DNA of 64,000 nt from Longimicrobiales bacterium. Its GTDB lineage: Bacteria; Gemmatimonadota; Gemmatimonadetes; Longimicrobiales; Gaopeijiaceae. A program made the translations under genes and the position numbers. Under the pieces are notes generated by a model, which was not told the DNA's origin, did no database searches, and saw nothing but the letters and a program-made list of their open reading frames with translations. Shown piece by piece: positions 1-64,000 of this stretch. Location of the stretch: positions 567,596 to 631,595 of the forward strand of contig CBDBJW010000005.1 in NCBI GenBank assembly GCA_965206505.1. Direction: 5' to 3'. Numbering within the stretch: the first letter of the stretch is position 1; the number at the start of each line of letters is the position of its first letter.

Positions 1-172
1 CCTGAATCCCGTTCTCCTTCGCTGCTTTGAGGAGAGCTTCGATGTTGCCGACGGTCCCGTTCTCGGTCACGCTCTCGCCGACGATGTCCCAGGTCGCCCC
101 TTCCGGACTCAGAAAGTCGTTCTGGGGATCCGTGATCAGCAGTGCGGTGTCTTGAGGGTTGATCTGTATCAT
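1..172 (-). CDS. isochorismatase-family cysteine hydrolase, N-terminal part (gene runs off the window edge)
   Basis: Reverse translation from ATG at 172-170 gives MIQINPQDTALLITDPQNDFLSPEGATWDIVGESVTENG..., with the LLI.D.QNDF motif typical of isochorismatase-like hydrolases. AGGAGGTGG Shine-Dalgarno lies just upstream. Absent from the ORF track because it is cut by the window edge. Confidence 0.6.
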   Translation of the reverse strand, partial: MIQINPQDTALLITDPQNDFLSPEGATWDIVGESVTENGTVGNIEALLKAAKENGIQ

Positions 173-259
173 TGTCCACCTCCTGTCCGGTTTGACTGCG
201 CCCATGATTGTAAGCCTCGCGGTTGTTTTCGGCACGCCTGACTACGAGGACTTGGGAGG

Positions 260-1350
260 TTAGGCCCAGGGCAGCAGCACGACGCTGCCTGTGATCTCGT
301 TGTCAGCAATCAACCGATGTGCCTCTGCGGCCTCGCTCAACGGAAGCGCACGGTCGAGGATCGGTTTGATGTGGCCGGCGGCGACCAACCCGAGACCATA
401 CTCCAGGTCCTCCTTGTCGCTCGCCATGGAGCCGAGCAGGCGCTTCTGCGTGAAGAAGAGGCTCGTCACATCGAAGGTCGTCTCCGTACCAGCTGCGAAC
501 CCGAAGACTACGATGGTGCCGAGCGGACGCGCCGCCTCGATGCTCTTGGGCAGCACGTCGCCACCCAGGCTGTCGATTACCACGTCGACCCCTTGGCCAT
601 CCGTCCACTCCTTGACGCGTGCGACGAAGTCATCCGTGCTCGTGTCGATCACGAAATCGGCACCAAGCGCCCTCGCGAAGTCCGCGTCTTCCTGACTCCG
701 CACCGTTGTCGCAACCCTTGCACCGAGTGCCTTGGCGACCTGCAGCTGCATGCTTCCGGCGCCCCCGGCTCCGGCGTGGACCAGCACCGTGTCACCCGAC
801 TTCACGCCGCCGACGGTCTTTACGGACCGGACTGCGGTCGCCAAGACCATGGGCAGTGTTGCCACGAGCTCCGGCGATAGGCCGGTGTGGTCTCTTACCG
901 TGAACTCCGCTGGAAACTCGATGTACTGAGCGTACGTGCCCGGCCGCCCGAGCCCCGGGAGGGTGAAGCTGGCGGCCGTCCCGGCAGGCCGGATTCCCCA
1001 CTCGTCCTCGTCGAGCGGGTACCCTGCATCGGAATGACCACGTCGCCGATCTCGAATCCGGTGACGCCCGGTCCGATGGCTGTCACTTCGCCTGCGGCGT
1101 CGGCGCCCAGGATGTGTGGCCACGGAAGCTCAGGGGCTATCTCGCCCTGCCGGATGGAATGATCGAACCGATTCAGGCCTGCGGCGTTCACCTTGATGAG
1201 CAGATGACCAGGCCGTGGCTCTGCGACCGGCACTTCGATGGGCTCGAGCACGTCGGGTCCGCCGAATCCCTGGATGACGGCTGCCTTCATCACCGTGGCA
1301 ATCGAATGCTCGGTTCCCTGTACGGTCTGGTCCTTGGTTGTAGTTGTCAT
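260..1350 (-). pseudogene. NADPH:quinone oxidoreductase / zinc-type alcohol dehydrogenase (MDR superfamily), split by a frameshift
   Basis: The GroES-like N-terminus (MKAAVIQGFGGPDVLEPIEVPVAEPRPGHLLIKVNAAGLNRFD...GEVTAIGPGVTGFEIGDVVIP) is in ORF 895..1407. The Rossmann part (VLVHAGAGGAGSMQLQVAKALGARV...AHRLIADNEITGSVVLLP) is in ORF 260..1123, one frame away. The switch lies around 1015-1040. Start taken at ATG 1350, preceded by AGGAGAG. Confidence 0.75.
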
Positions 1351-1415
1351 TCTTCGCTCTCCTTGTCGTGTGGCGGGGGATCCCTGTGCCCCCCGTCGCT
1401 CAACCAAGAGACAAG

Positions 1416-1430
1416 GCAGGGAGCGTGCCA
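1416..1430 (-). promoter_or_regulatory. sigma-54 (-24/-12) promoter candidate for the divergent quinone oxidoreductase gene
   Basis: Minus strand reads TGGCACGCTCCCTGC versus the consensus TGGCACG-N4-TTGC. The GG and GC dinucleotides have the correct spacing. It lies about 66 nt upstream of the ATG at 1350 and next to a gene for a sigma-54 activator. Confidence 0.55.
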
Positions 1431-1485
1431 GGCATCCTTTTTCCGTAAACTGTTGTCGCTAAGTAGGTTATGGTTTTCGTAGATA

Positions 1486-1541
1486 TCACGAATTTTCGTG
1501 ATAACACGAACTATCGTTGCGATCGGCGCGAACTATCGTGA
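1486..1541. promoter_or_regulatory. three 16-bp palindromic sites (TCACGA-N4-TCGTGA type), candidate enhancer (UAS) for the sigma-54 activator
   Basis: TCACGAATTTTCGTGA (1486-1501, perfect), ACACGAACTATCGTTG (1504-1519) and GCGCGAACTATCGTGA (1526-1541). They sit 55-125 bp upstream of the -24 element, in the divergent intergenic region. Confidence 0.5.
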
Positions 1542-1578
1542 TTCTGTTGCGAAATCACCCGACCCCGGAGGAGGATGA

Positions 1579-3048
1579 ATGCCCGGCGAAGGTCTGACCC
1601 CGGATCTGATCAACGAGCTCGAGCAGTACCGGCGGATACTGAACAACATCCCGGCCGAGATTGGCGTTCTCGACACCGATGGGCGGTACCTGTTCAATAC
1701 GCCCTCCGGAATTCGGGACCCCGGGGTTCGAGAGTGGATGCTCGGAAAGACAAACCACGAGTGGGTACGGGAGCGGGGTCATCCGATCGAGATCGCGGAT
1801 AAGCGACAAGCGGCCGTCGATCACTGCGTCACCGAGAAGGAGTCGGTAACCTTTGAGGAGATCTGGACCGACAGAGAGGGTCGCCGACTCTACTACGTCC
1901 GCACGTTCAGTCCGGTCGAAGATGAAGCCGGAGAAGTCACGCACGTCCTCGGATACGGCCAGCAGATCACGCAGCTCAAGAAGGCGGAAGAGGAGCTAAG
2001 GAACGCACTGGCCGAGGTCGAGGCCCTCAAAGATCGACTCCACGACGAGAATCAGTATCTCCGCGAAGAGCTCCAGGCCGAGTACAACTTCGAGGAGATG
2101 GTGGGCGAGTCCCCTGCGATGGCGAACGTGCGTGCCGCGATCGAGACGGTGGCGCCGACGGACGCCAATGTTGTGATCAGCGGGGAAACGGGGACCGGTA
2201 AGGAAATCGTTACTCGGGCGATCCACGCACTCAGCAGCCGGCGTGACAAGCCGCTCATCAAGGTGAACTGCGCGTCCATACCGCGCGAGTTGTTTGAGAG
2301 TGAGTTCTTCGGTCATGTGAAGGGTGCGTTCACCGGAGCGATCAAGGACCGCGTCGGCCGGTTCCAACTTGCCCATTGGGGGACGTTGTTCCTCGACGAG
2401 ATTTCTGAGATCCCGCTCGAGACGCAGGGCAAGCTACTCCGCGTTTTACAGGAAGGTGAATTCGAGAAGGTCGGCGAGGCCAAGACACGCAGGGCCGATG
2501 TCCGGATCATTGCGGCCACCAATCGCACCCTCAAGGAGGAGGTCGAGGGTGGGCGTTTCCGGCAGGACCTCTACTATCGGCTCAATGTCTTTCCGATCGA
2601 CGTGCCCCCCCTTCGTCATCGCGGCGAGGACACCCGGCTCCTCGCGACTCATTACCTCGAGCGAGCCGTGCGGAAGCTCAGTCGAGGACCGAGATCGCTC
2701 ACGTCCGCGGAAGCGTCGCAGCTCCTGTCCTACGATTGGCCCGGAAACGTGCGGGAGCTACAGAATGTGATCGAACGGGCTGTGATCACGAATCGCGGCG
2801 GACCGCTGAGCTTCGATCTGCCTTCGTCAAAGGGAGGTGGTCCCTCGGTGCCCGGGGTCGCGGTGGATACCGAAGCCGACGTGGTGTCCGACGCCGAGAT
2901 GCGACGACGGGAGCGCGACAACGTGCTGCGAGCCCTGGAGCGGACGAACTGGCGCGTCTACGGACCCCAGGGTGCCGCGGCCTTGCTTGAGGTCAGGGCC
3001 ACCACGTTGGCATCGCGGATCAAGAAGCTGGGACTTGGCCGCCGATGA
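1579..3048 (+). CDS. sigma-54-dependent transcriptional activator (PAS sensor - AAA+ - Fis-type HTH)
   Basis: Walker A GETGTGKE, the hallmark GAFTGA loop (HVKGAFTGA), [31 protein letters not shown] and a C-terminal HTH ([18 protein letters not shown]). The N-terminus is PAS-like and followed by a coiled coil. GGAGGAGG RBS. Confidence 0.9.
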
Positions 3049-3117
3049 GGGCCCCCACCTTTGCTTCACCGCTAGCCGTTGGGTATCGTGACGACCCACG
3101 ACCCCGGAGTCCCAGCT

Positions 3118-4479
3118 ATGCGCAATTTCCAACACGTGATACTCGGAACCGGCCAGGCAACGGGCACCCTATTGGGCGACCTCTTGCCAACCGGAGACTC
3201 GATTGCCGTCATTGAAGGAGATCGCATAGGGGGCACCTGCGTGAACACGGGTTGCACCCCGACCAAGGCACTCGTGGCCAGCGCGAGGGTCGCTCATATG
3301 ATGCGGCGTGCACCGGAGTACGGCGTGCAGCCCAATGGGGTCGAGATAGATTTCGAAACCGTTCGGGCGCGCATGAACGCCATTCGCGACAACACCGGAA
3401 TGGCTACGTGGATCCGCTCCGCAGAAAGTGTGTCGTTATTCGAGGACTGGGGCCGATTCGAGGGTCCACGGCAAATTCGTGTGGGCGACGAGAGCATCAC
3501 CGCCGATCGGATCTATATCAATGCCGGAGCACGCCCGCGCGTCCCCGAAATTCCAGGACTGGACGCGGTTCCATGGCTGGATAACAGCCGGGTTCTCGAG
3601 CTGACCGAGGTGCCAGAGCACCTGATCATCTTGGGAGGGAGTTACGTTGCGCTCGAATTCGGTCAGATCTTTCGAAGATTCGGCTCACGGCTCACGGTCA
3701 TCGAGCGGGGACCTCAACTCGTATTTCGAGAAGATGCCGACGTTGCGGAGTCGATCAAGGACATTCTCGAACTGGAAGGTATCGAATTCTGTCTGGACTC
3801 GAGCGCGAGGAGGGTCGCCCCCGACGACGCCGGCGTTGCGGTCACGATCGTTCAGGGTGGCGACGAGCGCTTGCTGACCGGCTCCCACTTCCTCGTCGCG
3901 GTCGGGCGGGTCCCGAACTCCGACCTGCTGAACCTTGAGGCGGCCGGTATCCAGCTCGACGAACGGGGGTTCATCGAGGTCGACGACTTTTGCCGGACCA
4001 GCGCCGAGGGTGTTTTCGCCCTGGGCGATATCAACGGACACGGTGCCTTCACCCATACGTCGGTCAAAGACGCCGAGATCGTCCTCGACCAGATGCGCGG
4101 TGGCACCAGGAGATTATCGGACCGGATCCCCGTCTACGGGCTCTTCATCGATCCTGCGCTCGGTCGTGTCGGATTGACCGAAAAGGAAGCGATTGCGAAG
4201 GGGCATAACGTAACGAAGGCCACACGGCCGATGTCTGCGATCAACCGGGCCAAGGAGATGGGAGAAACGCTCGGGTTCGCCAAGCTCCTGGTCGACGGCG
4301 ATACGGATCAGATTCTGGGCGCAGCGATTCTCGGACCCGGTGGGGATGAGATCATCAACATGTTTGCGGCTTACATGTATAGTGGACTGCCGTGCAGCAG
4401 CTACCGGAAATCAGTGCTCGTCCACCCGACCGTATCCGAACTCATGCCCTGGATGCTGGACACGCTGGAGCCGGTTTGA
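3118..4479 (+). CDS. class I pyridine nucleotide-disulfide oxidoreductase (mercuric reductase / dihydrolipoamide dehydrogenase-like)
   Basis: GTGQATG FAD fingerprint, redox-active GGTCVNTGCTPTK disulfide, second Rossmann ILGGSYVALEF, and the C-terminal dimerisation motif HPTVSE. Start moved to ATG 3118 (MRNFQHVILG), with GGAG 8 nt upstream. Confidence 0.85.
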   Translation: MRNFQHVILGTGQATGTLLGDLLPTGDSIAVIEGDRIGGTCVNTGCTPTKALVASARVAHMMRRAPEYGVQPNGVEIDFETVRARMNAIRDNTGMATWIRSAESVSLFEDWGRFEGPRQIRVGDESITADRIYINAGARPRVPEIPGLDAVPWLDNSRVLELTEVPEHLIILGGSYVALEFGQIFRRFGSRLTVIERGPQLVFREDADVAESIKDILELEGIEFCLDSSARRVAPDDAGVAVTIVQGGDERLLTGSHFLVAVGRVPNSDLLNLEAAGIQLDERGFIEVDDFCRTSAEGVFALGDINGHGAFTHTSVKDAEIVLDQMRGGTRRLSDRIPVYGLFIDPALGRVGLTEKEAIAKGHNVTKATRPMSAINRAKEMGETLGFAKLLVDGDTDQILGAAILGPGGDEIINMFAAYMYSGLPCSSYRKSVLVHPTVSELMPWMLDTLEPV

Positions 4480-4525
4480 ATCCTCCTTTGCCGCCCACCG
4501 CGGCCGAGGTCTCCGGAGGTGCGGT

Positions 4526-6006
4526 ATGAAGCTCGTGTCTGTGAACGTCTCGCTTCCCCGGGAGATCACGGTCAAGGGCAAGACCGTCCGAACCGGCATC
4601 TTCAAGGAGGCCGTCGCCCGGCGCGTACGGGTCGAAACTCTCAACATCGACGGCGACGGCCAGGCCGACCTCATCGGCCATGGCGGCCCGGATTCTATTT
4701 CCGCGTGTTGGAGGAGGGCGAGGTCGGGGCCGGCGACGCCATCGAGCGTGTTCGCCTCGATCCAGTCGGGCTCACCGTCCGTCAGGTCAGCCACCTTCTC
4801 TATTTCGATAAGGACAACTTAGAAGGCGCGAGAGCCGCGCTCCGTATCGAGGCCCTGTCACCGGGCTGGCGGCAATCGTTCGAAAAGCGCTTGGCAAAGG
4901 CGCAGCGCGCGACGAAGTCGAAAGAGAAGTACCGAACCCTTGTCGTGACGCGAAAGGTGCCGGAGAGCGAGTCCATCACGTCGTTCTACCTCGCCGCGGA
5001 GGACGGGGAGCCTTTGGACGCGTTTCTCCCGGGTCAGTTCCTCCCGCTCCGACTGAATATCCCCGGCCAATACGAGCCTGTGTACCGGACGTACTCTCTC
5101 TCCGACCGACCAGGCGCCGAGCACTATCGCCTGACCATTAAGCAGGAGCCGGCTCCTCCCGACCTCCCCAACGTGTACCCCGGCGTATCGTCAAACTATT
5201 TCCACGATCACGTGGATGTGGGTGCCACGCTCTCGGCCAAGTCGCCGCGCGGACGGTTCTATCTCGACCCAAACGGGGAGACGCCGGTGGCGCTCGTGAG
5301 TGGGGGTGTCGGTCAAACGCCGATGATCAGCATGCTCAATTCCATCGTCGCGGCCGGCGCAAAGCGGCCGACGTGGTTCGTTCATGCGAGCCGATGCGGC
5401 CGCGAACACGCTTTTGGCGAAGCCGTGCGGCGCCTCGCCGAGGAACATGACGACGTCCACACGCACATCCGCTACAGCCAGCCATCTCCCGCGGACGTCG
5501 TGGGGCGCGACCACGACGATACCGGGCGGATCGACGTGGATCTGTTGAAGCGTCTGGGGCCGGACAACGAGTGCGACTTCTATCTGTGCGGCCCGCCCGG
5601 GTTCATGCGATCGCTCTTCGACGGGTTGCTGTCGTGGGGAGTCCCCGAACACCGGATTCACTATGAGTTCTTCGGACCCGCGTCCGCCGTGAGTGAGCGA
5701 GCGAAGGTTGCCACTCCGAAGCGCCTTGCACAGGCCGCCGAATGCTGCACCGATCTCGAGGTCACGTTCTCGACCTCAGAGGTTCGCGCGAACTGGAACC
5801 CGTCGTTCGAGAGCATCCTGGATCTGGCCGAGGCGAACGGCCTGAGTCCCGACTATAGCTGCCGGTCAGGGGTCTGTCAGACCTGCGTGGCTAGGATCGA
5901 GGAGGGTGAGGTCGAGTACGTCATCGAGCCCCTCGACCCGCCCGATGACGGCTCCGTCTTGATCTGCGTCTCCAAGCCCATGACCCCTGTGGTCATAACA
6001 CTATGA
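4526..6006 (+). pseudogene. MOSC - FNR-like flavin reductase - 2Fe-2S ferredoxin fusion protein with an out-of-frame internal deletion in the MOSC domain
   Basis: Frame 1 from ATG 4526 reads MKLVSVNVSLPREITVKGKTVRTGIFKE...DLIGHGGP. At about 4688-4692 the reading continues in another frame as GFYFRVLEEGEVGAGDAIERV. The intact paralogue at 12927..13592 has about 100 residues between HGGP and GFYF. Downstream are an FNR-like part (RTYSLS, GGVGQTPM) and a C-terminal CRSGVCQTC 2Fe-2S motif. Confidence 0.75.
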
Positions 6007-6028
6007 TGACGGAGAGGAGCGAGCCTTC

Positions 6029-6166
6029 ATGACACACGACCGATCGATTCGGGTGGCGGTGGTGGGCGGGGCACGCACGCCGTTCGCCAGGGCGGACACT
6101 GTGTTCCGCAAGTACTCGGCGCTCGACCTGGGCCGCCCAACCCACGATCACGAGGAGGATGGGTAA
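6029..6166 (+). pseudogene. 45-codon N-terminal stub of an acetyl-CoA acetyltransferase (thiolase)
   Basis: MTHDRSIRVAVVGGARTPFARADTVFRKYSALDLGR matches the canonical thiolase N-terminus, then diverges (PTHDHEEDG) and stops. Its TAA overlaps the osmC ATG (TAATG). Confidence 0.5.
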
Positions 6167-6600
6167 TGGCAGTTGTGACCGGTGTACTTGGCGAAGGCAC
6201 TCAGGTAGCGATACGGGCCCGCGACTTCACCTGGTTCGGCGACGAGCCGACCGGCGCCGGCGGCACGGATACCGGCCCCACACCGTACGAGATCTTGCTG
6301 GGAAGCCTCGCGGCATGTATCACGATCACGTTGCGGCTCTATGCCGAGCACAAGGGTATCCCGCTCGAGGAGGTCCGGGTCGCGGTCGAGTACGACCGCG
6401 TGCACGCCGACGACTGCGTGGGATGTGACGAGCGTGCCGACGGCTGGATCGAGCGTATCCAGTCACACGTGACCCTCCGGGGAACGTTCGACGAGCCCCA
6501 ACGCAAGCGGTTGGCGCAGGTGGCGCAGCGCTGTCCGGTTCACAAGACGCTGGCGAACGGGGTCCACATGGTCGATTCCGTTGCCTTCGATGCCGGCTGA
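6166..6600 (+). CDS. OsmC/Ohr-family peroxiredoxin-like protein
   Basis: GTDTGPTPYEILLGSLAACITITLRLYA ... RCPVHKTL, the two conserved Cys regions of the OsmC family. GAGGAGGA RBS. Confidence 0.85.
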   Translation: MAVVTGVLGEGTQVAIRARDFTWFGDEPTGAGGTDTGPTPYEILLGSLAACITITLRLYAEHKGIPLEEVRVAVEYDRVHADDCVGCDERADGWIERIQSHVTLRGTFDEPQRKRLAQVAQRCPVHKTLANGVHMVDSVAFDAG

Positions 6601-6669
6601 GCGGCCGAAGAGCCGCTCCCGGCCCTCGACCTTGCGCCATCGGAGTCGCCACCTAAGGTCAGCGTATGA

Positions 6670-7329
6670 TCAAAGAGGTGTGGTCCGTCCTCTCATCCAC
6701 CATCGCACCGCCACGAAAAGGGCTGTAGACTCTCCTGCGATCCATCCCCACCACGGGTAGCTCACCGCCGGCAGTGACATTCCCTCTCCCAATCCCGTCA
6801 CCCCGGCCAGGGCAGTGGGCACGATAAATGTCGCGAGCAGCATGCAGCACGCCGCCACCATAAGTGACCACTCCCACGTCCGGGGTGCGATGACTCCATA
6901 ATCCATCGGCCAGAGCGCCCAGGCCGCCACCGACATGGGGAGGGCGATAAGCGAGGGGGCCCACACCGGCCCGACCCAGACGGTGGGGATCAGGAAGAGC
7001 ACATCCGGCTCGAAGAGAGACGCCGGCCAGCCCAGCAGAATCTTCAATCCGGCGTAGTACGCGATGTCCCACACGCCGAAAACGAGCGCGAAGCCGATCA
7101 GCGTCTGCCAGCCGGAACGGGCCGCCGCCCCCGCAACCGCGAAGATCATGACGATGGTGGCGGCCTCCCGGCCGATCTCCACGCCCAGGATTCCGGCGTC
7201 CATGGGCTTCAGCGGGAAGGAGAATCCCTCGGGGTAATAAATGGCGCGAAGGTAGACGACGACCGCGGCTTCGAGATAGCCCATCGCGACGGCGTAGAGG
7301 AGTAGCGCTGTCCGAGGGCGGCCGAACAT
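6670..7329 (-). CDS. polytopic membrane protein, unknown function
   Basis: Hydrophobic throughout, with several predicted helices and high GC3. Start chosen at the internal Met (MFGRPRTALLLYAV). No recognisable family. Confidence 0.5.
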   Translation of the reverse strand: MFGRPRTALLLYAVAMGYLEAAVVVYLRAIYYPEGFSFPLKPMDAGILGVEIGREAATIVMIFAVAGAAARSGWQTLIGFALVFGVWDIAYYAGLKILLGWPASLFEPDVLFLIPTVWVGPVWAPSLIALPMSVAAWALWPMDYGVIAPRTWEWSLMVAACCMLLATFIVPTALAGVTGLGEGMSLPAVSYPWWGWIAGESTALFVAVRWWMRGRTTPL

Positions 7330-7474
7330 CGAGTAGTACCTCCGGTCACGGGGCACGCGGGCTCACGTTGGCAGTGGGGCGCCCAATCTGGTAACGTCCC
7401 TCGGGGAAGTCTAACACTCCGGGCGGGATCATGAACGCGGGCTCTCGGCCGAAGCGCGGCACAACGTAACGAGA

Positions 7475-8005
7475 GTGGACCCGATGGATGTGAATGACCG
7501 CCGAGTGACGACGGAGAGCGAGCCAGGCGAACCCCGGTCGACATCCGTCCTCGTCCATCTTTCAGGGAGCCGGCGGGGGCACTCCCACCGCCTTTCCGGG
7601 AACGAGATCAAGATCGGCACCGGAGCCGGGATGGATCTCCGACTGCCCCTTGATACCGAACCGCTTCCGGCGCCCCACCACGCGACTCTGCGCTGTCGGG
7701 GCGCCACGCACGAGGTGGTGGCGGAGAGCGGGAGCGAGGTCTGGGTAAACGGCGAGCAGGTGAGCCGGTTCACCCTGGCGTCGGGGGACGTTCTGGAGAT
7801 CGGCCGGGACGGCGCTGTGTTGCGCTATCGCGTGTACGACGCCGGAGTCGCACCCTACAAGACGATGACGCAGGTCTTCTCCGACTGTCTCGACTGCGCT
7901 CGGAAATCGGATCGGGGTCCCGTCGGGAGGGCAGCCATGGTCCTCACCGACCTCCCCAAGCAGTTGGCGACCGAAACGGCTCTTTCGTTCCGCGTTGCGT
8001 GCTGA
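7475..8005 (+). CDS. FHA domain protein
   Basis: IKIGTGAGMDLRLP...HATLRCRGATHEVVAESGSEVWVNGEQV...GDVLEIGRDGAVLRY is an FHA signature. It ends immediately before the transmembrane helix encoded by the next ORF (GTGCTGA overlap). Confidence 0.7.
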   Translation: MDPMDVNDRRVTTESEPGEPRSTSVLVHLSGSRRGHSHRLSGNEIKIGTGAGMDLRLPLDTEPLPAPHHATLRCRGATHEVVAESGSEVWVNGEQVSRFTLASGDVLEIGRDGAVLRYRVYDAGVAPYKTMTQVFSDCLDCARKSDRGPVGRAAMVLTDLPKQLATETALSFRVAC

Positions 8006-9069
8006 CTCTATTGGTCCTGCTGGGACTCGGCACCGTGTTGCTGGCGCGCCGGAGCGCGCGGCTCGAACAGAGGCTGACCGACGAGATGACTCGGGTGGAG
8101 GGACTCGCCGAGCTGCTTGAGCGGGCCCGGACGCAGGTTCCCACCGCCGAAGATCTCGGCGACGTCGTCGCCGAACTCCAGTCCGGCGTGTTGACGGCAC
8201 GGGATCGGCTGGATGCGTTGGAAGAGCGAAGTGGAGCGGAGGCCCGGGTGATCCGAACGGCGTCCCGGTCTACGGTTTTCGTCCAGGGGAGCTACGGGTT
8301 CGTCCAACCCGAGAGCAGCCGTCCTCTGCGCCTCGTCTTGGGACTTGGTGGCCGGCCCATCAGGAACGCAGCCGGCGAGCCGGCCATCAGCGTGGATGGT
8401 GAGGGGCCTCCCTTGGAGGTCTTCCTCACAGGCACGGCGTTCCTGGTCAGTCTGGACGGACTCGTGCTCACGAACAGGCACGTGTCGAGACCTTGGGAGT
8501 TCGACCCCGCGGGTCAGGCTTTAGTCGCCCAGGGCTTCGAGGGGAGGATGACGCGCTTCGATGGTTACCTCCCGGGGGTAGCGGAGCGCTTCGAGCTGGA
8601 GCTGATCTCGGCCAGCGACGAAGCCGATCTGGCTCTCCTCTGCTGCGTCGTCAGCGACGAGGCGGACTATCTTCCGCTTGCCGAGGGGCCGCCCGAGCCA
8701 GGTGAGGCCGTGCTCGTCATCGGCTTCCCACTGGGGATCCGGGCGCTCATGGCCCGCACCAATCCCGAGTTCGTGGAAGGCCTCCGCGATGCCGGCGTCA
8801 CAGACTTCTGGGAAGTCGCCGAGCGGCTGTCGCGAGCCGGGCACGTCACGCCGCTGGCGAGTAGGGGCATCGTGGGCCAGGTGACGACTCAGAATGTTGT
8901 CTACGACGCCGAGACTACCAGTGGGGGAAGTGGCGGGCCGGTGCTGTCGTTGGACGGCCAGGTGGTAGCGATCAACTCGGCAATCCTTCCGGAGTTCGGG
9001 GGCTCGAATCTGGGAGTTCCTGCCGCGCGGGCGCGGGAGCTGCTGTCGGCGGTCAGACCACTTCCATAA
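7999..9069 (+). CDS. membrane-anchored coiled-coil / trypsin-like (S1C) serine protease
   Basis: N-terminal TM helix LTLLVLLGLGTVLL, then a coiled coil, then the protease core TNRHV ... DLALL ... TSGGSGGPVLSLDGQVVAINSAI (His/Asp/Ser triad contexts). GTG start at 7999. Confidence 0.75.
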   Translation: MLTLLVLLGLGTVLLARRSARLEQRLTDEMTRVEGLAELLERARTQVPTAEDLGDVVAELQSGVLTARDRLDALEERSGAEARVIRTASRSTVFVQGSYGFVQPESSRPLRLVLGLGGRPIRNAAGEPAISVDGEGPPLEVFLTGTAFLVSLDGLVLTNRHVSRPWEFDPAGQALVAQGFEGRMTRFDGYLPGVAERFELELISASDEADLALLCCVVSDEADYLPLAEGPPEPGEAVLVIGFPLGIRALMARTNPEFVEGLRDAGVTDFWEVAERLSRAGHVTPLASRGIVGQVTTQNVVYDAETTSGGSGGPVLSLDGQVVAINSAILPEFGGSNLGVPAARARELLSAVRPLP

Positions 9070-10033
9070 CGATCTTACCCTGGGCCCTGTTCTCGTCCAT
9101 CGTTGTGTGCGCTTCCCGGAGCTTCTCGAAGGCAAAGTTTGGTCCGAGCTTGGGCTTGAGCTCACCAGATTCAACGAGAGAAACGTAGTTCTGAAGCTGA
9201 GCGGGCGTGAGATCGGACGACTCACCGGCGTACGAGGTCAACTTTACGCCGGTTGGCACGTCGGCCATTGGACGAAATTCCGGTAACACCCACGCACCGC
9301 CGAGAATACCGGTCATGCACACGATACCCCCTCGTCGTACCGCCTGCAGGGAATCCAGTAATGTCGTGGCCCCCACCAATTCGAGGACACGGTCGAAGCC
9401 GTTTGGGTAGATCGCTCGGGCCTGGTCCGCTATGGATCCGTCATCTACGAGCACGTGAGTGGCTCCCGCGGCTACTAGTTCGTCGGCTTTGGTCGCACTT
9501 CTGGTGGTCGCCGTGAGTTCGAGGCCTGCCGCCCGAGCGAGGGCGATGGTGGCAAAGCCGATGGACGATGTCCCACCTCGCACGAGGAGGTTCTCCGCGC
9601 GCTCGATCTCGAGGCCGGTATGGAGCGAGCCATGGACGGTCTGCAGCATCTCGGGCAGCGCTCCGAGAATCTTCCAATCCAGTTTCGTTTCCAATGGGAA
9701 CACATGCTGCCGTGGAACGAGGACATACTCGGCGTATGAGCCGTCGAAGTCTCGCCCCATACCACCCATCATTGCTGCGACTCGCATCCCCGGGGACAGG
9801 TTGGAGCCCGGCGCGGAAACCACTTCACCGACACATTCGATGCCGAGCACCCTGGGAAACTGCACTGTGGGCGACTGCCCCCGTCGTGTGAACCACTCCG
9901 ATCAGTTGAGCCCGAATGCCCGGTTTCGAATCAAGACCCACCCGTTGCGAGATTCGGGTCGGGGCATTTCTCGGAGCTCGAGCTTCTCCGGGCCGCCAGG
10001 CTCTTCGATCACGAAAGCGCGCATCATTTCCAT
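9053..10033 (-). pseudogene. zinc-type alcohol dehydrogenase / quinone oxidoreductase (MDR) interrupted by an in-frame TGA
   Basis: ORFs 9902..10252 and 9053..9865 are in the same frame. The joined reading is MEMMRAFVIEEPGGPEKLELREMPRPESRNGWVLIRNRAFGLN-TGA-SEWFTRRGQSPTVQFPRVLGIECVGEV. Family members normally have FGLNRSE at this point, so CGA to TGA at 9902-9904 is the likely lesion. Confidence 0.75.
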
Positions 10034-10161
10034 CGTCGGTCCTAGTTTCAGGCCAGTGCACCTCGCGGGACTCGCGTAGGGAGGCGGAAGCCGACGCCCC
10101 AGCGTTGCAGCTGGGACATCAACCTGCGACGTTGACGCACACCCCTGCAATGGAGGTCGGG

Positions 10162-11043
10162 ATGACCGATCGTACGATGCTGTTTCGCTCGGGGCTGAGC
10201 CTCGTCTTCTACCTGGCACTCGCCGGTGGCACTGTGGTGGCGCAGGACGCACCCCGGACCGAGCTGGGGGTGCGTCTGGCCGAGAATCACGGCGACGGCG
10301 CCTTCTACCGCGTGGAGGAGGTGAAGCTGCGGCAGGCCCCCGCCTACCCGGCCGGGACTTTTTATGCTCTTAAGACTTCCGACGCCGCCTACCGGACCTA
10401 TCTCGCGGGCCTGCGTGCCGTCGAGGAAGAAGCCGGAGTGACGACCGTGCTCGTGAACGACGTCCTGGGCCGGACGATACCCGGTCGCCCAGAGGACTGG
10501 CCCCCCAAACCCTATTGCGACTGGGACGTCGTGGTGTTGAAGCACTACCCGAACTGGCGGGCATGGGAAATGGTGGAGGGGAGCGCCGCGCAGCAGGCGG
10601 CCGTCGTGCACCGTGGGGCCGCCGTGGAGGGCGACCAGGTGGTGATTGCCGAGGCGCCGCAGGTACCCCCAACGCCGCGGCAGGTCACCTCCGACGACCC
10701 GACCGACACGGTAATGTATGTGGTGAACCTCATCCGACTCCGCGAGGAGGCCTTCTACCCCAGAGGCGAGTATCCGGGCTCGACCGGCCGCGAAGCCTTC
10801 AGCCGTTACCAGGGCGGCGGGGAGCTGAGTACGACGGACCGCGTGGGATTTGTCAGCACCGAAGTGAACGACGCCCTCAACCCTCCCGGCGTCAGCTGGT
10901 GGCGCTTGAACATCGTGCAATACGCCAGCTTGCGCGATTTCATGATGATAGAATATACCGCCGAGTTCCACCACATCTGGCGCCACAAGAACGCGGGCGT
11001 GAGTCCGTTCTGCAGCCCGGCCACTGTGCCGACCCTGCCCTAG
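10162..11043 (+). CDS. secreted protein of unknown function, two DUF1330-like (dimeric alpha/beta-barrel-like) halves; tandem paralogue 1
   Basis: GGAGG 5 nt before the ATG. Signal peptide MTDRTMLFRSGLSLVFYLALAGGTVVAQD. High GC3. The segments VVVLKHYPNWRAWEMVEGSAAQQAAVVHR and WWRLNIVQYASLRDFMMIEYTAEFHHIWRHK resemble DUF1330 C-terminal halves (from memory, weak). Confidence 0.7.
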   Translation: MTDRTMLFRSGLSLVFYLALAGGTVVAQDAPRTELGVRLAENHGDGAFYRVEEVKLRQAPAYPAGTFYALKTSDAAYRTYLAGLRAVEEEAGVTTVLVNDVLGRTIPGRPEDWPPKPYCDWDVVVLKHYPNWRAWEMVEGSAAQQAAVVHRGAAVEGDQVVIAEAPQVPPTPRQVTSDDPTDTVMYVVNLIRLREEAFYPRGEYPGSTGREAFSRYQGGGELSTTDRVGFVSTEVNDALNPPGVSWWRLNIVQYASLRDFMMIEYTAEFHHIWRHKNAGVSPFCSPATVPTLP

Positions 11044-11092
11044 TCATCGCTGGGAAGGTGAGGGACGCCACCATCATTAAGTGGAGGTCGCA

Positions 11093-11974
11093 ATGACTGA
11101 TCGTACGATGCTGCTTCGCTCGGGGCTGAGCCTCGTCTTCTACCTGGCACTCGCCGGTGGCACTGTGGTGGCGCAGGACGCACCCCGGACCGAGCTGGGG
11201 AGGCGTCTGGTCGAGAATCACGGCGACGGCGCCTTCTACCGCGTGGAGGAGGTGAAGCTGCGGCAGGCCCCCGCCTACCCGGCCGGGACTTTTTATGATC
11301 TTAAGACTTCCGACGCCGCCTACCGGACCTATCTCGCGGGCCTGCGTGCCGTCGAGGAAGAAGCCGGAGTGACGACCGTGCTCGTGAACGACGTCCTGGG
11401 CCGGACGATACCCGGTCGCCCAGAGGACTGGCCCCCCAAACCCTATTGCGACTGGGACGTCGTGGTGTTGAAGCACTACCCGAACTGGCGGGCATGGGAA
11501 ATGGTGGAGGGGAGCGCCGCGCAGCAGGCGGCCGTCGTGCACCGTGGGGCCGCCGTGGAGGGCGACCAGGTGGTGATTGCCGAGGCGCCGCAGGTACCCC
11601 CAACGCCGCGGCAGGTCACCTCCGACGACCCGACCGACACGGTAATGTATGTGGTGAACCTCATCCGACTCCGCGAGGAGGCCTTCTACCCCAGAGGCGA
11701 GTATCCGGGCTCGACCGGCCGCGAAGCCTACAGCCGTTACCAGGGCGGCCATGAGCTGAGTACGACGGACCGCGAGGGACTTGTCGGCGTCGAAGTGAAC
11801 GACGCCCTCAACCCTCCCGGCGTCAGCTGGTGGCGCTTGAACATCGTGCAATACGCCAGCTTGCGCGCTTTCATGGTGATAGAAAATACCGCCGAGTTCC
11901 GCCACGTCTGGCGCCACAAGGACGCGGCCTTCAGTCCGTTCTGCAGCCCGGCCACTGTGCCGACCCTGCCCTAA
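11093..11974 (+). CDS. secreted protein of unknown function; tandem paralogue 2
   Basis: Same architecture, RBS and signal peptide as 10162..11043. Differences cluster in the first about 70 codons and the last about 80 codons. Confidence 0.7.
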   Translation: MTDRTMLLRSGLSLVFYLALAGGTVVAQDAPRTELGRRLVENHGDGAFYRVEEVKLRQAPAYPAGTFYDLKTSDAAYRTYLAGLRAVEEEAGVTTVLVNDVLGRTIPGRPEDWPPKPYCDWDVVVLKHYPNWRAWEMVEGSAAQQAAVVHRGAAVEGDQVVIAEAPQVPPTPRQVTSDDPTDTVMYVVNLIRLREEAFYPRGEYPGSTGREAYSRYQGGHELSTTDREGLVGVEVNDALNPPGVSWWRLNIVQYASLRAFMVIENTAEFRHVWRHKDAAFSPFCSPATVPTLP

Positions 11975-12023
11975 TCATCGGTGGGAAGGTGAGGGACGCC
12001 ACCATCATTAAGTGGAGGTCGCA

Positions 12024-12906
12024 ATGACTGATCGTACGATGCTGTTTCGCTCGGGGCTGAGCCTCCTCTTCTACCTGGCACTCGCCGGTGGCACTGTGGT
12101 GGCGCAGGACGCACCCCGGACCGAGCTGGGGGCGCGTCTGGCCGAGAATCACGGCGACGGCGCCTTCTGCCGCATGGAGGCGGTGAAGCTGCGGCAGGCC
12201 CCCGCCTACCCGGCCGGGACTTTTTATGCTCTTAAGACTCCCGACGCCGCCTACCGGACCTATCTCGCGGGCCTGCGTGCCGTCGAGGAAGAGGCCGGCG
12301 TGACGAGCATGCTCGTGAACGACGTCCTGGGCCAGACGATACCCGGTCGCCCAGAGGACTGGCCCCTCAAACCCAATTGTGACTGGGACGTCGTGGTGTT
12401 GAAGCACTACCCGAACTGGCGGGCATGGGAAATGGTGGAGGGGAGCGCTGCGCAGCAGGCGGCCGTCGTGCACCGTGGGGCCGCCGTGGAGGGCGAGCAG
12501 GTGGTGATTACCGAGGCGCCGCAGGTGCCCCCAAACGCCGCGGCAGGTCACCTCCGACGACCCGACCGACACGGTATTGTATTTGCTGTCCCTCGACCAA
12601 CTCCGCGAGGAGGCCTTCTACCCCAGAGGCGAGTATCCGGGCTCGACCGGCCGCGAAGCCTTAAGCCGTTACCAGGGCGGCGGGGAGCTGAGTACGACGG
12701 ACCGCGAGATATTTGTCAGCGTCGAAGTGAACGACGCCCTCAACCCTCCCGGCGTCAGCTGGTGGCGCATGCCCATCATGCAATACGCCAGCTTGCGCGC
12801 TTTCATGGTGATAGAAAATACCCGTGAGTTCTGGCACATCTGGCGCCACAAGGACGCGGCCTTCAGTCCGTTCTGCAGCCCGGCCACTGTGCCGACCCTG
12901 CCCTAG
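12024..12906 (+). pseudogene. tandem paralogue 3, +1 frameshifted
   Basis: CCCCAAACGCCG (AAA at 12533-12535) versus CCCCAACGCCG in copies 1 and 2. After this extra A the homologous reading (TPRQVTSDDPTDTVLYLLSLDQLREEAFYP...SPATVPTLP) continues in the frame of ORF 12577..12906. Confidence 0.65.
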
Positions 12907-12926
12907 TCATAGTGACTCGGGGGTAC

Positions 12927-13592
12927 CTACGCTTCCAGCCTCTCGAGTTGGTGCTCGAAATACCCGCTCCAACTGTTGGGTAGGGCGGTTGCCGTAATAG
13001 CCTTCTTCAAGAGCGCGATGTTACCCCGTTCGGTGGTGTACAACCGCGTGATGTCGGCCACGGCTAGCCCGTCGGGATGCTTCAAGAGCAGCTCGAGGGC
13101 ATCGCCCGCCTGAACCTCTCCCTCTTCCACCACGCCAAAGTAGAAGCCGCTCCGCTGACTCTGGAGAAACCGCTTCGGCATGTCGGCCCGGCCGAAGCGA
13201 ACGCTCAGTTTGAAGCACGGCATACGCGGCTCGGTCACCACTACCCGGGCCGTCCCGACGCTGAACTCGTCGCCGATGTGGATCGAGTCCTCGTCCATGC
13301 CGTCGACGGTGAAGTTCTCGCCGAAATGGCCCCACCCGAAATCGACGTCGGGTAGCTCCTCACGCCAGTACGTATAGTGTTGGATGGGGTATACGTATAC
13401 TGCCTTGGTGGGTCCGCCGTGGACGGAAAGGTCGGCCTGCTGGTCTCCGTCCAGGTTGTGCCTGCGCAAGGCGACGGGGCCTTCCACCGGACTCTTGAAG
13501 ATGCCCGTCGAAACGGGCTGGTCCCTCCACTGGACGGTCTTGGGGAGGCCCACGTTTACGGAAATGACCTTCACCGGCTCTCCATCGCTCAT
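12927..13592 (-). CDS. MOSC domain protein (YiiM-like)
   Basis: VISVNVGLPKTV...TGIFKSPV...DLSVHGGPTKAVYVYP...TEPRMPCFKL...SGFYFGVVEEGEVQAGD is a full-length MOSC architecture. Confidence 0.85.
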   Translation of the reverse strand: MSDGEPVKVISVNVGLPKTVQWRDQPVSTGIFKSPVEGPVALRRHNLDGDQQADLSVHGGPTKAVYVYPIQHYTYWREELPDVDFGWGHFGENFTVDGMDEDSIHIGDEFSVGTARVVVTEPRMPCFKLSVRFGRADMPKRFLQSQRSGFYFGVVEEGEVQAGDALELLLKHPDGLAVADITRLYTTERGNIALLKKAITATALPNSWSGYFEHQLERLEA

Positions 13593-14047
13593 GATGGGTG
13601 CTCCCGCTCATGGGGTGCTCCGCCCGACGCCCTCAGGTCCGCGCTTCCGGCACCCCCTCCGCGAAGGAGCAGGTACACCGACAGGATCATCACCACGGCA
13701 GGGATAATCGGTTCTTCCGGTTGGAGTGGGAACAGAGAGGGGTCGTCTACCACCAAGTGTACGTAGGTCCCCACGATCATGATGCTGAAAACGACCAAAG
13801 TGGCCAGTCGAGTGTGGAATCCGATCAGCAGAGCACCGCCGATCGCCATTTCGATGAAGGGCACCGCCCAGCGATTCAGGTCCTGGAACGGGATGTTCGC
13901 CCCCGCCAGCTGTCCAGCGAACGCTTCTCCCAAGCTGGGTACGGCGACTTTCATGACGCCCGTCATCACGAAAAGGATTCCCAGCCCGATGCGGATGCCG
14001 GCAGCGACTCGGTCATTCCGGGTTCTGCGAATGGACTTCCACGTCAT
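13589..14047 (-). CDS. DoxX-family membrane protein
   Basis: RIGLGILFVMTGVMKV...FIEMAIGGALLIGFHTRLATLVVFSIMIVGTYVH is a DoxX pattern. AGGAGGA lies before ATG 14047. The stop overlaps the MOSC start (ATGA). Confidence 0.8.
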   Translation of the reverse strand: MTWKSIRRTRNDRVAAGIRIGLGILFVMTGVMKVAVPSLGEAFAGQLAGANIPFQDLNRWAVPFIEMAIGGALLIGFHTRLATLVVFSIMIVGTYVHLVVDDPSLFPLQPEEPIIPAVVMILSVYLLLRGGGAGSADLRASGGAPHEREHPS

Positions 14048-14199
14048 GATCTCCTCCTGCAGAGTCGAGTCGGTCGGGCCGTTTCTTCGGCGGTCTGGAA
14101 AGGGATCGGTTGAGTAGAGCGAAAGTAAGGTGCGGTACCGACTCCTCAAAGTCGCCACTCCGCTTGCGGCGGGCGACTCGGGTTACCAAAGTGCTCGCC

Positions 14200-14736
14200 A
14201 TGCCGCGCTACTTCGCCCTCCTCCGCGGGATCAATGTCGGAGGCCACAGAGTCAAGATGGACCGGCTCCGCGAACTCGTCGAGGCGTTGGGGTTCGAGCA
14301 GGTCGAGACGTTCATCGCGAGTGGCAACATGATCTTTTCCTCGACGTCTCGGGACGTCCACGCCATGGAGGAGCGGATCGCTCGGCACTTGGAAAAAGCC
14401 CTGGGTTACGGGGTTCCGACCCTCGTCAGGTCTCAGTCCGAGCTCGAATCCATAGCGACCTTCGAGCCGAGCGAGCCAGCCCCGACGGACCAGTCGGTGT
14501 ATGTGATCTTCTTACCGGAATCGGCGGACGTCGAGCTACGGAGGAGCCTCGAGAATCTCAACAGCGATACCGATAGATTCGAATTCGCCGGTCGTGAAGC
14601 GTACTGGCTCATACGCGGCAAGCTCAGCGAGTCACCCCTCTTCGGAGTGGATCTGACGAAGGTGACAGGAAGAGCGCCAACGACGATGCGCAACATGACC
14701 ACCATCCGTAGGCTTGTGGCCAAATATCCCACGTAA
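14200..14736 (+). CDS. DUF1697 domain protein
   Basis: MPRYFALLRGINVGGHRVKMDRLRELVEALGFEQVETFIASGNMIFSS is the characteristic DUF1697 N-terminus. Confidence 0.8.
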   Translation: MPRYFALLRGINVGGHRVKMDRLRELVEALGFEQVETFIASGNMIFSSTSRDVHAMEERIARHLEKALGYGVPTLVRSQSELESIATFEPSEPAPTDQSVYVIFLPESADVELRRSLENLNSDTDRFEFAGREAYWLIRGKLSESPLFGVDLTKVTGRAPTTMRNMTTIRRLVAKYPT

Positions 14737-14869
14737 GATTGACCCGCCTCGACACTAGGTCGGGTACCGGCTCTTCGATCTATCTTGCCTCCCCGCCGGC
14801 GTAGGCTCACTGTGAGGGGCCCGATTACACATCCCCGCCCTAGCTCAACCAGAGTCCCGAACAAGATCG

Positions 14870-16486
14870 ATGTCATCCGCTCGACGGCGGCGTGCCCATC
14901 AGGGGAGCCGACAGAAAAACAGGCAAGCCTCGCCTGATTCGCGAATCCCATCACCGCGTCGCGTGTTCCTGGTACCCTTGGCGCTGACGCTGGGTCTCGC
15001 CATGCTGTCGTTCGTGCCCCGCGTATCGGGCAACCCGATTCTCGCTGGCTCCTTTTGGGGTGCGGCCATCGTATTGCTCGTCTGGCAGGCGGCGCTCTTC
15101 CTGCGGCTCAAGGGTGTGTCTGAGGGCCGGTCCCTCCATACCGTGCTGCGTCCCCAACATTACCTGCAGGCGCTCGTTCAAGTAGCCGTGTTCGCGTACT
15201 GGGGCTGGTACTGGCGGCCTGTCTACGACTTCGTTTGGCTTCTCGTGGCGCAGTTGGTGTTCGCCTACGCCTTCGACATGCTTCTGGCCTGGACGCGGCG
15301 CGGTAGCTATGTGCTCGGCTTCGGGCCGTTTCCCATCATTTTCAGCACGAACCTGTTCCTCTGGTTCCGGGACGACTGGTTCTACTTGCAGTTCCTCATG
15401 CTTGCGGTCGGGTTCATGGGGAAGGAGTTCGTGCGCTGGCAACGGGAAGGAAAACGGGTGCACATCTTCAACCCCTCCGCCTTTTCGTTGGGGCTGTTCT
15501 CCCTGGTATTAATTGCCACGAACACCACAGAGTTGACCTGGGGACAGGAGATCGCCTCGACGCTGACACTCGCTCCCTACATCTACTCGTTTCTGTTTCT
15601 GATCGGCCTGATCGTCATGTACTTCTTTTCGATCACGTTGGTCTCCGGGTCAGCAGCCATCATGCTGTTCAGCCTGAGCGCGCTGTACGGGGGGGTCACG
15701 GGCGTTCCGTACTTCGTCGACTCCGAGATCCCTTCGGCGGTCTTTCTCGGACTGCTTCTGCTCGTGACCGATCCGTCGACGTCACCGAGGACGCCACTCG
15801 GAAAGAGCATCTTCGGCGGGCTGTACGGCGTGGGTGTCTTCGGTCTCTACGCGCTCCTCGGCGCCCTCGGGGCGCCGACGTTCTACGACAAGCTTCTCTG
15901 TGTGCCTCTCCTGAATCTGAGCGTGCAAGCCATCGACGGTCTGGTCGGTACAATTCGGAAGAGTCCCGGCTGGAATCGGTGGCGTCGGGATTGGGCTCCC
16001 ACACGGGCCAACTTGGCCTATATGGCGGCTTGGATCGTCTTCTTCGGAGCCATGACGGTGTCGGGACGGACAGACGCGCGGCACACGGGCGACAGCTTGC
16101 CGTTCTGGCAGCAGGCATGTGAGGAGGGGCGGCGAAACGCGTGTGAGCGGCTGATCCAACTGGAATCCTCGTACTGTAGCGACAACTCGGGATGGGCTTG
16201 TAACGAGTTGGGTGGGCACTACATGGAGGGCCGGATCACAGTTGTCGACTCCGAGCTTGCGACCGCCTATTTCTCCAGGGCATGCGAGGTCCGGTTCCAG
16301 GCCGGATGTGTCAACGTTCTGGAGCCGGGAAGCCCAAGTCGGGCGGACCCACGCATCATCGACCTCCGACTGCTCTTACGCGAGGGGGGTCAAAACTTGA
16401 TGGAAATGCCGGAGCAGGACCTGTACGCCCGGGCCTGTGATCACGGCTGGACCTTCGCCTGCGGTCCGGGGGTGCGGTCGCTGTGA
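14870..16486 (+). CDS. polytopic membrane protein (NqrB/RnfD-like core) fused to C-terminal Cys-rich Sel1-like repeats
   Basis: HIFNPSAFSLGLF and TDPSTSPRTPLGKSIFGGLYG resemble conserved NqrB/RnfD segments. The C-terminus (ACEEGRRNACERL, WACNELGGHYMEG, AYFSRACEVRFQAGCVNV, ARACDHGWTFAC) resembles Sel1/Hcp-type repeats. Confidence 0.55.
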   Translation: MSSARRRRAHQGSRQKNRQASPDSRIPSPRRVFLVPLALTLGLAMLSFVPRVSGNPILAGSFWGAAIVLLVWQAALFLRLKGVSEGRSLHTVLRPQHYLQALVQVAVFAYWGWYWRPVYDFVWLLVAQLVFAYAFDMLLAWTRRGSYVLGFGPFPIIFSTNLFLWFRDDWFYLQFLMLAVGFMGKEFVRWQREGKRVHIFNPSAFSLGLFSLVLIATNTTELTWGQEIASTLTLAPYIYSFLFLIGLIVMYFFSITLVSGSAAIMLFSLSALYGGVTGVPYFVDSEIPSAVFLGLLLLVTDPSTSPRTPLGKSIFGGLYGVGVFGLYALLGALGAPTFYDKLLCVPLLNLSVQAIDGLVGTIRKSPGWNRWRRDWAPTRANLAYMAAWIVFFGAMTVSGRTDARHTGDSLPFWQQACEEGRRNACERLIQLESSYCSDNSGWACNELGGHYMEGRITVVDSELATAYFSRACEVRFQAGCVNVLEPGSPSRADPRIIDLRLLLREGGQNLMEMPEQDLYARACDHGWTFACGPGVRSL

Positions 16487-17493
16487 GTGTAAGAGAGGAG
16501 TCGCGGCAGGACCCGGGCGGGTCACGGCAGGACCCGGGCGCGCCACGGAATGGCTCTGGCGGGCCGCCGCCATCGATCGGCGGAATAACCTTAGTGGTCG
16601 TTCTGGTCCTGGGCGTCGCCGTATGGATGTCGCTCCAGCGGCCACAGCCCGAATCGGCGGGTGACGTGGAGCGCCTTTCCCGGCTTACGGCCAATCTTGG
16701 AGACCTTTCGGGCTTCCGCTCGGACGCATGGTTTCTCCCGGATGAGGGGCTCCTCGGTTTTGTGGAGGTTCCGGCGGGCCCGTTCTTGATGGGAAGTGAC
16801 CCCGCGATCGACCCGCTGGCCTTCGACAATGAGTGGTGGCCGGGTGCACGTCCCCAGGCGACGGTGGATCTTCCGGCGTTCTACATCGGCCGATACGAAG
16901 TCACGGTCGCTCAGTTCGCGGCATTCGTCGAGGAGACGGGATACAGGGCCAATGACGAGGCGTTCCAGACACCTCCGGGCCATCCCGTGGCCACCGTCTC
17001 ATGGACCGACGCACTCGCTTTCGCCCGATGGCTGGAGACAGCACTCAGGGAATGGCCGGAGACGCCCCCGGAGCTCAGCCGACGGCTCCGCGACGGCTGG
17101 CGAATCAGCCTTCCGACCGAAGCTCAATGGGAGAAGGCGGCGCGCGGGTCCGACGGGAGGGTCTATCCATGGGGGAATGAGCCGAGACGGGACCGGGCCA
17201 ACTACGGGGGGCGGGGGACGGAGTCGGTCGGCAGCTTCGAATGCCCGGAGTGCCCGTTCGGCCTCCTAGACATGAGCGGCAACGTTTGGGAGTTGACCCG
17301 TAGCCCGTACCAGGCCTACCCCTACGACGAGTCGAACGACCGGGAGGGCCTCGATGCGGACGCCCTATGGGTGATGCGTGGCGGTGCGTTCAACGATCCC
17401 GAGCGGAACGTCCGGACCGCGATTCGCGGGGGTGCAGACCCCGGCGTGCGTCGGCCATTCATCGGATTCCGTCTGGTGATTACTCGCTTCTAG
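16483..17493 (+). CDS. formylglycine-generating-enzyme (SUMF1/FGE) family protein, membrane anchored
   Basis: FYIGRYEVTVAQFAAFVEETGY, HPVATVSWTDALAFARWL, RISLPTEAQWEKAARG, LDMSGNVWELT, VMRGGAF...IGFRLV. Its GTG start overlaps the upstream stop. Confidence 0.85.
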   Translation: MSVREESRQDPGGSRQDPGAPRNGSGGPPPSIGGITLVVVLVLGVAVWMSLQRPQPESAGDVERLSRLTANLGDLSGFRSDAWFLPDEGLLGFVEVPAGPFLMGSDPAIDPLAFDNEWWPGARPQATVDLPAFYIGRYEVTVAQFAAFVEETGYRANDEAFQTPPGHPVATVSWTDALAFARWLETALREWPETPPELSRRLRDGWRISLPTEAQWEKAARGSDGRVYPWGNEPRRDRANYGGRGTESVGSFECPECPFGLLDMSGNVWELTRSPYQAYPYDESNDREGLDADALWVMRGGAFNDPERNVRTAIRGGADPGVRRPFIGFRLVITRF

Positions 17494-18701
17494 GCGTACT
17501 CCACGCCCCGAATTTCCAGGATCCGCAGCAGCGCCTCCCCGATCTTGTTATTGGGCGTCGATGCTCCGGCCGTCATCCCCAGATCGAACGGCCCCTCCGG
17601 CATCCAGTCGGTAACTATCTCCTCGGGGGTATCGCTCCCAACATCCGGCTTGTGCCTGATCGTGCCGTTCTCCAAGTCGATACACGCCGCGTCCTCGATG
17701 TGGTACGTGGTCGTGAACTCGCGGCAGAGATGGGCGAGGTGATCGGTATTCGATGAGTTGTAACCGCCCATGACGATCATGACCTCAGGGGGTCCCTCTT
17801 CCATCATGGCCTCGATGGCGTCCTGTCTCTCCTGGGTCGCGGAGCAGATCGTGTCGAAGGATCGGAAATTGCTCTCGGCATAATCTTCCCCAGATCCCTC
17901 GACCATGGCCTCCCGGATTTTTTCACCGATGGCGAGCGAATCGTTGGCTAGCATGGTTGTCTGGTTCGCCACGCCGATTTTCTGCAAATGCAAATCGGGA
18001 TCGAAGCCTTCCGTCGCCTTCACCCGAAAGTGCTCGATGAAGGCTTCACGAGATAGTCGATTCGGACGGTCGGCGATGTAGTCACAGATGACGTCCGCCT
18101 CCTCCATGTTCAGCACGATGATGTAACGGCCACCTTCATGGTTACGGACCTGGGAAGCCGTTGCCCTCGATTCCTCGTGGTAGTGCTTTCCGTGCATGAC
18201 GGCGGTGAATCCGTCCCGGGCGTAGCTCTCCACCCGCTTCCAGACCAGGAGCACCGACCCGCACGTCGTATCCACCAGTACGCACCCGATTTCTCTGAGC
18301 GCGGCCAGGTCTTGAACGGTGACCCCGAAGGCGGGCAGGATCACCACGTCCTCCTCGGTCAGCTCCGAGAAGTCGAACGCCCCGTCCTCGCCAGTTCGGA
18401 TGAAGTCCATCCCCATGTCTCGGATGCGCTGATTGACGTGCGGGTTGTGGATGATTTCCCCAACGAGGCGAACGCGCTTGTCGGGGAATTTATGGCGGGT
18501 TTCGTAGGCGTAGTCGATGGCCCGATCCACGCCGTAGCAGAATCCGAATTCTTTCGCCAGGCGAACGGTGACGTTACCCATGACCTTGCGATCGCCCTCG
18601 GAGCGGATGCTCTCAACCAGGGCGGAGTGATACTCCAGATCGATCAGGGGTTGCACCCGAGACTTCAGGCCGAACCCGCGTCTAAAGTAGGTCTCTTCCA
18701 T
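17490..18701 (-). CDS. ispH: 4-hydroxy-3-methylbut-2-enyl diphosphate reductase (long form)
   Basis: FGFCYGVDRAIDYAYE, GEIIHNPHVN, DTTCGSV, HGKHYHEE, ANQTT, ICSATQERQ and GGYNSSNT are IspH/LytB motifs including the three cluster Cys contexts. Confidence 0.9.
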   Translation of the reverse strand: MEETYFRRGFGLKSRVQPLIDLEYHSALVESIRSEGDRKVMGNVTVRLAKEFGFCYGVDRAIDYAYETRHKFPDKRVRLVGEIIHNPHVNQRIRDMGMDFIRTGEDGAFDFSELTEEDVVILPAFGVTVQDLAALREIGCVLVDTTCGSVLLVWKRVESYARDGFTAVMHGKHYHEESRATASQVRNHEGGRYIIVLNMEEADVICDYIADRPNRLSREAFIEHFRVKATEGFDPDLHLQKIGVANQTTMLANDSLAIGEKIREAMVEGSGEDYAESNFRSFDTICSATQERQDAIEAMMEEGPPEVMIVMGGYNSSNTDHLAHLCREFTTTYHIEDAACIDLENGTIRHKPDVGSDTPEEIVTDWMPEGPFDLGMTAGASTPNNKIGEALLRILEIRGVEYA

Positions 18702-18828
18702 ATGCGTCTGTGCGATTGAAGGTGTGGCCCCGGCGGGCCGCCATAAAAGCTAACGGTGGGCATCGAGCACGCGAAGAAGGTGCGGCGTGGTAGGACCGAT
18801 CCCCCGGCGACCGGGGTATTATTGCGCC

Positions 18829-19317
18829 ATGAGCATTCTTGGGCGGCTCGCCCTTCTCTTCGTCATCGTTCCCTTGCTGGAACTGGCCCTTCTGATTCAG
18901 ATGGGCCAGTGGGTCGGATATTGGCCCACGATCGGCTTGGTCGTATTTACGGGTGTCGCGGGTGCGTGGCTGGCGCGCATGCAAGGACTCCGCACCATGT
19001 GGAGGCTGCGTCATGATCTCGCGAATGGGCGTGTACCGGGGCAAGCCATCATGGATGGTATGGCCGTGCTTGCGGGGGGCGCGCTTCTGCTCGCGCCAGG
19101 GATCCTCACCGACCTGATCGGGTTCGGCTTGCTGTTCCCCGGGACGCGGCACGCCATCCAAAGACGCATCATGGCTCGACTCGAGCGCCACATCCAGGAA
19201 AGTGCGGTCCACGTGAAAGTGACCGGGGGCGAAATATGGAGTCGCTCTCCTGATCCGATGGCTCCTGATCCGATTTCTCCTGATCCGCTGTCTCCGTCCC
19301 GATCGCCAGGAGAGTGA
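18829..19317 (+). CDS. fxsA: FxsA-family membrane protein
   Basis: LLFVIVPLLELALLIQMGQWVGYWPT...LLLAPGILTDLIGFGLLFPGTR. The C-terminal tail has a PDP-x-x-PDP repeat. Confidence 0.8.
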   Translation: MSILGRLALLFVIVPLLELALLIQMGQWVGYWPTIGLVVFTGVAGAWLARMQGLRTMWRLRHDLANGRVPGQAIMDGMAVLAGGALLLAPGILTDLIGFGLLFPGTRHAIQRRIMARLERHIQESAVHVKVTGGEIWSRSPDPMAPDPISPDPLSPSRSPGE

Positions 19318-19373
19318 GCAGGCCGGATCGAGCCCTTTGAGTGCCGTCCCGTAGCATATAGCTTCTCCCCACC

Positions 19374-20444
19374 ATGAATGACTCACCGGCCTTTCTCGCC
19401 CGCCTCCTCGATGCTGCCGGCCCCTCCGGATTCGAGGTTGAAGCGGCTCGAATTTGGCGCGCGGAGGCGGAAACCTTCGCGGACTCGGTTACGACGGACG
19501 TCAGCGGGAACACCGTTGCGACCGTAAACCCCGAGGGGCGACCACGCATCATGCTTGCTGGTCACATCGACGAGATCGGCCTCCAGGTCACGCACGTAGA
19601 CGAGGACGGATTTCTCTACATCGCTGGGATCGGCGGATGGGATCCCCAGGTAGTCGTGGGCCAACGCGTGAAAATACTGGGCCCCCAGGGCAACATTCTC
19701 GGTGTGGTTGGCAAGAAGGCCATTCACTTGCAGAAGGTCGACGAGCGCAAGAGTGCGTCGAAAATCGATCAACTGTGGGTCGACGTCGGGGTGGGATCCC
19801 GTGCGGAAGCGGAGGCGCTCGGCCTGAGGGTCGGAGACGCCATGGTTATCGACGCGGCGATGGTAAGCTTGGCCGGTGACCGAATCGCGAGCCGAGCCAT
19901 CGACAATCGAATCGGAGCGTACATAGTGCTCGAGGCGCTGCGGCTCCTTTCGAACGCGTCACCGATGGCCTCCGCCGTCGCAGTCGCAACGGTACAGGAG
20001 GAGATCGGTGGCGGAGCGGGTGGGGGAGCGCGCACCAGTGCTTTCGGACTGGAACCGGACGCCGCCCTTGTGGTCGACGTCACGTTCAGTACCGACGTAC
20101 CCGATATCGAGAAGAAGGTGTTGGGAGAGCACCGTCTGGGAGGAGGCCCCGTCTTGAGCAGAGGGTCGGCGGCCCATCCGGTGGTTTTCGAGCGCTTGGT
20201 GGAGGTGGCCGGGGTGGAAGGGATTCCTCATACGATTCAGGCCGCGCCGCGGTCTACGCGCACGGACGCCGACTCCATCTACCTGACCCGATCGGGCGTC
20301 CCCACCGGGCTGGTGTCGGTGCCGAATCGATACATGCATTCGCCAAACGAGATGGTGAGCCTGTCCGATTTGGAATCCACGGCTCGTCTGTTGGCTGCTT
20401 TCGTGGCGAGTCTCGATGGAGACACAGACTTTACTCCGCGATGA
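19374..20444 (+). CDS. M42-family aminopeptidase (FrvX/YsdC-like)
   Basis: LLDAAGPSGFE, MLAGHIDEIGLQVTHVDEDGFLYIAGIGGWD, ASRAIDNRIG, VQEEIGGGA, PNRYMHSPNE. Confidence 0.85.
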   Translation: MNDSPAFLARLLDAAGPSGFEVEAARIWRAEAETFADSVTTDVSGNTVATVNPEGRPRIMLAGHIDEIGLQVTHVDEDGFLYIAGIGGWDPQVVVGQRVKILGPQGNILGVVGKKAIHLQKVDERKSASKIDQLWVDVGVGSRAEAEALGLRVGDAMVIDAAMVSLAGDRIASRAIDNRIGAYIVLEALRLLSNASPMASAVAVATVQEEIGGGAGGGARTSAFGLEPDAALVVDVTFSTDVPDIEKKVLGEHRLGGGPVLSRGSAAHPVVFERLVEVAGVEGIPHTIQAAPRSTRTDADSIYLTRSGVPTGLVSVPNRYMHSPNEMVSLSDLESTARLLAAFVASLDGDTDFTPR

Positions 20445-20579
20445 CGGTCGAGCTGAAGTGCTGTTTCTAATATGCGGCTCAGCTTGCTCGTAAGTGGTCT
20501 CGTATGTACCGTCTTGGCTCAGCGAACTCGATAAGTTCTTGGGGGCTTGGCCCCATTTCCTGAACCGGAATAGGTCCGA

Positions 20580-21050
20580 ATGTTCGAACCGAACGATGTC
20601 TTGAAGGAGTTAGAAGAGCTGAGGGACAATGGATTCCTCTCGGATACCCTCTTGCGCCGGGTCGTAAAGGACGTCGCGGCGGCCGACGATCGGTTCGACT
20701 GGGTGGGCGTCTACCTCGTGGATTCCGCGGAGAACGTGCTCTGGCTGCACAATTACATGGGAAGAGCCACGACGCACTCTAAGATCCCAATCGGTGAGGG
20801 CGTATGCGGCACCGCTATCGCGGAGGGGAAGAACACGATGGTCCCCGATGTGAGTGCGGTGGACCACTACATCGAGTGTGATCGGAGAACGAAATCTGAG
20901 ATGGTCGTCCTGATCGGTGGCGGCGATGAAATTTTCGGGCTGATCAATATCGAGAGTAGGACGGAAAAAGCGTTTACGGACGAGGACAGCGCAGCTGTCC
21001 AATCCCTGGCGGACAAGCTCGCCGAGCAGCTAGCCCAGGAGCGCAACTGA
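20580..21050 (+). CDS. GAF-domain protein (free methionine-R-sulfoxide reductase-like)
   Basis: WVGVYLVDS...IPIGEGVCGTAIAEGKNTMVPDV...YIECD..TKSEMVVLI...GLINIES. Confidence 0.75.
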   Translation: MFEPNDVLKELEELRDNGFLSDTLLRRVVKDVAAADDRFDWVGVYLVDSAENVLWLHNYMGRATTHSKIPIGEGVCGTAIAEGKNTMVPDVSAVDHYIECDRRTKSEMVVLIGGGDEIFGLINIESRTEKAFTDEDSAAVQSLADKLAEQLAQERN

Positions 21051-21115
21051 CAGCCTACCGGGTTCATCGGTAAGATCAAGCCTTTGGGCGGTGAGTAACG
21101 TGGGCACTAGGAGGG

Positions 21116-22552
21116 ATGGAGAGCATATTGTCAGAGCCGCTGACGAAGGAGCTGAGGGATCGCCTCCGAGGTGTGGTGGGAGACGCTTGGGTCGTCGCCG
21201 ACCCGGATCGTCTTCTGGCGTATGAGTCCGACGGACTGACCGCCTATCGCAGGATGCCACGCGCAGTCGTGCTCCCTCGGGACACCGACGAGGTGAGCCG
21301 CGTGCTGGGCATCCTTTCACAGGAAGCTGTGCCTGTGGTTCCGAGAGGTGCGGGAACAGGACTCTCGGGAGGCGCCCTGGCGGATGGTGATGCGGTCGTG
21401 GTCGGTACGGCGCGGATGACCGACATGCTCAAACTCGATCCCGCCAATCGACTTGCCCGGGTTCAGCCGGGGATGATCAACGCGGATCTCACGACGGCGG
21501 CGGAGCCCTTTGGGCTGTACTACGCGCCCGATCCCTCCTCGCAGAGCGCGTGTACGCTGGGCGGGAACGTAGCCGAGAATTCGGGCGGGCCCCACTGCCT
21601 CAAGTACGGGGTCACGTCGCGGTATGTGACGGGGCTCACGGTCGTGACCTACGACGGGAAGATCGTAGAGATGGGTGGCTTCGGCAGGGAGTCCGGCGGA
21701 TACGATCTTCTGGGCTTGTTCGTCGGGTCCGAGGGGTGCTTCGGAATCGCTACCGAGATCGAGGTGCGTCTTCTGCCCCTGCCGGAGGGGGTGCGTACGC
21801 TGCTGGCGATCTTCGACCGATTGGGGGATGCTGGCAGTGCCGTGACGGAGATCATGGCCGAAGGACTTCTCCCCGCGGCTCTGGAGATCATCGATGGACC
21901 CACGATTCGTGCGGTCGAGGCGAGTGTGTTCGCAGCGGGTTTCCCGACCGACGCAGAGGCGGCACTGGTGGTCGAGTTCGACGGTATTGAAGCGGGCCTG
22001 GTAGCTGATGTCGAACGGGCGGTGATCCGTTGTCGGGAGGCCGGAGCCCGGGAGGTAAGAACGGCGGACTCCGTCGAGGAGCGGCTGGCGCTTTGGCAAG
22101 GCCGCAAGAAGGCATTCGGGGCCATGGGTCAGATCGCGAGCGATCTGTTGGTTCAGGACGCGACCGTCCCCCGGAGCAGGCTTACCGACGTTCTCGGGCG
22201 GATCTCTGAGATCGGGGTCCGCCACAATCTGACCATCGCCAACGTGTTTCACGCTGGGGACGGCAACCTGCATCCGAACCTTCTCTTCGACCGGAGCGAT
22301 CCCGAAGAACTCGCCCGCGTCGAGCGCGCGTCTACCGAGATTATGGCGGTGTGTGTGGAGGCTGGGGGTACGATCACCGGAGAGCATGGGGTCGGCTTGG
22401 ACAAACGGCGCTACATGAGCCTGGTGCATAGTCCCGAGGAGTTGGACGCCATGCGGCGCATCAAGGCCGTCTTCGACCCGCTCGGGCGCATGAACCCCGC
22501 CAAAGTGCTTCCCGATCCCGATCCGCCCGACTCCGCGGGAGTCGCCCTGTGA
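21116..22552 (+). CDS. glcD: glycolate oxidase subunit GlcD (FAD-linked oxidase)
   Basis: VVPRGAGTGLSGGA, NVAENSGGPHCLKYG, GEHGVGLDKRRYM. It is followed by glcE- and glcF-like genes with overlapping stop/start codons. Confidence 0.9.
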   Translation: MESILSEPLTKELRDRLRGVVGDAWVVADPDRLLAYESDGLTAYRRMPRAVVLPRDTDEVSRVLGILSQEAVPVVPRGAGTGLSGGALADGDAVVVGTARMTDMLKLDPANRLARVQPGMINADLTTAAEPFGLYYAPDPSSQSACTLGGNVAENSGGPHCLKYGVTSRYVTGLTVVTYDGKIVEMGGFGRESGGYDLLGLFVGSEGCFGIATEIEVRLLPLPEGVRTLLAIFDRLGDAGSAVTEIMAEGLLPAALEIIDGPTIRAVEASVFAAGFPTDAEAALVVEFDGIEAGLVADVERAVIRCREAGAREVRTADSVEERLALWQGRKKAFGAMGQIASDLLVQDATVPRSRLTDVLGRISEIGVRHNLTIANVFHAGDGNLHPNLLFDRSDPEELARVERASTEIMAVCVEAGGTITGEHGVGLDKRRYMSLVHSPEELDAMRRIKAVFDPLGRMNPAKVLPDPDPPDSAGVAL

Positions 22553-23862
22553 ATCCGTTGGCTGGGCTATTGTCTGAACGGTTGTCCAAGGCGCAGGTGG
22601 TCGACGGTTTCGACACCGAGCCCTGGGCGGTCTGCGGGCGGTTGCCGCAGGCCGTTGTTTTCCCGGAGAGCGAAGAGCAGGTGGCTGAGATCCTCTCGTT
22701 GTCCAGTGAGGAAGGGTGGCGCTGCATCCCGGGGGGCCGAGGGAGTTGGCTGCATGGAGGGCAGCCTCCGCAGGGCGTCGATGTATTCGTAAGTGCCGAG
22801 AGAATGAATGACATCTCGGCGTACGAACCCGCCGACCAGTTCATCGAGGCCCAGGCGGGAGCCGGATTGGACGCACTCGAGCGTCGTACGAGCGAGTGCC
22901 GACAGTGGCTTGCCCTCGATCCGCCGGGTGGAAAACGAGGTACACTCGGAGCCATGTTGGCAGTCGGAACCGCGGGGCCACTTCAGGCAGGCTTCGGTTC
23001 CCCCCGGGATCAGGTGCTCGGAGCCACGCTCGTAACGGGGGACGGGCGAGTGCTTGGTTTGGGCGGCAGGGTGGTGAAGAACGTGGCGGGCTTCGATCTG
23101 CTCAAGTTGGTCGCTGGCAGTTGGGGCACCTTGGGAATGATCACGAGTGTGACCATGCGGCTCCACCCCCTCCCGGCGGTTGATCGATCGCTTCTGTTCA
23201 AGGGTGCTGCGGCGGCGGACGGCGCGGAGCTGGCGTGCCGCCTTGCCCAAGTACCGCTCCCGCTCGCGGCGGTGGAGCTGTTGGTGCCCGGGGATGGGGA
23301 GTCGGGAGTAGACGCTCCCAGCCCCCTGGTCGCTGTCCGGATCCTGGAGTCGGTGGACGCCGTGGACGAGGCGGAGCGGGTCGTGTCCGAGCGTGCGGGC
23401 ATGCAGCCTGTTCAGCGGCTGGAAGGAGAGCAATCGGCGGCGATTTTCGATAACGTGAGGGCCATGGAAGACGGGGCCGAACTCGTGTTGCGTCTGAGCC
23501 TTCTTCCTGCCCGGCTACCGGGATTGATCGAGATGACTTCTCGACTGAGAGGTTTATATGATCCGGCAGAGGGCTGGGGCATGCGTCTGGCGGCCCACGC
23601 GCACACGGGCGTGCTACGGGTGATAATCGCGAGGGTGACCCGGTCGGACGACTGGGTGGATCGGGCCAAGACCGCGCTGGGAGTCCTGCGGCGGTCCCTC
23701 GAGGCGGAAGGTGGAAGCCTTGTGATCTCTCAGGGTCCGCCGGAGATCGTGGATGTCATTTCAGCCTCGGGTGAACTCGGTCCGGCTGCTCTGTTCACTG
23801 CGGGGATCCAAGCGGCGTTCGACCCCGCTGGGATTCTCGCCCGAGGTAGATTGCCGCGGTGA
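22549..23862 (+). CDS. glcE: glycolate oxidase FAD-binding subunit GlcE
   Basis: FAD PCMH-type domain (GGRGSWL, VKNVAGFDLLKLVAGSWGTLG) lying between glcD and glcF. GTGA overlap with glcD. Confidence 0.8.
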   Translation: MNPLAGLLSERLSKAQVVDGFDTEPWAVCGRLPQAVVFPESEEQVAEILSLSSEEGWRCIPGGRGSWLHGGQPPQGVDVFVSAERMNDISAYEPADQFIEAQAGAGLDALERRTSECRQWLALDPPGGKRGTLGAMLAVGTAGPLQAGFGSPRDQVLGATLVTGDGRVLGLGGRVVKNVAGFDLLKLVAGSWGTLGMITSVTMRLHPLPAVDRSLLFKGAAAADGAELACRLAQVPLPLAAVELLVPGDGESGVDAPSPLVAVRILESVDAVDEAERVVSERAGMQPVQRLEGEQSAAIFDNVRAMEDGAELVLRLSLLPARLPGLIEMTSRLRGLYDPAEGWGMRLAAHAHTGVLRVIIARVTRSDDWVDRAKTALGVLRRSLEAEGGSLVISQGPPEIVDVISASGELGPAALFTAGIQAAFDPAGILARGRLPR

Positions 23863-25229
23863 AGCCGCAACACGACACTGCGTTGGCCGCCGCGCTCTGG
23901 GCCCAGGAAGACAAACTCATGCCGTGTGTGCACTGCGGATTTTGCCTACCGGCGTGCCCCACCTATTCCCGGCTGGGAGACGAGAACGATTCGCCCCGCG
24001 GCAGACTCCACCTCATGCGTGCGGTCGTCGAGGGCCGGCTGAGCCCCGACTCCGAAGCGTTTCAGACCCATATCGACCGTTGCTTGGGATGTCGCGCATG
24101 TGAGCCTGTGTGCCCTTCGAGCGTCGAGTACGGCGTCTTGCTCGAGGCCGCACGGGAGTCGGTTTTCCGGGCTCGAAAGACGCCCGCCGTCGTGGGGATG
24201 CTCCTGGCCGTTTTTGCGAGCCCTACATGGACGAGCTGGAGCATGCGCCTGGCCAGAGTTGTGCGAGGACTAGGCATGGCCGGACTGGCGGCGAAACTGA
24301 TGCCAGGGAACCGCCTTTTCCACCCGATACGGTTCGGTCTTGCGATGCTCGACGCGAGCCAAGAGCGGCAACTCCCGGTGGGACCGCCTTCGGGTTCCGC
24401 TTCCCCGAGTGCATCGGAGGATGGGTCGTCGGACGGTGCATCACCTTGGCGGGAGCGTGGTCGGGGACGTGTGGCGATCCTTCGCGGATGTGTCCAGGAG
24501 GGGCTGTTCGCGAGGGTGAACGACGCTACGAAGAGGGTCCTTCGGGCCAACGGCTACGAGGTGGTCGAGGTGAGCGGGCAGGGATGTTGTGGTGCTCTTC
24601 ACACCCATGCCGGGGACGCATCGGGCGCTCGCGTGCTGGCGCGTTCCAACGTCCAGGCTCTGGGGTCGGCCCAGGTCGACTTCGTTGCGGTGAACGCGGC
24701 CGGCTGTGGTGCCGCCCTGAAGGAGTACGGCCACCTTCTCGAGGCCGATGAGGAATACAGGCAGACTGCCGCGGCCCTTGCTGCTTCCACCCGCGACATC
24801 TCGGAGCTTCTGACCGGTAACACTTTGGCGGCGGGGGACAGCCTGCGGGTTGGTGCGCCGCTGCCGGCTCGGGTCACGTACGATGCCGCCTGTCATCTAT
24901 GCCACGCACAGGGTGTCAGGGAGGAGCCCCGGGCGCTGCTCGGGGCTATTCCGGAGCTCGTTGTCCTGCCTCTTCGGGACGAAGAGGAATGCTGTGGTGG
25001 GGCCGGAATCTATGGGATCACCCATGCCGAGCTAGGAGGGGGAATCGGCGCCGATAAGGTGTCCGCCGTCTTGGCCACGAGGGCTGAGATTGTCGCGACC
25101 GGAAATCCCGGCTGCATGATGCAGATCGGAGCCGGGCTCCTGCTCGAAGGTTCGGACGTCATAACGTGCCACCCCGTCGAGTTACTGGACGAGAGCTATC
25201 GGCGCGCGGGCTTCTATGACGGACCCTGA
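23859..25229 (+). CDS. glcF: glycolate oxidase iron-sulfur subunit GlcF
   Basis: CVHCGFCLPACPTY and CLGCRACEPVCPS cluster motifs plus two CCG-type Cys-rich regions (GCCGA, ECCGGAG). Confidence 0.85.
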   Translation: MKPQHDTALAAALWAQEDKLMPCVHCGFCLPACPTYSRLGDENDSPRGRLHLMRAVVEGRLSPDSEAFQTHIDRCLGCRACEPVCPSSVEYGVLLEAARESVFRARKTPAVVGMLLAVFASPTWTSWSMRLARVVRGLGMAGLAAKLMPGNRLFHPIRFGLAMLDASQERQLPVGPPSGSASPSASEDGSSDGASPWRERGRGRVAILRGCVQEGLFARVNDATKRVLRANGYEVVEVSGQGCCGALHTHAGDASGARVLARSNVQALGSAQVDFVAVNAAGCGAALKEYGHLLEADEEYRQTAAALAASTRDISELLTGNTLAAGDSLRVGAPLPARVTYDAACHLCHAQGVREEPRALLGAIPELVVLPLRDEEECCGGAGIYGITHAELGGGIGADKVSAVLATRAEIVATGNPGCMMQIGAGLLLEGSDVITCHPVELLDESYRRAGFYDGP

Positions 25230-26397
25230 GGTCGCAGGGGTCGGAGACTTCCTCGCTGAACGGCGAGACGACATCGCAGGGCTGCTCATCGAGTTGGCCG
25301 ATCTGGAGTCCCCTTCTCGGGTGCCCGAGTCCCAACACCCCATTCAGGAGGTCTTGACCCGGCGGCTCGAGGCGATCGGCTTCGTAGCCCGGCTCTTCCC
25401 CGGCGAGAAAACGGGTGGCCACCTCTACCTGTCACGCAAGGATGCGGGGCAGGCCGCCCGAGGAGCGCCGGTCCAGCTTCTGCTCGGACACACGGACACG
25501 GTCTGGCCGATCGGCACGGTGCTTGACATGCCGGTAGAGTGGGACGAAGGGGAGGACGTCATCCGGGGTCCGGGAGTCTTCGACATGAAGGCTGGGATTG
25601 TCGAGATGGTTTTCGCACTCGAAGCCCTATCGGAGCTCGGACTCGAGCCGACCGTCGCTCCCACGATCTTCCTGAACTCCGACGAGGAAATCGGCAGTCC
25701 TGAATCACACGGTCACGTCGAGCAGCTGGCTCAGGCGTCGAGTCGCGTACTCGTTCTGGAGCCGGCCCTCGGCCCCGAGGGGCTCATAAAAACGACCCGT
25801 CGGGGCGTGGGGCGCTTCGACATTCGGGTCGCTGGTCGTGCCTCGCATTCGGGGCTCGCGCCCGGGGACGGTGTGAGTGCGATCCAGGAGATGGCCCACG
25901 TCATCCAGAATCTCCATGCGTTGACGGACCCGGAGGGGGGGATAACGGTCAATGTGGGCACGGTTTCCGGCGGGACGGCGGTCAACGTCGTTGCCGCCGA
26001 ATGCTGCGCCAGCGTGGACGTGAGGGTAGGAACGCAGGCCGACGGTCGACGGGTGAAAGAAGTCATTCAGGGCCTGGAGCCCACCACGCCAGGGACCCGG
26101 TTGGAGGTCGACGTGTCGCTCGAGCGCGGCCCAATGGAGGCCACACCTCGAAACCGAATCCTTTGGGAGGGCGTTCGGGGCTGCGGTAAACGCCTTGGGC
26201 TGGAGTTGGAGGATGGCGAGTCCGGGGGCGCGTCGGACGGAAACACGACGAGTCTCTATGCTGCTACGGTGGACGGATTGGGCGCGGTAGGGGACGGAGC
26301 TCACGCGCGCCACGAGCATGTTCGCGTGAGCAGCCTTCCCGAGAGAACAGCCCTCTTGGCCCTCATTCTCATGATGCCGCAACTGGAAGGCTGTTGA
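25216..26397 (+). CDS. M20-family metallopeptidase (carboxypeptidase G2-like)
   Basis: LLLGHTDTVWP, GPGVFDMKAG, LNSDEEIGSP, GRASHSG, SDGN. Confidence 0.85.
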   Translation: MTDPEVAGVGDFLAERRDDIAGLLIELADLESPSRVPESQHPIQEVLTRRLEAIGFVARLFPGEKTGGHLYLSRKDAGQAARGAPVQLLLGHTDTVWPIGTVLDMPVEWDEGEDVIRGPGVFDMKAGIVEMVFALEALSELGLEPTVAPTIFLNSDEEIGSPESHGHVEQLAQASSRVLVLEPALGPEGLIKTTRRGVGRFDIRVAGRASHSGLAPGDGVSAIQEMAHVIQNLHALTDPEGGITVNVGTVSGGTAVNVVAAECCASVDVRVGTQADGRRVKEVIQGLEPTTPGTRLEVDVSLERGPMEATPRNRILWEGVRGCGKRLGLELEDGESGGASDGNTTSLYAATVDGLGAVGDGAHARHEHVRVSSLPERTALLALILMMPQLEGC

Positions 26398-26433
26398 ACG
26401 AGCCGCTAAAAGTCTCTCAGCTACGGAGGAACC

Positions 26434-27279
26434 TCAACCGCCGCGGTGCCGTTCCATGAAACCCACGAGAGCGTTCAAGAAATCGGGGCGGGCAGACTCG
26501 ATAAAAGCCATGTGATCCGCTCCCGAGATTTCCAGCGATTCAAGGTCGGCCGTTCCTAGGGCGCGGAACAGCGAGTCACGCTGCTCCCGCGTCGCGATGG
26601 GATCGAACTCGGCATGAATCAGGAGTGTCGGGACGCGCACCTGCGTGGGATCGAGTTCATCCCACTCGTGTGCGCCGCGCCAGTCCACGCGTATGGGGTC
26701 AGCCTCTATTGCTGCCTTCACATAGGCATCGATGGCGAACTGGCCGATCGATCCGGGCGTGATGAAGTCGCTCGCGGCGGCGGCGGCGCTGTTGGGGGCC
26801 GCCGGGGGTCGCATATCCCCTTCGCCATCCGCAAGGGGGGCCCCAGCGAACGTTGGGGAATAGCCAAAAAAGACAAGGGCCGACACCAACTCCGGCCAGC
26901 GTTGGACCGTGAGTTGAGCCACCTTCGAGCCGCGGGACCAACCGAGAAGGGCAGGCTTCGGCCCACCTCCGGTGAGGAGCCAGACGCGATCGAGCACTGC
27001 CCTGAGATCCCTTGCCGCACGATCGGGGCTCAGCCATCCGGTTTCATCGCGGGGCGTTTGGCCGTAACCCCTAAAGTCGACCGCGAAGGCGGCGTACCCC
27101 GCCTCCACCAACCCGTCCATCAGCGAAAGGTCCTCGCCTGGCACCTGTAGATCGAAGTTGGGACGGGCACTCCACGTGCGGCCGTGCAGTAGGACGATCG
27201 CCCCTCGCGCCTCCAACGGGCTCTTCTCCCAAAGGGCGATGGGATGCCCATCAGCGTCGACGTTATGCCTTATGATCAT
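26434..27279 (-). CDS. alpha/beta-fold hydrolase
   Basis: VLLHGRTWSA, nucleophile elbow GWSRGS, C-terminal GADHMAF. Start moved to MIIRHNV. Confidence 0.75.
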   Translation of the reverse strand: MIIRHNVDADGHPIALWEKSPLEARGAIVLLHGRTWSARPNFDLQVPGEDLSLMDGLVEAGYAAFAVDFRGYGQTPRDETGWLSPDRAARDLRAVLDRVWLLTGGGPKPALLGWSRGSKVAQLTVQRWPELVSALVFFGYSPTFAGAPLADGEGDMRPPAAPNSAAAAASDFITPGSIGQFAIDAYVKAAIEADPIRVDWRGAHEWDELDPTQVRVPTLLIHAEFDPIATREQRDSLFRALGTADLESLEISGADHMAFIESARPDFLNALVGFMERHRGG

Positions 27280-27403
27280 CCTGGTCGGTGAAAGTGGTGA
27301 TCTCCGGTTCGCGGCCAAGCTGGTCTCCAGCCGCCGAGTAGCGCAAGTTTCGGTGCCGATTACGGATGCCGACCGGCCGCTGATACGCTTCCAGGAGTAC
27401 CCC

Positions 27404-27544
27404 ATGGGTTCCCATTTCACGGTACGTCCGTTCACCTCCATTGCGGAGTTCAAGGAGTGCGTCCGCTTTCAGGAAGAGACGTGGGGTGAGGGCTTCTCCG
27501 AGCGTGTGGCGATCCCAAGAGCCTTCCGAAAGATGATCACGTGA
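27404..27544 (+). pseudogene. possible N-terminal stub of a GNAT-like protein
   Basis: MGSHFTVRPFTSIAEFKECVRFQEETWGEGFSERV resembles the N-terminus of a roughly 290-aa acetyltransferase-like family (from memory). The reading frame ends after 46 codons at the start of the next gene. Confidence 0.3.
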
Positions 27545-28641
27545 AGATCGACCGTGTCGAAATACGGGAAATCCGAATGCGACTTCGTGAGCCGTTCGAA
27601 GTATCGACGGGCGTCTCCTACGACAGGCGAGTGCTCCTCGTGGCTCTACACTCGGGGGGGATCACAGCCTGGGGAGAGTGTGTGGCCAGCGAAACGCCAG
27701 CTTATTCGTACGAGACCACCGACACGGCATGGTCGATCCTTACGGGCCTGATCCTTCCCAGGGTAGCAGGCGCCGTGGTGGAGTCGTCCGCGGATCTTCT
27801 CCCTGTTTTCGAGGGAATTCGTGGCCATCCCATGGCGAGGGCGGCCGTGGAGATGGCCGCATGGGACCTCGAAGCGAAGGCGGCCGGCGGCTCGCTGGCC
27901 TCACTCGTCGGGGGTGTGCACGACTCGGTTCCCGTGGGGGTCAGCATCGGCCTTCAATCGAGCGACAAGGAATTGCACCGGAAGGTCGCTGACTACATCG
28001 AGGAGGGGTATGGACGTATCAAGGTTAAGATCAAGCCGGGGCGGGACGTATTAATGCTTAAGGGGCTCCGTGACCGGTACCCGGACGTCCCACTCATGGC
28101 GGATGCCAACTCGGCGTATTCACTCGAGGACTTGCCCCACCTGAGGGAGCTGGACGCACTCGATCTCATGATGATCGAGCAACCGCTCGCGCATGACGAC
28201 TACCTCGACCACGCACGGCTCCAGAGTGAAATGGTGACTCCCATCTGTCTCGACGAGTCCATACGGTCGGTCCGCGACGCTGCCCTCGCCCTCGAAATCG
28301 GGGCTTGCCGAATCATCAACATCAAGCCGGGTAGAGTAGGCGGTCTCTCCTCCGCAAAAGCCATCCACGATCTGTGTGTCGAACACAGCATACCTGTCTG
28401 GTGTGGGGGGATGCTCGAGTCGGGCGTCGGACGAGCCCACAACGTCGCTTTGGCCTCGCTCTCTGGATTCACACTCCCTGGGGATATTTCCGCGAGTCGA
28501 CGTTATTGGAACGAGGACATCGTGACCCCGGAGTTCATCCTCGACGGAGGTACAGTTTCCGTCCCGTCTGGGCCGGGGATTGGCGTGGAGGTGAGGGAGG
28601 ATCTGCTGGACGCTTGGGCCGTGCGACAGGCCGATTTCTAG
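27541..28641 (+). CDS. enolase-superfamily o-succinylbenzoate synthase / N-acylamino-acid racemase
   Basis: MKIDRVEIREIRMRLREPFEVSTG, KVKIKPG, MADANSAY, MIEQPL, CLDES, NIKPGRVGG. GTG start. Confidence 0.85.
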   Translation: MKIDRVEIREIRMRLREPFEVSTGVSYDRRVLLVALHSGGITAWGECVASETPAYSYETTDTAWSILTGLILPRVAGAVVESSADLLPVFEGIRGHPMARAAVEMAAWDLEAKAAGGSLASLVGGVHDSVPVGVSIGLQSSDKELHRKVADYIEEGYGRIKVKIKPGRDVLMLKGLRDRYPDVPLMADANSAYSLEDLPHLRELDALDLMMIEQPLAHDDYLDHARLQSEMVTPICLDESIRSVRDAALALEIGACRIINIKPGRVGGLSSAKAIHDLCVEHSIPVWCGGMLESGVGRAHNVALASLSGFTLPGDISASRRYWNEDIVTPEFILDGGTVSVPSGPGIGVEVREDLLDAWAVRQADF

Positions 28642-28758
28642 TGGGATTATGCAGTGGGATCGTCGTTTTTCATCAAATTTCTTGAATCTTTTCGGGAGGT
28701 GTCGAGAATTAGATAAGGGACACGGTGCAAGACTTCAGACATAAAAAGGGAGCGAATC

Positions 28759-29481
28759 ATGATTTTGCCTACGATTCGCGCCTCCCTGAGTCGAAGCGAT
28801 GGGCAGCAGTTGATACGCCTCCTAGGCCGAGAAGACCCGGAGTTGGGTGAGACCGCGCGGCTCCGTCTCGAAGAGCACGGGATTGGGAGTTTATTGGACG
28901 ACCCGAGGATTCGGAATGCACTGCTCACCGACACGGACGTGTCCATCCCTCCCCCAGTCATCTTCTACGTACTCGTGCGGCAAGCTCTGCTGGAGGGAGG
29001 AATCGATGATGAAAGCACCTCCGACTACGTCGCGTCGATGCTGGTTTCGTTCGGTAAGGCTGGGCGCGCGTATCGAATTTCTGGCGAGGACGAGAATGAA
29101 TTCCACTATCTGACAGATATGATCTCGGAGCTTCGAAGCGCCGATGGCGGGCGGCGTTTTCTCCTGCGTGTACACCTGGGAGACTTTGCGCTCTGGATGT
29201 CGGGACTGTTTCCAGACTATCTGGAGCGGCGGACCCGCCGTAAGGGGGCGCCGCCGATCAGCTACTTCGAGGAGTTGGGAGCGACGGGCTACCGTGGCGC
29301 GTCGGAGAGTCTCGAGGCGGGCGAACTCGGGATGGAGACCGTCCTAAGGGATGTGGCGAATCAGTTCAGCGCCGTCCGCACGGCGCTGAATCGGATCTCC
29401 GATCGGCATTTTTGGCCGGGCTCGGGCAACCCGGTCGGCCGTCTCCTGAGAGAAATCTCCCAAATTCCAACGAACTCCTGA
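28759..29481 (+). CDS. hypothetical protein
   Basis: Clean 240-aa ORF with AGGGAG RBS and high GC3. No family recognised. The last 11 codons lie inside a 60-bp repeat (see the repeat features). Confidence 0.55.
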   Translation: MILPTIRASLSRSDGQQLIRLLGREDPELGETARLRLEEHGIGSLLDDPRIRNALLTDTDVSIPPPVIFYVLVRQALLEGGIDDESTSDYVASMLVSFGKAGRAYRISGEDENEFHYLTDMISELRSADGGRRFLLRVHLGDFALWMSGLFPDYLERRTRRKGAPPISYFEELGATGYRGASESLEAGELGMETVLRDVANQFSAVRTALNRISDRHFWPGSGNPVGRLLREISQIPTNS

Positions 29482-29508
29482 CTCCGGCCGTTATACGGCT
29501 ACGGGCCG
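29449..29508 (+). repeat. 60-bp dispersed repeat, copy A
   Basis: AGAGAAATCTCCCAAATTCCAACGAACTCCTGACTCCGGCCGTTATACGGCTACGGGCCG. It matches 34937..34996 at 54 of 60 positions. Confidence 0.7.
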
Positions 29509-29511
29509 AAG

Positions 29512-30222
29512 CTAGCCGGTGAGCTCCGAGAGGGTGACGACGCTACCCCGAGAGGCCCACCGGTCGAGCGTCACCTCCTCGTCTTCGAGGCCCAAGCCCC
29601 ACGTCGCGTCTCGGACCACCGTGACCCGGTATCCCCTCTCCTGCAACCCGTCCACGGCTTGGGTGACGCAAACATCCCGAGCCACACCGATGACCACGAG
29701 CTCCATCTGGCCTTTCAGTTCGTCTGCGAGAGTGGCCACGAAGGTTTCGACGGCGGTGTTGCCCTCGAAGACATCGAAGCGGTTCTTCTGGATGAAGACC
29801 GATCGACCACGGCGGATCGCCTCTCGGGCGGCCGCGGCGGCCTCCACACCGGTGGCTCCGATGGGCAGGACCAGTGGATCGGTCGGCCGAACGACACCTA
29901 TGAGCTCGGCCCCTGCTCGTTGGTCCGGATCGTCGGACCGGCCCATGCAGTGAGGCGGATAGGTGCCCGCCTGGGGGTTCGGGGCGTGAGGATCGATCTC
30001 GGCGTCGTCGAGGGCATGCCAATCCCCCGTATAGACGATGGCGACACAGTTCTCACGCATCCACGTCACCGCATCCCCAAGAGCCGCGACGATGGAGGTG
30101 GCCCCGGGGTCGGAGGCGTCGCCCAGGTCCCGTACGTAGAGGCGCCCATCGGGTTCCATGAAGTCTCTCTGGACGTCTACTACCCACCCGACCCGTATGA
30201 CCGCGCCGGCGCTCGAGGTCAT
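29512..30222 (-). CDS. pncA: isochorismatase-family hydrolase, probable nicotinamidase
   Basis: VVDVQRDFMEPDGRLYV, GVARDVCVTQAV (catalytic Cys context). Translationally coupled (ATGA) to a nicotinate phosphoribosyltransferase gene. Confidence 0.7.
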   Translation of the reverse strand: MTSSAGAVIRVGWVVDVQRDFMEPDGRLYVRDLGDASDPGATSIVAALGDAVTWMRENCVAIVYTGDWHALDDAEIDPHAPNPQAGTYPPHCMGRSDDPDQRAGAELIGVVRPTDPLVLPIGATGVEAAAAAREAIRRGRSVFIQKNRFDVFEGNTAVETFVATLADELKGQMELVVIGVARDVCVTQAVDGLQERGYRVTVVRDATWGLGLEDEEVTLDRWASRGSVVTLSELTG

Positions 30223-31319
30223 GAGACGGTATCCATCCGCGGGTTGGGGCGATGCCAGCGGCCCGTCTTTGCGGAAGGGTTGCCCTCGACCAATACGATG
30301 TCCGCCGTGAAGTCGTAACTGCCTCGAACCAGCGTCGAGCCCACGCCGTAGGAATCCACGGGCACTCCCGCTTCCTTGAAACGACGGATCTTGTCCACAT
30401 CGAAGCCGCCCGATACCACGATCTTCACATGCGTGAACCCCTCCCGGTCGAGAGCGTCTCGCACCTTCTCCACCAATCTCGGATTAACCCCACGGGGATC
30501 GAAGTCACCCATCTCCCCCTGAAGGGACTGGTCCACCAGGTCGGCCGCCGTGTCGAGGCGGACCCCCCAGAGGCGCTCCCCCAGAGCCCGTGCCACCGTC
30601 AGGGAGGTCTGCACACAGTCGTTTTCGAAGTCCACAAGGGCGATGATGCTCACGTCGTCGGAGATGTGACGCACCACGGCTTCGGTGGCCCTCACGGTGT
30701 CCCCGCCGTAGGCGGCGATGAGCGCGTGGGGAATGGTCCCGTCACCCTCACTCCCCCAACAGGAGGCCTGCGCGTCGGTCGAGACTCCGATGGCACCGGC
30801 CACGTGGGCCGCCCAGCCATCGCCGGTCTGTACCATCCAATGGTCGTGTCGAGCGGGGAAGAACAGGACCGGTTGGGGCCAGGCGGCCTCGACGACCTCA
30901 CGGGTGCGCGTCGCGATCTTGGTGCGACGGCCCAGAACCCCCACGTAGAGCGTCTCGAGGTGGGCGAAGGCCGCGTATGGCCCACGGATCAGCATGACCG
31001 TCTCCCATGGCGCGACACGATCCCCGTCCCGCAAGGAGGATACCTCGAGGTCGGAGAAGGAATAGCCATCGGTCAAGCAAAGCTTGAGGATGGCGATGGC
31101 CTCGTCGGTACCGGCCACCAAAGCCCGGTTCTTCTGAAAGACCTGTATCGTTACAACGGGGTCGTGCCCGTCAGCGATCAGCACGTCCCGGGCCCGGACA
31201 AAGTACTTGTCCGAGTAGTACCCCGCCTTCATCCTCTCCGCCGGGAGCTGGAAAACCTCGGGATCGAGACGATCCCCATCCCGAATGGGATCCTGAGGAC
31301 CCACCGAGGCGGTGCTCAC
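30219..31319 (-). CDS. pncB: nicotinate phosphoribosyltransferase
   Basis: YYSDKYFVRARDVL, QVFQKN.ALVAGTDEAIAILK, GVRLDT, VKIVVSGGFD. Start placed at GTG 31319, preceded by GAGGAGG. Confidence 0.8.
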   Translation of the reverse strand: MSTASVGPQDPIRDGDRLDPEVFQLPAERMKAGYYSDKYFVRARDVLIADGHDPVVTIQVFQKNRALVAGTDEAIAILKLCLTDGYSFSDLEVSSLRDGDRVAPWETVMLIRGPYAAFAHLETLYVGVLGRRTKIATRTREVVEAAWPQPVLFFPARHDHWMVQTGDGWAAHVAGAIGVSTDAQASCWGSEGDGTIPHALIAAYGGDTVRATEAVVRHISDDVSIIALVDFENDCVQTSLTVARALGERLWGVRLDTAADLVDQSLQGEMGDFDPRGVNPRLVEKVRDALDREGFTHVKIVVSGGFDVDKIRRFKEAGVPVDSYGVGSTLVRGSYDFTADIVLVEGNPSAKTGRWHRPNPRMDTVS

Positions 31320-31519
31320 CCGACCTCCTCTCGCTGTCGCGTCGTGTAGACGATAATCCTTTTCTTCACCGGTACGCCTCCTCTCGTGCAAAGAAAGTAA
31401 GATCTCCCGATCCTTGCCGCTTTGGTGCGTGACGTGCATAATCGAGCGGGTGAGGGCGACGGGGCCGCGAGGCCCTCCGGCCGCTCTGGCCACCACCGTA
31501 CGGAGGAGGAGGGTCGACC

Positions 31520-31636
31520 ATGTCCATCACGACCAGCCGCTTCACCAATGAGAAGGCCCTCTGTGGAAGCGTTTCGAGTAATGTGGTCCGCCACGACGGT
31601 ACTGTCCTGGAAGACGAGATCATTTACGGGCAATAG
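31520..31636 (+). CDS. 38-codon small ORF upstream of frdA (speculative)
   Basis: MSITTSRFTNEKALCGSVSSNVVRHDGTVLEDEIIYGQ. Preceded by an unusually strong GGAGGAGGAGGG Shine-Dalgarno 6 nt from the ATG. No homology recognised. Confidence 0.25.
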   Translation: MSITTSRFTNEKALCGSVSSNVVRHDGTVLEDEIIYGQ

Positions 31637-31666
31637 AGTTTCTAGATCTCGGTTCCGGGTCCTGTC

Positions 31667-33406
31667 GTGACCGCTTCTCATGACGTAGTGCTGGTGGGGG
31701 GCGGCGGAGCAGGATTACGTGCGGCCATCGCCATCGCGGAAACCAACCCGCACCTCAGCATCGCCGTCGTCTCCAAGGTGTATCCCATGCGCAGCCACAC
31801 GGTCTCGGCAGAGGGCGGCGCTGCAGGAGTGATCGCCGAAGACGACTCCCTCGACGAGCACGCCTACGACACCATCTCCGGTGGCGCTTGGCTGTGTGAT
31901 CAAGACGCCGTCGACGAGTTCGTGAGGGAGGCGCCCCAGGAGTTGCTCAGGTTGGAACACTGGGGTTGTCCCTGGAGTCGCACCCCCGAGGGGCGAGTGG
32001 CGGTGCGTTCGTTCGGCGGCATGAAGAACAAGCGAACGTGGTACGCAGCCGACAAGACCGGCTTCCACATGCTCCACACGCTGTTTCAGACCTCACTCAA
32101 GTACACGAGCGTCGTACGCTACGACGAATGGTTCGTGACGAAGCTCCTGGTCGATGATGGCTGGGTCCAGGGCGTCGTGGCGCTGGAGCTGATGTCTGGG
32201 AGGATTGAGCCGATTCTGGCCAAGGCCGTCATTCTGTGCACTGGCGGGTGCGGCCGCGTATTTCCGTTCACCACCAACGCCAGCATCAAGACCGGCGACG
32301 GCATGGCGTTGGCCTACACGGCCGGCACCCCGCTCAAGGACATGGAGTTTGTCCAGTATCACCCGACGGGCCTCCCGTTCACCGGCATCCTCATCACCGA
32401 GGCCTCACGGGCCGAGGGAGGCTGGTTGCTCAACAAAGACGGCTACCGCTACTTGCAGGACTACGATCTGGGCACGCCGGAGCCGAAACCGGTTCTGCGA
32501 AGCATGGAGTTGGGGCCTCGGGACCGTCTGTCCCAGGCCTTCGTCAAGGAGGTGGAGAAAGGGCGGACCATCGATGGTCCTTACGGCCCGGTGGTTCACC
32601 TCGACCTGCGGCATTTGGGCGAGCAGCTCATCGACGCCAGGATTCCGTTCGTGCGCGAGTTGTGTCAGAAATACCAGAATATCGACCCGGTCAAGGAGAT
32701 GATCCCGGTGCGGCCGGTCATCCACTACATGATGGGGGGGGTCCACACTGACATCGACGGTGCGACCCACCTGGCTGGGCTTTATGCGGCTGGTGAGGTC
32801 GCGTGCGTGAACATCAACGGCGCGAACCGGCTGGGGTCCAATTCCCTAACGGAACTGCTCGTTTTCGGCGCACGCGCCGGCCTTGCAGCGGCGGAGTACG
32901 CGTCCACCCGCACGGATCCGAGCTCCAGCCTGCTGGCGCAGGCAGAGGATGAAAAACGGCGTTTGGAGCGCGACTTCCTGCACAAGACGGATGGCGCAGA
33001 ACGCCCCGCGACTATTCGCGAGGAGATGCAGGAGACCATGGAGCAAGGCGCCGGCATCTATCGCTCGGGCGAGGGACTGACCCGGGCTGCCGACCGGCTG
33101 CGTGAGCTGCAGGAGCGTTTTCGTAACGTGGCCGTGCAGGATAGCAGCCGAACGTTCAACACCGAGCTGATCTCCGTCTTGGAGCTGTCCGCCATGCTCG
33201 ACGTTGCCGAGTCGATGATCCAGTCCGCGCTGTGGCGCGAAGAGTCCCGAGGCGCACACCAAAGGACGGACTTCACCGAACGTGACGACGAACGTTTTCT
33301 GGCGCACTCGCTCACCTATCGTAATTCCGACGGCTCCTCCAGAGTCGAATCCCTGCCGGTGACGATTACTCGGTGGCCCCCTGGCGAGCGAGTATACGGG
33401 AGGTAA
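31667..33406 (+). CDS. frdA: fumarate reductase / succinate dehydrogenase flavoprotein subunit
   Basis: [25 protein letters not shown] (His for covalent FAD), HPTG, RAEGG, HYMMGG, SRGAHQR. Confidence 0.9.
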
Positions 33407-33411
33407 CAACT

Positions 33412-34155
33412 ATGGATGAGCGTATCACCCTGCAGCTGGCACGGTACCGTCCCGAGGAGGAGGACGAGCCGACGTTCGAGGAATACGAGGTGCCGTGCCA
33501 CAAGGAGTGGGTGGTTCTCGACGGGCTCAACTACATCAAGGACCAGCTGGACGGGACATTGTCGTACCGTTGGTCGTGTCGCATGGGCATCTGCGGTAGT
33601 TGCGGCGTGACCGTCAACGGAGAGCCGAAGCTGACATGCGCAACGTTCCTCACCGATTACGCGCCGGGTCCCGTGCGTCTCGAGCCGATGCAAAATTTCC
33701 CCGTCATCCGGGACCTCATCGTCGAGATGACGGACTTCATGCAAAAGCTGACCACGATCAAACCCTGGATCGTGCGCGACGAGGAACGACCCCTGGAGGA
33801 AGGAGAATACAGGCAAACGCCGGATGAGCTGAGCGAGTACAAGCAGTACAGCATGTGCATCAATTGTATGCTGTGCTACGCCGCCTGCCCGGTTTACGGC
33901 CTCGACCCGGAGTTCCTCGGGCCGGCCGCGATCGCCACGGCCCAGCGGTACAATCTCGACTCCCGCGACGAGGGATCCGACGAGCGTCTCGACCTTCTTT
34001 CCCTGCACGAGGGAATCTGGGCCTGCACCTTCGTGGGCGAATGTACCGAGGTCTGTCCGAAGAACGTCGATCCGGCCGGCGCCATACAGCGTTACAAGCT
34101 GGATGCTGCGCTGTCGTCGCTCAAACGTTTCGTTTTGCCGTGGGGTGCCAGATGA
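33412..34155 (+). CDS. frdB: fumarate reductase iron-sulfur subunit
   Basis: [11 protein letters not shown] (2Fe-2S), [12 protein letters not shown] (4Fe-4S), [12 protein letters not shown] (3Fe-4S). GGAGG RBS. Confidence 0.9.
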
Positions 34156-34574
34156 GCGAGCAACCGACATACACGCCTTTCCACCCTCGCTGGTATCGTC
34201 CGCGGGTTTCCACGTGGTGGTGGTTGAAGCGCTCGTCCTCGCGCGCGTTCATCTTGCGCGAGGTGAGCAGCATCTTCGTGGCGTGGTTCGTCTTATTCTT
34301 TCTGTTGCTGGTCGCTGCAGTGGGGCGTGGAGAGGCTGCTTACCAGGAGTTCATGAGTTGGGCCGCGAACCCGGGCATCGTGCTCGTCAACCTCGTCAGC
34401 CTGCTCTTTGTCGTATTCCACGCCATCACTTGGTTCAACCTGGCACCCCAGGCGATGGTGGTGCACATGCGAGGCAAGCGAGTGCCGGGGAAATTGATTG
34501 CCGCCTCCAACTACGGCCTGTGGGTGGTGACGTCTCTCCTGGTGGCGTGGATCATCCTCGCTGGGTCGAGGTAG
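34152..34574 (+). CDS. frdC: fumarate reductase membrane subunit C
   Basis: [27 protein letters not shown] ... [27 protein letters not shown] parallels E. coli FrdC (STWWKKLPFYRFYMLREGT...[27 protein letters not shown]). Confidence 0.85.
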
Positions 34575-34576
34575 CG

Positions 34577-34930
34577 ATGGCAAAGCGAGTAACGCTCGAG
34601 CCGCTCTTGTGGCTTCTCTTCAGCGCCGGGGGCGTGGTGGCTGCCCTGGTGATCCCGGTCCTGCTGTTGCTGTTCGGCCTCGTCTTCCCTCTCGGGCTCT
34701 CGCCCCCCAGCCATGAGCACATGCTCGCGGTTCTGGGCCACCCACTTTCGCGCGTGACGATTTTCGTGTCGTGCACGTTGTTGTTGTTTCACTCGGCGCA
34801 CCGCGTTCGCTTCACACTGTATGACGCGTTGCAGATCAAGCACCTGAACGAGTTGGTCATCCTGCTGGTTTACGGGGCCCTGCTCGTCGGTAGCGTTGCT
34901 GCAGGGTATCTCGTATGGCAGCTTCCATAG
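34577..34930 (+). CDS. frdD: fumarate reductase membrane subunit D
   Basis: EPLLWLLFSAGGVVAALVIPVLLLLFGLVFPLGL...LLLFHSAHRVRFTLYD parallels E. coli FrdD ([34 protein letters not shown]...LHRMHHAMHD). Confidence 0.8.
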   Translation: MAKRVTLEPLLWLLFSAGGVVAALVIPVLLLLFGLVFPLGLSPPSHEHMLAVLGHPLSRVTIFVSCTLLLFHSAHRVRFTLYDALQIKHLNELVILLVYGALLVGSVAAGYLVWQLP

Positions 34931-34936
34931 GGGAGT

Positions 34937-34996
34937 AGAGAAATCTCCCGAATTCCAGAGAACTTCTGACTCCGGCCGCTATGCGGCTACGGGCCG
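34937..34996 (+). repeat. 60-bp dispersed repeat, copy B
   Basis: AGAGAAATCTCCCGAATTCCAGAGAACTTCTGACTCCGGCCGCTATGCGGCTACGGGCCG. The central hairpin GCCGC-TAT-GCGGC differs from copy A (GCCGT-TAT-ACGGC) by a compensatory pair. Confidence 0.7.
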
Positions 34997-36106
34997 CAGG
35001 CAGGCGGCGCAGAACCTCCACTTCGTTCTCAATACCGCTCCACAGGTACATACTCGTCGCGCCATTCGCCCACAGTGTGGACAGCCCAGGGCATCCCATG
35101 GAACCTCCCCGCCACAGTCTGAGCAGGGTGCGATCGATCCAACGTCGCTCCGTATGACCCGAGCTGCCTCGTGCGGCGAAGTGAGGCCTTCGGACACCTT
35201 CCGGTTCACGTCTTCCGTCAGGGAGGCCATACCACTTTCGGCTGCAAGCCGCCCAAGATCCGACGCCGAGGCACCGCACATGATCTCGTCACGAATCGCG
35301 TCGTTCATCGCCAGCACTTGAAAGACTCCGGTCCGGCCCGAGTACCCATCTTCGCACCGGGTACAGGCTTCGGGGTTCCGGTCGCGGCAGAAGCGACAGA
35401 AGGTCCGCACGAGGCGCTGGGCGACAACGCCACTCAGACCACCCGCCACCAAATGGTGCGGCACCCCCATATGGAGAAGCCTGGTGATAGCCCCGGGGGC
35501 GTCTGTCGCATGAATCGTGGAGAGCACGAGGTGACCTGTAACCGCGGCACCCATGGCGATTTCCGCGGTTTCGCGATCCCGAATTTCACCGACCATTACG
35601 ACGTCGGGATCCTGCCGGAGGATGGCGCGGAGGGCCACGGGAAAGGTCAGCCCCGTGAGCGGGCTCACCTGGACCTGGTTGATGCCGGGGATGCGGTATT
35701 CCATAGGGTCTTCGACGGTGACCACGTTGAGCCCCTCTTGGTTCAGCTCGGCCAGAGCGGCAAACAGGCTGCTACTCTTGCCGCTTCCGGTCGGCCCGGC
35801 AGCGAGGATCACGCCCTGCCCAGCTTGGCCAAGTCGCCGCACGAGGGAGGCGTCGCGTCCGGAGGGGCCGAGTGCGTCGAGGTTTCGAGGCACCTTTAGC
35901 GGGTCCAGAAGCCTCAGCACGATCTTCTCACCCCCTGCCACAGGTAGTGCCGACGCCCGAATCCTCAGGGATCCGGCCGCGTGCTCGACGGTGAGACCGC
36001 CGTCCTGGGGCCTTCTCTTAACGGAGATATCCATTCCCGACATCACCTTGATCCGTGATGTGATCGAAGCCAGACCGCTCGCTGGAAGTGTGAGAGAGCG
36101 GCGCAG
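34979..36106 (-). pseudogene. GspE/PilB-type secretion ATPase, 5'-truncated at an IS30 end, with a C-terminal double zinc-ribbon tail
   Basis: ITSRIKVMSGMDISVKRRPQDG, Walker A GPTGSGKSS, VEDPMEY, ILRQDPDVVMVGEIRD, TGHLVLSTIHA. The N1 and N-terminal domains are missing. The apparent first 8-9 codons are actually the IS30 inverted repeat. Tail: CSDCGGEVPWDALGCPHCGRMARRVCTCGAVLRTKWRFCAAC. Confidence 0.75.
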
Positions 36107-38664
<2,558 letters not shown>

Positions 38665-38968
38665 GACCCCATCCTCTCAACTGATGGAGTCTCCGGCAAA
38701 CCCGGCGCGATTCAAACCCTCCCTGGCCGACCCTCCCAACGAACCACCCCGGGCCCCGAGATCGGTCCCCCCCCAATAACCTTTCTCATCCTGTAACTTG
38801 GTGTCGTTTAATCATATAAGGTGTGACACACGCTCTGTATGGCCCGTAGAGTGGGTAAGAAGTGGAGTTTGGCCCGCTTCCTGCTCTTGAAATGTCCGAC
38901 CGCCCCAGGGGGCGGTTTCAATCGGTGGAAAGGGTCGAAACACCCGGGAAGAGGGGGTGGAGAATAGA

Positions 38969-39082
38969 ATGTTTACCGAGGTGAAAACAACGACGCGAAG
39001 CATGAAGGCGATCCGCGTGGGACTGATTGTTACGTCTTGGGCGTTTCTCATACTCGGCTTCGTGCTGACGCACAACGTATAA
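38969..39082 (+). CDS. 37-aa single-TM small ORF (speculative)
   Basis: MFTEVKTTTRSMKAIRVGLIVTSWAFLILGFVLTHNV, with GGGGTGGAG upstream. It lies in an otherwise non-coding, lower-GC 540-bp gap, with a terminator 95 nt downstream. Confidence 0.2.
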   Translation: MFTEVKTTTRSMKAIRVGLIVTSWAFLILGFVLTHNV

Positions 39083-39175
39083 GCACTCGGGTGTCCGCCT
39101 GACGGACGCCTGTGTGTTCTGCCAATATGGCAGTGAAGGCATGTCAGGAATGAAATTTGCCGAAATGGCAGGAGT

Positions 39176-39211
39176 GGGCTCCGTAGCCGAATGGTTACGG
39201 AGCCTCTTTTT
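39176..39211 (+). terminator. rho-independent terminator
   Basis: GGCTCCGTA-gccgaatggt-TACGGAGCC (9-bp stem) followed by TCTTTTTTG. Confidence 0.6.
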
Positions 39212-39251
39212 TGGGGGTTGTGATCGATGCTTCCAACCCCCACGTCCTGTT

Positions 39252-39590
39252 CTAAAACGTCCCGACCACCCCGAAAAAAATCTGCCCGTCGTTGTTGGAT
39301 AGAGCTCCGCGGGACTCTGCCTCCGAGTCGTAGCTGTCGACGAACGAGAACTGAACGCCGATGCGTTGACTGAGTTGGAATGCGAGGCTGCTGCGCGACG
39401 TGACCGTGAAAACACCCAACTCCCGAACCTCCGGCTCGATCGAGGTCTCGGTCTCAAAACGGACGCGCCCGCCGTCGGTCCGGCGTTCGAGACGAAAGCC
39501 GGTGGCCCATTTGGCGACCACCTCCTCCGGCACACCTGCCTCCTCTTGGTCCGCCTGCTGAGCGACCAGGCCGAGGGGGGCCAACGCCAA
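39252..39590 (-). CDS. small outer-membrane beta-barrel-like protein (DUF481-like C-terminus), possibly frameshifted in its signal peptide
   Basis: Alternating beta-strand pattern ending in ...IFFGVVGTF (C-terminal Phe). A signal-peptide-like MKRSISSLLHLGFLCLGVG is in a different frame just upstream (39636 downwards), while ...FVLALAPLGLVAQQ continues in this frame. Confidence 0.4.
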   Translation of the reverse strand: MALAPLGLVAQQADQEEAGVPEEVVAKWATGFRLERRTDGGRVRFETETSIEPEVRELGVFTVTSRSSLAFQLSQRIGVQFSFVDSYDSEAESRGALSNNDGQIFFGVVGTF

Positions 39591-39824
39591 GACAAAGGAA
39601 GCCGAGGTGAAGGAGGCTGGAAATGGACCGCTTCATATTCAGAGTTCCTTTAGAGGGCATGAGCTTCGGGTCATGTCATGGCCGGTGTTGGGCAGGCTGT
39701 GATTCCCCTTGCCCCCCCGATCACTCTCGGGCACGTTACGGCTCCCTTATTCCGCCTCCGCGGAGAGGGTGAAATACATCCGCCAACGGCCGGAGACGGT
39801 CGCGAACGATTTTTCAGGCCTTAT

Positions 39825-40061
39825 ATGTCCGAGCGTATTATAGAGGGTCTCCGAATCCATATCGACCGAGACCTGTGTGTCAGCTTCGGGGACTGCATCG
39901 AGGCGGCACCAGTCGTCTTCGAGTTCGACGACGAGGAGATCGCGGTCTTTGTGGGTGAGGCAGGTAAAATCACTCGGAAAGAATTGATCGCCGCTTGCGC
40001 TTCTTGCCCCGTGGACGCACTGACCGCATTCGATGAAAAGGGGGGGCAACTCGCCCCTTGA
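39825..40061 (+). CDS. small single-cluster ferredoxin
   Basis: IHIDRDLCVSFGDCIEAAPVVFEFDDE ... CASCPVDAL is a C-x5-C...C-P pattern. Confidence 0.7.
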   Translation: MSERIIEGLRIHIDRDLCVSFGDCIEAAPVVFEFDDEEIAVFVGEAGKITRKELIAACASCPVDALTAFDEKGGQLAP

Positions 40062-40119
40062 CGGGTCGCCCCAGAAAGCGCCGACGTGATTCTTGGGCGT
40101 CTGGAAAAAGACTGATCCC

Positions 40120-41043
40120 ATGCGAAAGATTCGAACCTATCAAGACGTTACCCACGACACCGGCTCGGGCCTGCTCGAGCAGGTCGTGGACCAGCAACAC
40201 AGCCTTGCCGACCGTCTCGCTCAAGTTCGGTCCGTCGTGGCGGTCGCTAGTGGCAAGGGCGGTGTCGGCAAGAGCGCAATCACGGCCAACCTGGCGGCTG
40301 CTCTCGCGGCGAGAGGGCTCTCCGTGGGCGCCGTCGACGCGGACCTCAACGGACCGTCGCTGGGCCGCATGTTGGGCGTGTCCGGAGCCCGGCTGGCCGA
40401 TCTGCCAAGCGGAGTGGAGCCGGCCCAGAGCCCGTCGGGGGTACGGGTGATGTCCATGGAGTTGCTCCAGGAGGAGGAGGACGCTCCCCTTCGCTGGCGA
40501 GAGCCCGAAATGGGGGGGTTCATTTGGCAAAGCACGCTCGAAACGGGGGTCCTCCGGGAGTTCCTCGGGGACGTGGAGTGGGGAGACCTGGACGTACTCT
40601 TGGTCGACGTACCGCCCGGGACGGACAAGATCAGACGGCTCTTGGAGCTTGTCCCAGACGTCGATCAGATGCTCATGGTCACGACCCCGTCGGAGACGTC
40701 TCGGTTCGTGGTGTCCAAGTCCGTTCGTATGGCCCGTGAGGCCGCCGTTGGAACAGTCGCGCTGGTCGCGAACATGGTCGAGCACACGTGTCCAGAATGC
40801 GGCCACGTGTCCCAGCTCTTCACGGGTGACGGCGCCAAGCGCCTCGAAGAGGAATCCGGCATACCCGTCTGGGCCGAGATCCCCTTCGATCCACGGCTCG
40901 GCGCTGCCACTGACTCGGGCACGCCGCTCGTGGTCACCGACCCCGATGCCCACTCATGCCGGGCGATTCTCGCACTGGCCGACCGGGTCGAAGAACTCGT
41001 CGGGATCCGGGGCGAGGACGCGGTCGAAGGGGTGGGCCCATGA
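40120..41043 (+). CDS. Mrp/NBP35 (ApbC) family Fe-S cluster carrier P-loop ATPase
   Basis: VAVASGKGGVGKSAITANLAAALA, VDADLNGPS, LLVDVPPGTD, CPECGH. The start could alternatively be 40093. Confidence 0.85.
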   Translation: MRKIRTYQDVTHDTGSGLLEQVVDQQHSLADRLAQVRSVVAVASGKGGVGKSAITANLAAALAARGLSVGAVDADLNGPSLGRMLGVSGARLADLPSGVEPAQSPSGVRVMSMELLQEEEDAPLRWREPEMGGFIWQSTLETGVLREFLGDVEWGDLDVLLVDVPPGTDKIRRLLELVPDVDQMLMVTTPSETSRFVVSKSVRMAREAAVGTVALVANMVEHTCPECGHVSQLFTGDGAKRLEEESGIPVWAEIPFDPRLGAATDSGTPLVVTDPDAHSCRAILALADRVEELVGIRGEDAVEGVGP

Positions 41044-41561
41044 AGTTCCTCTGCTTGGACTGCGACAAAGTTATGGAGTTCGCCGAGCGCCAGATTCCTG
41101 GAGACGGAACGCTCGCTGCGGTATTCAAGTGCGGATCGTGCGAGAGGGAAATGGCGATGCTCACAAACCCGATGGAGACGCAACTGGTCTCCAGCATGGG
41201 CGTGAAGATCGGTGGACGCGAGGTCCCCACCCAGCCCATGGAGCTGGCCCGCACGAAACTCGAGGGCGGCCGCGACGATGCGTTCGTTTTGTCGGAGGAT
41301 ATTCCGCTCGCCTCGGGCGAGTCAGCGCTCGCCTCGGACGACCCGGCGGTTCGAGGTGAGGGCCCGGGCGCCGGCGAGGCCCCCGCGGGACCCGTTGTGT
41401 GGACGTCGGAGGCCACCGGACGCCTCGAGCGAGTCCCCAGCTTCGTCCGGGGTATGGTGAAGCGGATTTACACCGATTGGGCACGCGAGAAGGGCGTTTC
41501 GGAGATCACGCCCGAAAACATGGACCGGGCTCGCTCGGAGTTGGGCCTGGAAGGTATGTAG
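41040..41561 (+). CDS. zinc-ribbon + PCP_red (BchB C-terminal-like) domain protein
   Basis: N-terminus CLDC...CGSC. C-terminus VVWTSEATGRLERVPSFVRGMVKRIYTDWAREKGVSEITPENMDRA resembles the C-terminal domain of protochlorophyllide reductase subunit B. ATGA coupling to mrp. Confidence 0.7.
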   Translation: MKFLCLDCDKVMEFAERQIPGDGTLAAVFKCGSCEREMAMLTNPMETQLVSSMGVKIGGREVPTQPMELARTKLEGGRDDAFVLSEDIPLASGESALASDDPAVRGEGPGAGEAPAGPVVWTSEATGRLERVPSFVRGMVKRIYTDWAREKGVSEITPENMDRARSELGLEGM

Positions 41562-41563
41562 GC

Positions 41564-42556
41564 TTGTTCGGAGCCACGGAGCTTTCCTTCACCTATCCCT
41601 CGGGCCGCAAGGGCCTGGGAAAGGTCTCCCTCAAAGCGGCCCCCGGGGATCGAGTCGTTGTCATGGGCCCGAACGGATCCGGAAAGAGCACGCTGCTTCG
41701 CCTCGTCTCCACCGAGCTCCCCTCCAGCCCAGGAACGCTCGAGCTTTTCGGCGAGGCGTGCGGACCCTCCAGACGAGACTTTCGCAAGAGGAGAGACCTT
41801 CGCAAGAGGATCGGCATCGTGCAGGATACGCCGGTTCACGTGGAAGATCTCACAGGGATGGAGAACGGGCTCCTGTTCGCGGAGCTCTACGGGTTGCCCG
41901 GAGCCGAGGCTTTGGGGGCCTTTGCAGGCCTATTCACGTCACTCGGCCTGGATGATGCGCTCCACGTTCCCACGAGGGAGTACTCGTACGGAATGAAGAA
42001 GAAGCTTCTCATCGCCGAGGCTTTGGTTCACGACCCCGACATGCTCATAATGGACGAGCCCGCGCTCGGCCTGGATCCACCTTCGCGGGCAGCTCTCCTT
42101 CGAATACTGGAGGAGCGCTCGGGGAAGGGTGTGTGCACGCTCGCGGCCACCAACGAACCCGCGCTGGCCCAAGAGCTGGCTACAACGGTCGTCCTTCTCC
42201 ACGAAGGGGAGGTCGTCGCGCACGGCAGCCCAGCCGAGCTTTTGGCCAAGGTCGGCAGCGCCACACGAATCGAACTGTACGTCGCCGGCTCTCCGCCGGC
42301 CGGCCCCATAATGACTGACCCGGCCTTCACGGGGCTCCCGGGGGACATCGTGTCGATCCAAGGACTGCCCGGGCGGATCATCGCCGAGAGCAGATCGGGC
42401 TCCGATGTTCTGCCGGAATTGGTCGGCGCGGTCCTCGCGGCGGGGCTGAAGATCGAGCGGATCGAGATACGTGAACCCGACCTCACGGACGTGTTCATGC
42501 TCTTCACCGGCCAGGCCTTGGGCCCAGCTCGCCTCACTTCTTCAACAGGCCTCTAG
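41564..42556 (+). CDS. ABC transporter ATP-binding protein (ABC-2 exporter type)
   Basis: GPNGSGKSTLLRL, YSYGMKKKLLIAEAL (signature-like), LIMDEPALGLD. TTG start chosen at 41564 after GGAAGG. Confidence 0.8.
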   Translation: MFGATELSFTYPSGRKGLGKVSLKAAPGDRVVVMGPNGSGKSTLLRLVSTELPSSPGTLELFGEACGPSRRDFRKRRDLRKRIGIVQDTPVHVEDLTGMENGLLFAELYGLPGAEALGAFAGLFTSLGLDDALHVPTREYSYGMKKKLLIAEALVHDPDMLIMDEPALGLDPPSRAALLRILEERSGKGVCTLAATNEPALAQELATTVVLLHEGEVVAHGSPAELLAKVGSATRIELYVAGSPPAGPIMTDPAFTGLPGDIVSIQGLPGRIIAESRSGSDVLPELVGAVLAAGLKIERIEIREPDLTDVFMLFTGQALGPARLTSSTGL

Positions 42557-42563
42557 AGAACCC

Positions 42564-43335
42564 GTGACACTCCCCGTGTGGAGAACGGAGTGGCTCACTG
42601 CCCTGCGGCGCCGACGCCTCCTGGTGCTCAACACGCTGATCCCCCTGGCGTTCGTGGCGCCCATCGCCCTCAGTTCAGCCCCGGCGGTACACTCCGCGGC
42701 CGCCTTCACTGTGCTCTTCGCGCTCTTCGGCACGTTCGGGTCGAGCATCCCACTGATCCGTGACGGTGAATCCGGGCTCCTCCGGCGTTATGTGCTCACG
42801 GGAGTCCACCCTGGTGGCCTCCTCCTTCAGCGCGTACTCGCCACTGTGCTCTTCGCGCTCTTCGGCAACGCGGTGAATCCGGGCTCCTGCACTCGACTTG
42901 ATCGACGCTGCACTCGACTTGATCGAACTGGCGTCGGTGCTGGTTATCGTTGTAGCTGGGGGGAGCTCGACCGCTCAATTGGCCATGGTCGTGCCGGCGC
43001 TGGTACTTGGGCTGGTCGCAGCGAACGCATTAGGCGCGCTCACCGCCGCCCTGGCAAAATCAGTCGCCGAGGGAGCGCTCTTCTCGGCAGTAGCCGCCCT
43101 CCTGCTTCTGCATTGGGCGGGGACGTTTCGTACTCCTGTTCCCGGAACCTGGCAAGCCACTCTGGAGACGTGGAATCCGTTCCGCCCGCTCCATGAAAGC
43201 TTGCTCGCGGCGGCAGGCGCCGGCGGGCCCGACTTGGACCCTGTGCTATTCACAACTCCCATCGGAGTCACGCTGGCCGTGTTGCTCCTGATTACTGCCG
43301 CCGGCCGTTATACGATAGGGCTCGGTGGCCGCTGA
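42564..43335 (+). pseudogene. ABC-2-type permease disrupted by a 70-nt mosaic insertion
   Basis: Frame A (GTG 42564: VTLPVWRTEWLTALRRRRLLVLNTLIPLAF...) and frame B (...ALDLIELASVLVIVVAGG... to 43335) are both hydrophobic. Deleting 42842-42911 joins them in frame as ...LLLQRVLALDLIELASV... Confidence 0.6.
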
Positions 43336-43340
43336 GATCC

Positions 43341-43371
43341 GACTCCGAGCCGCTGAGCGGCTCCGCGGCCG
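43341..43371 (+). repeat. possible third, diverged copy of the hairpin part of the dispersed repeat
   Basis: GACTCCGAGCCGCTGAGCGGCTCCGCGGCCG versus GACTCCGGCCGCTATGCGGCTACGGGCCG. The stem is GAGCCGC-TGA-GCGGCTC. It lies directly after a stop codon, like copies A and B. Confidence 0.35.
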
Positions 43372-43479
43372 GCTTGAAATCGGGATCCGTCCCCCATCTG
43401 GTCGGCCGAGCAGCGCGCCCCCGCTGGCCTCGAAACCGGGGCCGGGCGCCACACGCCAACGAGCCTGCTCCCCGGCTTG

Positions 43480-43509
43480 TTGACAGGCCTGAGAAGGGTC
43501 GGGTATACT
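43480..43509 (+). promoter_or_regulatory. sigma-70-type promoter candidate (TTGACA-N18-TATACT)
   Basis: Perfect -35 hexamer at 43480-43485 and TATACT at 43504-43509, in the 511-bp gap preceding the respiratory operon. It would give a leader of roughly 330 nt. Confidence 0.5.
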
Positions 43510-43846
43510 CACTTTCTACAACATGCACCATTTGGAACAAGCGCCCCTTGGGTAGGGCGCCGAGGACCGTGCCTTCATCGATCCGAACACTTCGCCTCCG
43601 AGGTCGAGACCTCTCGCTTAGAGGTAAGCGATCTGGGAGATCAGGACTCCGGTCGTGCTTCGTAGGGCCCTCGCTTGCTGCGGATTACCGGTAGCCCTAT
43701 CTGTGTAAGGAAATTTTGACAACGGCTGCGCACCTCTAGAGCGAATCAGATCGTACTCGATGCCCTTCCGACTTCGAAAACGGGGGCGTTTGTGCGATCG
43801 GTATGTGAAGGGTGCCAGATAACCCGGGCCGACGCCCCAGGTGATT

Positions 43847-46060
43847 ATGTACCGTGAAGTTTTCGTACCCATCGATAACTCGGACAACTCCCACTGGGCC
43901 GTCGACCGTGCCATCGAACTCTGTAAGCGCTCCGAGGGGCGGATCACAGGCAACCATGTCTACGCGGCGCGCCTTCACGATGTGCGATTTCGCCAATTGG
44001 AAACCGGACTTCCTGCCCAATTCCAATCCGCGAAGGAAATCAAGCGGCAGCGGAAGGTACACGACAAGCTGATCGAGAAGGGCCTCCAGCTCATATCGGA
44101 TTCCTTTCTCGATCAGACGGCAATCAGTTGTGAGGCGGCGGGTGTACCGCTGACCCGGCAGCTCCTCGAGGGCATCAACTATGAGGAGGTCTCTCGGGAG
44201 GCCAACCGAGGCGCCGGCCGCCTTCCCAGCCTGATCGGCTTCGACCCGAACATAGCGGACAAGTATGACGGGGGTGAGACGGTCCGTAGCGACGTCATCG
44301 TGGACGAGGACGGACGGATCATCGCAGAAGACGAGGAGCAGGATGAGAAGCTCGCCGGCTCGAGTGGTCGCGACTACGACCTCCTTGCCATCGGGGCGCA
44401 TGGGATCGGAAAACAACCGTATTCACAGTTGGGTGGAATGGTGTCGCGGGTCATCCGCCAGGTCGAAAAGGACACCCTGATCGTCAGGAACGATCGCGCG
44501 CTAGAGGGCGGTGACTGGATCGTGTGTGTCGACGGTTCCTCTTACTCGTACAAGGCCATGCGGCATGCCTTGGAGATGGCCAAGGAGTTCGGGGCGAAGC
44601 TTCATGTGTGCTCGGCCTTCGACGTGGAATACCACCACGCCGTGTTCGGGAACATCAAGGACATTCTCTCCGTGCAGGCCTCGAAGGTCTTCAAGTTCGA
44701 GGAGCAGGAAGAGCTCCACAACAACATCATCGACAAGGGTCTTCTGAAGTTGGCGCAGGCCAACCTCAAGCGGGCTGAGGTGATGACAGAGGAGTTCCCC
44801 GACGTCGAAGTCGAGACCCAGATCCTCATCGGTAAACCCTTCCAATGTATCCTCCAGTGGGTCGAGGAGATCGACCCGAGCCTTGTGATCCTCGCCCGCC
44901 ACGGCGGGCACCGGATCGAGGGTACGGACATGGGATCTCAGGCGGACAACCTGTGCCGCCTCTCGCCCACGAACATCCTGCTCATCGGCACCACCAACGT
45001 TCGCCCGGACGACATTCCCTGGATCGAAGAGGACGGGGAGACTGGGCTCGAGTGGGCGCCAGATGCCGAAGTCCGAATTCTTCGGGTGCCCCCGTTCGCA
45101 CTCGGGATCGCGCGCAAGGCCGTTGAAGAATTCGTGCTCGACAACTACGGCCCCGGGGCCAACGGCACGTACCGGGAAGAGGCGATCGTACAGGCGGCCG
45201 TGAACGGCGCCTCCACCAACGGTGCCTCGACCAACAACGTCGCCTCGAACATCGGCGCCTCGAGCAACGGCGCCCCGGCCAACGGGGAAGGGGCCAACGG
45301 CGAAAGAACGCCCCTCACCGAAGCCGAAGACGCCGCCGATGGCTCGCTTCCCGGTGCTTCGGTGCCCCCGCTCGGTGCAGGCGGTCTTCCGATGGTGACG
45401 GGCCCTCGCTTGGACGAGGCCATTACGAAGCTGCTTCCGACCCACATGCAGTTGATCATGGGCATCGGAACGGCCGAAGAGCTTGCCCTCGCCGAGGTGA
45501 AGGCCGAGGACGCGATGAAACGGACTTTGGTCAACGGCCTGGATGCCGACCCCCAGCCGGACGTCCCCATGATCTCCGCCACCTGCCCTTACAGCGGTCA
45601 TCCGCTCATGCGTGAACGGACGGCGGACGACCCGGTCGAGTGGACCCAGGAGGCCTTCGAGCGACTGAAGCTGGTGCCGTTGATCGCGAGGCCGCTGGCC
45701 CGCAACACGGTGGAGAGATTCGCCCGTGAGAACGAATTCTGGAGAGTTACCACACCGGTCATGGATGAAAACAAGCAGGCCATGATCGAGGCCGACGAAT
45801 TCGACATGGACACGATGTTGGTCATGTTCCGTGAACTTCAGACCAAGCAGATCAAGGCGGCGGCCGAGGGCATCGACGGCATGACCCCCGAGATGCGCAA
45901 GTTCATCGAAGAGGCCAAAGCCAGCGGCGTGACCCGCTGCCCGATTCGGGACGTGGCCGAGGCCACTGAGAACTGCCCGGTGGACATCAAGACCGTCTCG
46001 CCAGAGGACGCGAAGGCCGCGATCGAGAAATTCATGAGCAAGGAACCCAGCGAAGCGTGA
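43847..46060 (+). CDS. tandem universal-stress-protein (USP) domains + two PCP_red-like modules + Cys-containing C-terminal domain
   Basis: USP 1 (VFVPIDNSDNSHWAVDRAIEL...LLAIGAHG...GGMVSRVIRQ). USP 2 (WIVCVDGSSYSYKAMRHALEMA...LVILARHG...GSQADNLCR). PCP_red-like LEWAPDAEVRILRVPPFALGIARKAVEEF and VEWTQEAFERLKLVPLIARPLARNTVERFAREN. Asn/Gly/Ala/Ser-rich linker at about 45190-45310. Confidence 0.75.
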   Translation: MYREVFVPIDNSDNSHWAVDRAIELCKRSEGRITGNHVYAARLHDVRFRQLETGLPAQFQSAKEIKRQRKVHDKLIEKGLQLISDSFLDQTAISCEAAGVPLTRQLLEGINYEEVSREANRGAGRLPSLIGFDPNIADKYDGGETVRSDVIVDEDGRIIAEDEEQDEKLAGSSGRDYDLLAIGAHGIGKQPYSQLGGMVSRVIRQVEKDTLIVRNDRALEGGDWIVCVDGSSYSYKAMRHALEMAKEFGAKLHVCSAFDVEYHHAVFGNIKDILSVQASKVFKFEEQEELHNNIIDKGLLKLAQANLKRAEVMTEEFPDVEVETQILIGKPFQCILQWVEEIDPSLVILARHGGHRIEGTDMGSQADNLCRLSPTNILLIGTTNVRPDDIPWIEEDGETGLEWAPDAEVRILRVPPFALGIARKAVEEFVLDNYGPGANGTYREEAIVQAAVNGASTNGASTNNVASNIGASSNGAPANGEGANGERTPLTEAEDAADGSLPGASVPPLGAGGLPMVTGPRLDEAITKLLPTHMQLIMGIGTAEELALAEVKAEDAMKRTLVNGLDADPQPDVPMISATCPYSGHPLMRERTADDPVEWTQEAFERLKLVPLIARPLARNTVERFARENEFWRVTTPVMDENKQAMIEADEFDMDTMLVMFRELQTKQIKAAAEGIDGMTPEMRKFIEEAKASGVTRCPIRDVAEATENCPVDIKTVSPEDAKAAIEKFMSKEPSEA

Positions 46061-47487
46061 GCAGCGCAGCAGATCTCAGGTCCATGTCCTCTGCAACTCT
46101 GGCACCTCCCGCTCCGGAAGGGCTCGAGACGGTCGCGCCAAGCCGGGAGCGGGGTCCGTACACTCCGCATATCGTTGCGTGGAACCTCACGAAGCGATGT
46201 AACCTGGCGTGTGCGCACTGTTATATCTCGGCGGGTTCCTGGCATGTGGCCGACGATGAGCTCTCCACGGATCAATGCTTGCGCATCCTGGATGAGATTC
46301 TCGACGTGAACCCCAACCCCATGTTGATCCTTACTGGGGGAGAGCCCCTCCTTCGAGACGACCTGGAGGCCCTGGCAAAGCAAGCTTCTGCGGGGGGCGC
46401 CACGGTTGTGGTGGGAACCAACGGGACGCGCCTTAGCGGCGAGCGTATCGACTCCCTGTTGGAAGCCGGCGTTAAGGGTGTCGCGGTGAGTATCGACTCG
46501 CTGCGTCCCGAGTATCATGATCGGTTTCGGCACGGCGGGGGCGCACTCACGGACACGATGGCTGCGGTCGAGCGTTGCTCGGCTCGAAAGCTCGATTTTG
46601 TTATTCAGACGACCGTCACGTCCGGTAATCGGCACGAAATTGCAGATTTGGCTCGCTGGTCGGCCGAGGCGGGAGCCGTTTCCTTCAACGTCTACTTCGT
46701 GGTCCCGACCGGGCGCGCAGAACATATGCAGGGCATGAGTCCCGAAGAGAACGACGAAGTCCTTCGTGAGCTCGTCGAGCTGGAGGGGACCTATCGCGGC
46801 CGCATGATGGTCCGCTCGAAGTGCCAACCACAGATCATGAGGCACGTGGTCGGGGGTGATCCGGAGTCTCCCCTGCTGAACTATGAGACTCGCTGTCCCT
46901 GTGGTGTCCACTACGTGCGTATCACGCCTGAGGGCAAGGTCACGCCATGTCCTTATATGCCCGTGGTCGCGGGGGACCTGTTGACGCAGAGTTTTCAGGA
47001 AATCTGGGAGTCGTCGCCCGTCTTCACCAAGCTCAGAACAGGCGAGCTGGGCGGACGGTGCGGACGGTGCGAGTACCGCGAAGTGTGCGGAGGATGCCGC
47101 GCCCGCGCCTATGCCGACAACGGCGATTTTATGGGTCCGGATGATTCCTGCGCCTACGAGCCGTCCGGAGAGACACCCCTCATTGCGTCTCGCCGGCCGG
47201 TCTCCTACGGGCAATCAGTCCCAGATGGGCAGTCGGGCGCCGACCGCGGCGCCTCCATCGAGCAAACCCCATCGGTCGCCCTCGAGTGGACCCCGGAAGC
47301 GCTCGCCCGCATGGACAAAGTACCAAGCTTCGTTCGGGGAGTGGTCATACAAAGGGTCGAGAAGTTCGCCAATGACCGAGGCTACACATGCGTGGATGTG
47401 GAAGTCATGGAGGAGGTTCGTCGGAACCTCCCCGTGGATTTCTCCAAGAAACTTCCGTTCTTCTTGGGAAGAGGGGGAAGGGCATGA
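46057..47487 (+). CDS. radical SAM / SPASM enzyme of the NirJ/AhbC/AhbD (tetrapyrrole-modifying) type with a C-terminal PCP_red module
   Basis: CNLACAHCY cluster motif, LILTGGEPLL, VGTNGT, SIDS, QTTVT, VPTGR. SPASM end GGRCGRCEYREVCGGCRARAYADNGDFMGPDDSCAY. C-terminus LEWTPEALARMDKVPSFVRGVVIQRVEKFANDRGY. Confidence 0.8.
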   Translation: MSSAADLRSMSSATLAPPAPEGLETVAPSRERGPYTPHIVAWNLTKRCNLACAHCYISAGSWHVADDELSTDQCLRILDEILDVNPNPMLILTGGEPLLRDDLEALAKQASAGGATVVVGTNGTRLSGERIDSLLEAGVKGVAVSIDSLRPEYHDRFRHGGGALTDTMAAVERCSARKLDFVIQTTVTSGNRHEIADLARWSAEAGAVSFNVYFVVPTGRAEHMQGMSPEENDEVLRELVELEGTYRGRMMVRSKCQPQIMRHVVGGDPESPLLNYETRCPCGVHYVRITPEGKVTPCPYMPVVAGDLLTQSFQEIWESSPVFTKLRTGELGGRCGRCEYREVCGGCRARAYADNGDFMGPDDSCAYEPSGETPLIASRRPVSYGQSVPDGQSGADRGASIEQTPSVALEWTPEALARMDKVPSFVRGVVIQRVEKFANDRGYTCVDVEVMEEVRRNLPVDFSKKLPFFLGRGGRA

Positions 47488-49274
47488 GAGCGGTGAGCTT
47501 GAAGCTCGTGGGGGTGTTGAGCCTCACCGCGCTGGCTCTTCACCTGTTCGCCGACGTGGCCTGGGCGCAGGATATCGCCGGCCGAGACTACGGGGATTTC
47601 CCCGTGATCGGGGGGCGCACGGCCGTCTGGATCGCAGCCCAGGTCCACCTTCTCTTCGCGGCCTTCGTGCTCGGCGTGCCCATGTTCGCGGTGGTCGCCG
47701 AGGGCTACGGCATGTGGGGCGGTGGCTCGAATTATGATAAGCTCGCGAAGGAGTTCACGCGGCTGTTGCTCGTGGCGTACTCCGCAACGGCGATCTGGGG
47801 AGCCATCCTCTCCTTCCTCCTCATCACGATCTTCCCCAACCTGTGGATCTACCTTGCTGAGATCTTCGAGGTCTCCATGTGGCTCTACGTGGGACTCTTC
47901 TTCTTCGAGTCGTTCACCCTCTATCTGTACTACTACGGCTGGGATCGCTGGAACCAGGGGCGGGCCAAGCTGGGCCACTTGACGTTGGGGATTTTGCTGA
48001 ACGTCTTTGGCACGGTGGTGATGCTCATCGCCAACTCGTGGCTCACATACATGATGAGCCCGCCGGCGGAGGTGACTGCCGACACCGCGCCTGGAATGGT
48101 CCCACTGTGGAACGCCATCGCGAACGCGACCTGGATGCCCATCAACATCCATCGGGTCATCGCCAACCTCGTGTTCGGCGGTGCGATCGTGGGCGCCTAT
48201 GCGGCCTACCGCTTTCTAATGGCGAGGACGGACGAAGAGCGCGCTCATTACGACTGGATGGGCTACGTCGGAAACCTGATCGCGATCGGCTGGCTTATCG
48301 TCCTGCCCTTCGCCGGTTACTACCTGGGCCGAGAGCTCTACGAGTTCAGCCCGCAGATGGGCAACACCCTCATGGGCGGATTCATGAGCTGGCTTTGGAT
48401 CATCCAGGCCTTTTTGATCGGAGTGCTGTTTCTGGCGGGCAACTATTACTTGTGGGTCGGCATGGGACGCATCCCGGGAGCCGAGCGGTTCACGCCCTAC
48501 ACGAAATACATGCTGGTCGTGCTCGTGATAGGCGTCATGGTGTGGGCGACGCCGCACACGATGATCGCCAGCCGGGAAGAGGTCGACGCCATGGGCGGGG
48601 TGTACCACCCGTTCCTGGGTGTCCTTGGCGTCATGAGCGCCAAGAACACGGCCGTGAATATCATGATCTTGACGACGATCCTCTCGTTCCTGCTCTACGG
48701 GCGCGCGAACAAGAACCCGACAGTTCCGTGGGCTAGGACGGGCACGATGGTGCAGGCGGCTCTGTTCCTGATCGCCGCGATCATCGTGATGTTTTACGGC
48801 GTATACGGCTACTTCGTCGACGCGATCACACGGGTCGGTTTCTCGGTCTGGCAGGTACTGGCGGTGCTGGTGACCATCGTGGGCGTGGGCATCATTCACC
48901 TGTTCATGATGCGCGGCGCGGAGTCGCGCGGTGACATCCGGTGGGGTCAGATGCCCCCTCGTTCCCAATACGCGCTCTTCATCTTGGCCGTCACGTTCAC
49001 ATGGCTGATGGGTCTCATGGGCTTCGCCCGGAGCGGCATCCGCCAGCACTGGCATGTGTGGGAGGTCGTGCGAGACACGAGCGAGTGGGCGTCGACGCCT
49101 GCGCTCGGCTACGCCGCCCTCGTGATCTCCGCCTGCGTGTTGATCTTCTTCACGCTCGTGGCGTTCATTTTCTGGCTCGGTGGGCTAGCCGAGAAGCCGT
49201 TCGCCCCACAGGCGAGAACGGACGCCTCCCCGTCCACTGGAGGGCCGGAGCTCGCTCCGGCCGCGGGCGACTGA
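47484..49274 (+). CDS. cytochrome bd subunit I (CydA)-like membrane protein, non-canonical (no Q-loop, N-terminal signal-like peptide, no cydB partner)
   Basis: AAQVHLLFAAFVLGVPMF (His19-type context), WLYVGLFFFESFTLYLYYYGWDRW (compare FFLESTF..GWDR), LNVFGTVVMLIANSWLTYMMSPP (compare ANSWMQ.P) and INIHRVIANLVFGGAIVGAYAAYRFL (His186-type context). 596 aa and hydrophobic to the end. ATGA coupling to the radical SAM gene. Confidence 0.7.
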   Translation: MRAVSLKLVGVLSLTALALHLFADVAWAQDIAGRDYGDFPVIGGRTAVWIAAQVHLLFAAFVLGVPMFAVVAEGYGMWGGGSNYDKLAKEFTRLLLVAYSATAIWGAILSFLLITIFPNLWIYLAEIFEVSMWLYVGLFFFESFTLYLYYYGWDRWNQGRAKLGHLTLGILLNVFGTVVMLIANSWLTYMMSPPAEVTADTAPGMVPLWNAIANATWMPINIHRVIANLVFGGAIVGAYAAYRFLMARTDEERAHYDWMGYVGNLIAIGWLIVLPFAGYYLGRELYEFSPQMGNTLMGGFMSWLWIIQAFLIGVLFLAGNYYLWVGMGRIPGAERFTPYTKYMLVVLVIGVMVWATPHTMIASREEVDAMGGVYHPFLGVLGVMSAKNTAVNIMILTTILSFLLYGRANKNPTVPWARTGTMVQAALFLIAAIIVMFYGVYGYFVDAITRVGFSVWQVLAVLVTIVGVGIIHLFMMRGAESRGDIRWGQMPPRSQYALFILAVTFTWLMGLMGFARSGIRQHWHVWEVVRDTSEWASTPALGYAALVISACVLIFFTLVAFIFWLGGLAEKPFAPQARTDASPSTGGPELAPAAGD

Positions 49275-50695
49275 TGCAGGATTCCACAGTGGGCCTCCTG
49301 GCCTCCTTCGATTACGTAGACTCGGCCGTGAATGCCATCGACGAGTTAAGGGCAGCCGGCCTCAAGAAGATCACCGCGTACATGCCGTATCCCGAGGCCC
49401 AAATCGAGGAGGCGCTCGGGTACGATCAGAGCCCTGTCAGGGTGTGGGCGTTGGCGGGTGGGCTTTTGGGCGCCGGCGGCGGATTGGCTCTCACGTCCTT
49501 TACCTCGATGGATTGGCCGTTGGTCACGGGTGGCAAGCCGATCCTCTCGATTCCCGCCTATGTGATCATCACGTTCGAGATGATGGTCTTGTTCGGCGCG
49601 TTGTCCACCGTGATCGGGCTCTTCATCAATAGCCGCCTTCCCTATGTCAAACCGATGGTCGTCTATGATCCGGAGTTCAGCGCTGGGAAGTTCGGGGTCT
49701 ATGTGACGGTAGCGGCTGATCGCCTCGATCGAGCCAGGGGCATCCTGAGGGGCCAGGACCCGGCTGAAATCCGGGAAGATCCTGTGGGGGTTACTCACGC
49801 TGTCCCCCGACTCGACCCGGGATCCGACGTCCGGGAAGAGCCTGTGGGGGTGGGGGCAGGCGCGGCGCATGCGGCGTCCGGATTCGATTCGGGATCTGAG
49901 GCTCGCGAGATGCTGATGGAAAACCTCAAGATCTTCGCGGTCGTCATCGGCACGCTTGGCACCTTCACGCTCGTGGCCAATATCATTCCGCAGTTACAGT
50001 CGGAGGTGCCTGCGGAACTCGTCTTCGGAGCCGACGTGAGCCCCGAGGAGCTGACGTTGTCCGGGCAGATCCTCTTCGAAGGGGCCGCAGGTTGTGTGGC
50101 CTGTCACGGGCTGGGCGAGAGGGCTCCGAACCTTCTGACGGACCACGAGGCCACGGGCACAATCGGCGTACGGTGCGCGAATCGCGTGCCCAGCCAGGAT
50201 TGCAAGGCGTACCTCTACGCCTCGCTGATCGACCCGACAACGTACCTCGTGGACGGCTTCGCAGCGCTCATGACGGACTACCGTGCGCAGCTCTCGAACG
50301 CGCAGATCTGGGCGCTCGTGGCCTACCTGCAGTCCGAGGGCGGCGAGGTGACCGTAACGGGCGCAGACATCATCGAGACCGGCGGTTTTACGAGTTCTGC
50401 CGCCGCCCCGGCGGGACCTCTCACGGCGTCCATGGATCCCGTCGAGATCGTGACAGCCCTTGGGTGCCTCGGCTGCCACGTATTCGACGGAGGGGGAGCC
50501 CCGATGGGTCCCCCGTTCGACGGGATCGGCACACGCATAGATGCCGACTATATCCGCGAGTCGATCCTGGATCCGACCGCCAGCGCCTCGGAGGGTTTCG
50601 AGCAATTCCTGGGCGCAATGCCTCCGATCTTCGGTAGCCAACTCAACGGGAGTCAGTTGGAAGCCGTGGTACAGTTCCTGGCCAACCAACGCTAA
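49274..50695 (+). CDS. ActD-like (DUF3341) membrane domain fused to a dihaem cytochrome c
   Basis: N-terminus GLLASFDYVDSAVNAIDELRAAG...GGLLGAGGGLALTSFTSMDWPLVTGGKPILSIPAYVIITFEMMVLFGAL matches the alternative complex III ActD/DUF3341 pattern. This is followed by an acidic repeat linker, a TM helix and two CXXCH motifs (CVACH, CLGCH). Confidence 0.7.
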   Translation: MQDSTVGLLASFDYVDSAVNAIDELRAAGLKKITAYMPYPEAQIEEALGYDQSPVRVWALAGGLLGAGGGLALTSFTSMDWPLVTGGKPILSIPAYVIITFEMMVLFGALSTVIGLFINSRLPYVKPMVVYDPEFSAGKFGVYVTVAADRLDRARGILRGQDPAEIREDPVGVTHAVPRLDPGSDVREEPVGVGAGAAHAASGFDSGSEAREMLMENLKIFAVVIGTLGTFTLVANIIPQLQSEVPAELVFGADVSPEELTLSGQILFEGAAGCVACHGLGERAPNLLTDHEATGTIGVRCANRVPSQDCKAYLYASLIDPTTYLVDGFAALMTDYRAQLSNAQIWALVAYLQSEGGEVTVTGADIIETGGFTSSAAAPAGPLTASMDPVEIVTALGCLGCHVFDGGGAPMGPPFDGIGTRIDADYIRESILDPTASASEGFEQFLGAMPPIFGSQLNGSQLEAVVQFLANQR

Positions 50696-50713
50696 GGGGA
50701 GGCGAGACTAGCG

Positions 50714-51514
50714 ATGGGCAAGTACTTCAAGCATCCCTTGGGCCAGGCTGGCCTGGTCCTAGTGGCCTCTTACTTTCTGTTGGAGTACGGGATCGCGTAC
50801 CTCCCGCCTTTGGTCGGCATCGCAAGCGCTCCGGTCCCGAATTCGGTGGTGTTCCAGTTTCTCGTTACCGTGGGCGTGGGGGTCCTCCTCTGGGTCAGCG
50901 ACAACGAAGCCCGTTGGACGGAGTTCAAGGAGCCGATCCACCGCGTGATGGTGGACCCGGACCAGAAGCTGGCTCGGAGCTCGCTGATGGTGCTGGTGCC
51001 GATCCTCGTAGCATTCGCGACGTTCAGTCAGGTAAGACCTTCTGTGGCAGCGCCTTCGAGCCTACGCTCGATTCACCCGTCGGCTCCGAGCCAGTTCGAG
51101 TTTCAGGGATCGATGGTGGAGCTCACCAGCTTGGAGAACCCCCTGCGCTCGAGTGGCTCCTTGGAGGAGCACTATGAAGAAGGGAAGCGCGTCTACTATG
51201 AGAACTGTCTGGCCTGTCATGGTGACGGCCTCGACGGCCGGGGGCATTACGCGCATGGATTCAATCCTGCCCCCCTGAGCTTCCAGGACGTCGGCACCAT
51301 CGCGCAGCTCGTCGAAGCCTTTGTTTTCTGGCGTATCGCGAAGGGGGGACCCGGGCTTCCCAACGAGGGGGGCCCGTGGAACTCGGCCATGCCGGCATGG
51401 GAGGACTTCCTGACTGAAGACGAGATCTGGTCCGTGATCATCTTCTTGTATGAGCAGTCCGGTCATGAACCGCGCACGTTCGAAGAGGAAGGCGGAGAGG
51501 GGGAGGCGGAATGA
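50714..51514 (+). CDS. membrane-anchored monohaem cytochrome c
   Basis: Three N-terminal hydrophobic helices, then YYENCLACHGDGLDG ... MPAW is a class I cytochrome c pattern. Confidence 0.75.
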   Translation: MGKYFKHPLGQAGLVLVASYFLLEYGIAYLPPLVGIASAPVPNSVVFQFLVTVGVGVLLWVSDNEARWTEFKEPIHRVMVDPDQKLARSSLMVLVPILVAFATFSQVRPSVAAPSSLRSIHPSAPSQFEFQGSMVELTSLENPLRSSGSLEEHYEEGKRVYYENCLACHGDGLDGRGHYAHGFNPAPLSFQDVGTIAQLVEAFVFWRIAKGGPGLPNEGGPWNSAMPAWEDFLTEDEIWSVIIFLYEQSGHEPRTFEEEGGEGEAE

Positions 51515-53139
51515 CGGCCGCGATGGGCACGATGAGTGGGCAAGCAGCCGGTATCGCCAGGCAGATGGCCTTGATCGTCCTCCTCTCGGCGGCATCGGCA
51601 CTAGTTGGGGATGGCCTGAGCGCTCAGGACGGGGACGATCTCGGCCAGATCACCTATGACCGTTGGTGTGCCGGCTGCCACGGTGTGGACGGGACGGGCA
51701 ACGGCCCCGCCTCCGGCTACATGCTTCCCCGGCCACGGGACTTCACCGAGGCGCTGTACCAGATTCGGACGACGGCCAGCGGCGAGCTCCCAACGGATGA
51801 GGACATTCGGGCCATAATCGACCGGGGGATGCCGGGTACGACGATGCCGGGCTGGGAGGATCTTCTTTCAAACGACGAGATAGAGGCGCTGGTCGAGTAT
51901 CTCAAGTCGTTTTCCCGGTTCTTCACTCCCGATGCGGTCCCGCAGCCTTTCGACTTCGGTGGCGCCCCGCGGGTCAATGCCGACGTGCTCGCTGAAGGTG
52001 AGGGGCTGTTCCGGGAAGTAGCGGATTGCGCGGCGTGCCATGGGGACGGGGGCCGAGGCGACGGAGAGTCTTCACCGACGCAGGTCGATGACGGGGACTT
52101 TCCGATTCGCGTGGCCGACCTGACCGAGAACTGGCTGTTCAACGGCGGCGGAGAGGTCGAGGACATCTACCGTCGACTGCTGACGGGCCTGGACGGCACG
52201 CCCATGCCGAGCTTGGCCGACGTCGTCACCGCGGGCGTCCTCACCTACGAACAGGTCTGGGCCGTTGCACACTACGTTCGCAGCCTTGCACCCGACGACC
52301 CGCCGGGAATCACCGAGGTTGTCCGGGGTGTTCTCTTCGAGGACGTTCCGCTTCCGTCGTCGGTCGACGACGAAGCGTGGGATGACATCGAGGCCGCCTA
52401 CCTACCGCTCGTCGGACAAATCATCGTGATGCCGCGCTGGTTCGACCCCCGGGTGGACGGTGTCTGGGTGCAGGCCGCGCATGACGGAGAATCCGTGGCA
52501 GTTCGTGTCACCTGGAGCGATCCCAACAGCAGCCCCGATCCTTTGTGGGCCGACTGGAAGTCCTTGGTGATTTCGCTCATGCAGCCGAAGGAGGGAGACC
52601 CCCAGGACGAGGGGCCGACGCCCGATCAACTCGTGGTCCAGTTCCCGATGGAGATGCCGGAGGGCATGGAGCGGCCGTTCTTCCTGAAGGGGGACAACCG
52701 CCGTCCGGTGTATCTGTGGCAGTGGCAGAGTGACCGCGTTAGCGCCCTGGAAGGCGAGGCCGGCGGCGTCGGGACCGAGGCCTTCCAATCGGAGGGGCAA
52801 AACCTTACCGTAGACGCCTCGCATGCGGACGGCCAATGGCAGGTCATGTTCACGAGGCCGCTCGTCACGGACAACGAAGGCGACCTCGATTTCGTGACCG
52901 GTGAGGCCATTCCGATGGCCTTGTTCGCCTGGGATGGAGACAACGGGGAATCCGGCACCAGGGGCGCGGTCAGTTCCTGGTACTTCATGTTCCTCGAGGA
53001 CGCCACTCCCGCCACTGTGTATGTGGCCCCCGCTTTGGCTATGATGTTGACGGCCGCGTTTGGATTCTTGGTGGTAGCCCGCGCCCAGAAGAGGGAGCGG
53101 GAGGGTGGTGAAGTAGAAAGCAAGACACCGTATAGTTGA
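51511..53139 (+). CDS. dihaem cytochrome c fused to an EB_dh-like (ethylbenzene dehydrogenase gamma / DOMON-like haem-binding) domain, C-terminal TM anchor
   Basis: CAGCHGVDGTGNG and CAACHGDGGRGDG. Then VQFPMEMPEGMERPFFLKGDNRRPVYLWQW...LFAWDGDNGESGTRGAVSSWYFMFLE. C-terminal helix VAPALAMMLTAAFGFLVVA. Confidence 0.65.
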   Translation: MTAAMGTMSGQAAGIARQMALIVLLSAASALVGDGLSAQDGDDLGQITYDRWCAGCHGVDGTGNGPASGYMLPRPRDFTEALYQIRTTASGELPTDEDIRAIIDRGMPGTTMPGWEDLLSNDEIEALVEYLKSFSRFFTPDAVPQPFDFGGAPRVNADVLAEGEGLFREVADCAACHGDGGRGDGESSPTQVDDGDFPIRVADLTENWLFNGGGEVEDIYRRLLTGLDGTPMPSLADVVTAGVLTYEQVWAVAHYVRSLAPDDPPGITEVVRGVLFEDVPLPSSVDDEAWDDIEAAYLPLVGQIIVMPRWFDPRVDGVWVQAAHDGESVAVRVTWSDPNSSPDPLWADWKSLVISLMQPKEGDPQDEGPTPDQLVVQFPMEMPEGMERPFFLKGDNRRPVYLWQWQSDRVSALEGEAGGVGTEAFQSEGQNLTVDASHADGQWQVMFTRPLVTDNEGDLDFVTGEAIPMALFAWDGDNGESGTRGAVSSWYFMFLEDATPATVYVAPALAMMLTAAFGFLVVARAQKREREGGEVESKTPYS

Positions 53140-53164
53140 ATCATCTTATCATATCGGAGGCATA

Positions 53165-53944
53165 ATGTCGGATCGATTTGAAATGGGCGGAGTCGTCGCG
53201 CCCATACTCATGCTGCTGGTTATGGCCGGCTGCGGAGGTGGAGACGGAGGTGACGGTGGCGGTGGCGCCGGAGGTGGTGCGGCCGTGGAAAACCCGGTCG
53301 ATGCGGCCACGGCCGGCAACATCGCGGGATCCGTCGTTTTCGAGGGCGCCGTGCCCAGCATGGACGACATCGACATGAGCAGCGAGTCCGCGTGTGCGGC
53401 CAAGCACGCCTCCACGCCGATGGTCCAGGAAGTCGTCGTCAACAGCAATGGTACTCTGGCCAACGTGTTCGTCTACGTGCAGGAAGGGCTGGAGAGCCTC
53501 CAGTTCCCGACACCCGAAGCGGTACTGCTGAACCAGGACGGATGTGTCTACCTCCCGCACGTTTTGGGCGTGATGGCGGGTCAAGACATCACGATCAGGA
53601 ACAGCGACGGGCTGTTGCACAACATCAACGCATCGCCCGACATCAACCGCGGCTTCAACAGCAGCCAGCCCGTCAATATGGAGACCACGCGCAGCTTCGC
53701 GACGGCCGAGGTCATGGTTCCTCTGCGCTGCGACGTCCACGGTTGGATGAACGCTTATGTCGGCGTCCTCGATCACCCGTATCACTCCGTGTCGAACAGC
53801 AGTGGCGCCTTCAACCTGTCGACGCTGCCTCCGGGCGATTACGTGATCGAGGCGTGGCACGAGCGTTACGGAACGCAGACCCAGAACGTGACCGTGACCA
53901 CGGGTCAGACCGCCGAAGTCACGTTCACCTTCAGTGCATCCTAA
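53165..53944 (+). CDS. lipoprotein with cupredoxin-like type-1 copper site and a carboxypeptidase-regulatory-like beta-sandwich
   Basis: Lipobox LVMAGCGG with a Gly-rich tether. Candidate ligands are His in LLHNINASP and C-x2-H-x2-M in LRCDVHGWM (amicyanin-like spacing). C-terminus GAFNLSTLPPGDYVIEAWHERYG. Confidence 0.6.
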   Translation: MSDRFEMGGVVAPILMLLVMAGCGGGDGGDGGGGAGGGAAVENPVDAATAGNIAGSVVFEGAVPSMDDIDMSSESACAAKHASTPMVQEVVVNSNGTLANVFVYVQEGLESLQFPTPEAVLLNQDGCVYLPHVLGVMAGQDITIRNSDGLLHNINASPDINRGFNSSQPVNMETTRSFATAEVMVPLRCDVHGWMNAYVGVLDHPYHSVSNSSGAFNLSTLPPGDYVIEAWHERYGTQTQNVTVTTGQTAEVTFTFSAS

Positions 53945-54042
53945 GTGGCTATGGCGTCGGCCGGTTCGGTCCCTGAACGGACCGGTGGGCGCCTCTCCAT
54001 TACAACTGTAAGACTCACACTCCAGCTCGGGAGACGAGTGGG

Positions 54043-54813
54043 ATGAATTTTTTCTGGCGTACGGGGATGGTGCTGGCCGGCATGCTTACCGTGGTCATTG
54101 TGTTGTGGGTCATAACCGGCCCCTCGTGGCTGGACCTTACCTGGGTGATGCCGGACAACGTCGTGTCGACGTACGGGCAGACTCTAGACGACCTGTGGCT
54201 CGTGATCCTTTGGATCACGGGTATCATCTTCTTCGCCACGGAGATCGTCTTGTTGGTCTTCATGGTGAAGTACCGCCACAGGGAAGGACGTAAAGCGGAG
54301 TACATCCACGGCAGCAACAAGGCCGAGGTTATATGGACGGCGATTCCCTTCGTCATCGTCATGGGTTTGGCCTTCTACTCGAAGGGCATCTGGGACGAGA
54401 TCCGTGATCCCAACCGCATCCCGGCCAACGCATATCCGATCAACATGCTAGCCACTCAGTTCGAGTGGAACGCCACCTATGCGGGCGCCGACGGAGACTT
54501 CGATACGTCGGACGATTTCGTCTCCCTAAACGTACTGCACATTCCGGTCGCTCAACCCGTTGTAGTCCGGTTGATGGCCCAGGACGTGATCCACTCGTTG
54601 TTTCTACCCGAGTTCCGGGTCAAGCAGGACGCGGTGCCCGGCATGATCACCCCGGTCTGGTTCGAGGCGACACAGACAGGTGAGTTTACCCTGGCCTGTG
54701 CCGAGCTCTGCGGGCTCGGGCACTATACGATGGGGGGGACGGTCATCGTCCATTCACAGGCTGATTTTCAAGATTGGCTCGCGGAGCAGCAAGCCGAAGC
54801 GGAGGATGACTGA
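54043..54813 (+). CDS. coxB: cytochrome c oxidase subunit II (CuA, no fused cytochrome c)
   Basis: Two N-terminal TM helices, DVIHSLFLPEF, and the CuA motif CAELCGLGHYTM. Confidence 0.9.
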   Translation: MNFFWRTGMVLAGMLTVVIVLWVITGPSWLDLTWVMPDNVVSTYGQTLDDLWLVILWITGIIFFATEIVLLVFMVKYRHREGRKAEYIHGSNKAEVIWTAIPFVIVMGLAFYSKGIWDEIRDPNRIPANAYPINMLATQFEWNATYAGADGDFDTSDDFVSLNVLHIPVAQPVVVRLMAQDVIHSLFLPEFRVKQDAVPGMITPVWFEATQTGEFTLACAELCGLGHYTMGGTVIVHSQADFQDWLAEQQAEAEDD

Positions 54814-56609
54814 TGAGCACGACCACGGCGACGGAAACACACGCCGGACCCGCTGAGCACCACGAGCTCGGCTTCATCCGGACCTACATTTTCTCTACCG
54901 ATCACAAGATGATCGCGAGACAGTTCCTCTTCAGCGCGCTGATGTTCCTTCTGCTGGGAGGACTGCTCGCGGTCATGGTTCGCTGGCAGCTCGGTTTCCC
55001 GGGACGACCCCTGCCCTCTTTCATACAGTGGATCTTTCCGGACACTATGGCCCCGGGAGGCATCATTTTACCGGAGTTCTACAATTCCCTGGTCACGATG
55101 CACGCCACCTTCATGGTGTTCTTCGCGCTCATGCCGCTCATGGCGGGGGTCTTCGGCAATCTCCTGATCCCCCTCCAGATCGGTGCGGAGGACATGGCGT
55201 TCCCCCGGATCAACATGGTGTCCTTCTGGATCATGCCGGTCGCGGGCGTAATCATGCTGGCGAGCTTCTTCGTCGAGGGAGGCGCCGCGGGAGCAGGCTG
55301 GACGTCTTACGCGCCGCTGAGCGCCTCGGGTGAGTGGACGGGCGTCTACATGGGCCAGATCCTCTGGCTGGTCTCTCTGATCGTCCTTGGATTCTCCTCG
55401 ATCCTGGGCGCTTTGAATTACGTATCGACCGTGATCAACATGCGGGCGCCGGGGATGACGTGGTTCCGGATCCCGCTGGGGACGTGGTCGCTGTTCATCA
55501 CCGCGTGGTTGCTTCTGTTGGCGATCCCGATTCTTACGGGCGGCCTGATTCTGCTCCTCTTCGATCAGACGATCGGAACAGCCTTCTTCCGCCCGGAGGG
55601 CAGCGGCGAGCCTCTCCTCTGGCAGCACATCTTCTGGTTCTTCGGTCACCCTGAAGTGTACATCCTGATTCTTCCCGCGATGGGCTTCGTCTCCGAGGTG
55701 ATCGCATGCCGGTCCCGGAAGCCGATCTTCGGCTACCACTCCATGGTGATCGCCTTGGTGTCCATCGCGTTCTTGTCATGGGTCGTCTGGGGCCACCACA
55801 TGTTCCAGAGCGGCATGAACCCGCTCCTCGGCATGACGTTCGTGGTGACGACCGTCGTGATCGCGGTCCCTTCGGCGATCAAGGTATTCAACTGGCTAGG
55901 AACGCTCTGGCGTGGGAACATCCACTTCGACGCGCCACTCCTGCACGCGGTCGCGTTCGTGTCGCTCTTCATCATCGGAGGGCTGTCGGGGATGTTCATG
56001 GCCGCGGCTCCCGTCGACATCTACATCCACGACACGTATTTCATCGTGGCTCACCTCCACTACGTCCTGGTGGGTGGAAGCCTCTTTGGAATTTTCGCGG
56101 GGATTATCTTTTGGTATCCCAAGATGTTCGGCCGGATGATGCACGAGGGATGGGGCAAGGTGCACTTCTTCCTCTCGTTCCTCTTCTACAACATGGCGTT
56201 CTTCCCGATGCACAACCTGGGTGTGCAGGGGATGATGCGCCGGATCTACGATCCCAACCAGTACGAGTTCCTACAGGGTCTTCAGCCCTTGAATACCTTC
56301 ATCTCGATCAGCGTATTCCTCTTCGCGACTACGCAGATCATTTTCGCGCTCAACTTCTTGTTGAGCCTGCGCTACGGTAAGGAAGCCGGCAACAACCCCT
56401 GGAAGTCCAGCACGCTGTTGTGGACCACTCCGTCTCCGCCGCCGCACGGCAACTTCCCGGTGATGCCCATCGTGTACCGTGGCCCATACGAGTACAGCCA
56501 TCCGGACACCGAAGAGGACTTCTGGCCTCAGGACGCTCCGCCTGCTACCAGCGGGATGGGCGGACAGCCGGCCGCATCCCCGACCCCCGAACCCGTTCCT
56601 GGAGACTGA
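54813..56609 (+). CDS. ctaD: cytochrome c oxidase subunit I (A-family haem-copper oxidase)
   Basis: DHKMIARQF, FFGHPEVYILILP, WGHHMF, HDTYFIVAHLHYVL. TGATG coupling to coxB. Confidence 0.95.
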   Translation: MSTTTATETHAGPAEHHELGFIRTYIFSTDHKMIARQFLFSALMFLLLGGLLAVMVRWQLGFPGRPLPSFIQWIFPDTMAPGGIILPEFYNSLVTMHATFMVFFALMPLMAGVFGNLLIPLQIGAEDMAFPRINMVSFWIMPVAGVIMLASFFVEGGAAGAGWTSYAPLSASGEWTGVYMGQILWLVSLIVLGFSSILGALNYVSTVINMRAPGMTWFRIPLGTWSLFITAWLLLLAIPILTGGLILLLFDQTIGTAFFRPEGSGEPLLWQHIFWFFGHPEVYILILPAMGFVSEVIACRSRKPIFGYHSMVIALVSIAFLSWVVWGHHMFQSGMNPLLGMTFVVTTVVIAVPSAIKVFNWLGTLWRGNIHFDAPLLHAVAFVSLFIIGGLSGMFMAAAPVDIYIHDTYFIVAHLHYVLVGGSLFGIFAGIIFWYPKMFGRMMHEGWGKVHFFLSFLFYNMAFFPMHNLGVQGMMRRIYDPNQYEFLQGLQPLNTFISISVFLFATTQIIFALNFLLSLRYGKEAGNNPWKSSTLLWTTPSPPPHGNFPVMPIVYRGPYEYSHPDTEEDFWPQDAPPATSGMGGQPAASPTPEPVPGD

Positions 56610-56612
56610 CGC

Positions 56613-57269
56613 ATGAGCGACGCTGCAGTTGCGACCATGGACCGCAAGCCCATGCCAGGGATGATGGTCTACAACAAGAAGTTGGGCATGTGGGTGTTCC
56701 TGCTCAGCGAGGTGATGTTCTTCACCTCGTTGATCGGATCCTACCTCATCCTACGCTTCGCCCACCCAGACCATTGGACCGATCCGGGTGTCATTCTGAA
56801 CGTTCCCCTGACGGCCTTGAACACGTTCCTCCTGATCTGTTCGTCCGTGACCATGGTCAAGGCCTTTGCGGCCATCCAGCAAGGGGACCAGCAGGGCCTC
56901 AAGCGGTGGCTTCTGGCCACGATTCTGATCGGGTCGACCTTCGTTGGCATCCAGGGCATCGAATACAGCGTGCTCTCGGGTGAGGGCTTCCTACCGGCGC
57001 AGGAGACCTACCACGCCGTGGGCCGTGGAAATCCTCACGAGGGTCCTTCCCTCGGCGGGCCGCTCTACGGGGCAACCTTCTACGCCATGACCGGCTTTCA
57101 CGGAGCGCATGTGTCGATCGGGGTTCTCTGTCTGATTTTCGTCTACATCATGGCGCTCCGCGGGGCATACACTGTCCAGGATTATGAGGGCGTGGAGATA
57201 ATCGGCCTTTACTGGCACTTCGTGGATCTCGTTTGGATCCTCCTGTTCACCATCGTCTACCTCATTTGA
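56613..57269 (+). CDS. ctaE: cytochrome c oxidase subunit III
   Basis: LGMWVFLLSEVMFF, TGFHGAHVSIGV, LYWHFVDLVWILLF. Confidence 0.9.
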   Translation: MSDAAVATMDRKPMPGMMVYNKKLGMWVFLLSEVMFFTSLIGSYLILRFAHPDHWTDPGVILNVPLTALNTFLLICSSVTMVKAFAAIQQGDQQGLKRWLLATILIGSTFVGIQGIEYSVLSGEGFLPAQETYHAVGRGNPHEGPSLGGPLYGATFYAMTGFHGAHVSIGVLCLIFVYIMALRGAYTVQDYEGVEIIGLYWHFVDLVWILLFTIVYLI

Positions 57270-57283
57270 AGGCGGGAGCAATC

Positions 57284-57553
57284 ATGGAAGAGCAAGAACA
57301 CGCGCACCCGCGCTATATGCTGATTTGGTTGATCCTCGCCGTGCTCACCGCGGCAGAGGTAGGATACGCCTTCCTGAGTCTTCCGAAGATCGTATTGGCG
57401 GTGGGACTGGTCATCATGGCGCTTTGGAAGGCTGCCTTGGTGGCGATGTATTACATGCATCTCAGGTATGAGCCGGCACGACTGTGGATTCTGGCGATCT
57501 CTCCACTTCCGTTGGCGGTCATCCTCGTATTGGCCGTCATCACCGAGTTCTAG
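57284..57553 (+). CDS. cytochrome c oxidase subunit IV (small prokaryotic type)
   Basis: HPRYMLIWLILAVLTAAEV...ALWKAALVAMYYMHL is the typical bacterial subunit IV / CoxD-like pattern. Its TAG stop (57551-57553) is part of the IS5 target duplication. Confidence 0.75.
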   Translation: MEEQEHAHPRYMLIWLILAVLTAAEVGYAFLSLPKIVLAVGLVIMALWKAALVAMYYMHLRYEPARLWILAISPLPLAVILVLAVITEF

Positions 57554-58760
57554 GGAAGGTCTGAACAACCCCCATCTTGGGAGGAACGCGATCGGTTGCG
57601 GTTCGAAGATCCGGTTCGAAGACCTATCGGAGCGATGAAGTGCTGGCTGGCGCGCCGGAGAAACGGTCCGAACCGTCAGGAAGTCGCTTCGATGTGTCCG
57701 GCTCCCGCCCTCGCGGGGCCCATGGGCGCATGGGCCCCGCGTTATCCGGTCGCGTAGCGGCCAGCGATGAGCAGATTCGAGAACCCGAGCAGCAACGCGA
57801 TGCGCTGCGTGTTCTTCGCCAGTCCCCGGTAGCGCACCTTACCGTACCCGAAGCGCCGCTTCACATACAAGAACGGATGCTCCACCTTCGCCCGCACCGA
57901 TGCCTTGCGCTTCTCGGCCGCCGCCTCGGCGCCGTCCCGATCGAGCAGGCGACGCTTGCCCGGCTTCATCGCCACCTGCCAGGCGACGTCGCAACCCCTG
58001 TTCTCCGGGCGCTTGTCCACACCCTGGTAGCCCGCGTCGCCCCATGCCTCCGTCTCGTCACCATGCAGCAGCACGCACGCCTGCGTCACGTCCGCCGCGT
58101 TGGCGGCCGTCGTCGCCAAGCTGTGCGCCAGACCCGATTCGGCGTCCACCCCGATATGCGCCTTCATCCCGAAGTACCACTGGTTTCCCTTCTTCGTCTG
58201 GTGCATCTCCGGATCCCGTTCTCCCCTGCGGTTCTTCGTCGACGACGGCGCGTCAATGATGCTCGCATCCACGATCGTCCCCGTCTTCAACCGATGCCCG
58301 AGAGACGCCAGATGCGTATTGATCTCCTCGAACAACCCCATCCCCAAGCCCTGCGTCTCCAGCAGGTGGCGGAAGTTCAGGATCGTCGTCTCGTCCGGCA
58401 AAGAACCGCTCAGGCGCAGACCCGCAAAGCGGCGCACTGACTCCACCTCGTAGAGCAGATCCTCCATGCCCGGATCGCTCACGTTGTAGAACAGCTGCAC
58501 ACAATGAACCCGCAGCATCACCCCAAGCGGATAGGGGCGGCGGCCACGGCCAGCCTTCGGATAGAACGGCTCGATCCGATCCTCCAGCTGTTGCCAGGGA
58601 ATCAGCCCCTCCATCTTCTCCAGGAAAATCTCCCGGCGCGTCCGCCGCTTCTTCGAATCGTACTCCAGCTCCGCGAAACTCATCTGAAGCTCCATGGCCC
58701 GCTCACAACTCCCCGGTCGTTTCATACCATGAAACTACACCCGTCTTGTTCAGAGCTTCC
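57554..58760 (-). mobile_element. IS5-family insertion sequence (1207 bp) with a CTAG target-site duplication
   Basis: Terminal inverted repeats GGAAGGTCTGAACAA (57554-57568) and the reverse complement of TTGTTCAGAGCTTCC (58746-58760) match at 14 of 15 positions. It is flanked by CTAG at 57550-57553 and 58761-58764. Confidence 0.85.
57742..58683 (-). CDS. IS5-family (DDE) transposase
   Basis: MSFAELEYDSKKRRTRREIFLEKM, PYPLGVMLRVHCVQLFYN, IVDASIIDAPSSTKN, WYFGMKAHIGVD, GDAGYQG, RAKVEHPF, RYRGLAKN. Confidence 0.9.
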   Translation of the reverse strand: MSFAELEYDSKKRRTRREIFLEKMEGLIPWQQLEDRIEPFYPKAGRGRRPYPLGVMLRVHCVQLFYNVSDPGMEDLLYEVESVRRFAGLRLSGSLPDETTILNFRHLLETQGLGMGLFEEINTHLASLGHRLKTGTIVDASIIDAPSSTKNRRGERDPEMHQTKKGNQWYFGMKAHIGVDAESGLAHSLATTAANAADVTQACVLLHGDETEAWGDAGYQGVDKRPENRGCDVAWQVAMKPGKRRLLDRDGAEAAAEKRKASVRAKVEHPFLYVKRRFGYGKVRYRGLAKNTQRIALLLGFSNLLIAGRYATG

Positions 58761-58785
58761 CTAGAGGCCCCGCTATAGGGTCGTT

Positions 58786-58832
58786 GAGGCCCGGACGGGA
58801 ACCACCGGTTTCCGTCCGGGCCTCTGCTTGTT
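58786..58832 (+). terminator. strong hairpin terminator, probably the original cox operon terminator displaced by the IS5
   Basis: GAGGCCCGGACGG...CCGTCCGGGCCTC is a perfect 13-bp stem, extendable through GAACC/GGTTT to about 18 bp with a 3-nt loop. It is followed by TGCTTGTT and lies 25 nt after the right CTAG duplicate. Confidence 0.6.
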
Positions 58833-58931
58833 ACCCTGGCTAGTGCTGTCGCGGCGGCCGAGTGCTGCCATCCCGTCGATTTTTCTTCTGAGATCACAGC
58901 CGTGGATAATGAAGGTTTGAGGCTCGGGTTG

Positions 58932-59024
58932 ATGCTTGGCGGCCTCCTCATGGCCGCCGTACCCGTCGCCCTGGGCACTGCGGCAGTGATTTTCCTCTTC
59001 AAGAAGTATCGCGAGGAGCGCTAG
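58932..59024 (+). CDS. 30-aa single-TM small ORF (speculative)
   Basis: MLGGLLMAAVPVALGTAAVIFLFKKYREER: one hydrophobic helix plus a basic tail. A GTG at 58902 would extend it. No clear RBS. Confidence 0.2.
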   Translation: MLGGLLMAAVPVALGTAAVIFLFKKYREER

Positions 59025-59058
59025 CTAGCCGAGCAGACAACCGAGCAAGGGGGTCACC

Positions 59059-60021
59059 ATGAGCACACGGTTTCGAGGCCTCGTTCCCCGCGGAATAGTC
59101 GCCGGAGTGATTGGCGCCACTGCGCTCGCTTTCTGGTTTTTGGTGATCGACGGCTCCCGCGGTGAGCCCTTCCGTACGCCGGGATTCCTGGGAGGTGCTC
59201 TTTTGGGCACCGACGGCCTCGAGCCGGGTGTCTGGCCGGTCATTCTGTACACGCTCCTTCATTACATCGCCTTCATCGGCGTCGGTTTGGGCGTAGCGTG
59301 GTCCCTCTCCAAGATCCACACGACCCCGAACATATTCCTGGGGCTGGTCCTCGGCTTCGGGCTCTACGATCTGGTCTTTTACACAAGCCTCACGGTGACC
59401 GGGGTGGACGTCGTGGGCGAGTTCGGTTGGCCCCCCGTCCTGATGGGCAATCTGATCGCCGGGGTATCTCTCATGAGCTTTCTCCACTTTACGGGTGCCA
59501 GGCCACCCATGTCATGGTGGACGATCCTCCGACAGCACCGGTTGTTCAAGGAGGGCTTGATCGCCGGGCTCGTTGGAGCGGGGACCGTCGCGCTGTGGTT
59601 CTTCATCATCGACATGGGACGGGGACAGCCCTTCTTCACACCGGGCGCGCTCGGCTCAGCGCTCTTTCTCGGCTCCTCGGATCCGGCTGGCGTGGACGTC
59701 GCGTTCGCGACCGTAGCCGGTTACAGCATCCTCCACATCGGCGCCTTCGTCGCCACGGGATTCATCGCTGCTGCCATCGTTGGTTACGCCGAGGACACGC
59801 CTCCGCTCATCATCGGTGCGGTGATGCTCTTCGCGGCATTCGAGGCGTTCTTCATGGGACTCATGGCGCTTTCGGCCGAGTTTCTACTCAGCTCCTTGGC
59901 CTGGTGGGCGATCGTGGTGGGTAACGTTCTAGCCACCTTGTCCATGGGATATTATCTGTGGACCCAGCACCCGAATCTACGGGAGGCGCTCGCGGCCAAT
60001 CCGATGGACAGGACAACTTAG
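59059..60021 (+). CDS. eight-TM membrane protein built from two homologous halves, unknown function
   Basis: Half 1 RGIVAGVIGATALAFWFLVIDGSRGEPFRTPGFLGGALL aligns with half 2 EGLIAGLVGAGTVALWFFIIDMGRGQPFFTPGALGSALF. GGGGG/AAGGGGG RBS region. Confidence 0.65.
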   Translation: MSTRFRGLVPRGIVAGVIGATALAFWFLVIDGSRGEPFRTPGFLGGALLGTDGLEPGVWPVILYTLLHYIAFIGVGLGVAWSLSKIHTTPNIFLGLVLGFGLYDLVFYTSLTVTGVDVVGEFGWPPVLMGNLIAGVSLMSFLHFTGARPPMSWWTILRQHRLFKEGLIAGLVGAGTVALWFFIIDMGRGQPFFTPGALGSALFLGSSDPAGVDVAFATVAGYSILHIGAFVATGFIAAAIVGYAEDTPPLIIGAVMLFAAFEAFFMGLMALSAEFLLSSLAWWAIVVGNVLATLSMGYYLWTQHPNLREALAANPMDRTT

Positions 60022-60227
60022 GCCCGGAACCCCGTCGAATTTGGCCGAGCCTTCCCGCCGCTCGCTACTCGCCCCCCGACATAGTAGGTCGGCCCGGCCG
60101 CTAGAGTCAGTATTGTCTGCCCGATCAGAAGTCACTAGTTCCACAGTTTCCACGGTCCATCGGTCCTCGTTCGCGAGACATGATCTTGTTCCCACGGGAC
60201 AACCTTTTTCGACCTGCTGAGGATGTC

Positions 60228-63200
60228 ATGACGAAGCCCACTGCGATCCTCCTTTCTGCTGTGATCCTCACGTTTCCGCCGAGTGTGACCCTGTCTGCTC
60301 AGGTAGAGCAAGCTGAGCAGGAGCAAGACGAGTGGGACATCGAGCAGACCCTGGGGCCCACCGTCCCACTCTCTTTCGAGACCGACGAAGGGACCTGGAT
60401 GAATGTGGACCTCGACCCGGATGGTGGGACCTTGGCGTTCGACTTGCTGGGTGATCTCTACACGATGCCGATCGCCGGGGGAACGGCCACTCGCATTTCA
60501 TCCGGACAGTCCTTCGACATGCAGCCTCGGTTCAGCCCTGACGGCGCAGCCATCGCCTTCATCTCAGACAGGGACGGTGCCTTCAACATCTGGCTGATGG
60601 ACCCGGACGGATCGAACCTTCGCCAGATCTCGGAGGAGTCGAACCGGGAGGTGAACAGTCCCTCCTGGTCCCCCGACGGCCAGTACATCTTCGTTCGAAA
60701 GCACTTTGTGGATGAGCGCTCGCTCGGCGCGGGCGAGGTGTGGATGTACCACGTGAGCGGCGGCTCGGGGCTGCAGGTGACGGAGCGTAACGGCTGGCAG
60801 AAGGACCAGGGCGAGCCCGCCATCTCCCCGGATGGACAGTATCTCTATTACAGCAAGAACGTGTGGCCGGGGGAGACGTTCGAGTACGACAAGAACGTAT
60901 ACCAGACCATCTACGCGATTCTCCGGCGGGATCTTTCCACCGGAGAGGAGCGGACGATCGTCCGGAGACCCGGTGGATCGATCACTCCGCGGCCCTCACC
61001 GGACGGGACGAAGCTCGCGTTTATTCGGCGGGTTCGAAACAACACAGTGCTTTTCCTGCACGACCTTTCCACCGGAGAGGACTGGCCGATCTTCCAAGGA
61101 TTGGACCGCGACATGCAAGAGGCCTGGGCCATCCACGGCGTCTACACGCAGTACGACTGGACACCAGACGGCAGCGGAATCGTGATCTGGGGCCAGGGTA
61201 AAATCTGGCTGGTGGACGTGGCCACGGCTACGGCAGAAATCATCCCCTTCAGCGCGCTGGTGGATCAAACGATCCACGAGGCGTTGCGCTTCAAGCAGCA
61301 GGTGGCAACGTCGCGTTTCGACGTGAAGATGCTGCGCGACGTCACGACCTCGGCCCGGGGCCGCTTCGTGGCTTACACGGCGTTGGGTAAGCTCTATCTG
61401 AAGGAACTTCCCTTCGAATCGCCCCGGCGGCTCACCCGAGACGACCGCATCGAGTTCGCCCCGGCTTTCTCGCCGGACGGACAGTGGATCGTTTACGCGA
61501 CATGGACTGACTCTGCAAAGGGCCGGATCCGAATGATCCGTGCCGACGGCAGTGGCAATCGTGATCTGGTCACGACCCCGGGGCACTACTCCGCGCCCTC
61601 TTTCTCACCCGACGGGCAGTGGGTGACTTATCGATCAGCGGGTGGCGACAACGTCCGGGGTCCGACCCACGGAGAGAACCCCGGGGTCTTCGTCATCCCG
61701 GTGGACGGGTCCGAGGAGCCCAGGAGGATCCGCGCGACCGGCTCGAACCCGTTGTTCGATCCCACGGGTTCACGAATTCTCGTGAACGATTTCGCCGACG
61801 GAAACCGGCGCCTCGTGAGTGTCGACCTCAACGGGACGGATGAAATCGTTCATTTTAAATCGGAAAACGCCACCGAGATCGTCCCTTCACCCGATGGCCG
61901 ATGGGTGGCCTTCACAGAACGCTACCGTGCCTACATCGCCGCCTTCCCACGGTCTGGAAGAACGGTCACGCTGGGTCCGGATGTGGATGGCTTCCCGGTC
62001 GAGCGCGTCTCCGATAATGCCGGTCTATACCTCCACTGGTCGGGCGACAGCCAGTCGCTCCTCTGGACGTTGGGGCCCGAATACTTCGCTCGGGACCTTA
62101 CCGAAACGTTCACGTTCAGGCCGGGCGCACCGGCCGAGGCCGCTGAGCCCGAGGCGAGCGGGCTCTCGATCGGATTTACTCAATCCAGCGATGTCCCGAC
62201 CGGCACGGTCGCCTTCGTCGGAGCCCGCATCCTCACGCTCGCGGCAGACTCGGGCGCGGACGGCGGCTTGATCGAGGACGGCACGATCGTTGTGATCGCC
62301 AACACGATCACCGCTGTCGGACCCAGGAACCAGGTCACAGTCCCCCCGGATGCTCACCGGGTGGACGTAGAGGGCAAGACCATCCTTCCCGGGTTCGTCG
62401 ACGTGCACGCACACGTGAGTGGTGAAGGATCAGGGATCCTCGGGGAAGCCAGTTGGCCGCTCATGGCCAACCTCGCATTCGGTGTGACCACTTCACACGA
62501 CCCATCGAACAACACGACCATGGTGTTCACGAACTCGGAGATGATCAGGGCTGGCCTGAAGCTCGGGCCGAGACTTTTCTCTACGGGCACGATCCTGTAC
62601 GGGGCCGAGTCGACGAACAAAGCAATCGTCGACGACTACGACGACGCCGAACGTCACCTGGCCCGGATGAGGGCCGTCGGCGCCTTCAGCGTAAAGAGCT
62701 ACAACCAGCGCCGCCGCGACGCTCGCCAAATGATCATCCAGGCGGGCCGCAATCTGGACATGATGGTCGTGCCAGAGGGAGCATCCCTCGTCTACTACAA
62801 CATGACCATGGTCCTCGACGGTCATACGGGAGTGGAGCACGCACTTCCTGTTCCGGTCGTGTACAACGACCTGGCTCAACTCTTCGGGCAGAGCTCTACG
62901 GGCTACACGCCGACGTTGGTGGTCGGCTACGGCGGACTCGGGGGAGAGAACTACTGGTATGAGCGCACCAACGTGTGGGAGAACGAGCGCCTGCTCACGT
63001 TCGTCCCTCGTGACGTCGTGGACCCCGTCTCACGCCGACCTATCGTCGCCGCGGGGGACGAGGACTACAACCACATCAGAATTTCCCAGGGCGCCAAGGT
63101 AATCCAGGACGCCGGCGGACTCGTCACGCTTGGGGCGCACGGACAGATGCAAGGTCTCGGCGCTCACTGGGAGCTGTGGATGCTCGAGCAGGGCGGAATG

Positions 63201-63497
63201 ACCGAGGTCGAGGCGCTCAAGGCCGCCACGATCAACGGCGCCCGTTACCTGGGCCTCGACGATGATCTAGGGTCACTGGAGGTGGGCAAACTCGCCGACC
63301 TCCTCGTCCTGGACGAAGATCCGCTCGATGATCTCCGCAATACGGAGTCACTTAGTATGGTGATGCTCAACGGGCGGCTATACGACGCCCTGACTTTGAA
63401 CGAGATCGGAAATCACCCGGGAGAACGCCCGCTCCTCTACTGGGAGAGGCTGCCCTCGGAGCTACCCGCCGCCCCGCTTCCCGAAGACGCGAACTGA
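60228..63497 (+). CDS. secreted TolB-like beta-propeller (PD40 repeats) + amidohydrolase-family protein
   Basis: Signal peptide MTKPTAILLSAVILTFPPSVTLSAQ. Repeated PD40 motifs (PRFSPDGAAIAFISDRDG, PSWSPDGQYIF, PAISPDGQYLYY, PRPSPDGTKLAF, PAFSPDGQWIVY, PSFSPDGQWVTY). C-terminal metal-hydrolase motifs ILPGFVDVHAHV ... LGAHGQMQG ... GKLADLLVLD. Confidence 0.85.
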   Translation: MTKPTAILLSAVILTFPPSVTLSAQVEQAEQEQDEWDIEQTLGPTVPLSFETDEGTWMNVDLDPDGGTLAFDLLGDLYTMPIAGGTATRISSGQSFDMQPRFSPDGAAIAFISDRDGAFNIWLMDPDGSNLRQISEESNREVNSPSWSPDGQYIFVRKHFVDERSLGAGEVWMYHVSGGSGLQVTERNGWQKDQGEPAISPDGQYLYYSKNVWPGETFEYDKNVYQTIYAILRRDLSTGEERTIVRRPGGSITPRPSPDGTKLAFIRRVRNNTVLFLHDLSTGEDWPIFQGLDRDMQEAWAIHGVYTQYDWTPDGSGIVIWGQGKIWLVDVATATAEIIPFSALVDQTIHEALRFKQQVATSRFDVKMLRDVTTSARGRFVAYTALGKLYLKELPFESPRRLTRDDRIEFAPAFSPDGQWIVYATWTDSAKGRIRMIRADGSGNRDLVTTPGHYSAPSFSPDGQWVTYRSAGGDNVRGPTHGENPGVFVIPVDGSEEPRRIRATGSNPLFDPTGSRILVNDFADGNRRLVSVDLNGTDEIVHFKSENATEIVPSPDGRWVAFTERYRAYIAAFPRSGRTVTLGPDVDGFPVERVSDNAGLYLHWSGDSQSLLWTLGPEYFARDLTETFTFRPGAPAEAAEPEASGLSIGFTQSSDVPTGTVAFVGARILTLAADSGADGGLIEDGTIVVIANTITAVGPRNQVTVPPDAHRVDVEGKTILPGFVDVHAHVSGEGSGILGEASWPLMANLAFGVTTSHDPSNNTTMVFTNSEMIRAGLKLGPRLFSTGTILYGAESTNKAIVDDYDDAERHLARMRAVGAFSVKSYNQRRRDARQMIIQAGRNLDMMVVPEGASLVYYNMTMVLDGHTGVEHALPVPVVYNDLAQLFGQSSTGYTPTLVVGYGGLGGENYWYERTNVWENERLLTFVPRDVVDPVSRRPIVAAGDEDYNHIRISQGAKVIQDAGGLVTLGAHGQMQGLGAHWELWMLEQGGMTEVEALKAATINGARYLGLDDDLGSLEVGKLADLLVLDEDPLDDLRNTESLSMVMLNGRLYDALTLNEIGNHPGERPLLYWERLPSELPAAPLPEDAN

Positions 63498-63539
63498 CGC
63501 GACGGTCTTCTGCGACCTTCTGAAGTGGATCGGCGCCTA

Positions 63540-63788
63540 CTACTCGACGCCGAGGAAGCGCTTGAGGTGCCGGAGGTAGTAGGTGAGACCGGCTGTAACC
63601 ACGAAGAAGAATCCTGAGATCAACAGTGAGCCGGTTTCCCCGTTTCTGGCAAACGCTGAGAGCTCGTACACCCCATATCCTGCACAAAAGAGGATGGCGA
63701 CGGCGATGAGGATCCGATGAAAGCTGATGAGGGACAAGCCGTGTGTCTCCATGTGGCGGATGGCCCGGAAGTCGGTCCCGGGATTCAA
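63540..63788 (-). CDS. small two-TM membrane protein, unknown function
   Basis: ISFHRILIAVAILFCAGYGVYEL and LLISGFFFVVTAGLTYYL helices. The start is uncertain (an internal Met at 63752 is also possible). Confidence 0.4.
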   Translation of the reverse strand: MNPGTDFRAIRHMETHGLSLISFHRILIAVAILFCAGYGVYELSAFARNGETGSLLISGFFFVVTAGLTYYLRHLKRFLGVE

Positions 63789-63840
63789 GTCCGGACATCA
63801 AGGTAGCATCGTGCGCGACCCTGTGTACTCCTTCAGCATT

Positions 63841-64000
63841 CTAGCCGTGGACCTCCCCGGCAAGAACGTGGCGAATCACCCTTCCAACCACGGTTTTTTC
63901 TTTCAAGAACGCGTCGTGCCCGAAATTGGACGAGACACGGATGGTCCGCCCTGTGCCGGGTAACCGGCGCACCATCTCCGCTACCAGCCACGGAGGCACC
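63841..64000 (-). CDS. C-terminal end of an alpha/beta hydrolase, homoserine O-acetyltransferase (MetX)-like; partial
   Basis: Reverse translation reads ...VPPWLVAEMVRRLPGTGRTIRVSSNFGHDAFLKEKTVVGRVIRHVLAGEVHG-stop. S..GHDAFL.E is the conserved MetX C-terminal His context. Confidence 0.5.
   Translation of the reverse strand, partial: VPPWLVAEMVRRLPGTGRTIRVSSNFGHDAFLKEKTVVGRVIRHVLAGEVHG

Follow-up and report, generated by a model that had tools for sequence, protein, structure and literature searches.

A Gemmatimonadota gene cluster predicted to encode an OR-N2-type 'cytochrome bd-like' enzyme with c-type cytochromes, upstream of an aa3-type oxidase

What could a CydA-like protein do when the genes that follow it encode cytochromes c? 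This question is raised by an open reading frame at positions 47484-49274 (plus strand) of a 64,000-nucleotide stretch of DNA from a Longimicrobiales bacterium (contig CBDBJW010000005.1), which was analysed as a whole and is referred to here as the window. A first-pass annotation had presented the 596 aa product as an orphan, Q-loop-less relative of CydA with a signal-like N-terminus and additional C-terminal helices.

The protein is a real, divergent CydA homologue, and the similarity lies far above chance. The translation is free of stops and matches the Pfam family PF01654 with E=1e-16 and 61 bits (cut-off 26.2 bits), aa 45-565 corresponding to profile positions 3-409 of 418. Geobacillus CydA (5doq_A) is found by phmmer at E=8e-11, and alignment of the family profile with E. 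coli CydA by hhalign gives Prob 95.7% and E=1e-8 over aa 44-249; beyond TM5 the similarity is weak and not statistically detectable. The AF2 model (pLDDT 81, pTM 0.82) points the same way, all ten of its best PDB matches in Foldseek being CydA chains. Towards the C-terminus, the RQxW motif of CydA TM8 is located in the last two helices, with R520/W523 corresponding to E. coli R448/W451.

All the CydA landmarks quoted in the first-pass annotation are present, and its His and Glu positions do fall on the CydA sites in the profile-profile alignment. H55 corresponds to E. coli H19, E142 in FFFES to E107, S143 to S108 and H223 in NIHRV to H186, the GWDRW and ANSW motifs are kept in register, and H165 corresponds to H126. 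Other positions have changed: Y135 replaces E99, S517 replaces E445, the b595 ligand, and Y149/Y151 stand at the positions of F114/F116. The residues that we regard as key are H55, Y135, E142, H165, H223, M297, M384, K387, R516, S517, R520 and H524. Of these, E142, H165, H55, H223, M384, M297 and H524 are invariant across 27 diverse OR-N2-like sequences, as are the charged residues K387, R450 and D531 of the inserted helices; in a paralogous group the Glu at the E142 position is lost. The Met ligand of haem b558, thought at first to be missing, cannot be called so because the candidates M384 and M297 are both invariant; it is probably retained. Murali et al. aligned the M384 position near E. 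coli M393. The number of haems and the assignment of Met and H524 as ligands are uncertain, since homology beyond TM5 is statistically undetectable.

Fourteen hydrophobic segments are predicted. A cleavable Sec signal peptide (aa 1-29, positions 47484-47570, plus strand), composed of MRAVSLK, an h-region and AWA↓QD, probably accounts for the first. Gemmatimonadota, Methylomirabilota, anammox bacteria and others have relatives with the same h-region and AxA↓Q, and this feature of the original description thus looks genuine and conserved across the family. Between the peptide and TM1 lies a disordered periplasmic linker (pLDDT <50 for aa 22-41 in the AF2 model). Because cleavage would leave a long N-terminal tail outside, the mature protein is predicted to have 13 TM helices, N-out and C-in, which fits the distribution of Lys and Arg (20 inside and 7 outside). 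The absence of the Q-loop is borne out: the periplasmic TM6-TM7 loop is only ~20 aa long, nothing aligns to the Q-loop, and equivalents of K252 and E257 are missing. Extra helices do exist, as had been noted for this long protein, but they are probably not a C-terminal extension. As RQxW lies in the last two helices and the Pfam match reaches the end of the profile, they are better read as internal, TM7-TM11 standing in place of the Q-loop and TM7 of CydA.

These features bear directly on whether the gene encodes subunit I of an ordinary quinol-oxidising cytochrome bd, as the PF01654 match and the automatic database name 'cytochrome ubiquinol oxidase subunit I' would have it. Such an enzyme would need the Q-loop and K252/E257, has nine helices against the 13-14 found here, and carries E99 and E445, which are not conserved (Y135, S517). 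A partner subunit is also wanting: in line with the first-pass annotation, no CydB-like protein was found among the four scanned of the five polytopic membrane-protein ORFs of the window. The canonical quinol oxidase (qOR) was consequently rejected as a class, and we regard this reading as highly improbable, effectively refuted by the missing defining features.

A NIDE0901-type 'cytochrome bd-like oxidase' of Nitrospira was reportedly described by Lücker in 2010. The 'bd-like oxidases' of Nitrospira and Nitrospina have 14 TMH and an alignable N-terminal part that keeps the haem b ligands, the Q-loop being replaced by helices and the quinol residues missing (Lücker 2013). OR-N2 was formalised as a subfamily of the cytochrome bd superfamily by Murali, Gennis & Hemp (2021), with an operon type described as 'multiple cytochromes c and an ebdC homologue' and a signature (their Suppl. 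Table 6) of H19=H, E99=Y, E107=E, H126=H, H186=H, E445=S, F114/F116=Y/Y and M393=N preceded by M four residues earlier; in OR-N1 the E107 position is occupied by G. The window protein reproduces this signature residue for residue (H55, Y135, E142, H165, H223, N388/M384, S517, Y149/Y151). It belongs to the superfamily by its PF01654 match, its likeness to CydA structures and the alignment of H55 with H19, to the OR-N enzymes by the absence of the quinol site (Q-loop, K252, E257) and of any CxxCH haem c motif in the subunit, and to OR-N2 by the prediction of 14 TM segments and by an operon that combines several cytochromes c with an EbdC homologue. Far from being an orphan, the protein is of an already described type and not a new class, and Gemmatimonadota were already listed as OR-N carriers. 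We therefore assign the gene, with high confidence on comparative grounds, as a predicted catalytic-type subunit of an OR-N2 'cytochrome bd-like' enzyme and the Gemmatimonadota orthologue in a NIDE0901-type module. No OR-N enzyme had been purified or solved in the literature up to 2024-2025.

The comparison was extended to 80 Gemmatimonadota species genomes, the best-matching of at least 593 genome stretches encoding a relative, in which the module is conserved at 67-88% identity. A second CydA-like copy (OR-N1-type paralogue) was found within ~10 kb in none of these 80 loci.

The three genes downstream of the CydA-like gene carry five CxxCH motifs in all and an EB_dh domain, and the immediate partners are thus cytochromes c, as originally noted. 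The first (49271-50695, plus strand; 474 aa) encodes an ActD domain (Pfam 4.9e-42; aa 3-169), a repeat-like linker, a TM helix at about aa 221-239 and a Cytochrom_C part with two haem c motifs, CVACH at 275 and CLGCH at 399. Against the PDB it matches ActD chains of ACIII (E=1e-19) and the dihaem cytochrome Kustd1711 (7ZS0; E=4e-15), in which both haems are at ~+350 mV. In P0122, P0125 and P0137, close relatives at 45-55% identity, the CydA-like protein carries the TM and dihaem part of this partner (aa 220-474) as a direct fusion; such Rosetta-stone fusions occur in anammox bacteria and Acidobacteriota. The ActD part, which the first-pass annotation had included in the proposed partner, was found solely here and in L001, that is in one of 83 other loci matching the partner protein, the remaining 82 being without it. 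It is a lineage-specific fusion and no core partner. No ActA (multihaem), ActB (Fe-S/molybdopterin-like) or NrfD-like ActC or ActF was detected among the cluster genes scanned with Pfam, and no NrfD or Molydop family among the cluster genes and membrane ORFs scanned.

The second gene (50714-51514, plus strand; 266 aa) encodes a membrane-anchored monohaem cytochrome c (Pfam; CLACH at 165), kept in 72 of the 80 loci. The third (51511-53139, plus strand; 542 aa) encodes a dihaem cytochrome c fused to an EB_dh domain predicted to hold an EbdC/NxrC-like haem b, with a C-terminal TM anchor; Pfam detects EB_dh (9.4e-20) and two Cytochrom_C domains, TIGR03477 also matches, and the PDB matches are 6h5l_B (E=1.6e-47), NxrC (7b04_C, 5.6e-7) and EbdC (2ivf_C, 4.3e-6). 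Next lies a lipoprotein gene (53165-53944, plus strand) with the lipobox LVMAGC, a CarboxypepD_reg domain (Pfam) and a probable type-1 copper site (LHN ... CDVHGWM). The plastocyanin match of this protein is weak; C-x2-H-x2-M is present in 66 of 67 homologues and HN in 59, Acidobacteriota, Rokubacteria and Scalindua being represented, and the product is a probable blue-copper (cupredoxin-like) protein that would bind copper at this site. Directly downstream stands an aa3-type haem-copper cytochrome c oxidase (54043-57269, plus strand), with COX2 at 54043-54813, COX1 at 54813-56609 and COX3 at 56613-57269. COX2 was called from Pfam COX2 and COX2_TM, and COX1 and COX3 from the ORFs and their translations, their position in related loci and Pfam COX1/COX3 matches of same-position genes in other phyla.

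Upstream, the ATG of the CydA-like gene overlaps the stop of a radical SAM/SPASM gene (ATGA; 46057-47487, plus strand), to which it is translationally coupled and which precedes it in 79 of the 80 loci. The product, with a C-terminal PCP_red domain (Pfam), falls into the NirJ2/AhbD (tetrapyrrole-tailoring) group, scoring 285 bits with NirJ2 and 273 bits with AhbD (NCBIfam), both under the cut-offs of 500. The tightly packed run begins with a 739 aa protein of two Usp domains and PCP_red (43841-46060, plus strand; Pfam), also kept in 79 of the 80 loci and adjoining OR-N2 genes in Sulfidibacter (L086) and L089. A sigma-70-like promoter match, a consensus match only, occurs at 43480-43509 (11 of 12 positions). 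Further upstream are genes for an Mrp/NUBPL-type Fe-S carrier ATPase (40093-41043, plus strand; Pfam), found upstream in 61 of the 80 loci, and for a small PCP_red protein (40956-41561, plus strand; Pfam), found in 69. The Nitrospira bd-like cluster also holds a PCP_red protein.

The cox genes lie directly downstream of the module in 63 of the 80 Gemmatimonadota loci, the rest being mostly short or incomplete contigs, and the same synteny is seen in Acidobacteriota and Methylomirabilota. In Nitrospira sp. Kam-Ns4a the module has the same order, with identities of 47% for the CydA-like protein, 37% for the monohaem cytochrome c (E=4e-59 to the same-position gene) and 31% for the cytochrome c/EB_dh protein. 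Pairwise, the CydA-like protein shares this 47% with the Nitrospira copy heading the cytochrome c/EbdC operon, 42% with a second Nitrospira paralogue and 31-38% with the Glu-less group. Judged from order and similarity, the NIDE0901-type cluster of Nitrospira is the orthologue of the whole predicted module. Newly seen are the cross-phylum synteny with the aa3 oxidase, the probable blue-copper lipoprotein, the PCP_red and radical-SAM neighbours and the lineage-specific ActD fusion.

The most likely reading, which we hold with slightly better than even confidence, is that the enzyme would be an O2 reductase oxidising cytochrome c (or cupredoxin) in parallel to the aa3 oxidase. TM1-4 keep the CydA four-helix bundle, with H55 as axial His of the active-site haem and E142/S143 and H165 as proton-path residues on the cytoplasmic side, and TM5 keeps H223 as the b558 His. 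Since the Q-loop is replaced by extra helices, electrons would not come from quinol. They may instead enter from the periplasmic side via the co-encoded membrane-anchored carriers (the Kustd1711-like dihaem c, the monohaem c, the dihaem c with EbdC-like haem b and possibly the blue-copper lipoprotein). A b558-like haem with His/Met ligation (H223 with M384 or M297) would receive them next and hand them to the haem site at H55, where O2 would be reduced with protons taken from the cytoplasm, generating membrane potential as in cytochrome bd. The potentials of the Kustd1711 haems would suit a donor to an oxidase. In Gemmatimonadota, where the module shares a gene run with the aa3 oxidase, it would probably serve as a second, parallel terminal oxidase, both drawing on the same cytochrome c and cupredoxin pool. 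Some Nitrospirales are without any other oxidase, and the bd-like enzyme must therefore reduce O2 there; the genes of L089 for a complete ACIII, for a caa3 oxidase and for the OR-N2 module form one row, as one would expect if a complex III supplied two terminal oxidases.

Against O2 reduction, which we infer, stand the replacements E99→Tyr and E445→Ser at residues important in canonical bd, and the presence of the family in strictly anaerobic anammox bacteria. The same observations would suit a reductase of another small oxidant (NO, H2O2 or similar), or a non-catalytic haem-b membrane conduit and anchor, wiring to the respiratory chain a redox enzyme of the periplasm that would dock on the EbdC/NxrC-like domain. 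EB_dh is the docking subunit of type II DMSO-reductase-family enzymes such as NXR, and a bd-like gene lies inside the nxr cluster in Nitrospina and Kuenenia. However, neither the window cluster nor any of the 80 related loci, where cox genes stand instead, was found to encode an alpha or beta molybdoenzyme subunit, and the active-site His and proton-path Glu are strictly conserved. We consider this explanation quite unlikely.

The cross-phylum cox linkage could equally fit an action in series with the aa3 oxidase, not in parallel, and this leads to the main rival of the cytochrome c-oxidising O2 reductase. The CydA-like protein might oxidise menaquinol at a new intramembrane site of the inserted helices, in the manner of a complex III, a possibility already raised by Lücker (2013) and one that we think doubtful. 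The b haems would then reduce the cupredoxin and the anchored cytochromes c, from which electrons would reach the downstream aa3 oxidase, with the reverse direction (quinone reduction) in nitrite oxidisers and anammox bacteria; this route, too, strikes us as improbable. The place of the module directly upstream of cox in the three phyla is a common ACIII position, the invariant K387, R450 and D531 lie in the inserted helices, and an anaerobic distribution is compatible with such a role. In a survey of Gemmatimonadota genomes petB was found in only 23% and ACIII in <10%, as against 74% for caa3, although according to the survey authors the low ACIII count may be an annotation artefact. On the other hand, the known quinol-binding residues are all absent, the conserved cytoplasmic proton-path residues E142 and H165 better fit a reductase site, the ACIII-like ActD domain is a lineage-specific addition, and cox genes are lacking in Nitrospira, which does have the module. 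The complete ACIII beside the module in L089 also argues against a simple replacement of complex III. In its boldest form, which we offer as a speculation with the chances against it, the OR-N2 module would be a third type of quinol:cytochrome c oxidoreductase beside bc1 and ACIII, built on a CydA scaffold, with a menaquinol site in the helices replacing the Q-loop and possibly in a supercomplex with aa3. If true, the 'missing complex III' would be accounted for in most Gemmatimonadota, in Rokubacteria and in some Acidobacteriota; reverse operation could explain why nitrite oxidisers and anammox bacteria have the module, and its haem might be supplied or tailored by the co-conserved AhbD/NirJ-like radical-SAM enzyme and the PCP_red proteins.

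OR-N2 is thought to be the main terminal oxidase of the key nitrifiers Nitrospira and Nitrospina. A conserved core module can now be defined, in which the CydA-like subunit is accompanied by three cytochromes c (a TM-anchored dihaem protein, a monohaem protein and a dihaem protein with an EbdC-like domain) and by a cupredoxin-like lipoprotein. Near-universal in the 80 best-matching Gemmatimonadota genomes, it recurs with the same partners and the aa3 oxidase in Acidobacteriota and Methylomirabilota, and heterotrophic, partly culturable hosts (Gemmatimonas) are thus on offer for testing the role of the enzyme.

Among known systems, ACIII (ActABCDEF) resembles this locus in the true ActD homologue at the N-terminus of the neighbouring protein and in the position upstream of cox, as in act-cox operons, but the ActD domain, fused to a dihaem c, is its only ACIII component among the genes scanned here. 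OR-C1 enzymes, in which a haem c domain is fused to the C-terminus of a CydA homologue, likewise have no quinol site and presumably take electrons from cytochrome c, whereas the window protein lacks CxxCH and has 13-14 helices against eight; OR-C1a, unlike it, has no H186 equivalent. With canonical CydA (E. coli 6rko/6rx4, Geobacillus 5doq), its best structural match, the protein shares homologous TM1-5, the residues H19, E107/S108, H126 and H186, and the GWDR, ANxW and near-C-terminal RQxW motifs; it differs in the lost Q-loop (K252/E257), E99→Tyr, E445→Ser, four extra TM helices, a signal peptide, no CydB/CydX partner found and, putatively, c-type cytochrome donors instead of quinol. The closest likeness is to OR-N2 of Nitrospira and Nitrospina, with the same residue signature, 14 predicted TM segments, loss of the Q-loop and quinol residues, and partner order (TM plus dihaem c, monohaem c, dihaem c with EbdC-like domain). 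From the Nitrospira system the present one differs in its Gemmatimonadota host, the lack of an OR-N1-type paralogue within ~10 kb, the cupredoxin-like lipoprotein and aa3 oxidase in the run, the radical-SAM/PCP_red genes before it and, in this lineage only, the ActD domain on the dihaem c partner.

The open frame at 47484–49274 (+) encodes a divergent CydA homologue of 596 aa. Its start forms an ATGA overlap with the stop of the upstream radical-SAM gene, and its stop codon shares bases with the start of the gene that follows. The homology to CydA is far above chance: the Pfam profile Cyt_bd_oxida_I (PF01654) matches aa 45–565 over profile positions 3–409 of 418 (E = 1e-16, 61 bits, cut-off 26.2), and phmmer matched Geobacillus CydA (5doq_A) at E = 8e-11. 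The ten best PDB matches to an AlphaFold2 model built from an alignment of 45 homologues (pLDDT 81.3, pTM 0.82) are all CydA chains, from E. coli, Mycobacterium, Geobacillus and Corynebacterium (E 5e-7 to 2e-4). Local alignment of the family profile to E. coli CydA pairs aa 44–249 with CydA residues 8–212 at 95.7% probability (H55 = H19, Y135 = E99, E142/S143 = E107/S108, H223 = H186), and every motif quoted in the first-pass annotation is present and aligned as stated there. No significant similarity was detected in this alignment past TM5, so that only TM1–5 can be aligned in this way. A global profile alignment, with a probability of 2%, was used for motif-level correspondences alone, and the equivalences of M393 and E445 are tentative.

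The protein had been regarded as an unclassified orphan, a view that gives way to its fit with an already described signature and operon type. Lücker et al. (2013) reported in Nitrospina and Nitrospira a ‘bd-like oxidase’ of 14 TM helices, the N-terminal part of which is alignable with CydA; it keeps the haem b ligands, has membrane helices in place of the Q-loop and is without any quinol-binding residue. This type was formalised as the OR-N family by Murali, Gennis & Hemp (2021), who already list Gemmatimonadota among its carriers. Their Supplementary Table 6 gives for the OR-N2 branch 14 helices, H19=H, E99=Y, E107=E, H126=H, H186=H, M393=N (a Met standing four positions ahead of it), E445=S and F114/F116=Y/Y. 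The CydA-like protein agrees with this signature at every residue (H55, Y135, E142, H165, H223, N388/M384, S517 and Y149/Y151). Subfamily OR-N1 differs in having Gly at the E107 position, where OR-N2 and our protein have Glu. Identity to the CydA-like protein is 42% for a second Nitrospira paralogue and 31–38% for a large group lacking the equivalent of E142. The P0154 proteins, considered as possible orthologues, were rejected as belonging to this Glu-less, OR-N1-like paralogous group; the gene context of one of their loci (L083) was uninformative. On residue signature, operon type and pairwise identities, we assign the protein to OR-N2 as a Gemmatimonadota member and not as a new class.

Hydropathy and the AlphaFold2 model, which was used for secondary structure only, agree on 14 hydrophobic helices. 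The first hydrophobic segment (aa 2–28) ends in AWA/QD, and the linker after it is modelled with low confidence. We consider a cleavable signal peptide likely, because the AxA/Q arrangement recurs among relatives in Gemmatimonadota, Methylomirabilota, anammox bacteria and other lineages (TLA/Q, AMA/Q, AFA/Q, VLA/Q, SLA/Q, VFA/Q). The count of Lys and Arg, 20 on the predicted cytoplasmic side versus 7 on the periplasmic side, fits a mature protein with 13 TM helices, N-out/C-in, the orientation that CydA has at TM1. The periplasmic TM6–TM7 loop measures merely about 20 residues, and the Q-loop is therefore indeed absent, as first proposed. The extra helices, previously placed at the C-terminus, most probably represent an internal insertion replacing the Q-loop, since the Pfam match reaches the profile end and the last two helices carry R516-S517-G-I-R520-Q-H-W523-H524, which aligns, in what is a weak part of the CydA alignment, to the TM8 motif AEYGRQPW. 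The superfamily fold, the active-site His and the cytoplasmic proton-path Glu and His are kept and the quinol site is lost; that the protein would act as a canonical quinol oxidase seems to us highly improbable.

Comparison of 27 diverse OR-N2-like sequences, the most distant at about 36% identity, shows invariance at positions that include H55, Y135, E142, H165, H223, R224, D257, M297, M384, K387, R516, R520, H524 and D531. The invariance of M384 and M297 leaves the suggested loss of the b558 Met ligand unsupported. We infer that these two residues, both at periplasmic helix starts, are candidate b558 Met ligands and that H524 is a candidate substitute for the lost E445 ligand.

The neighbouring genes bear out the earlier proposal of cytochrome c partners. 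The partner protein (49271–50695, +) consists, by Pfam and PDB matches, of an ActD domain and, beyond a linker, a TM helix with two cytochrome c domains behind it. These cytochrome c domains share homology with Kuenenia Kustd1711 (7ZS0), a dihaem cytochrome that belongs to the anammox nxr cluster and whose two haems both lie near +350 mV. In Ca. Scalindua, Ca. Anammoxibacter and Acidobacteriota relatives, the TM and dihaem part is fused straight to the CydA-like protein, strong evidence that it is the immediate redox partner. The CydA-like protein is obligately associated, and in some lineages fused, with a dihaem cytochrome c of high-potential type. In fused proteins of OR-N2 type (P0122, P0125, P0137 and P0390–P0411; loci L085 and L086), an additional TM helix leads into a C-terminal part with one or two cytochrome c domains, and the hosts of these proteins are anammox bacteria (Scalindua, Anammoxibacter) and Acidobacteriota (Sulfidibacter); a context look-up for one of them, P0396, found nothing. 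Such proteins blur the published split between OR-N and OR-C, which is based on haem c motifs.

The partner gene is followed on the same strand by genes for an anchored monohaem cytochrome c (Pfam) and a dihaem cytochrome c that also contains a fused haem b domain resembling EbdC/NxrC (Pfam, PDB matches). Between these cytochromes and COX2 lies a CarboxypepD_reg lipoprotein (53165–53944, +) with the motif LHN...C-D-V-H-G-W-M. Pfam detected no type-1 copper site in it, and a PDB sequence search returned chance-level matches to flavivirus E and one weak match to plastocyanin. The C-x2-H-x2-M motif is kept in 66 of 67 homologues from four phyla, and HN...C-x2-H-x2-M is for this reason a probable type-1 (blue) copper site; given this resemblance, the lipoprotein would probably serve as an electron carrier of the OR-N2 module. 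Genes of an aa3-type oxidase (COX2/1/3, +; Pfam, synteny) follow it directly.

Upstream, a PCP_red domain ends three proteins, identified by Pfam: a small PCP_red protein (40956–41561, +), a Usp–PCP_red protein (43841–46060, +) and a radical SAM/SPASM enzyme of the AhbD/NirJ2 group (46057–47487, +). PCP_red is the porphyrin-capping C-terminal domain of the protochlorophyllide reductase BchB. It also occurs near OR-N genes in Nitrospira (L081, 825–1286), Sulfidibacter (L086, 7834–9900 and from 21940 onward) and an unassigned metagenome contig (L089, 15434–17458). These upstream genes may together serve to supply or tailor haem. An amine-oxidase/HemY-like gene adjoins the radical-SAM gene in Sulfidibacter. 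An ABC transporter (41399–43335, +; ATPase at 41399–42556, and an ABC-2-type permease) separates the small PCP_red gene from the Usp–PCP_red gene, an insert that only 15 of 80 related loci share; a stop codon interrupts the permease frame (42471–43335), which may therefore be a frameshift or pseudogene. The respiratory cluster is flanked by transposase genes at 36300–38347 (−) and 57742–58725 (−): an HTH_38 and rve integrase-type gene (36300–37688, −) overlapped by a second transposase-like ORF (37574–38347, −), and a DDE_Tnp_1/DUF772 gene just past COX3 (57742–58725, −). Further upstream lies a succinate dehydrogenase/fumarate reductase-like set (about 29480–34930, +), including a 586-aa ORF (31646–33406, +) and a Fumarate_red_D/Sdh_cyt membrane subunit (33833–34930, +).

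From the Usp–PCP_red gene to COX3 the gaps between genes do not exceed 98 nt, a spacing that a single long operon would allow. About 330 nt upstream of the Usp–PCP_red gene, the stretch 43480–43509 (+) agrees with a sigma-70-type promoter at 11 of 12 positions (TTGACA-18-TATACT); the promoter and terminator scan overall did no better than on shuffled sequence, and promoter matches were no more numerous than expected from shuffling.

Relatives of the CydA-like protein are encoded in at least 593 stretches of species-representative genomes, the best 80 of which are all from Gemmatimonadota (67–88% identity), and more than 7,400 proteins of a large protein database match it. The 80 loci share a run of Mrp, PCP_red, Usp–PCP_red, radical SAM–PCP_red, CydA-like, cytochrome, lipoprotein and COX2/1/3 genes; the flanking genes on both sides of the CydA-like gene are kept in 79, and the run extends to the cox genes in 63, the remainder being mostly short or truncated contigs. 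The core, the lipoprotein and the cox genes recur together in Sulfidibacter (Acidobacteriota) and Rokubacteria; Scalindua has the core module without cox genes. That the module precedes cox genes in three phyla speaks, together with a survey reporting bc1 and ACIII as scarce in Gemmatimonadota, for the main rival reading, in which it has a complex-III-like quinol:cytochrome c role and to which the ActD domain of the partner (E = 1e-19 against solved ACIII ActD chains) might seem to lend itself. That domain is, however, confined to the window and to L001, its closest relative; the remaining 82 loci with a match encode only a dihaem protein of about 266 aa or its fused equivalent, and on this distribution the fusion is lineage-specific. 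In addition, the CydA-like protein has no recognisable quinol site, Nitrospira clusters are without cox genes, and a single row of genes in L089 combines the OR-N2 module and a Usp–PCP_red gene with a caa3 oxidase and a complete ACIII. We regard the complex-III-like role as unlikely. As to the fusion itself, the ActD domain and a repeat-like acidic linker (EDPVGV...H...GS-E) are in frame with the dihaem part in the window (49271–49900, +) and in L001 (11785–12600), which has more copies of the linker repeat; in other Gemmatimonadota loci the partner gene begins at the equivalent of Met213–215.

We lean slightly towards an O2 reductase. Electrons would pass from the periplasmic cytochromes, and perhaps from the cupredoxin, to a b558-like haem and on to the haem site at H55, where O2 would be reduced with cytoplasmic protons. 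This reading is supported by the retention of the proton-path residues in OR-N2 and their loss in the paralogues, by the existence of Nitrospirales without any other oxidase and by the layout of L089, in which ACIII is followed by two oxidases. A putative CuB site has reportedly been proposed. Replacement of E99 and E445 and the occurrence of the family in anaerobes count against O2 reduction; use of another oxidant, or a conduit role, is a reading to which we give even less credence than to the complex-III-like one.

The question of OR-N2 function is real but was already recognised. The additions of our analysis are modest: a family-wide signal peptide that is likely cleaved, a cross-phylum core module including a cupredoxin-like lipoprotein, the linkage of this module to the genes of an aa3 oxidase, the conservation alongside it of PCP_red and AhbD/NirJ-like radical-SAM genes, and the lineage-specific ActD fusion to the dihaem partner. 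Four polytopic membrane-protein ORFs of the window were scanned and none resembles CydB, in line with the absence of a nearby cydB noted at the outset, and at none of the 80 loci was a second CydA-like gene found within about 10 kb, which agrees with the remark of Murali, Gennis & Hemp (2021) that OR-N2 frequently stands alone. Their supplement describes several cytochromes c and an EbdC homologue in OR-N2 operons, exactly the type formed by the genes downstream of our CydA-like gene. Nitrospira sp. Kam-Ns4a (L081) shares with the window the order CydA-like protein, TM and cytochrome c protein, cytochrome c and dihaem c/EB_dh protein, with identities of 47, 23 (a match limited to the cytochrome c part), 37 and 31%, respectively.
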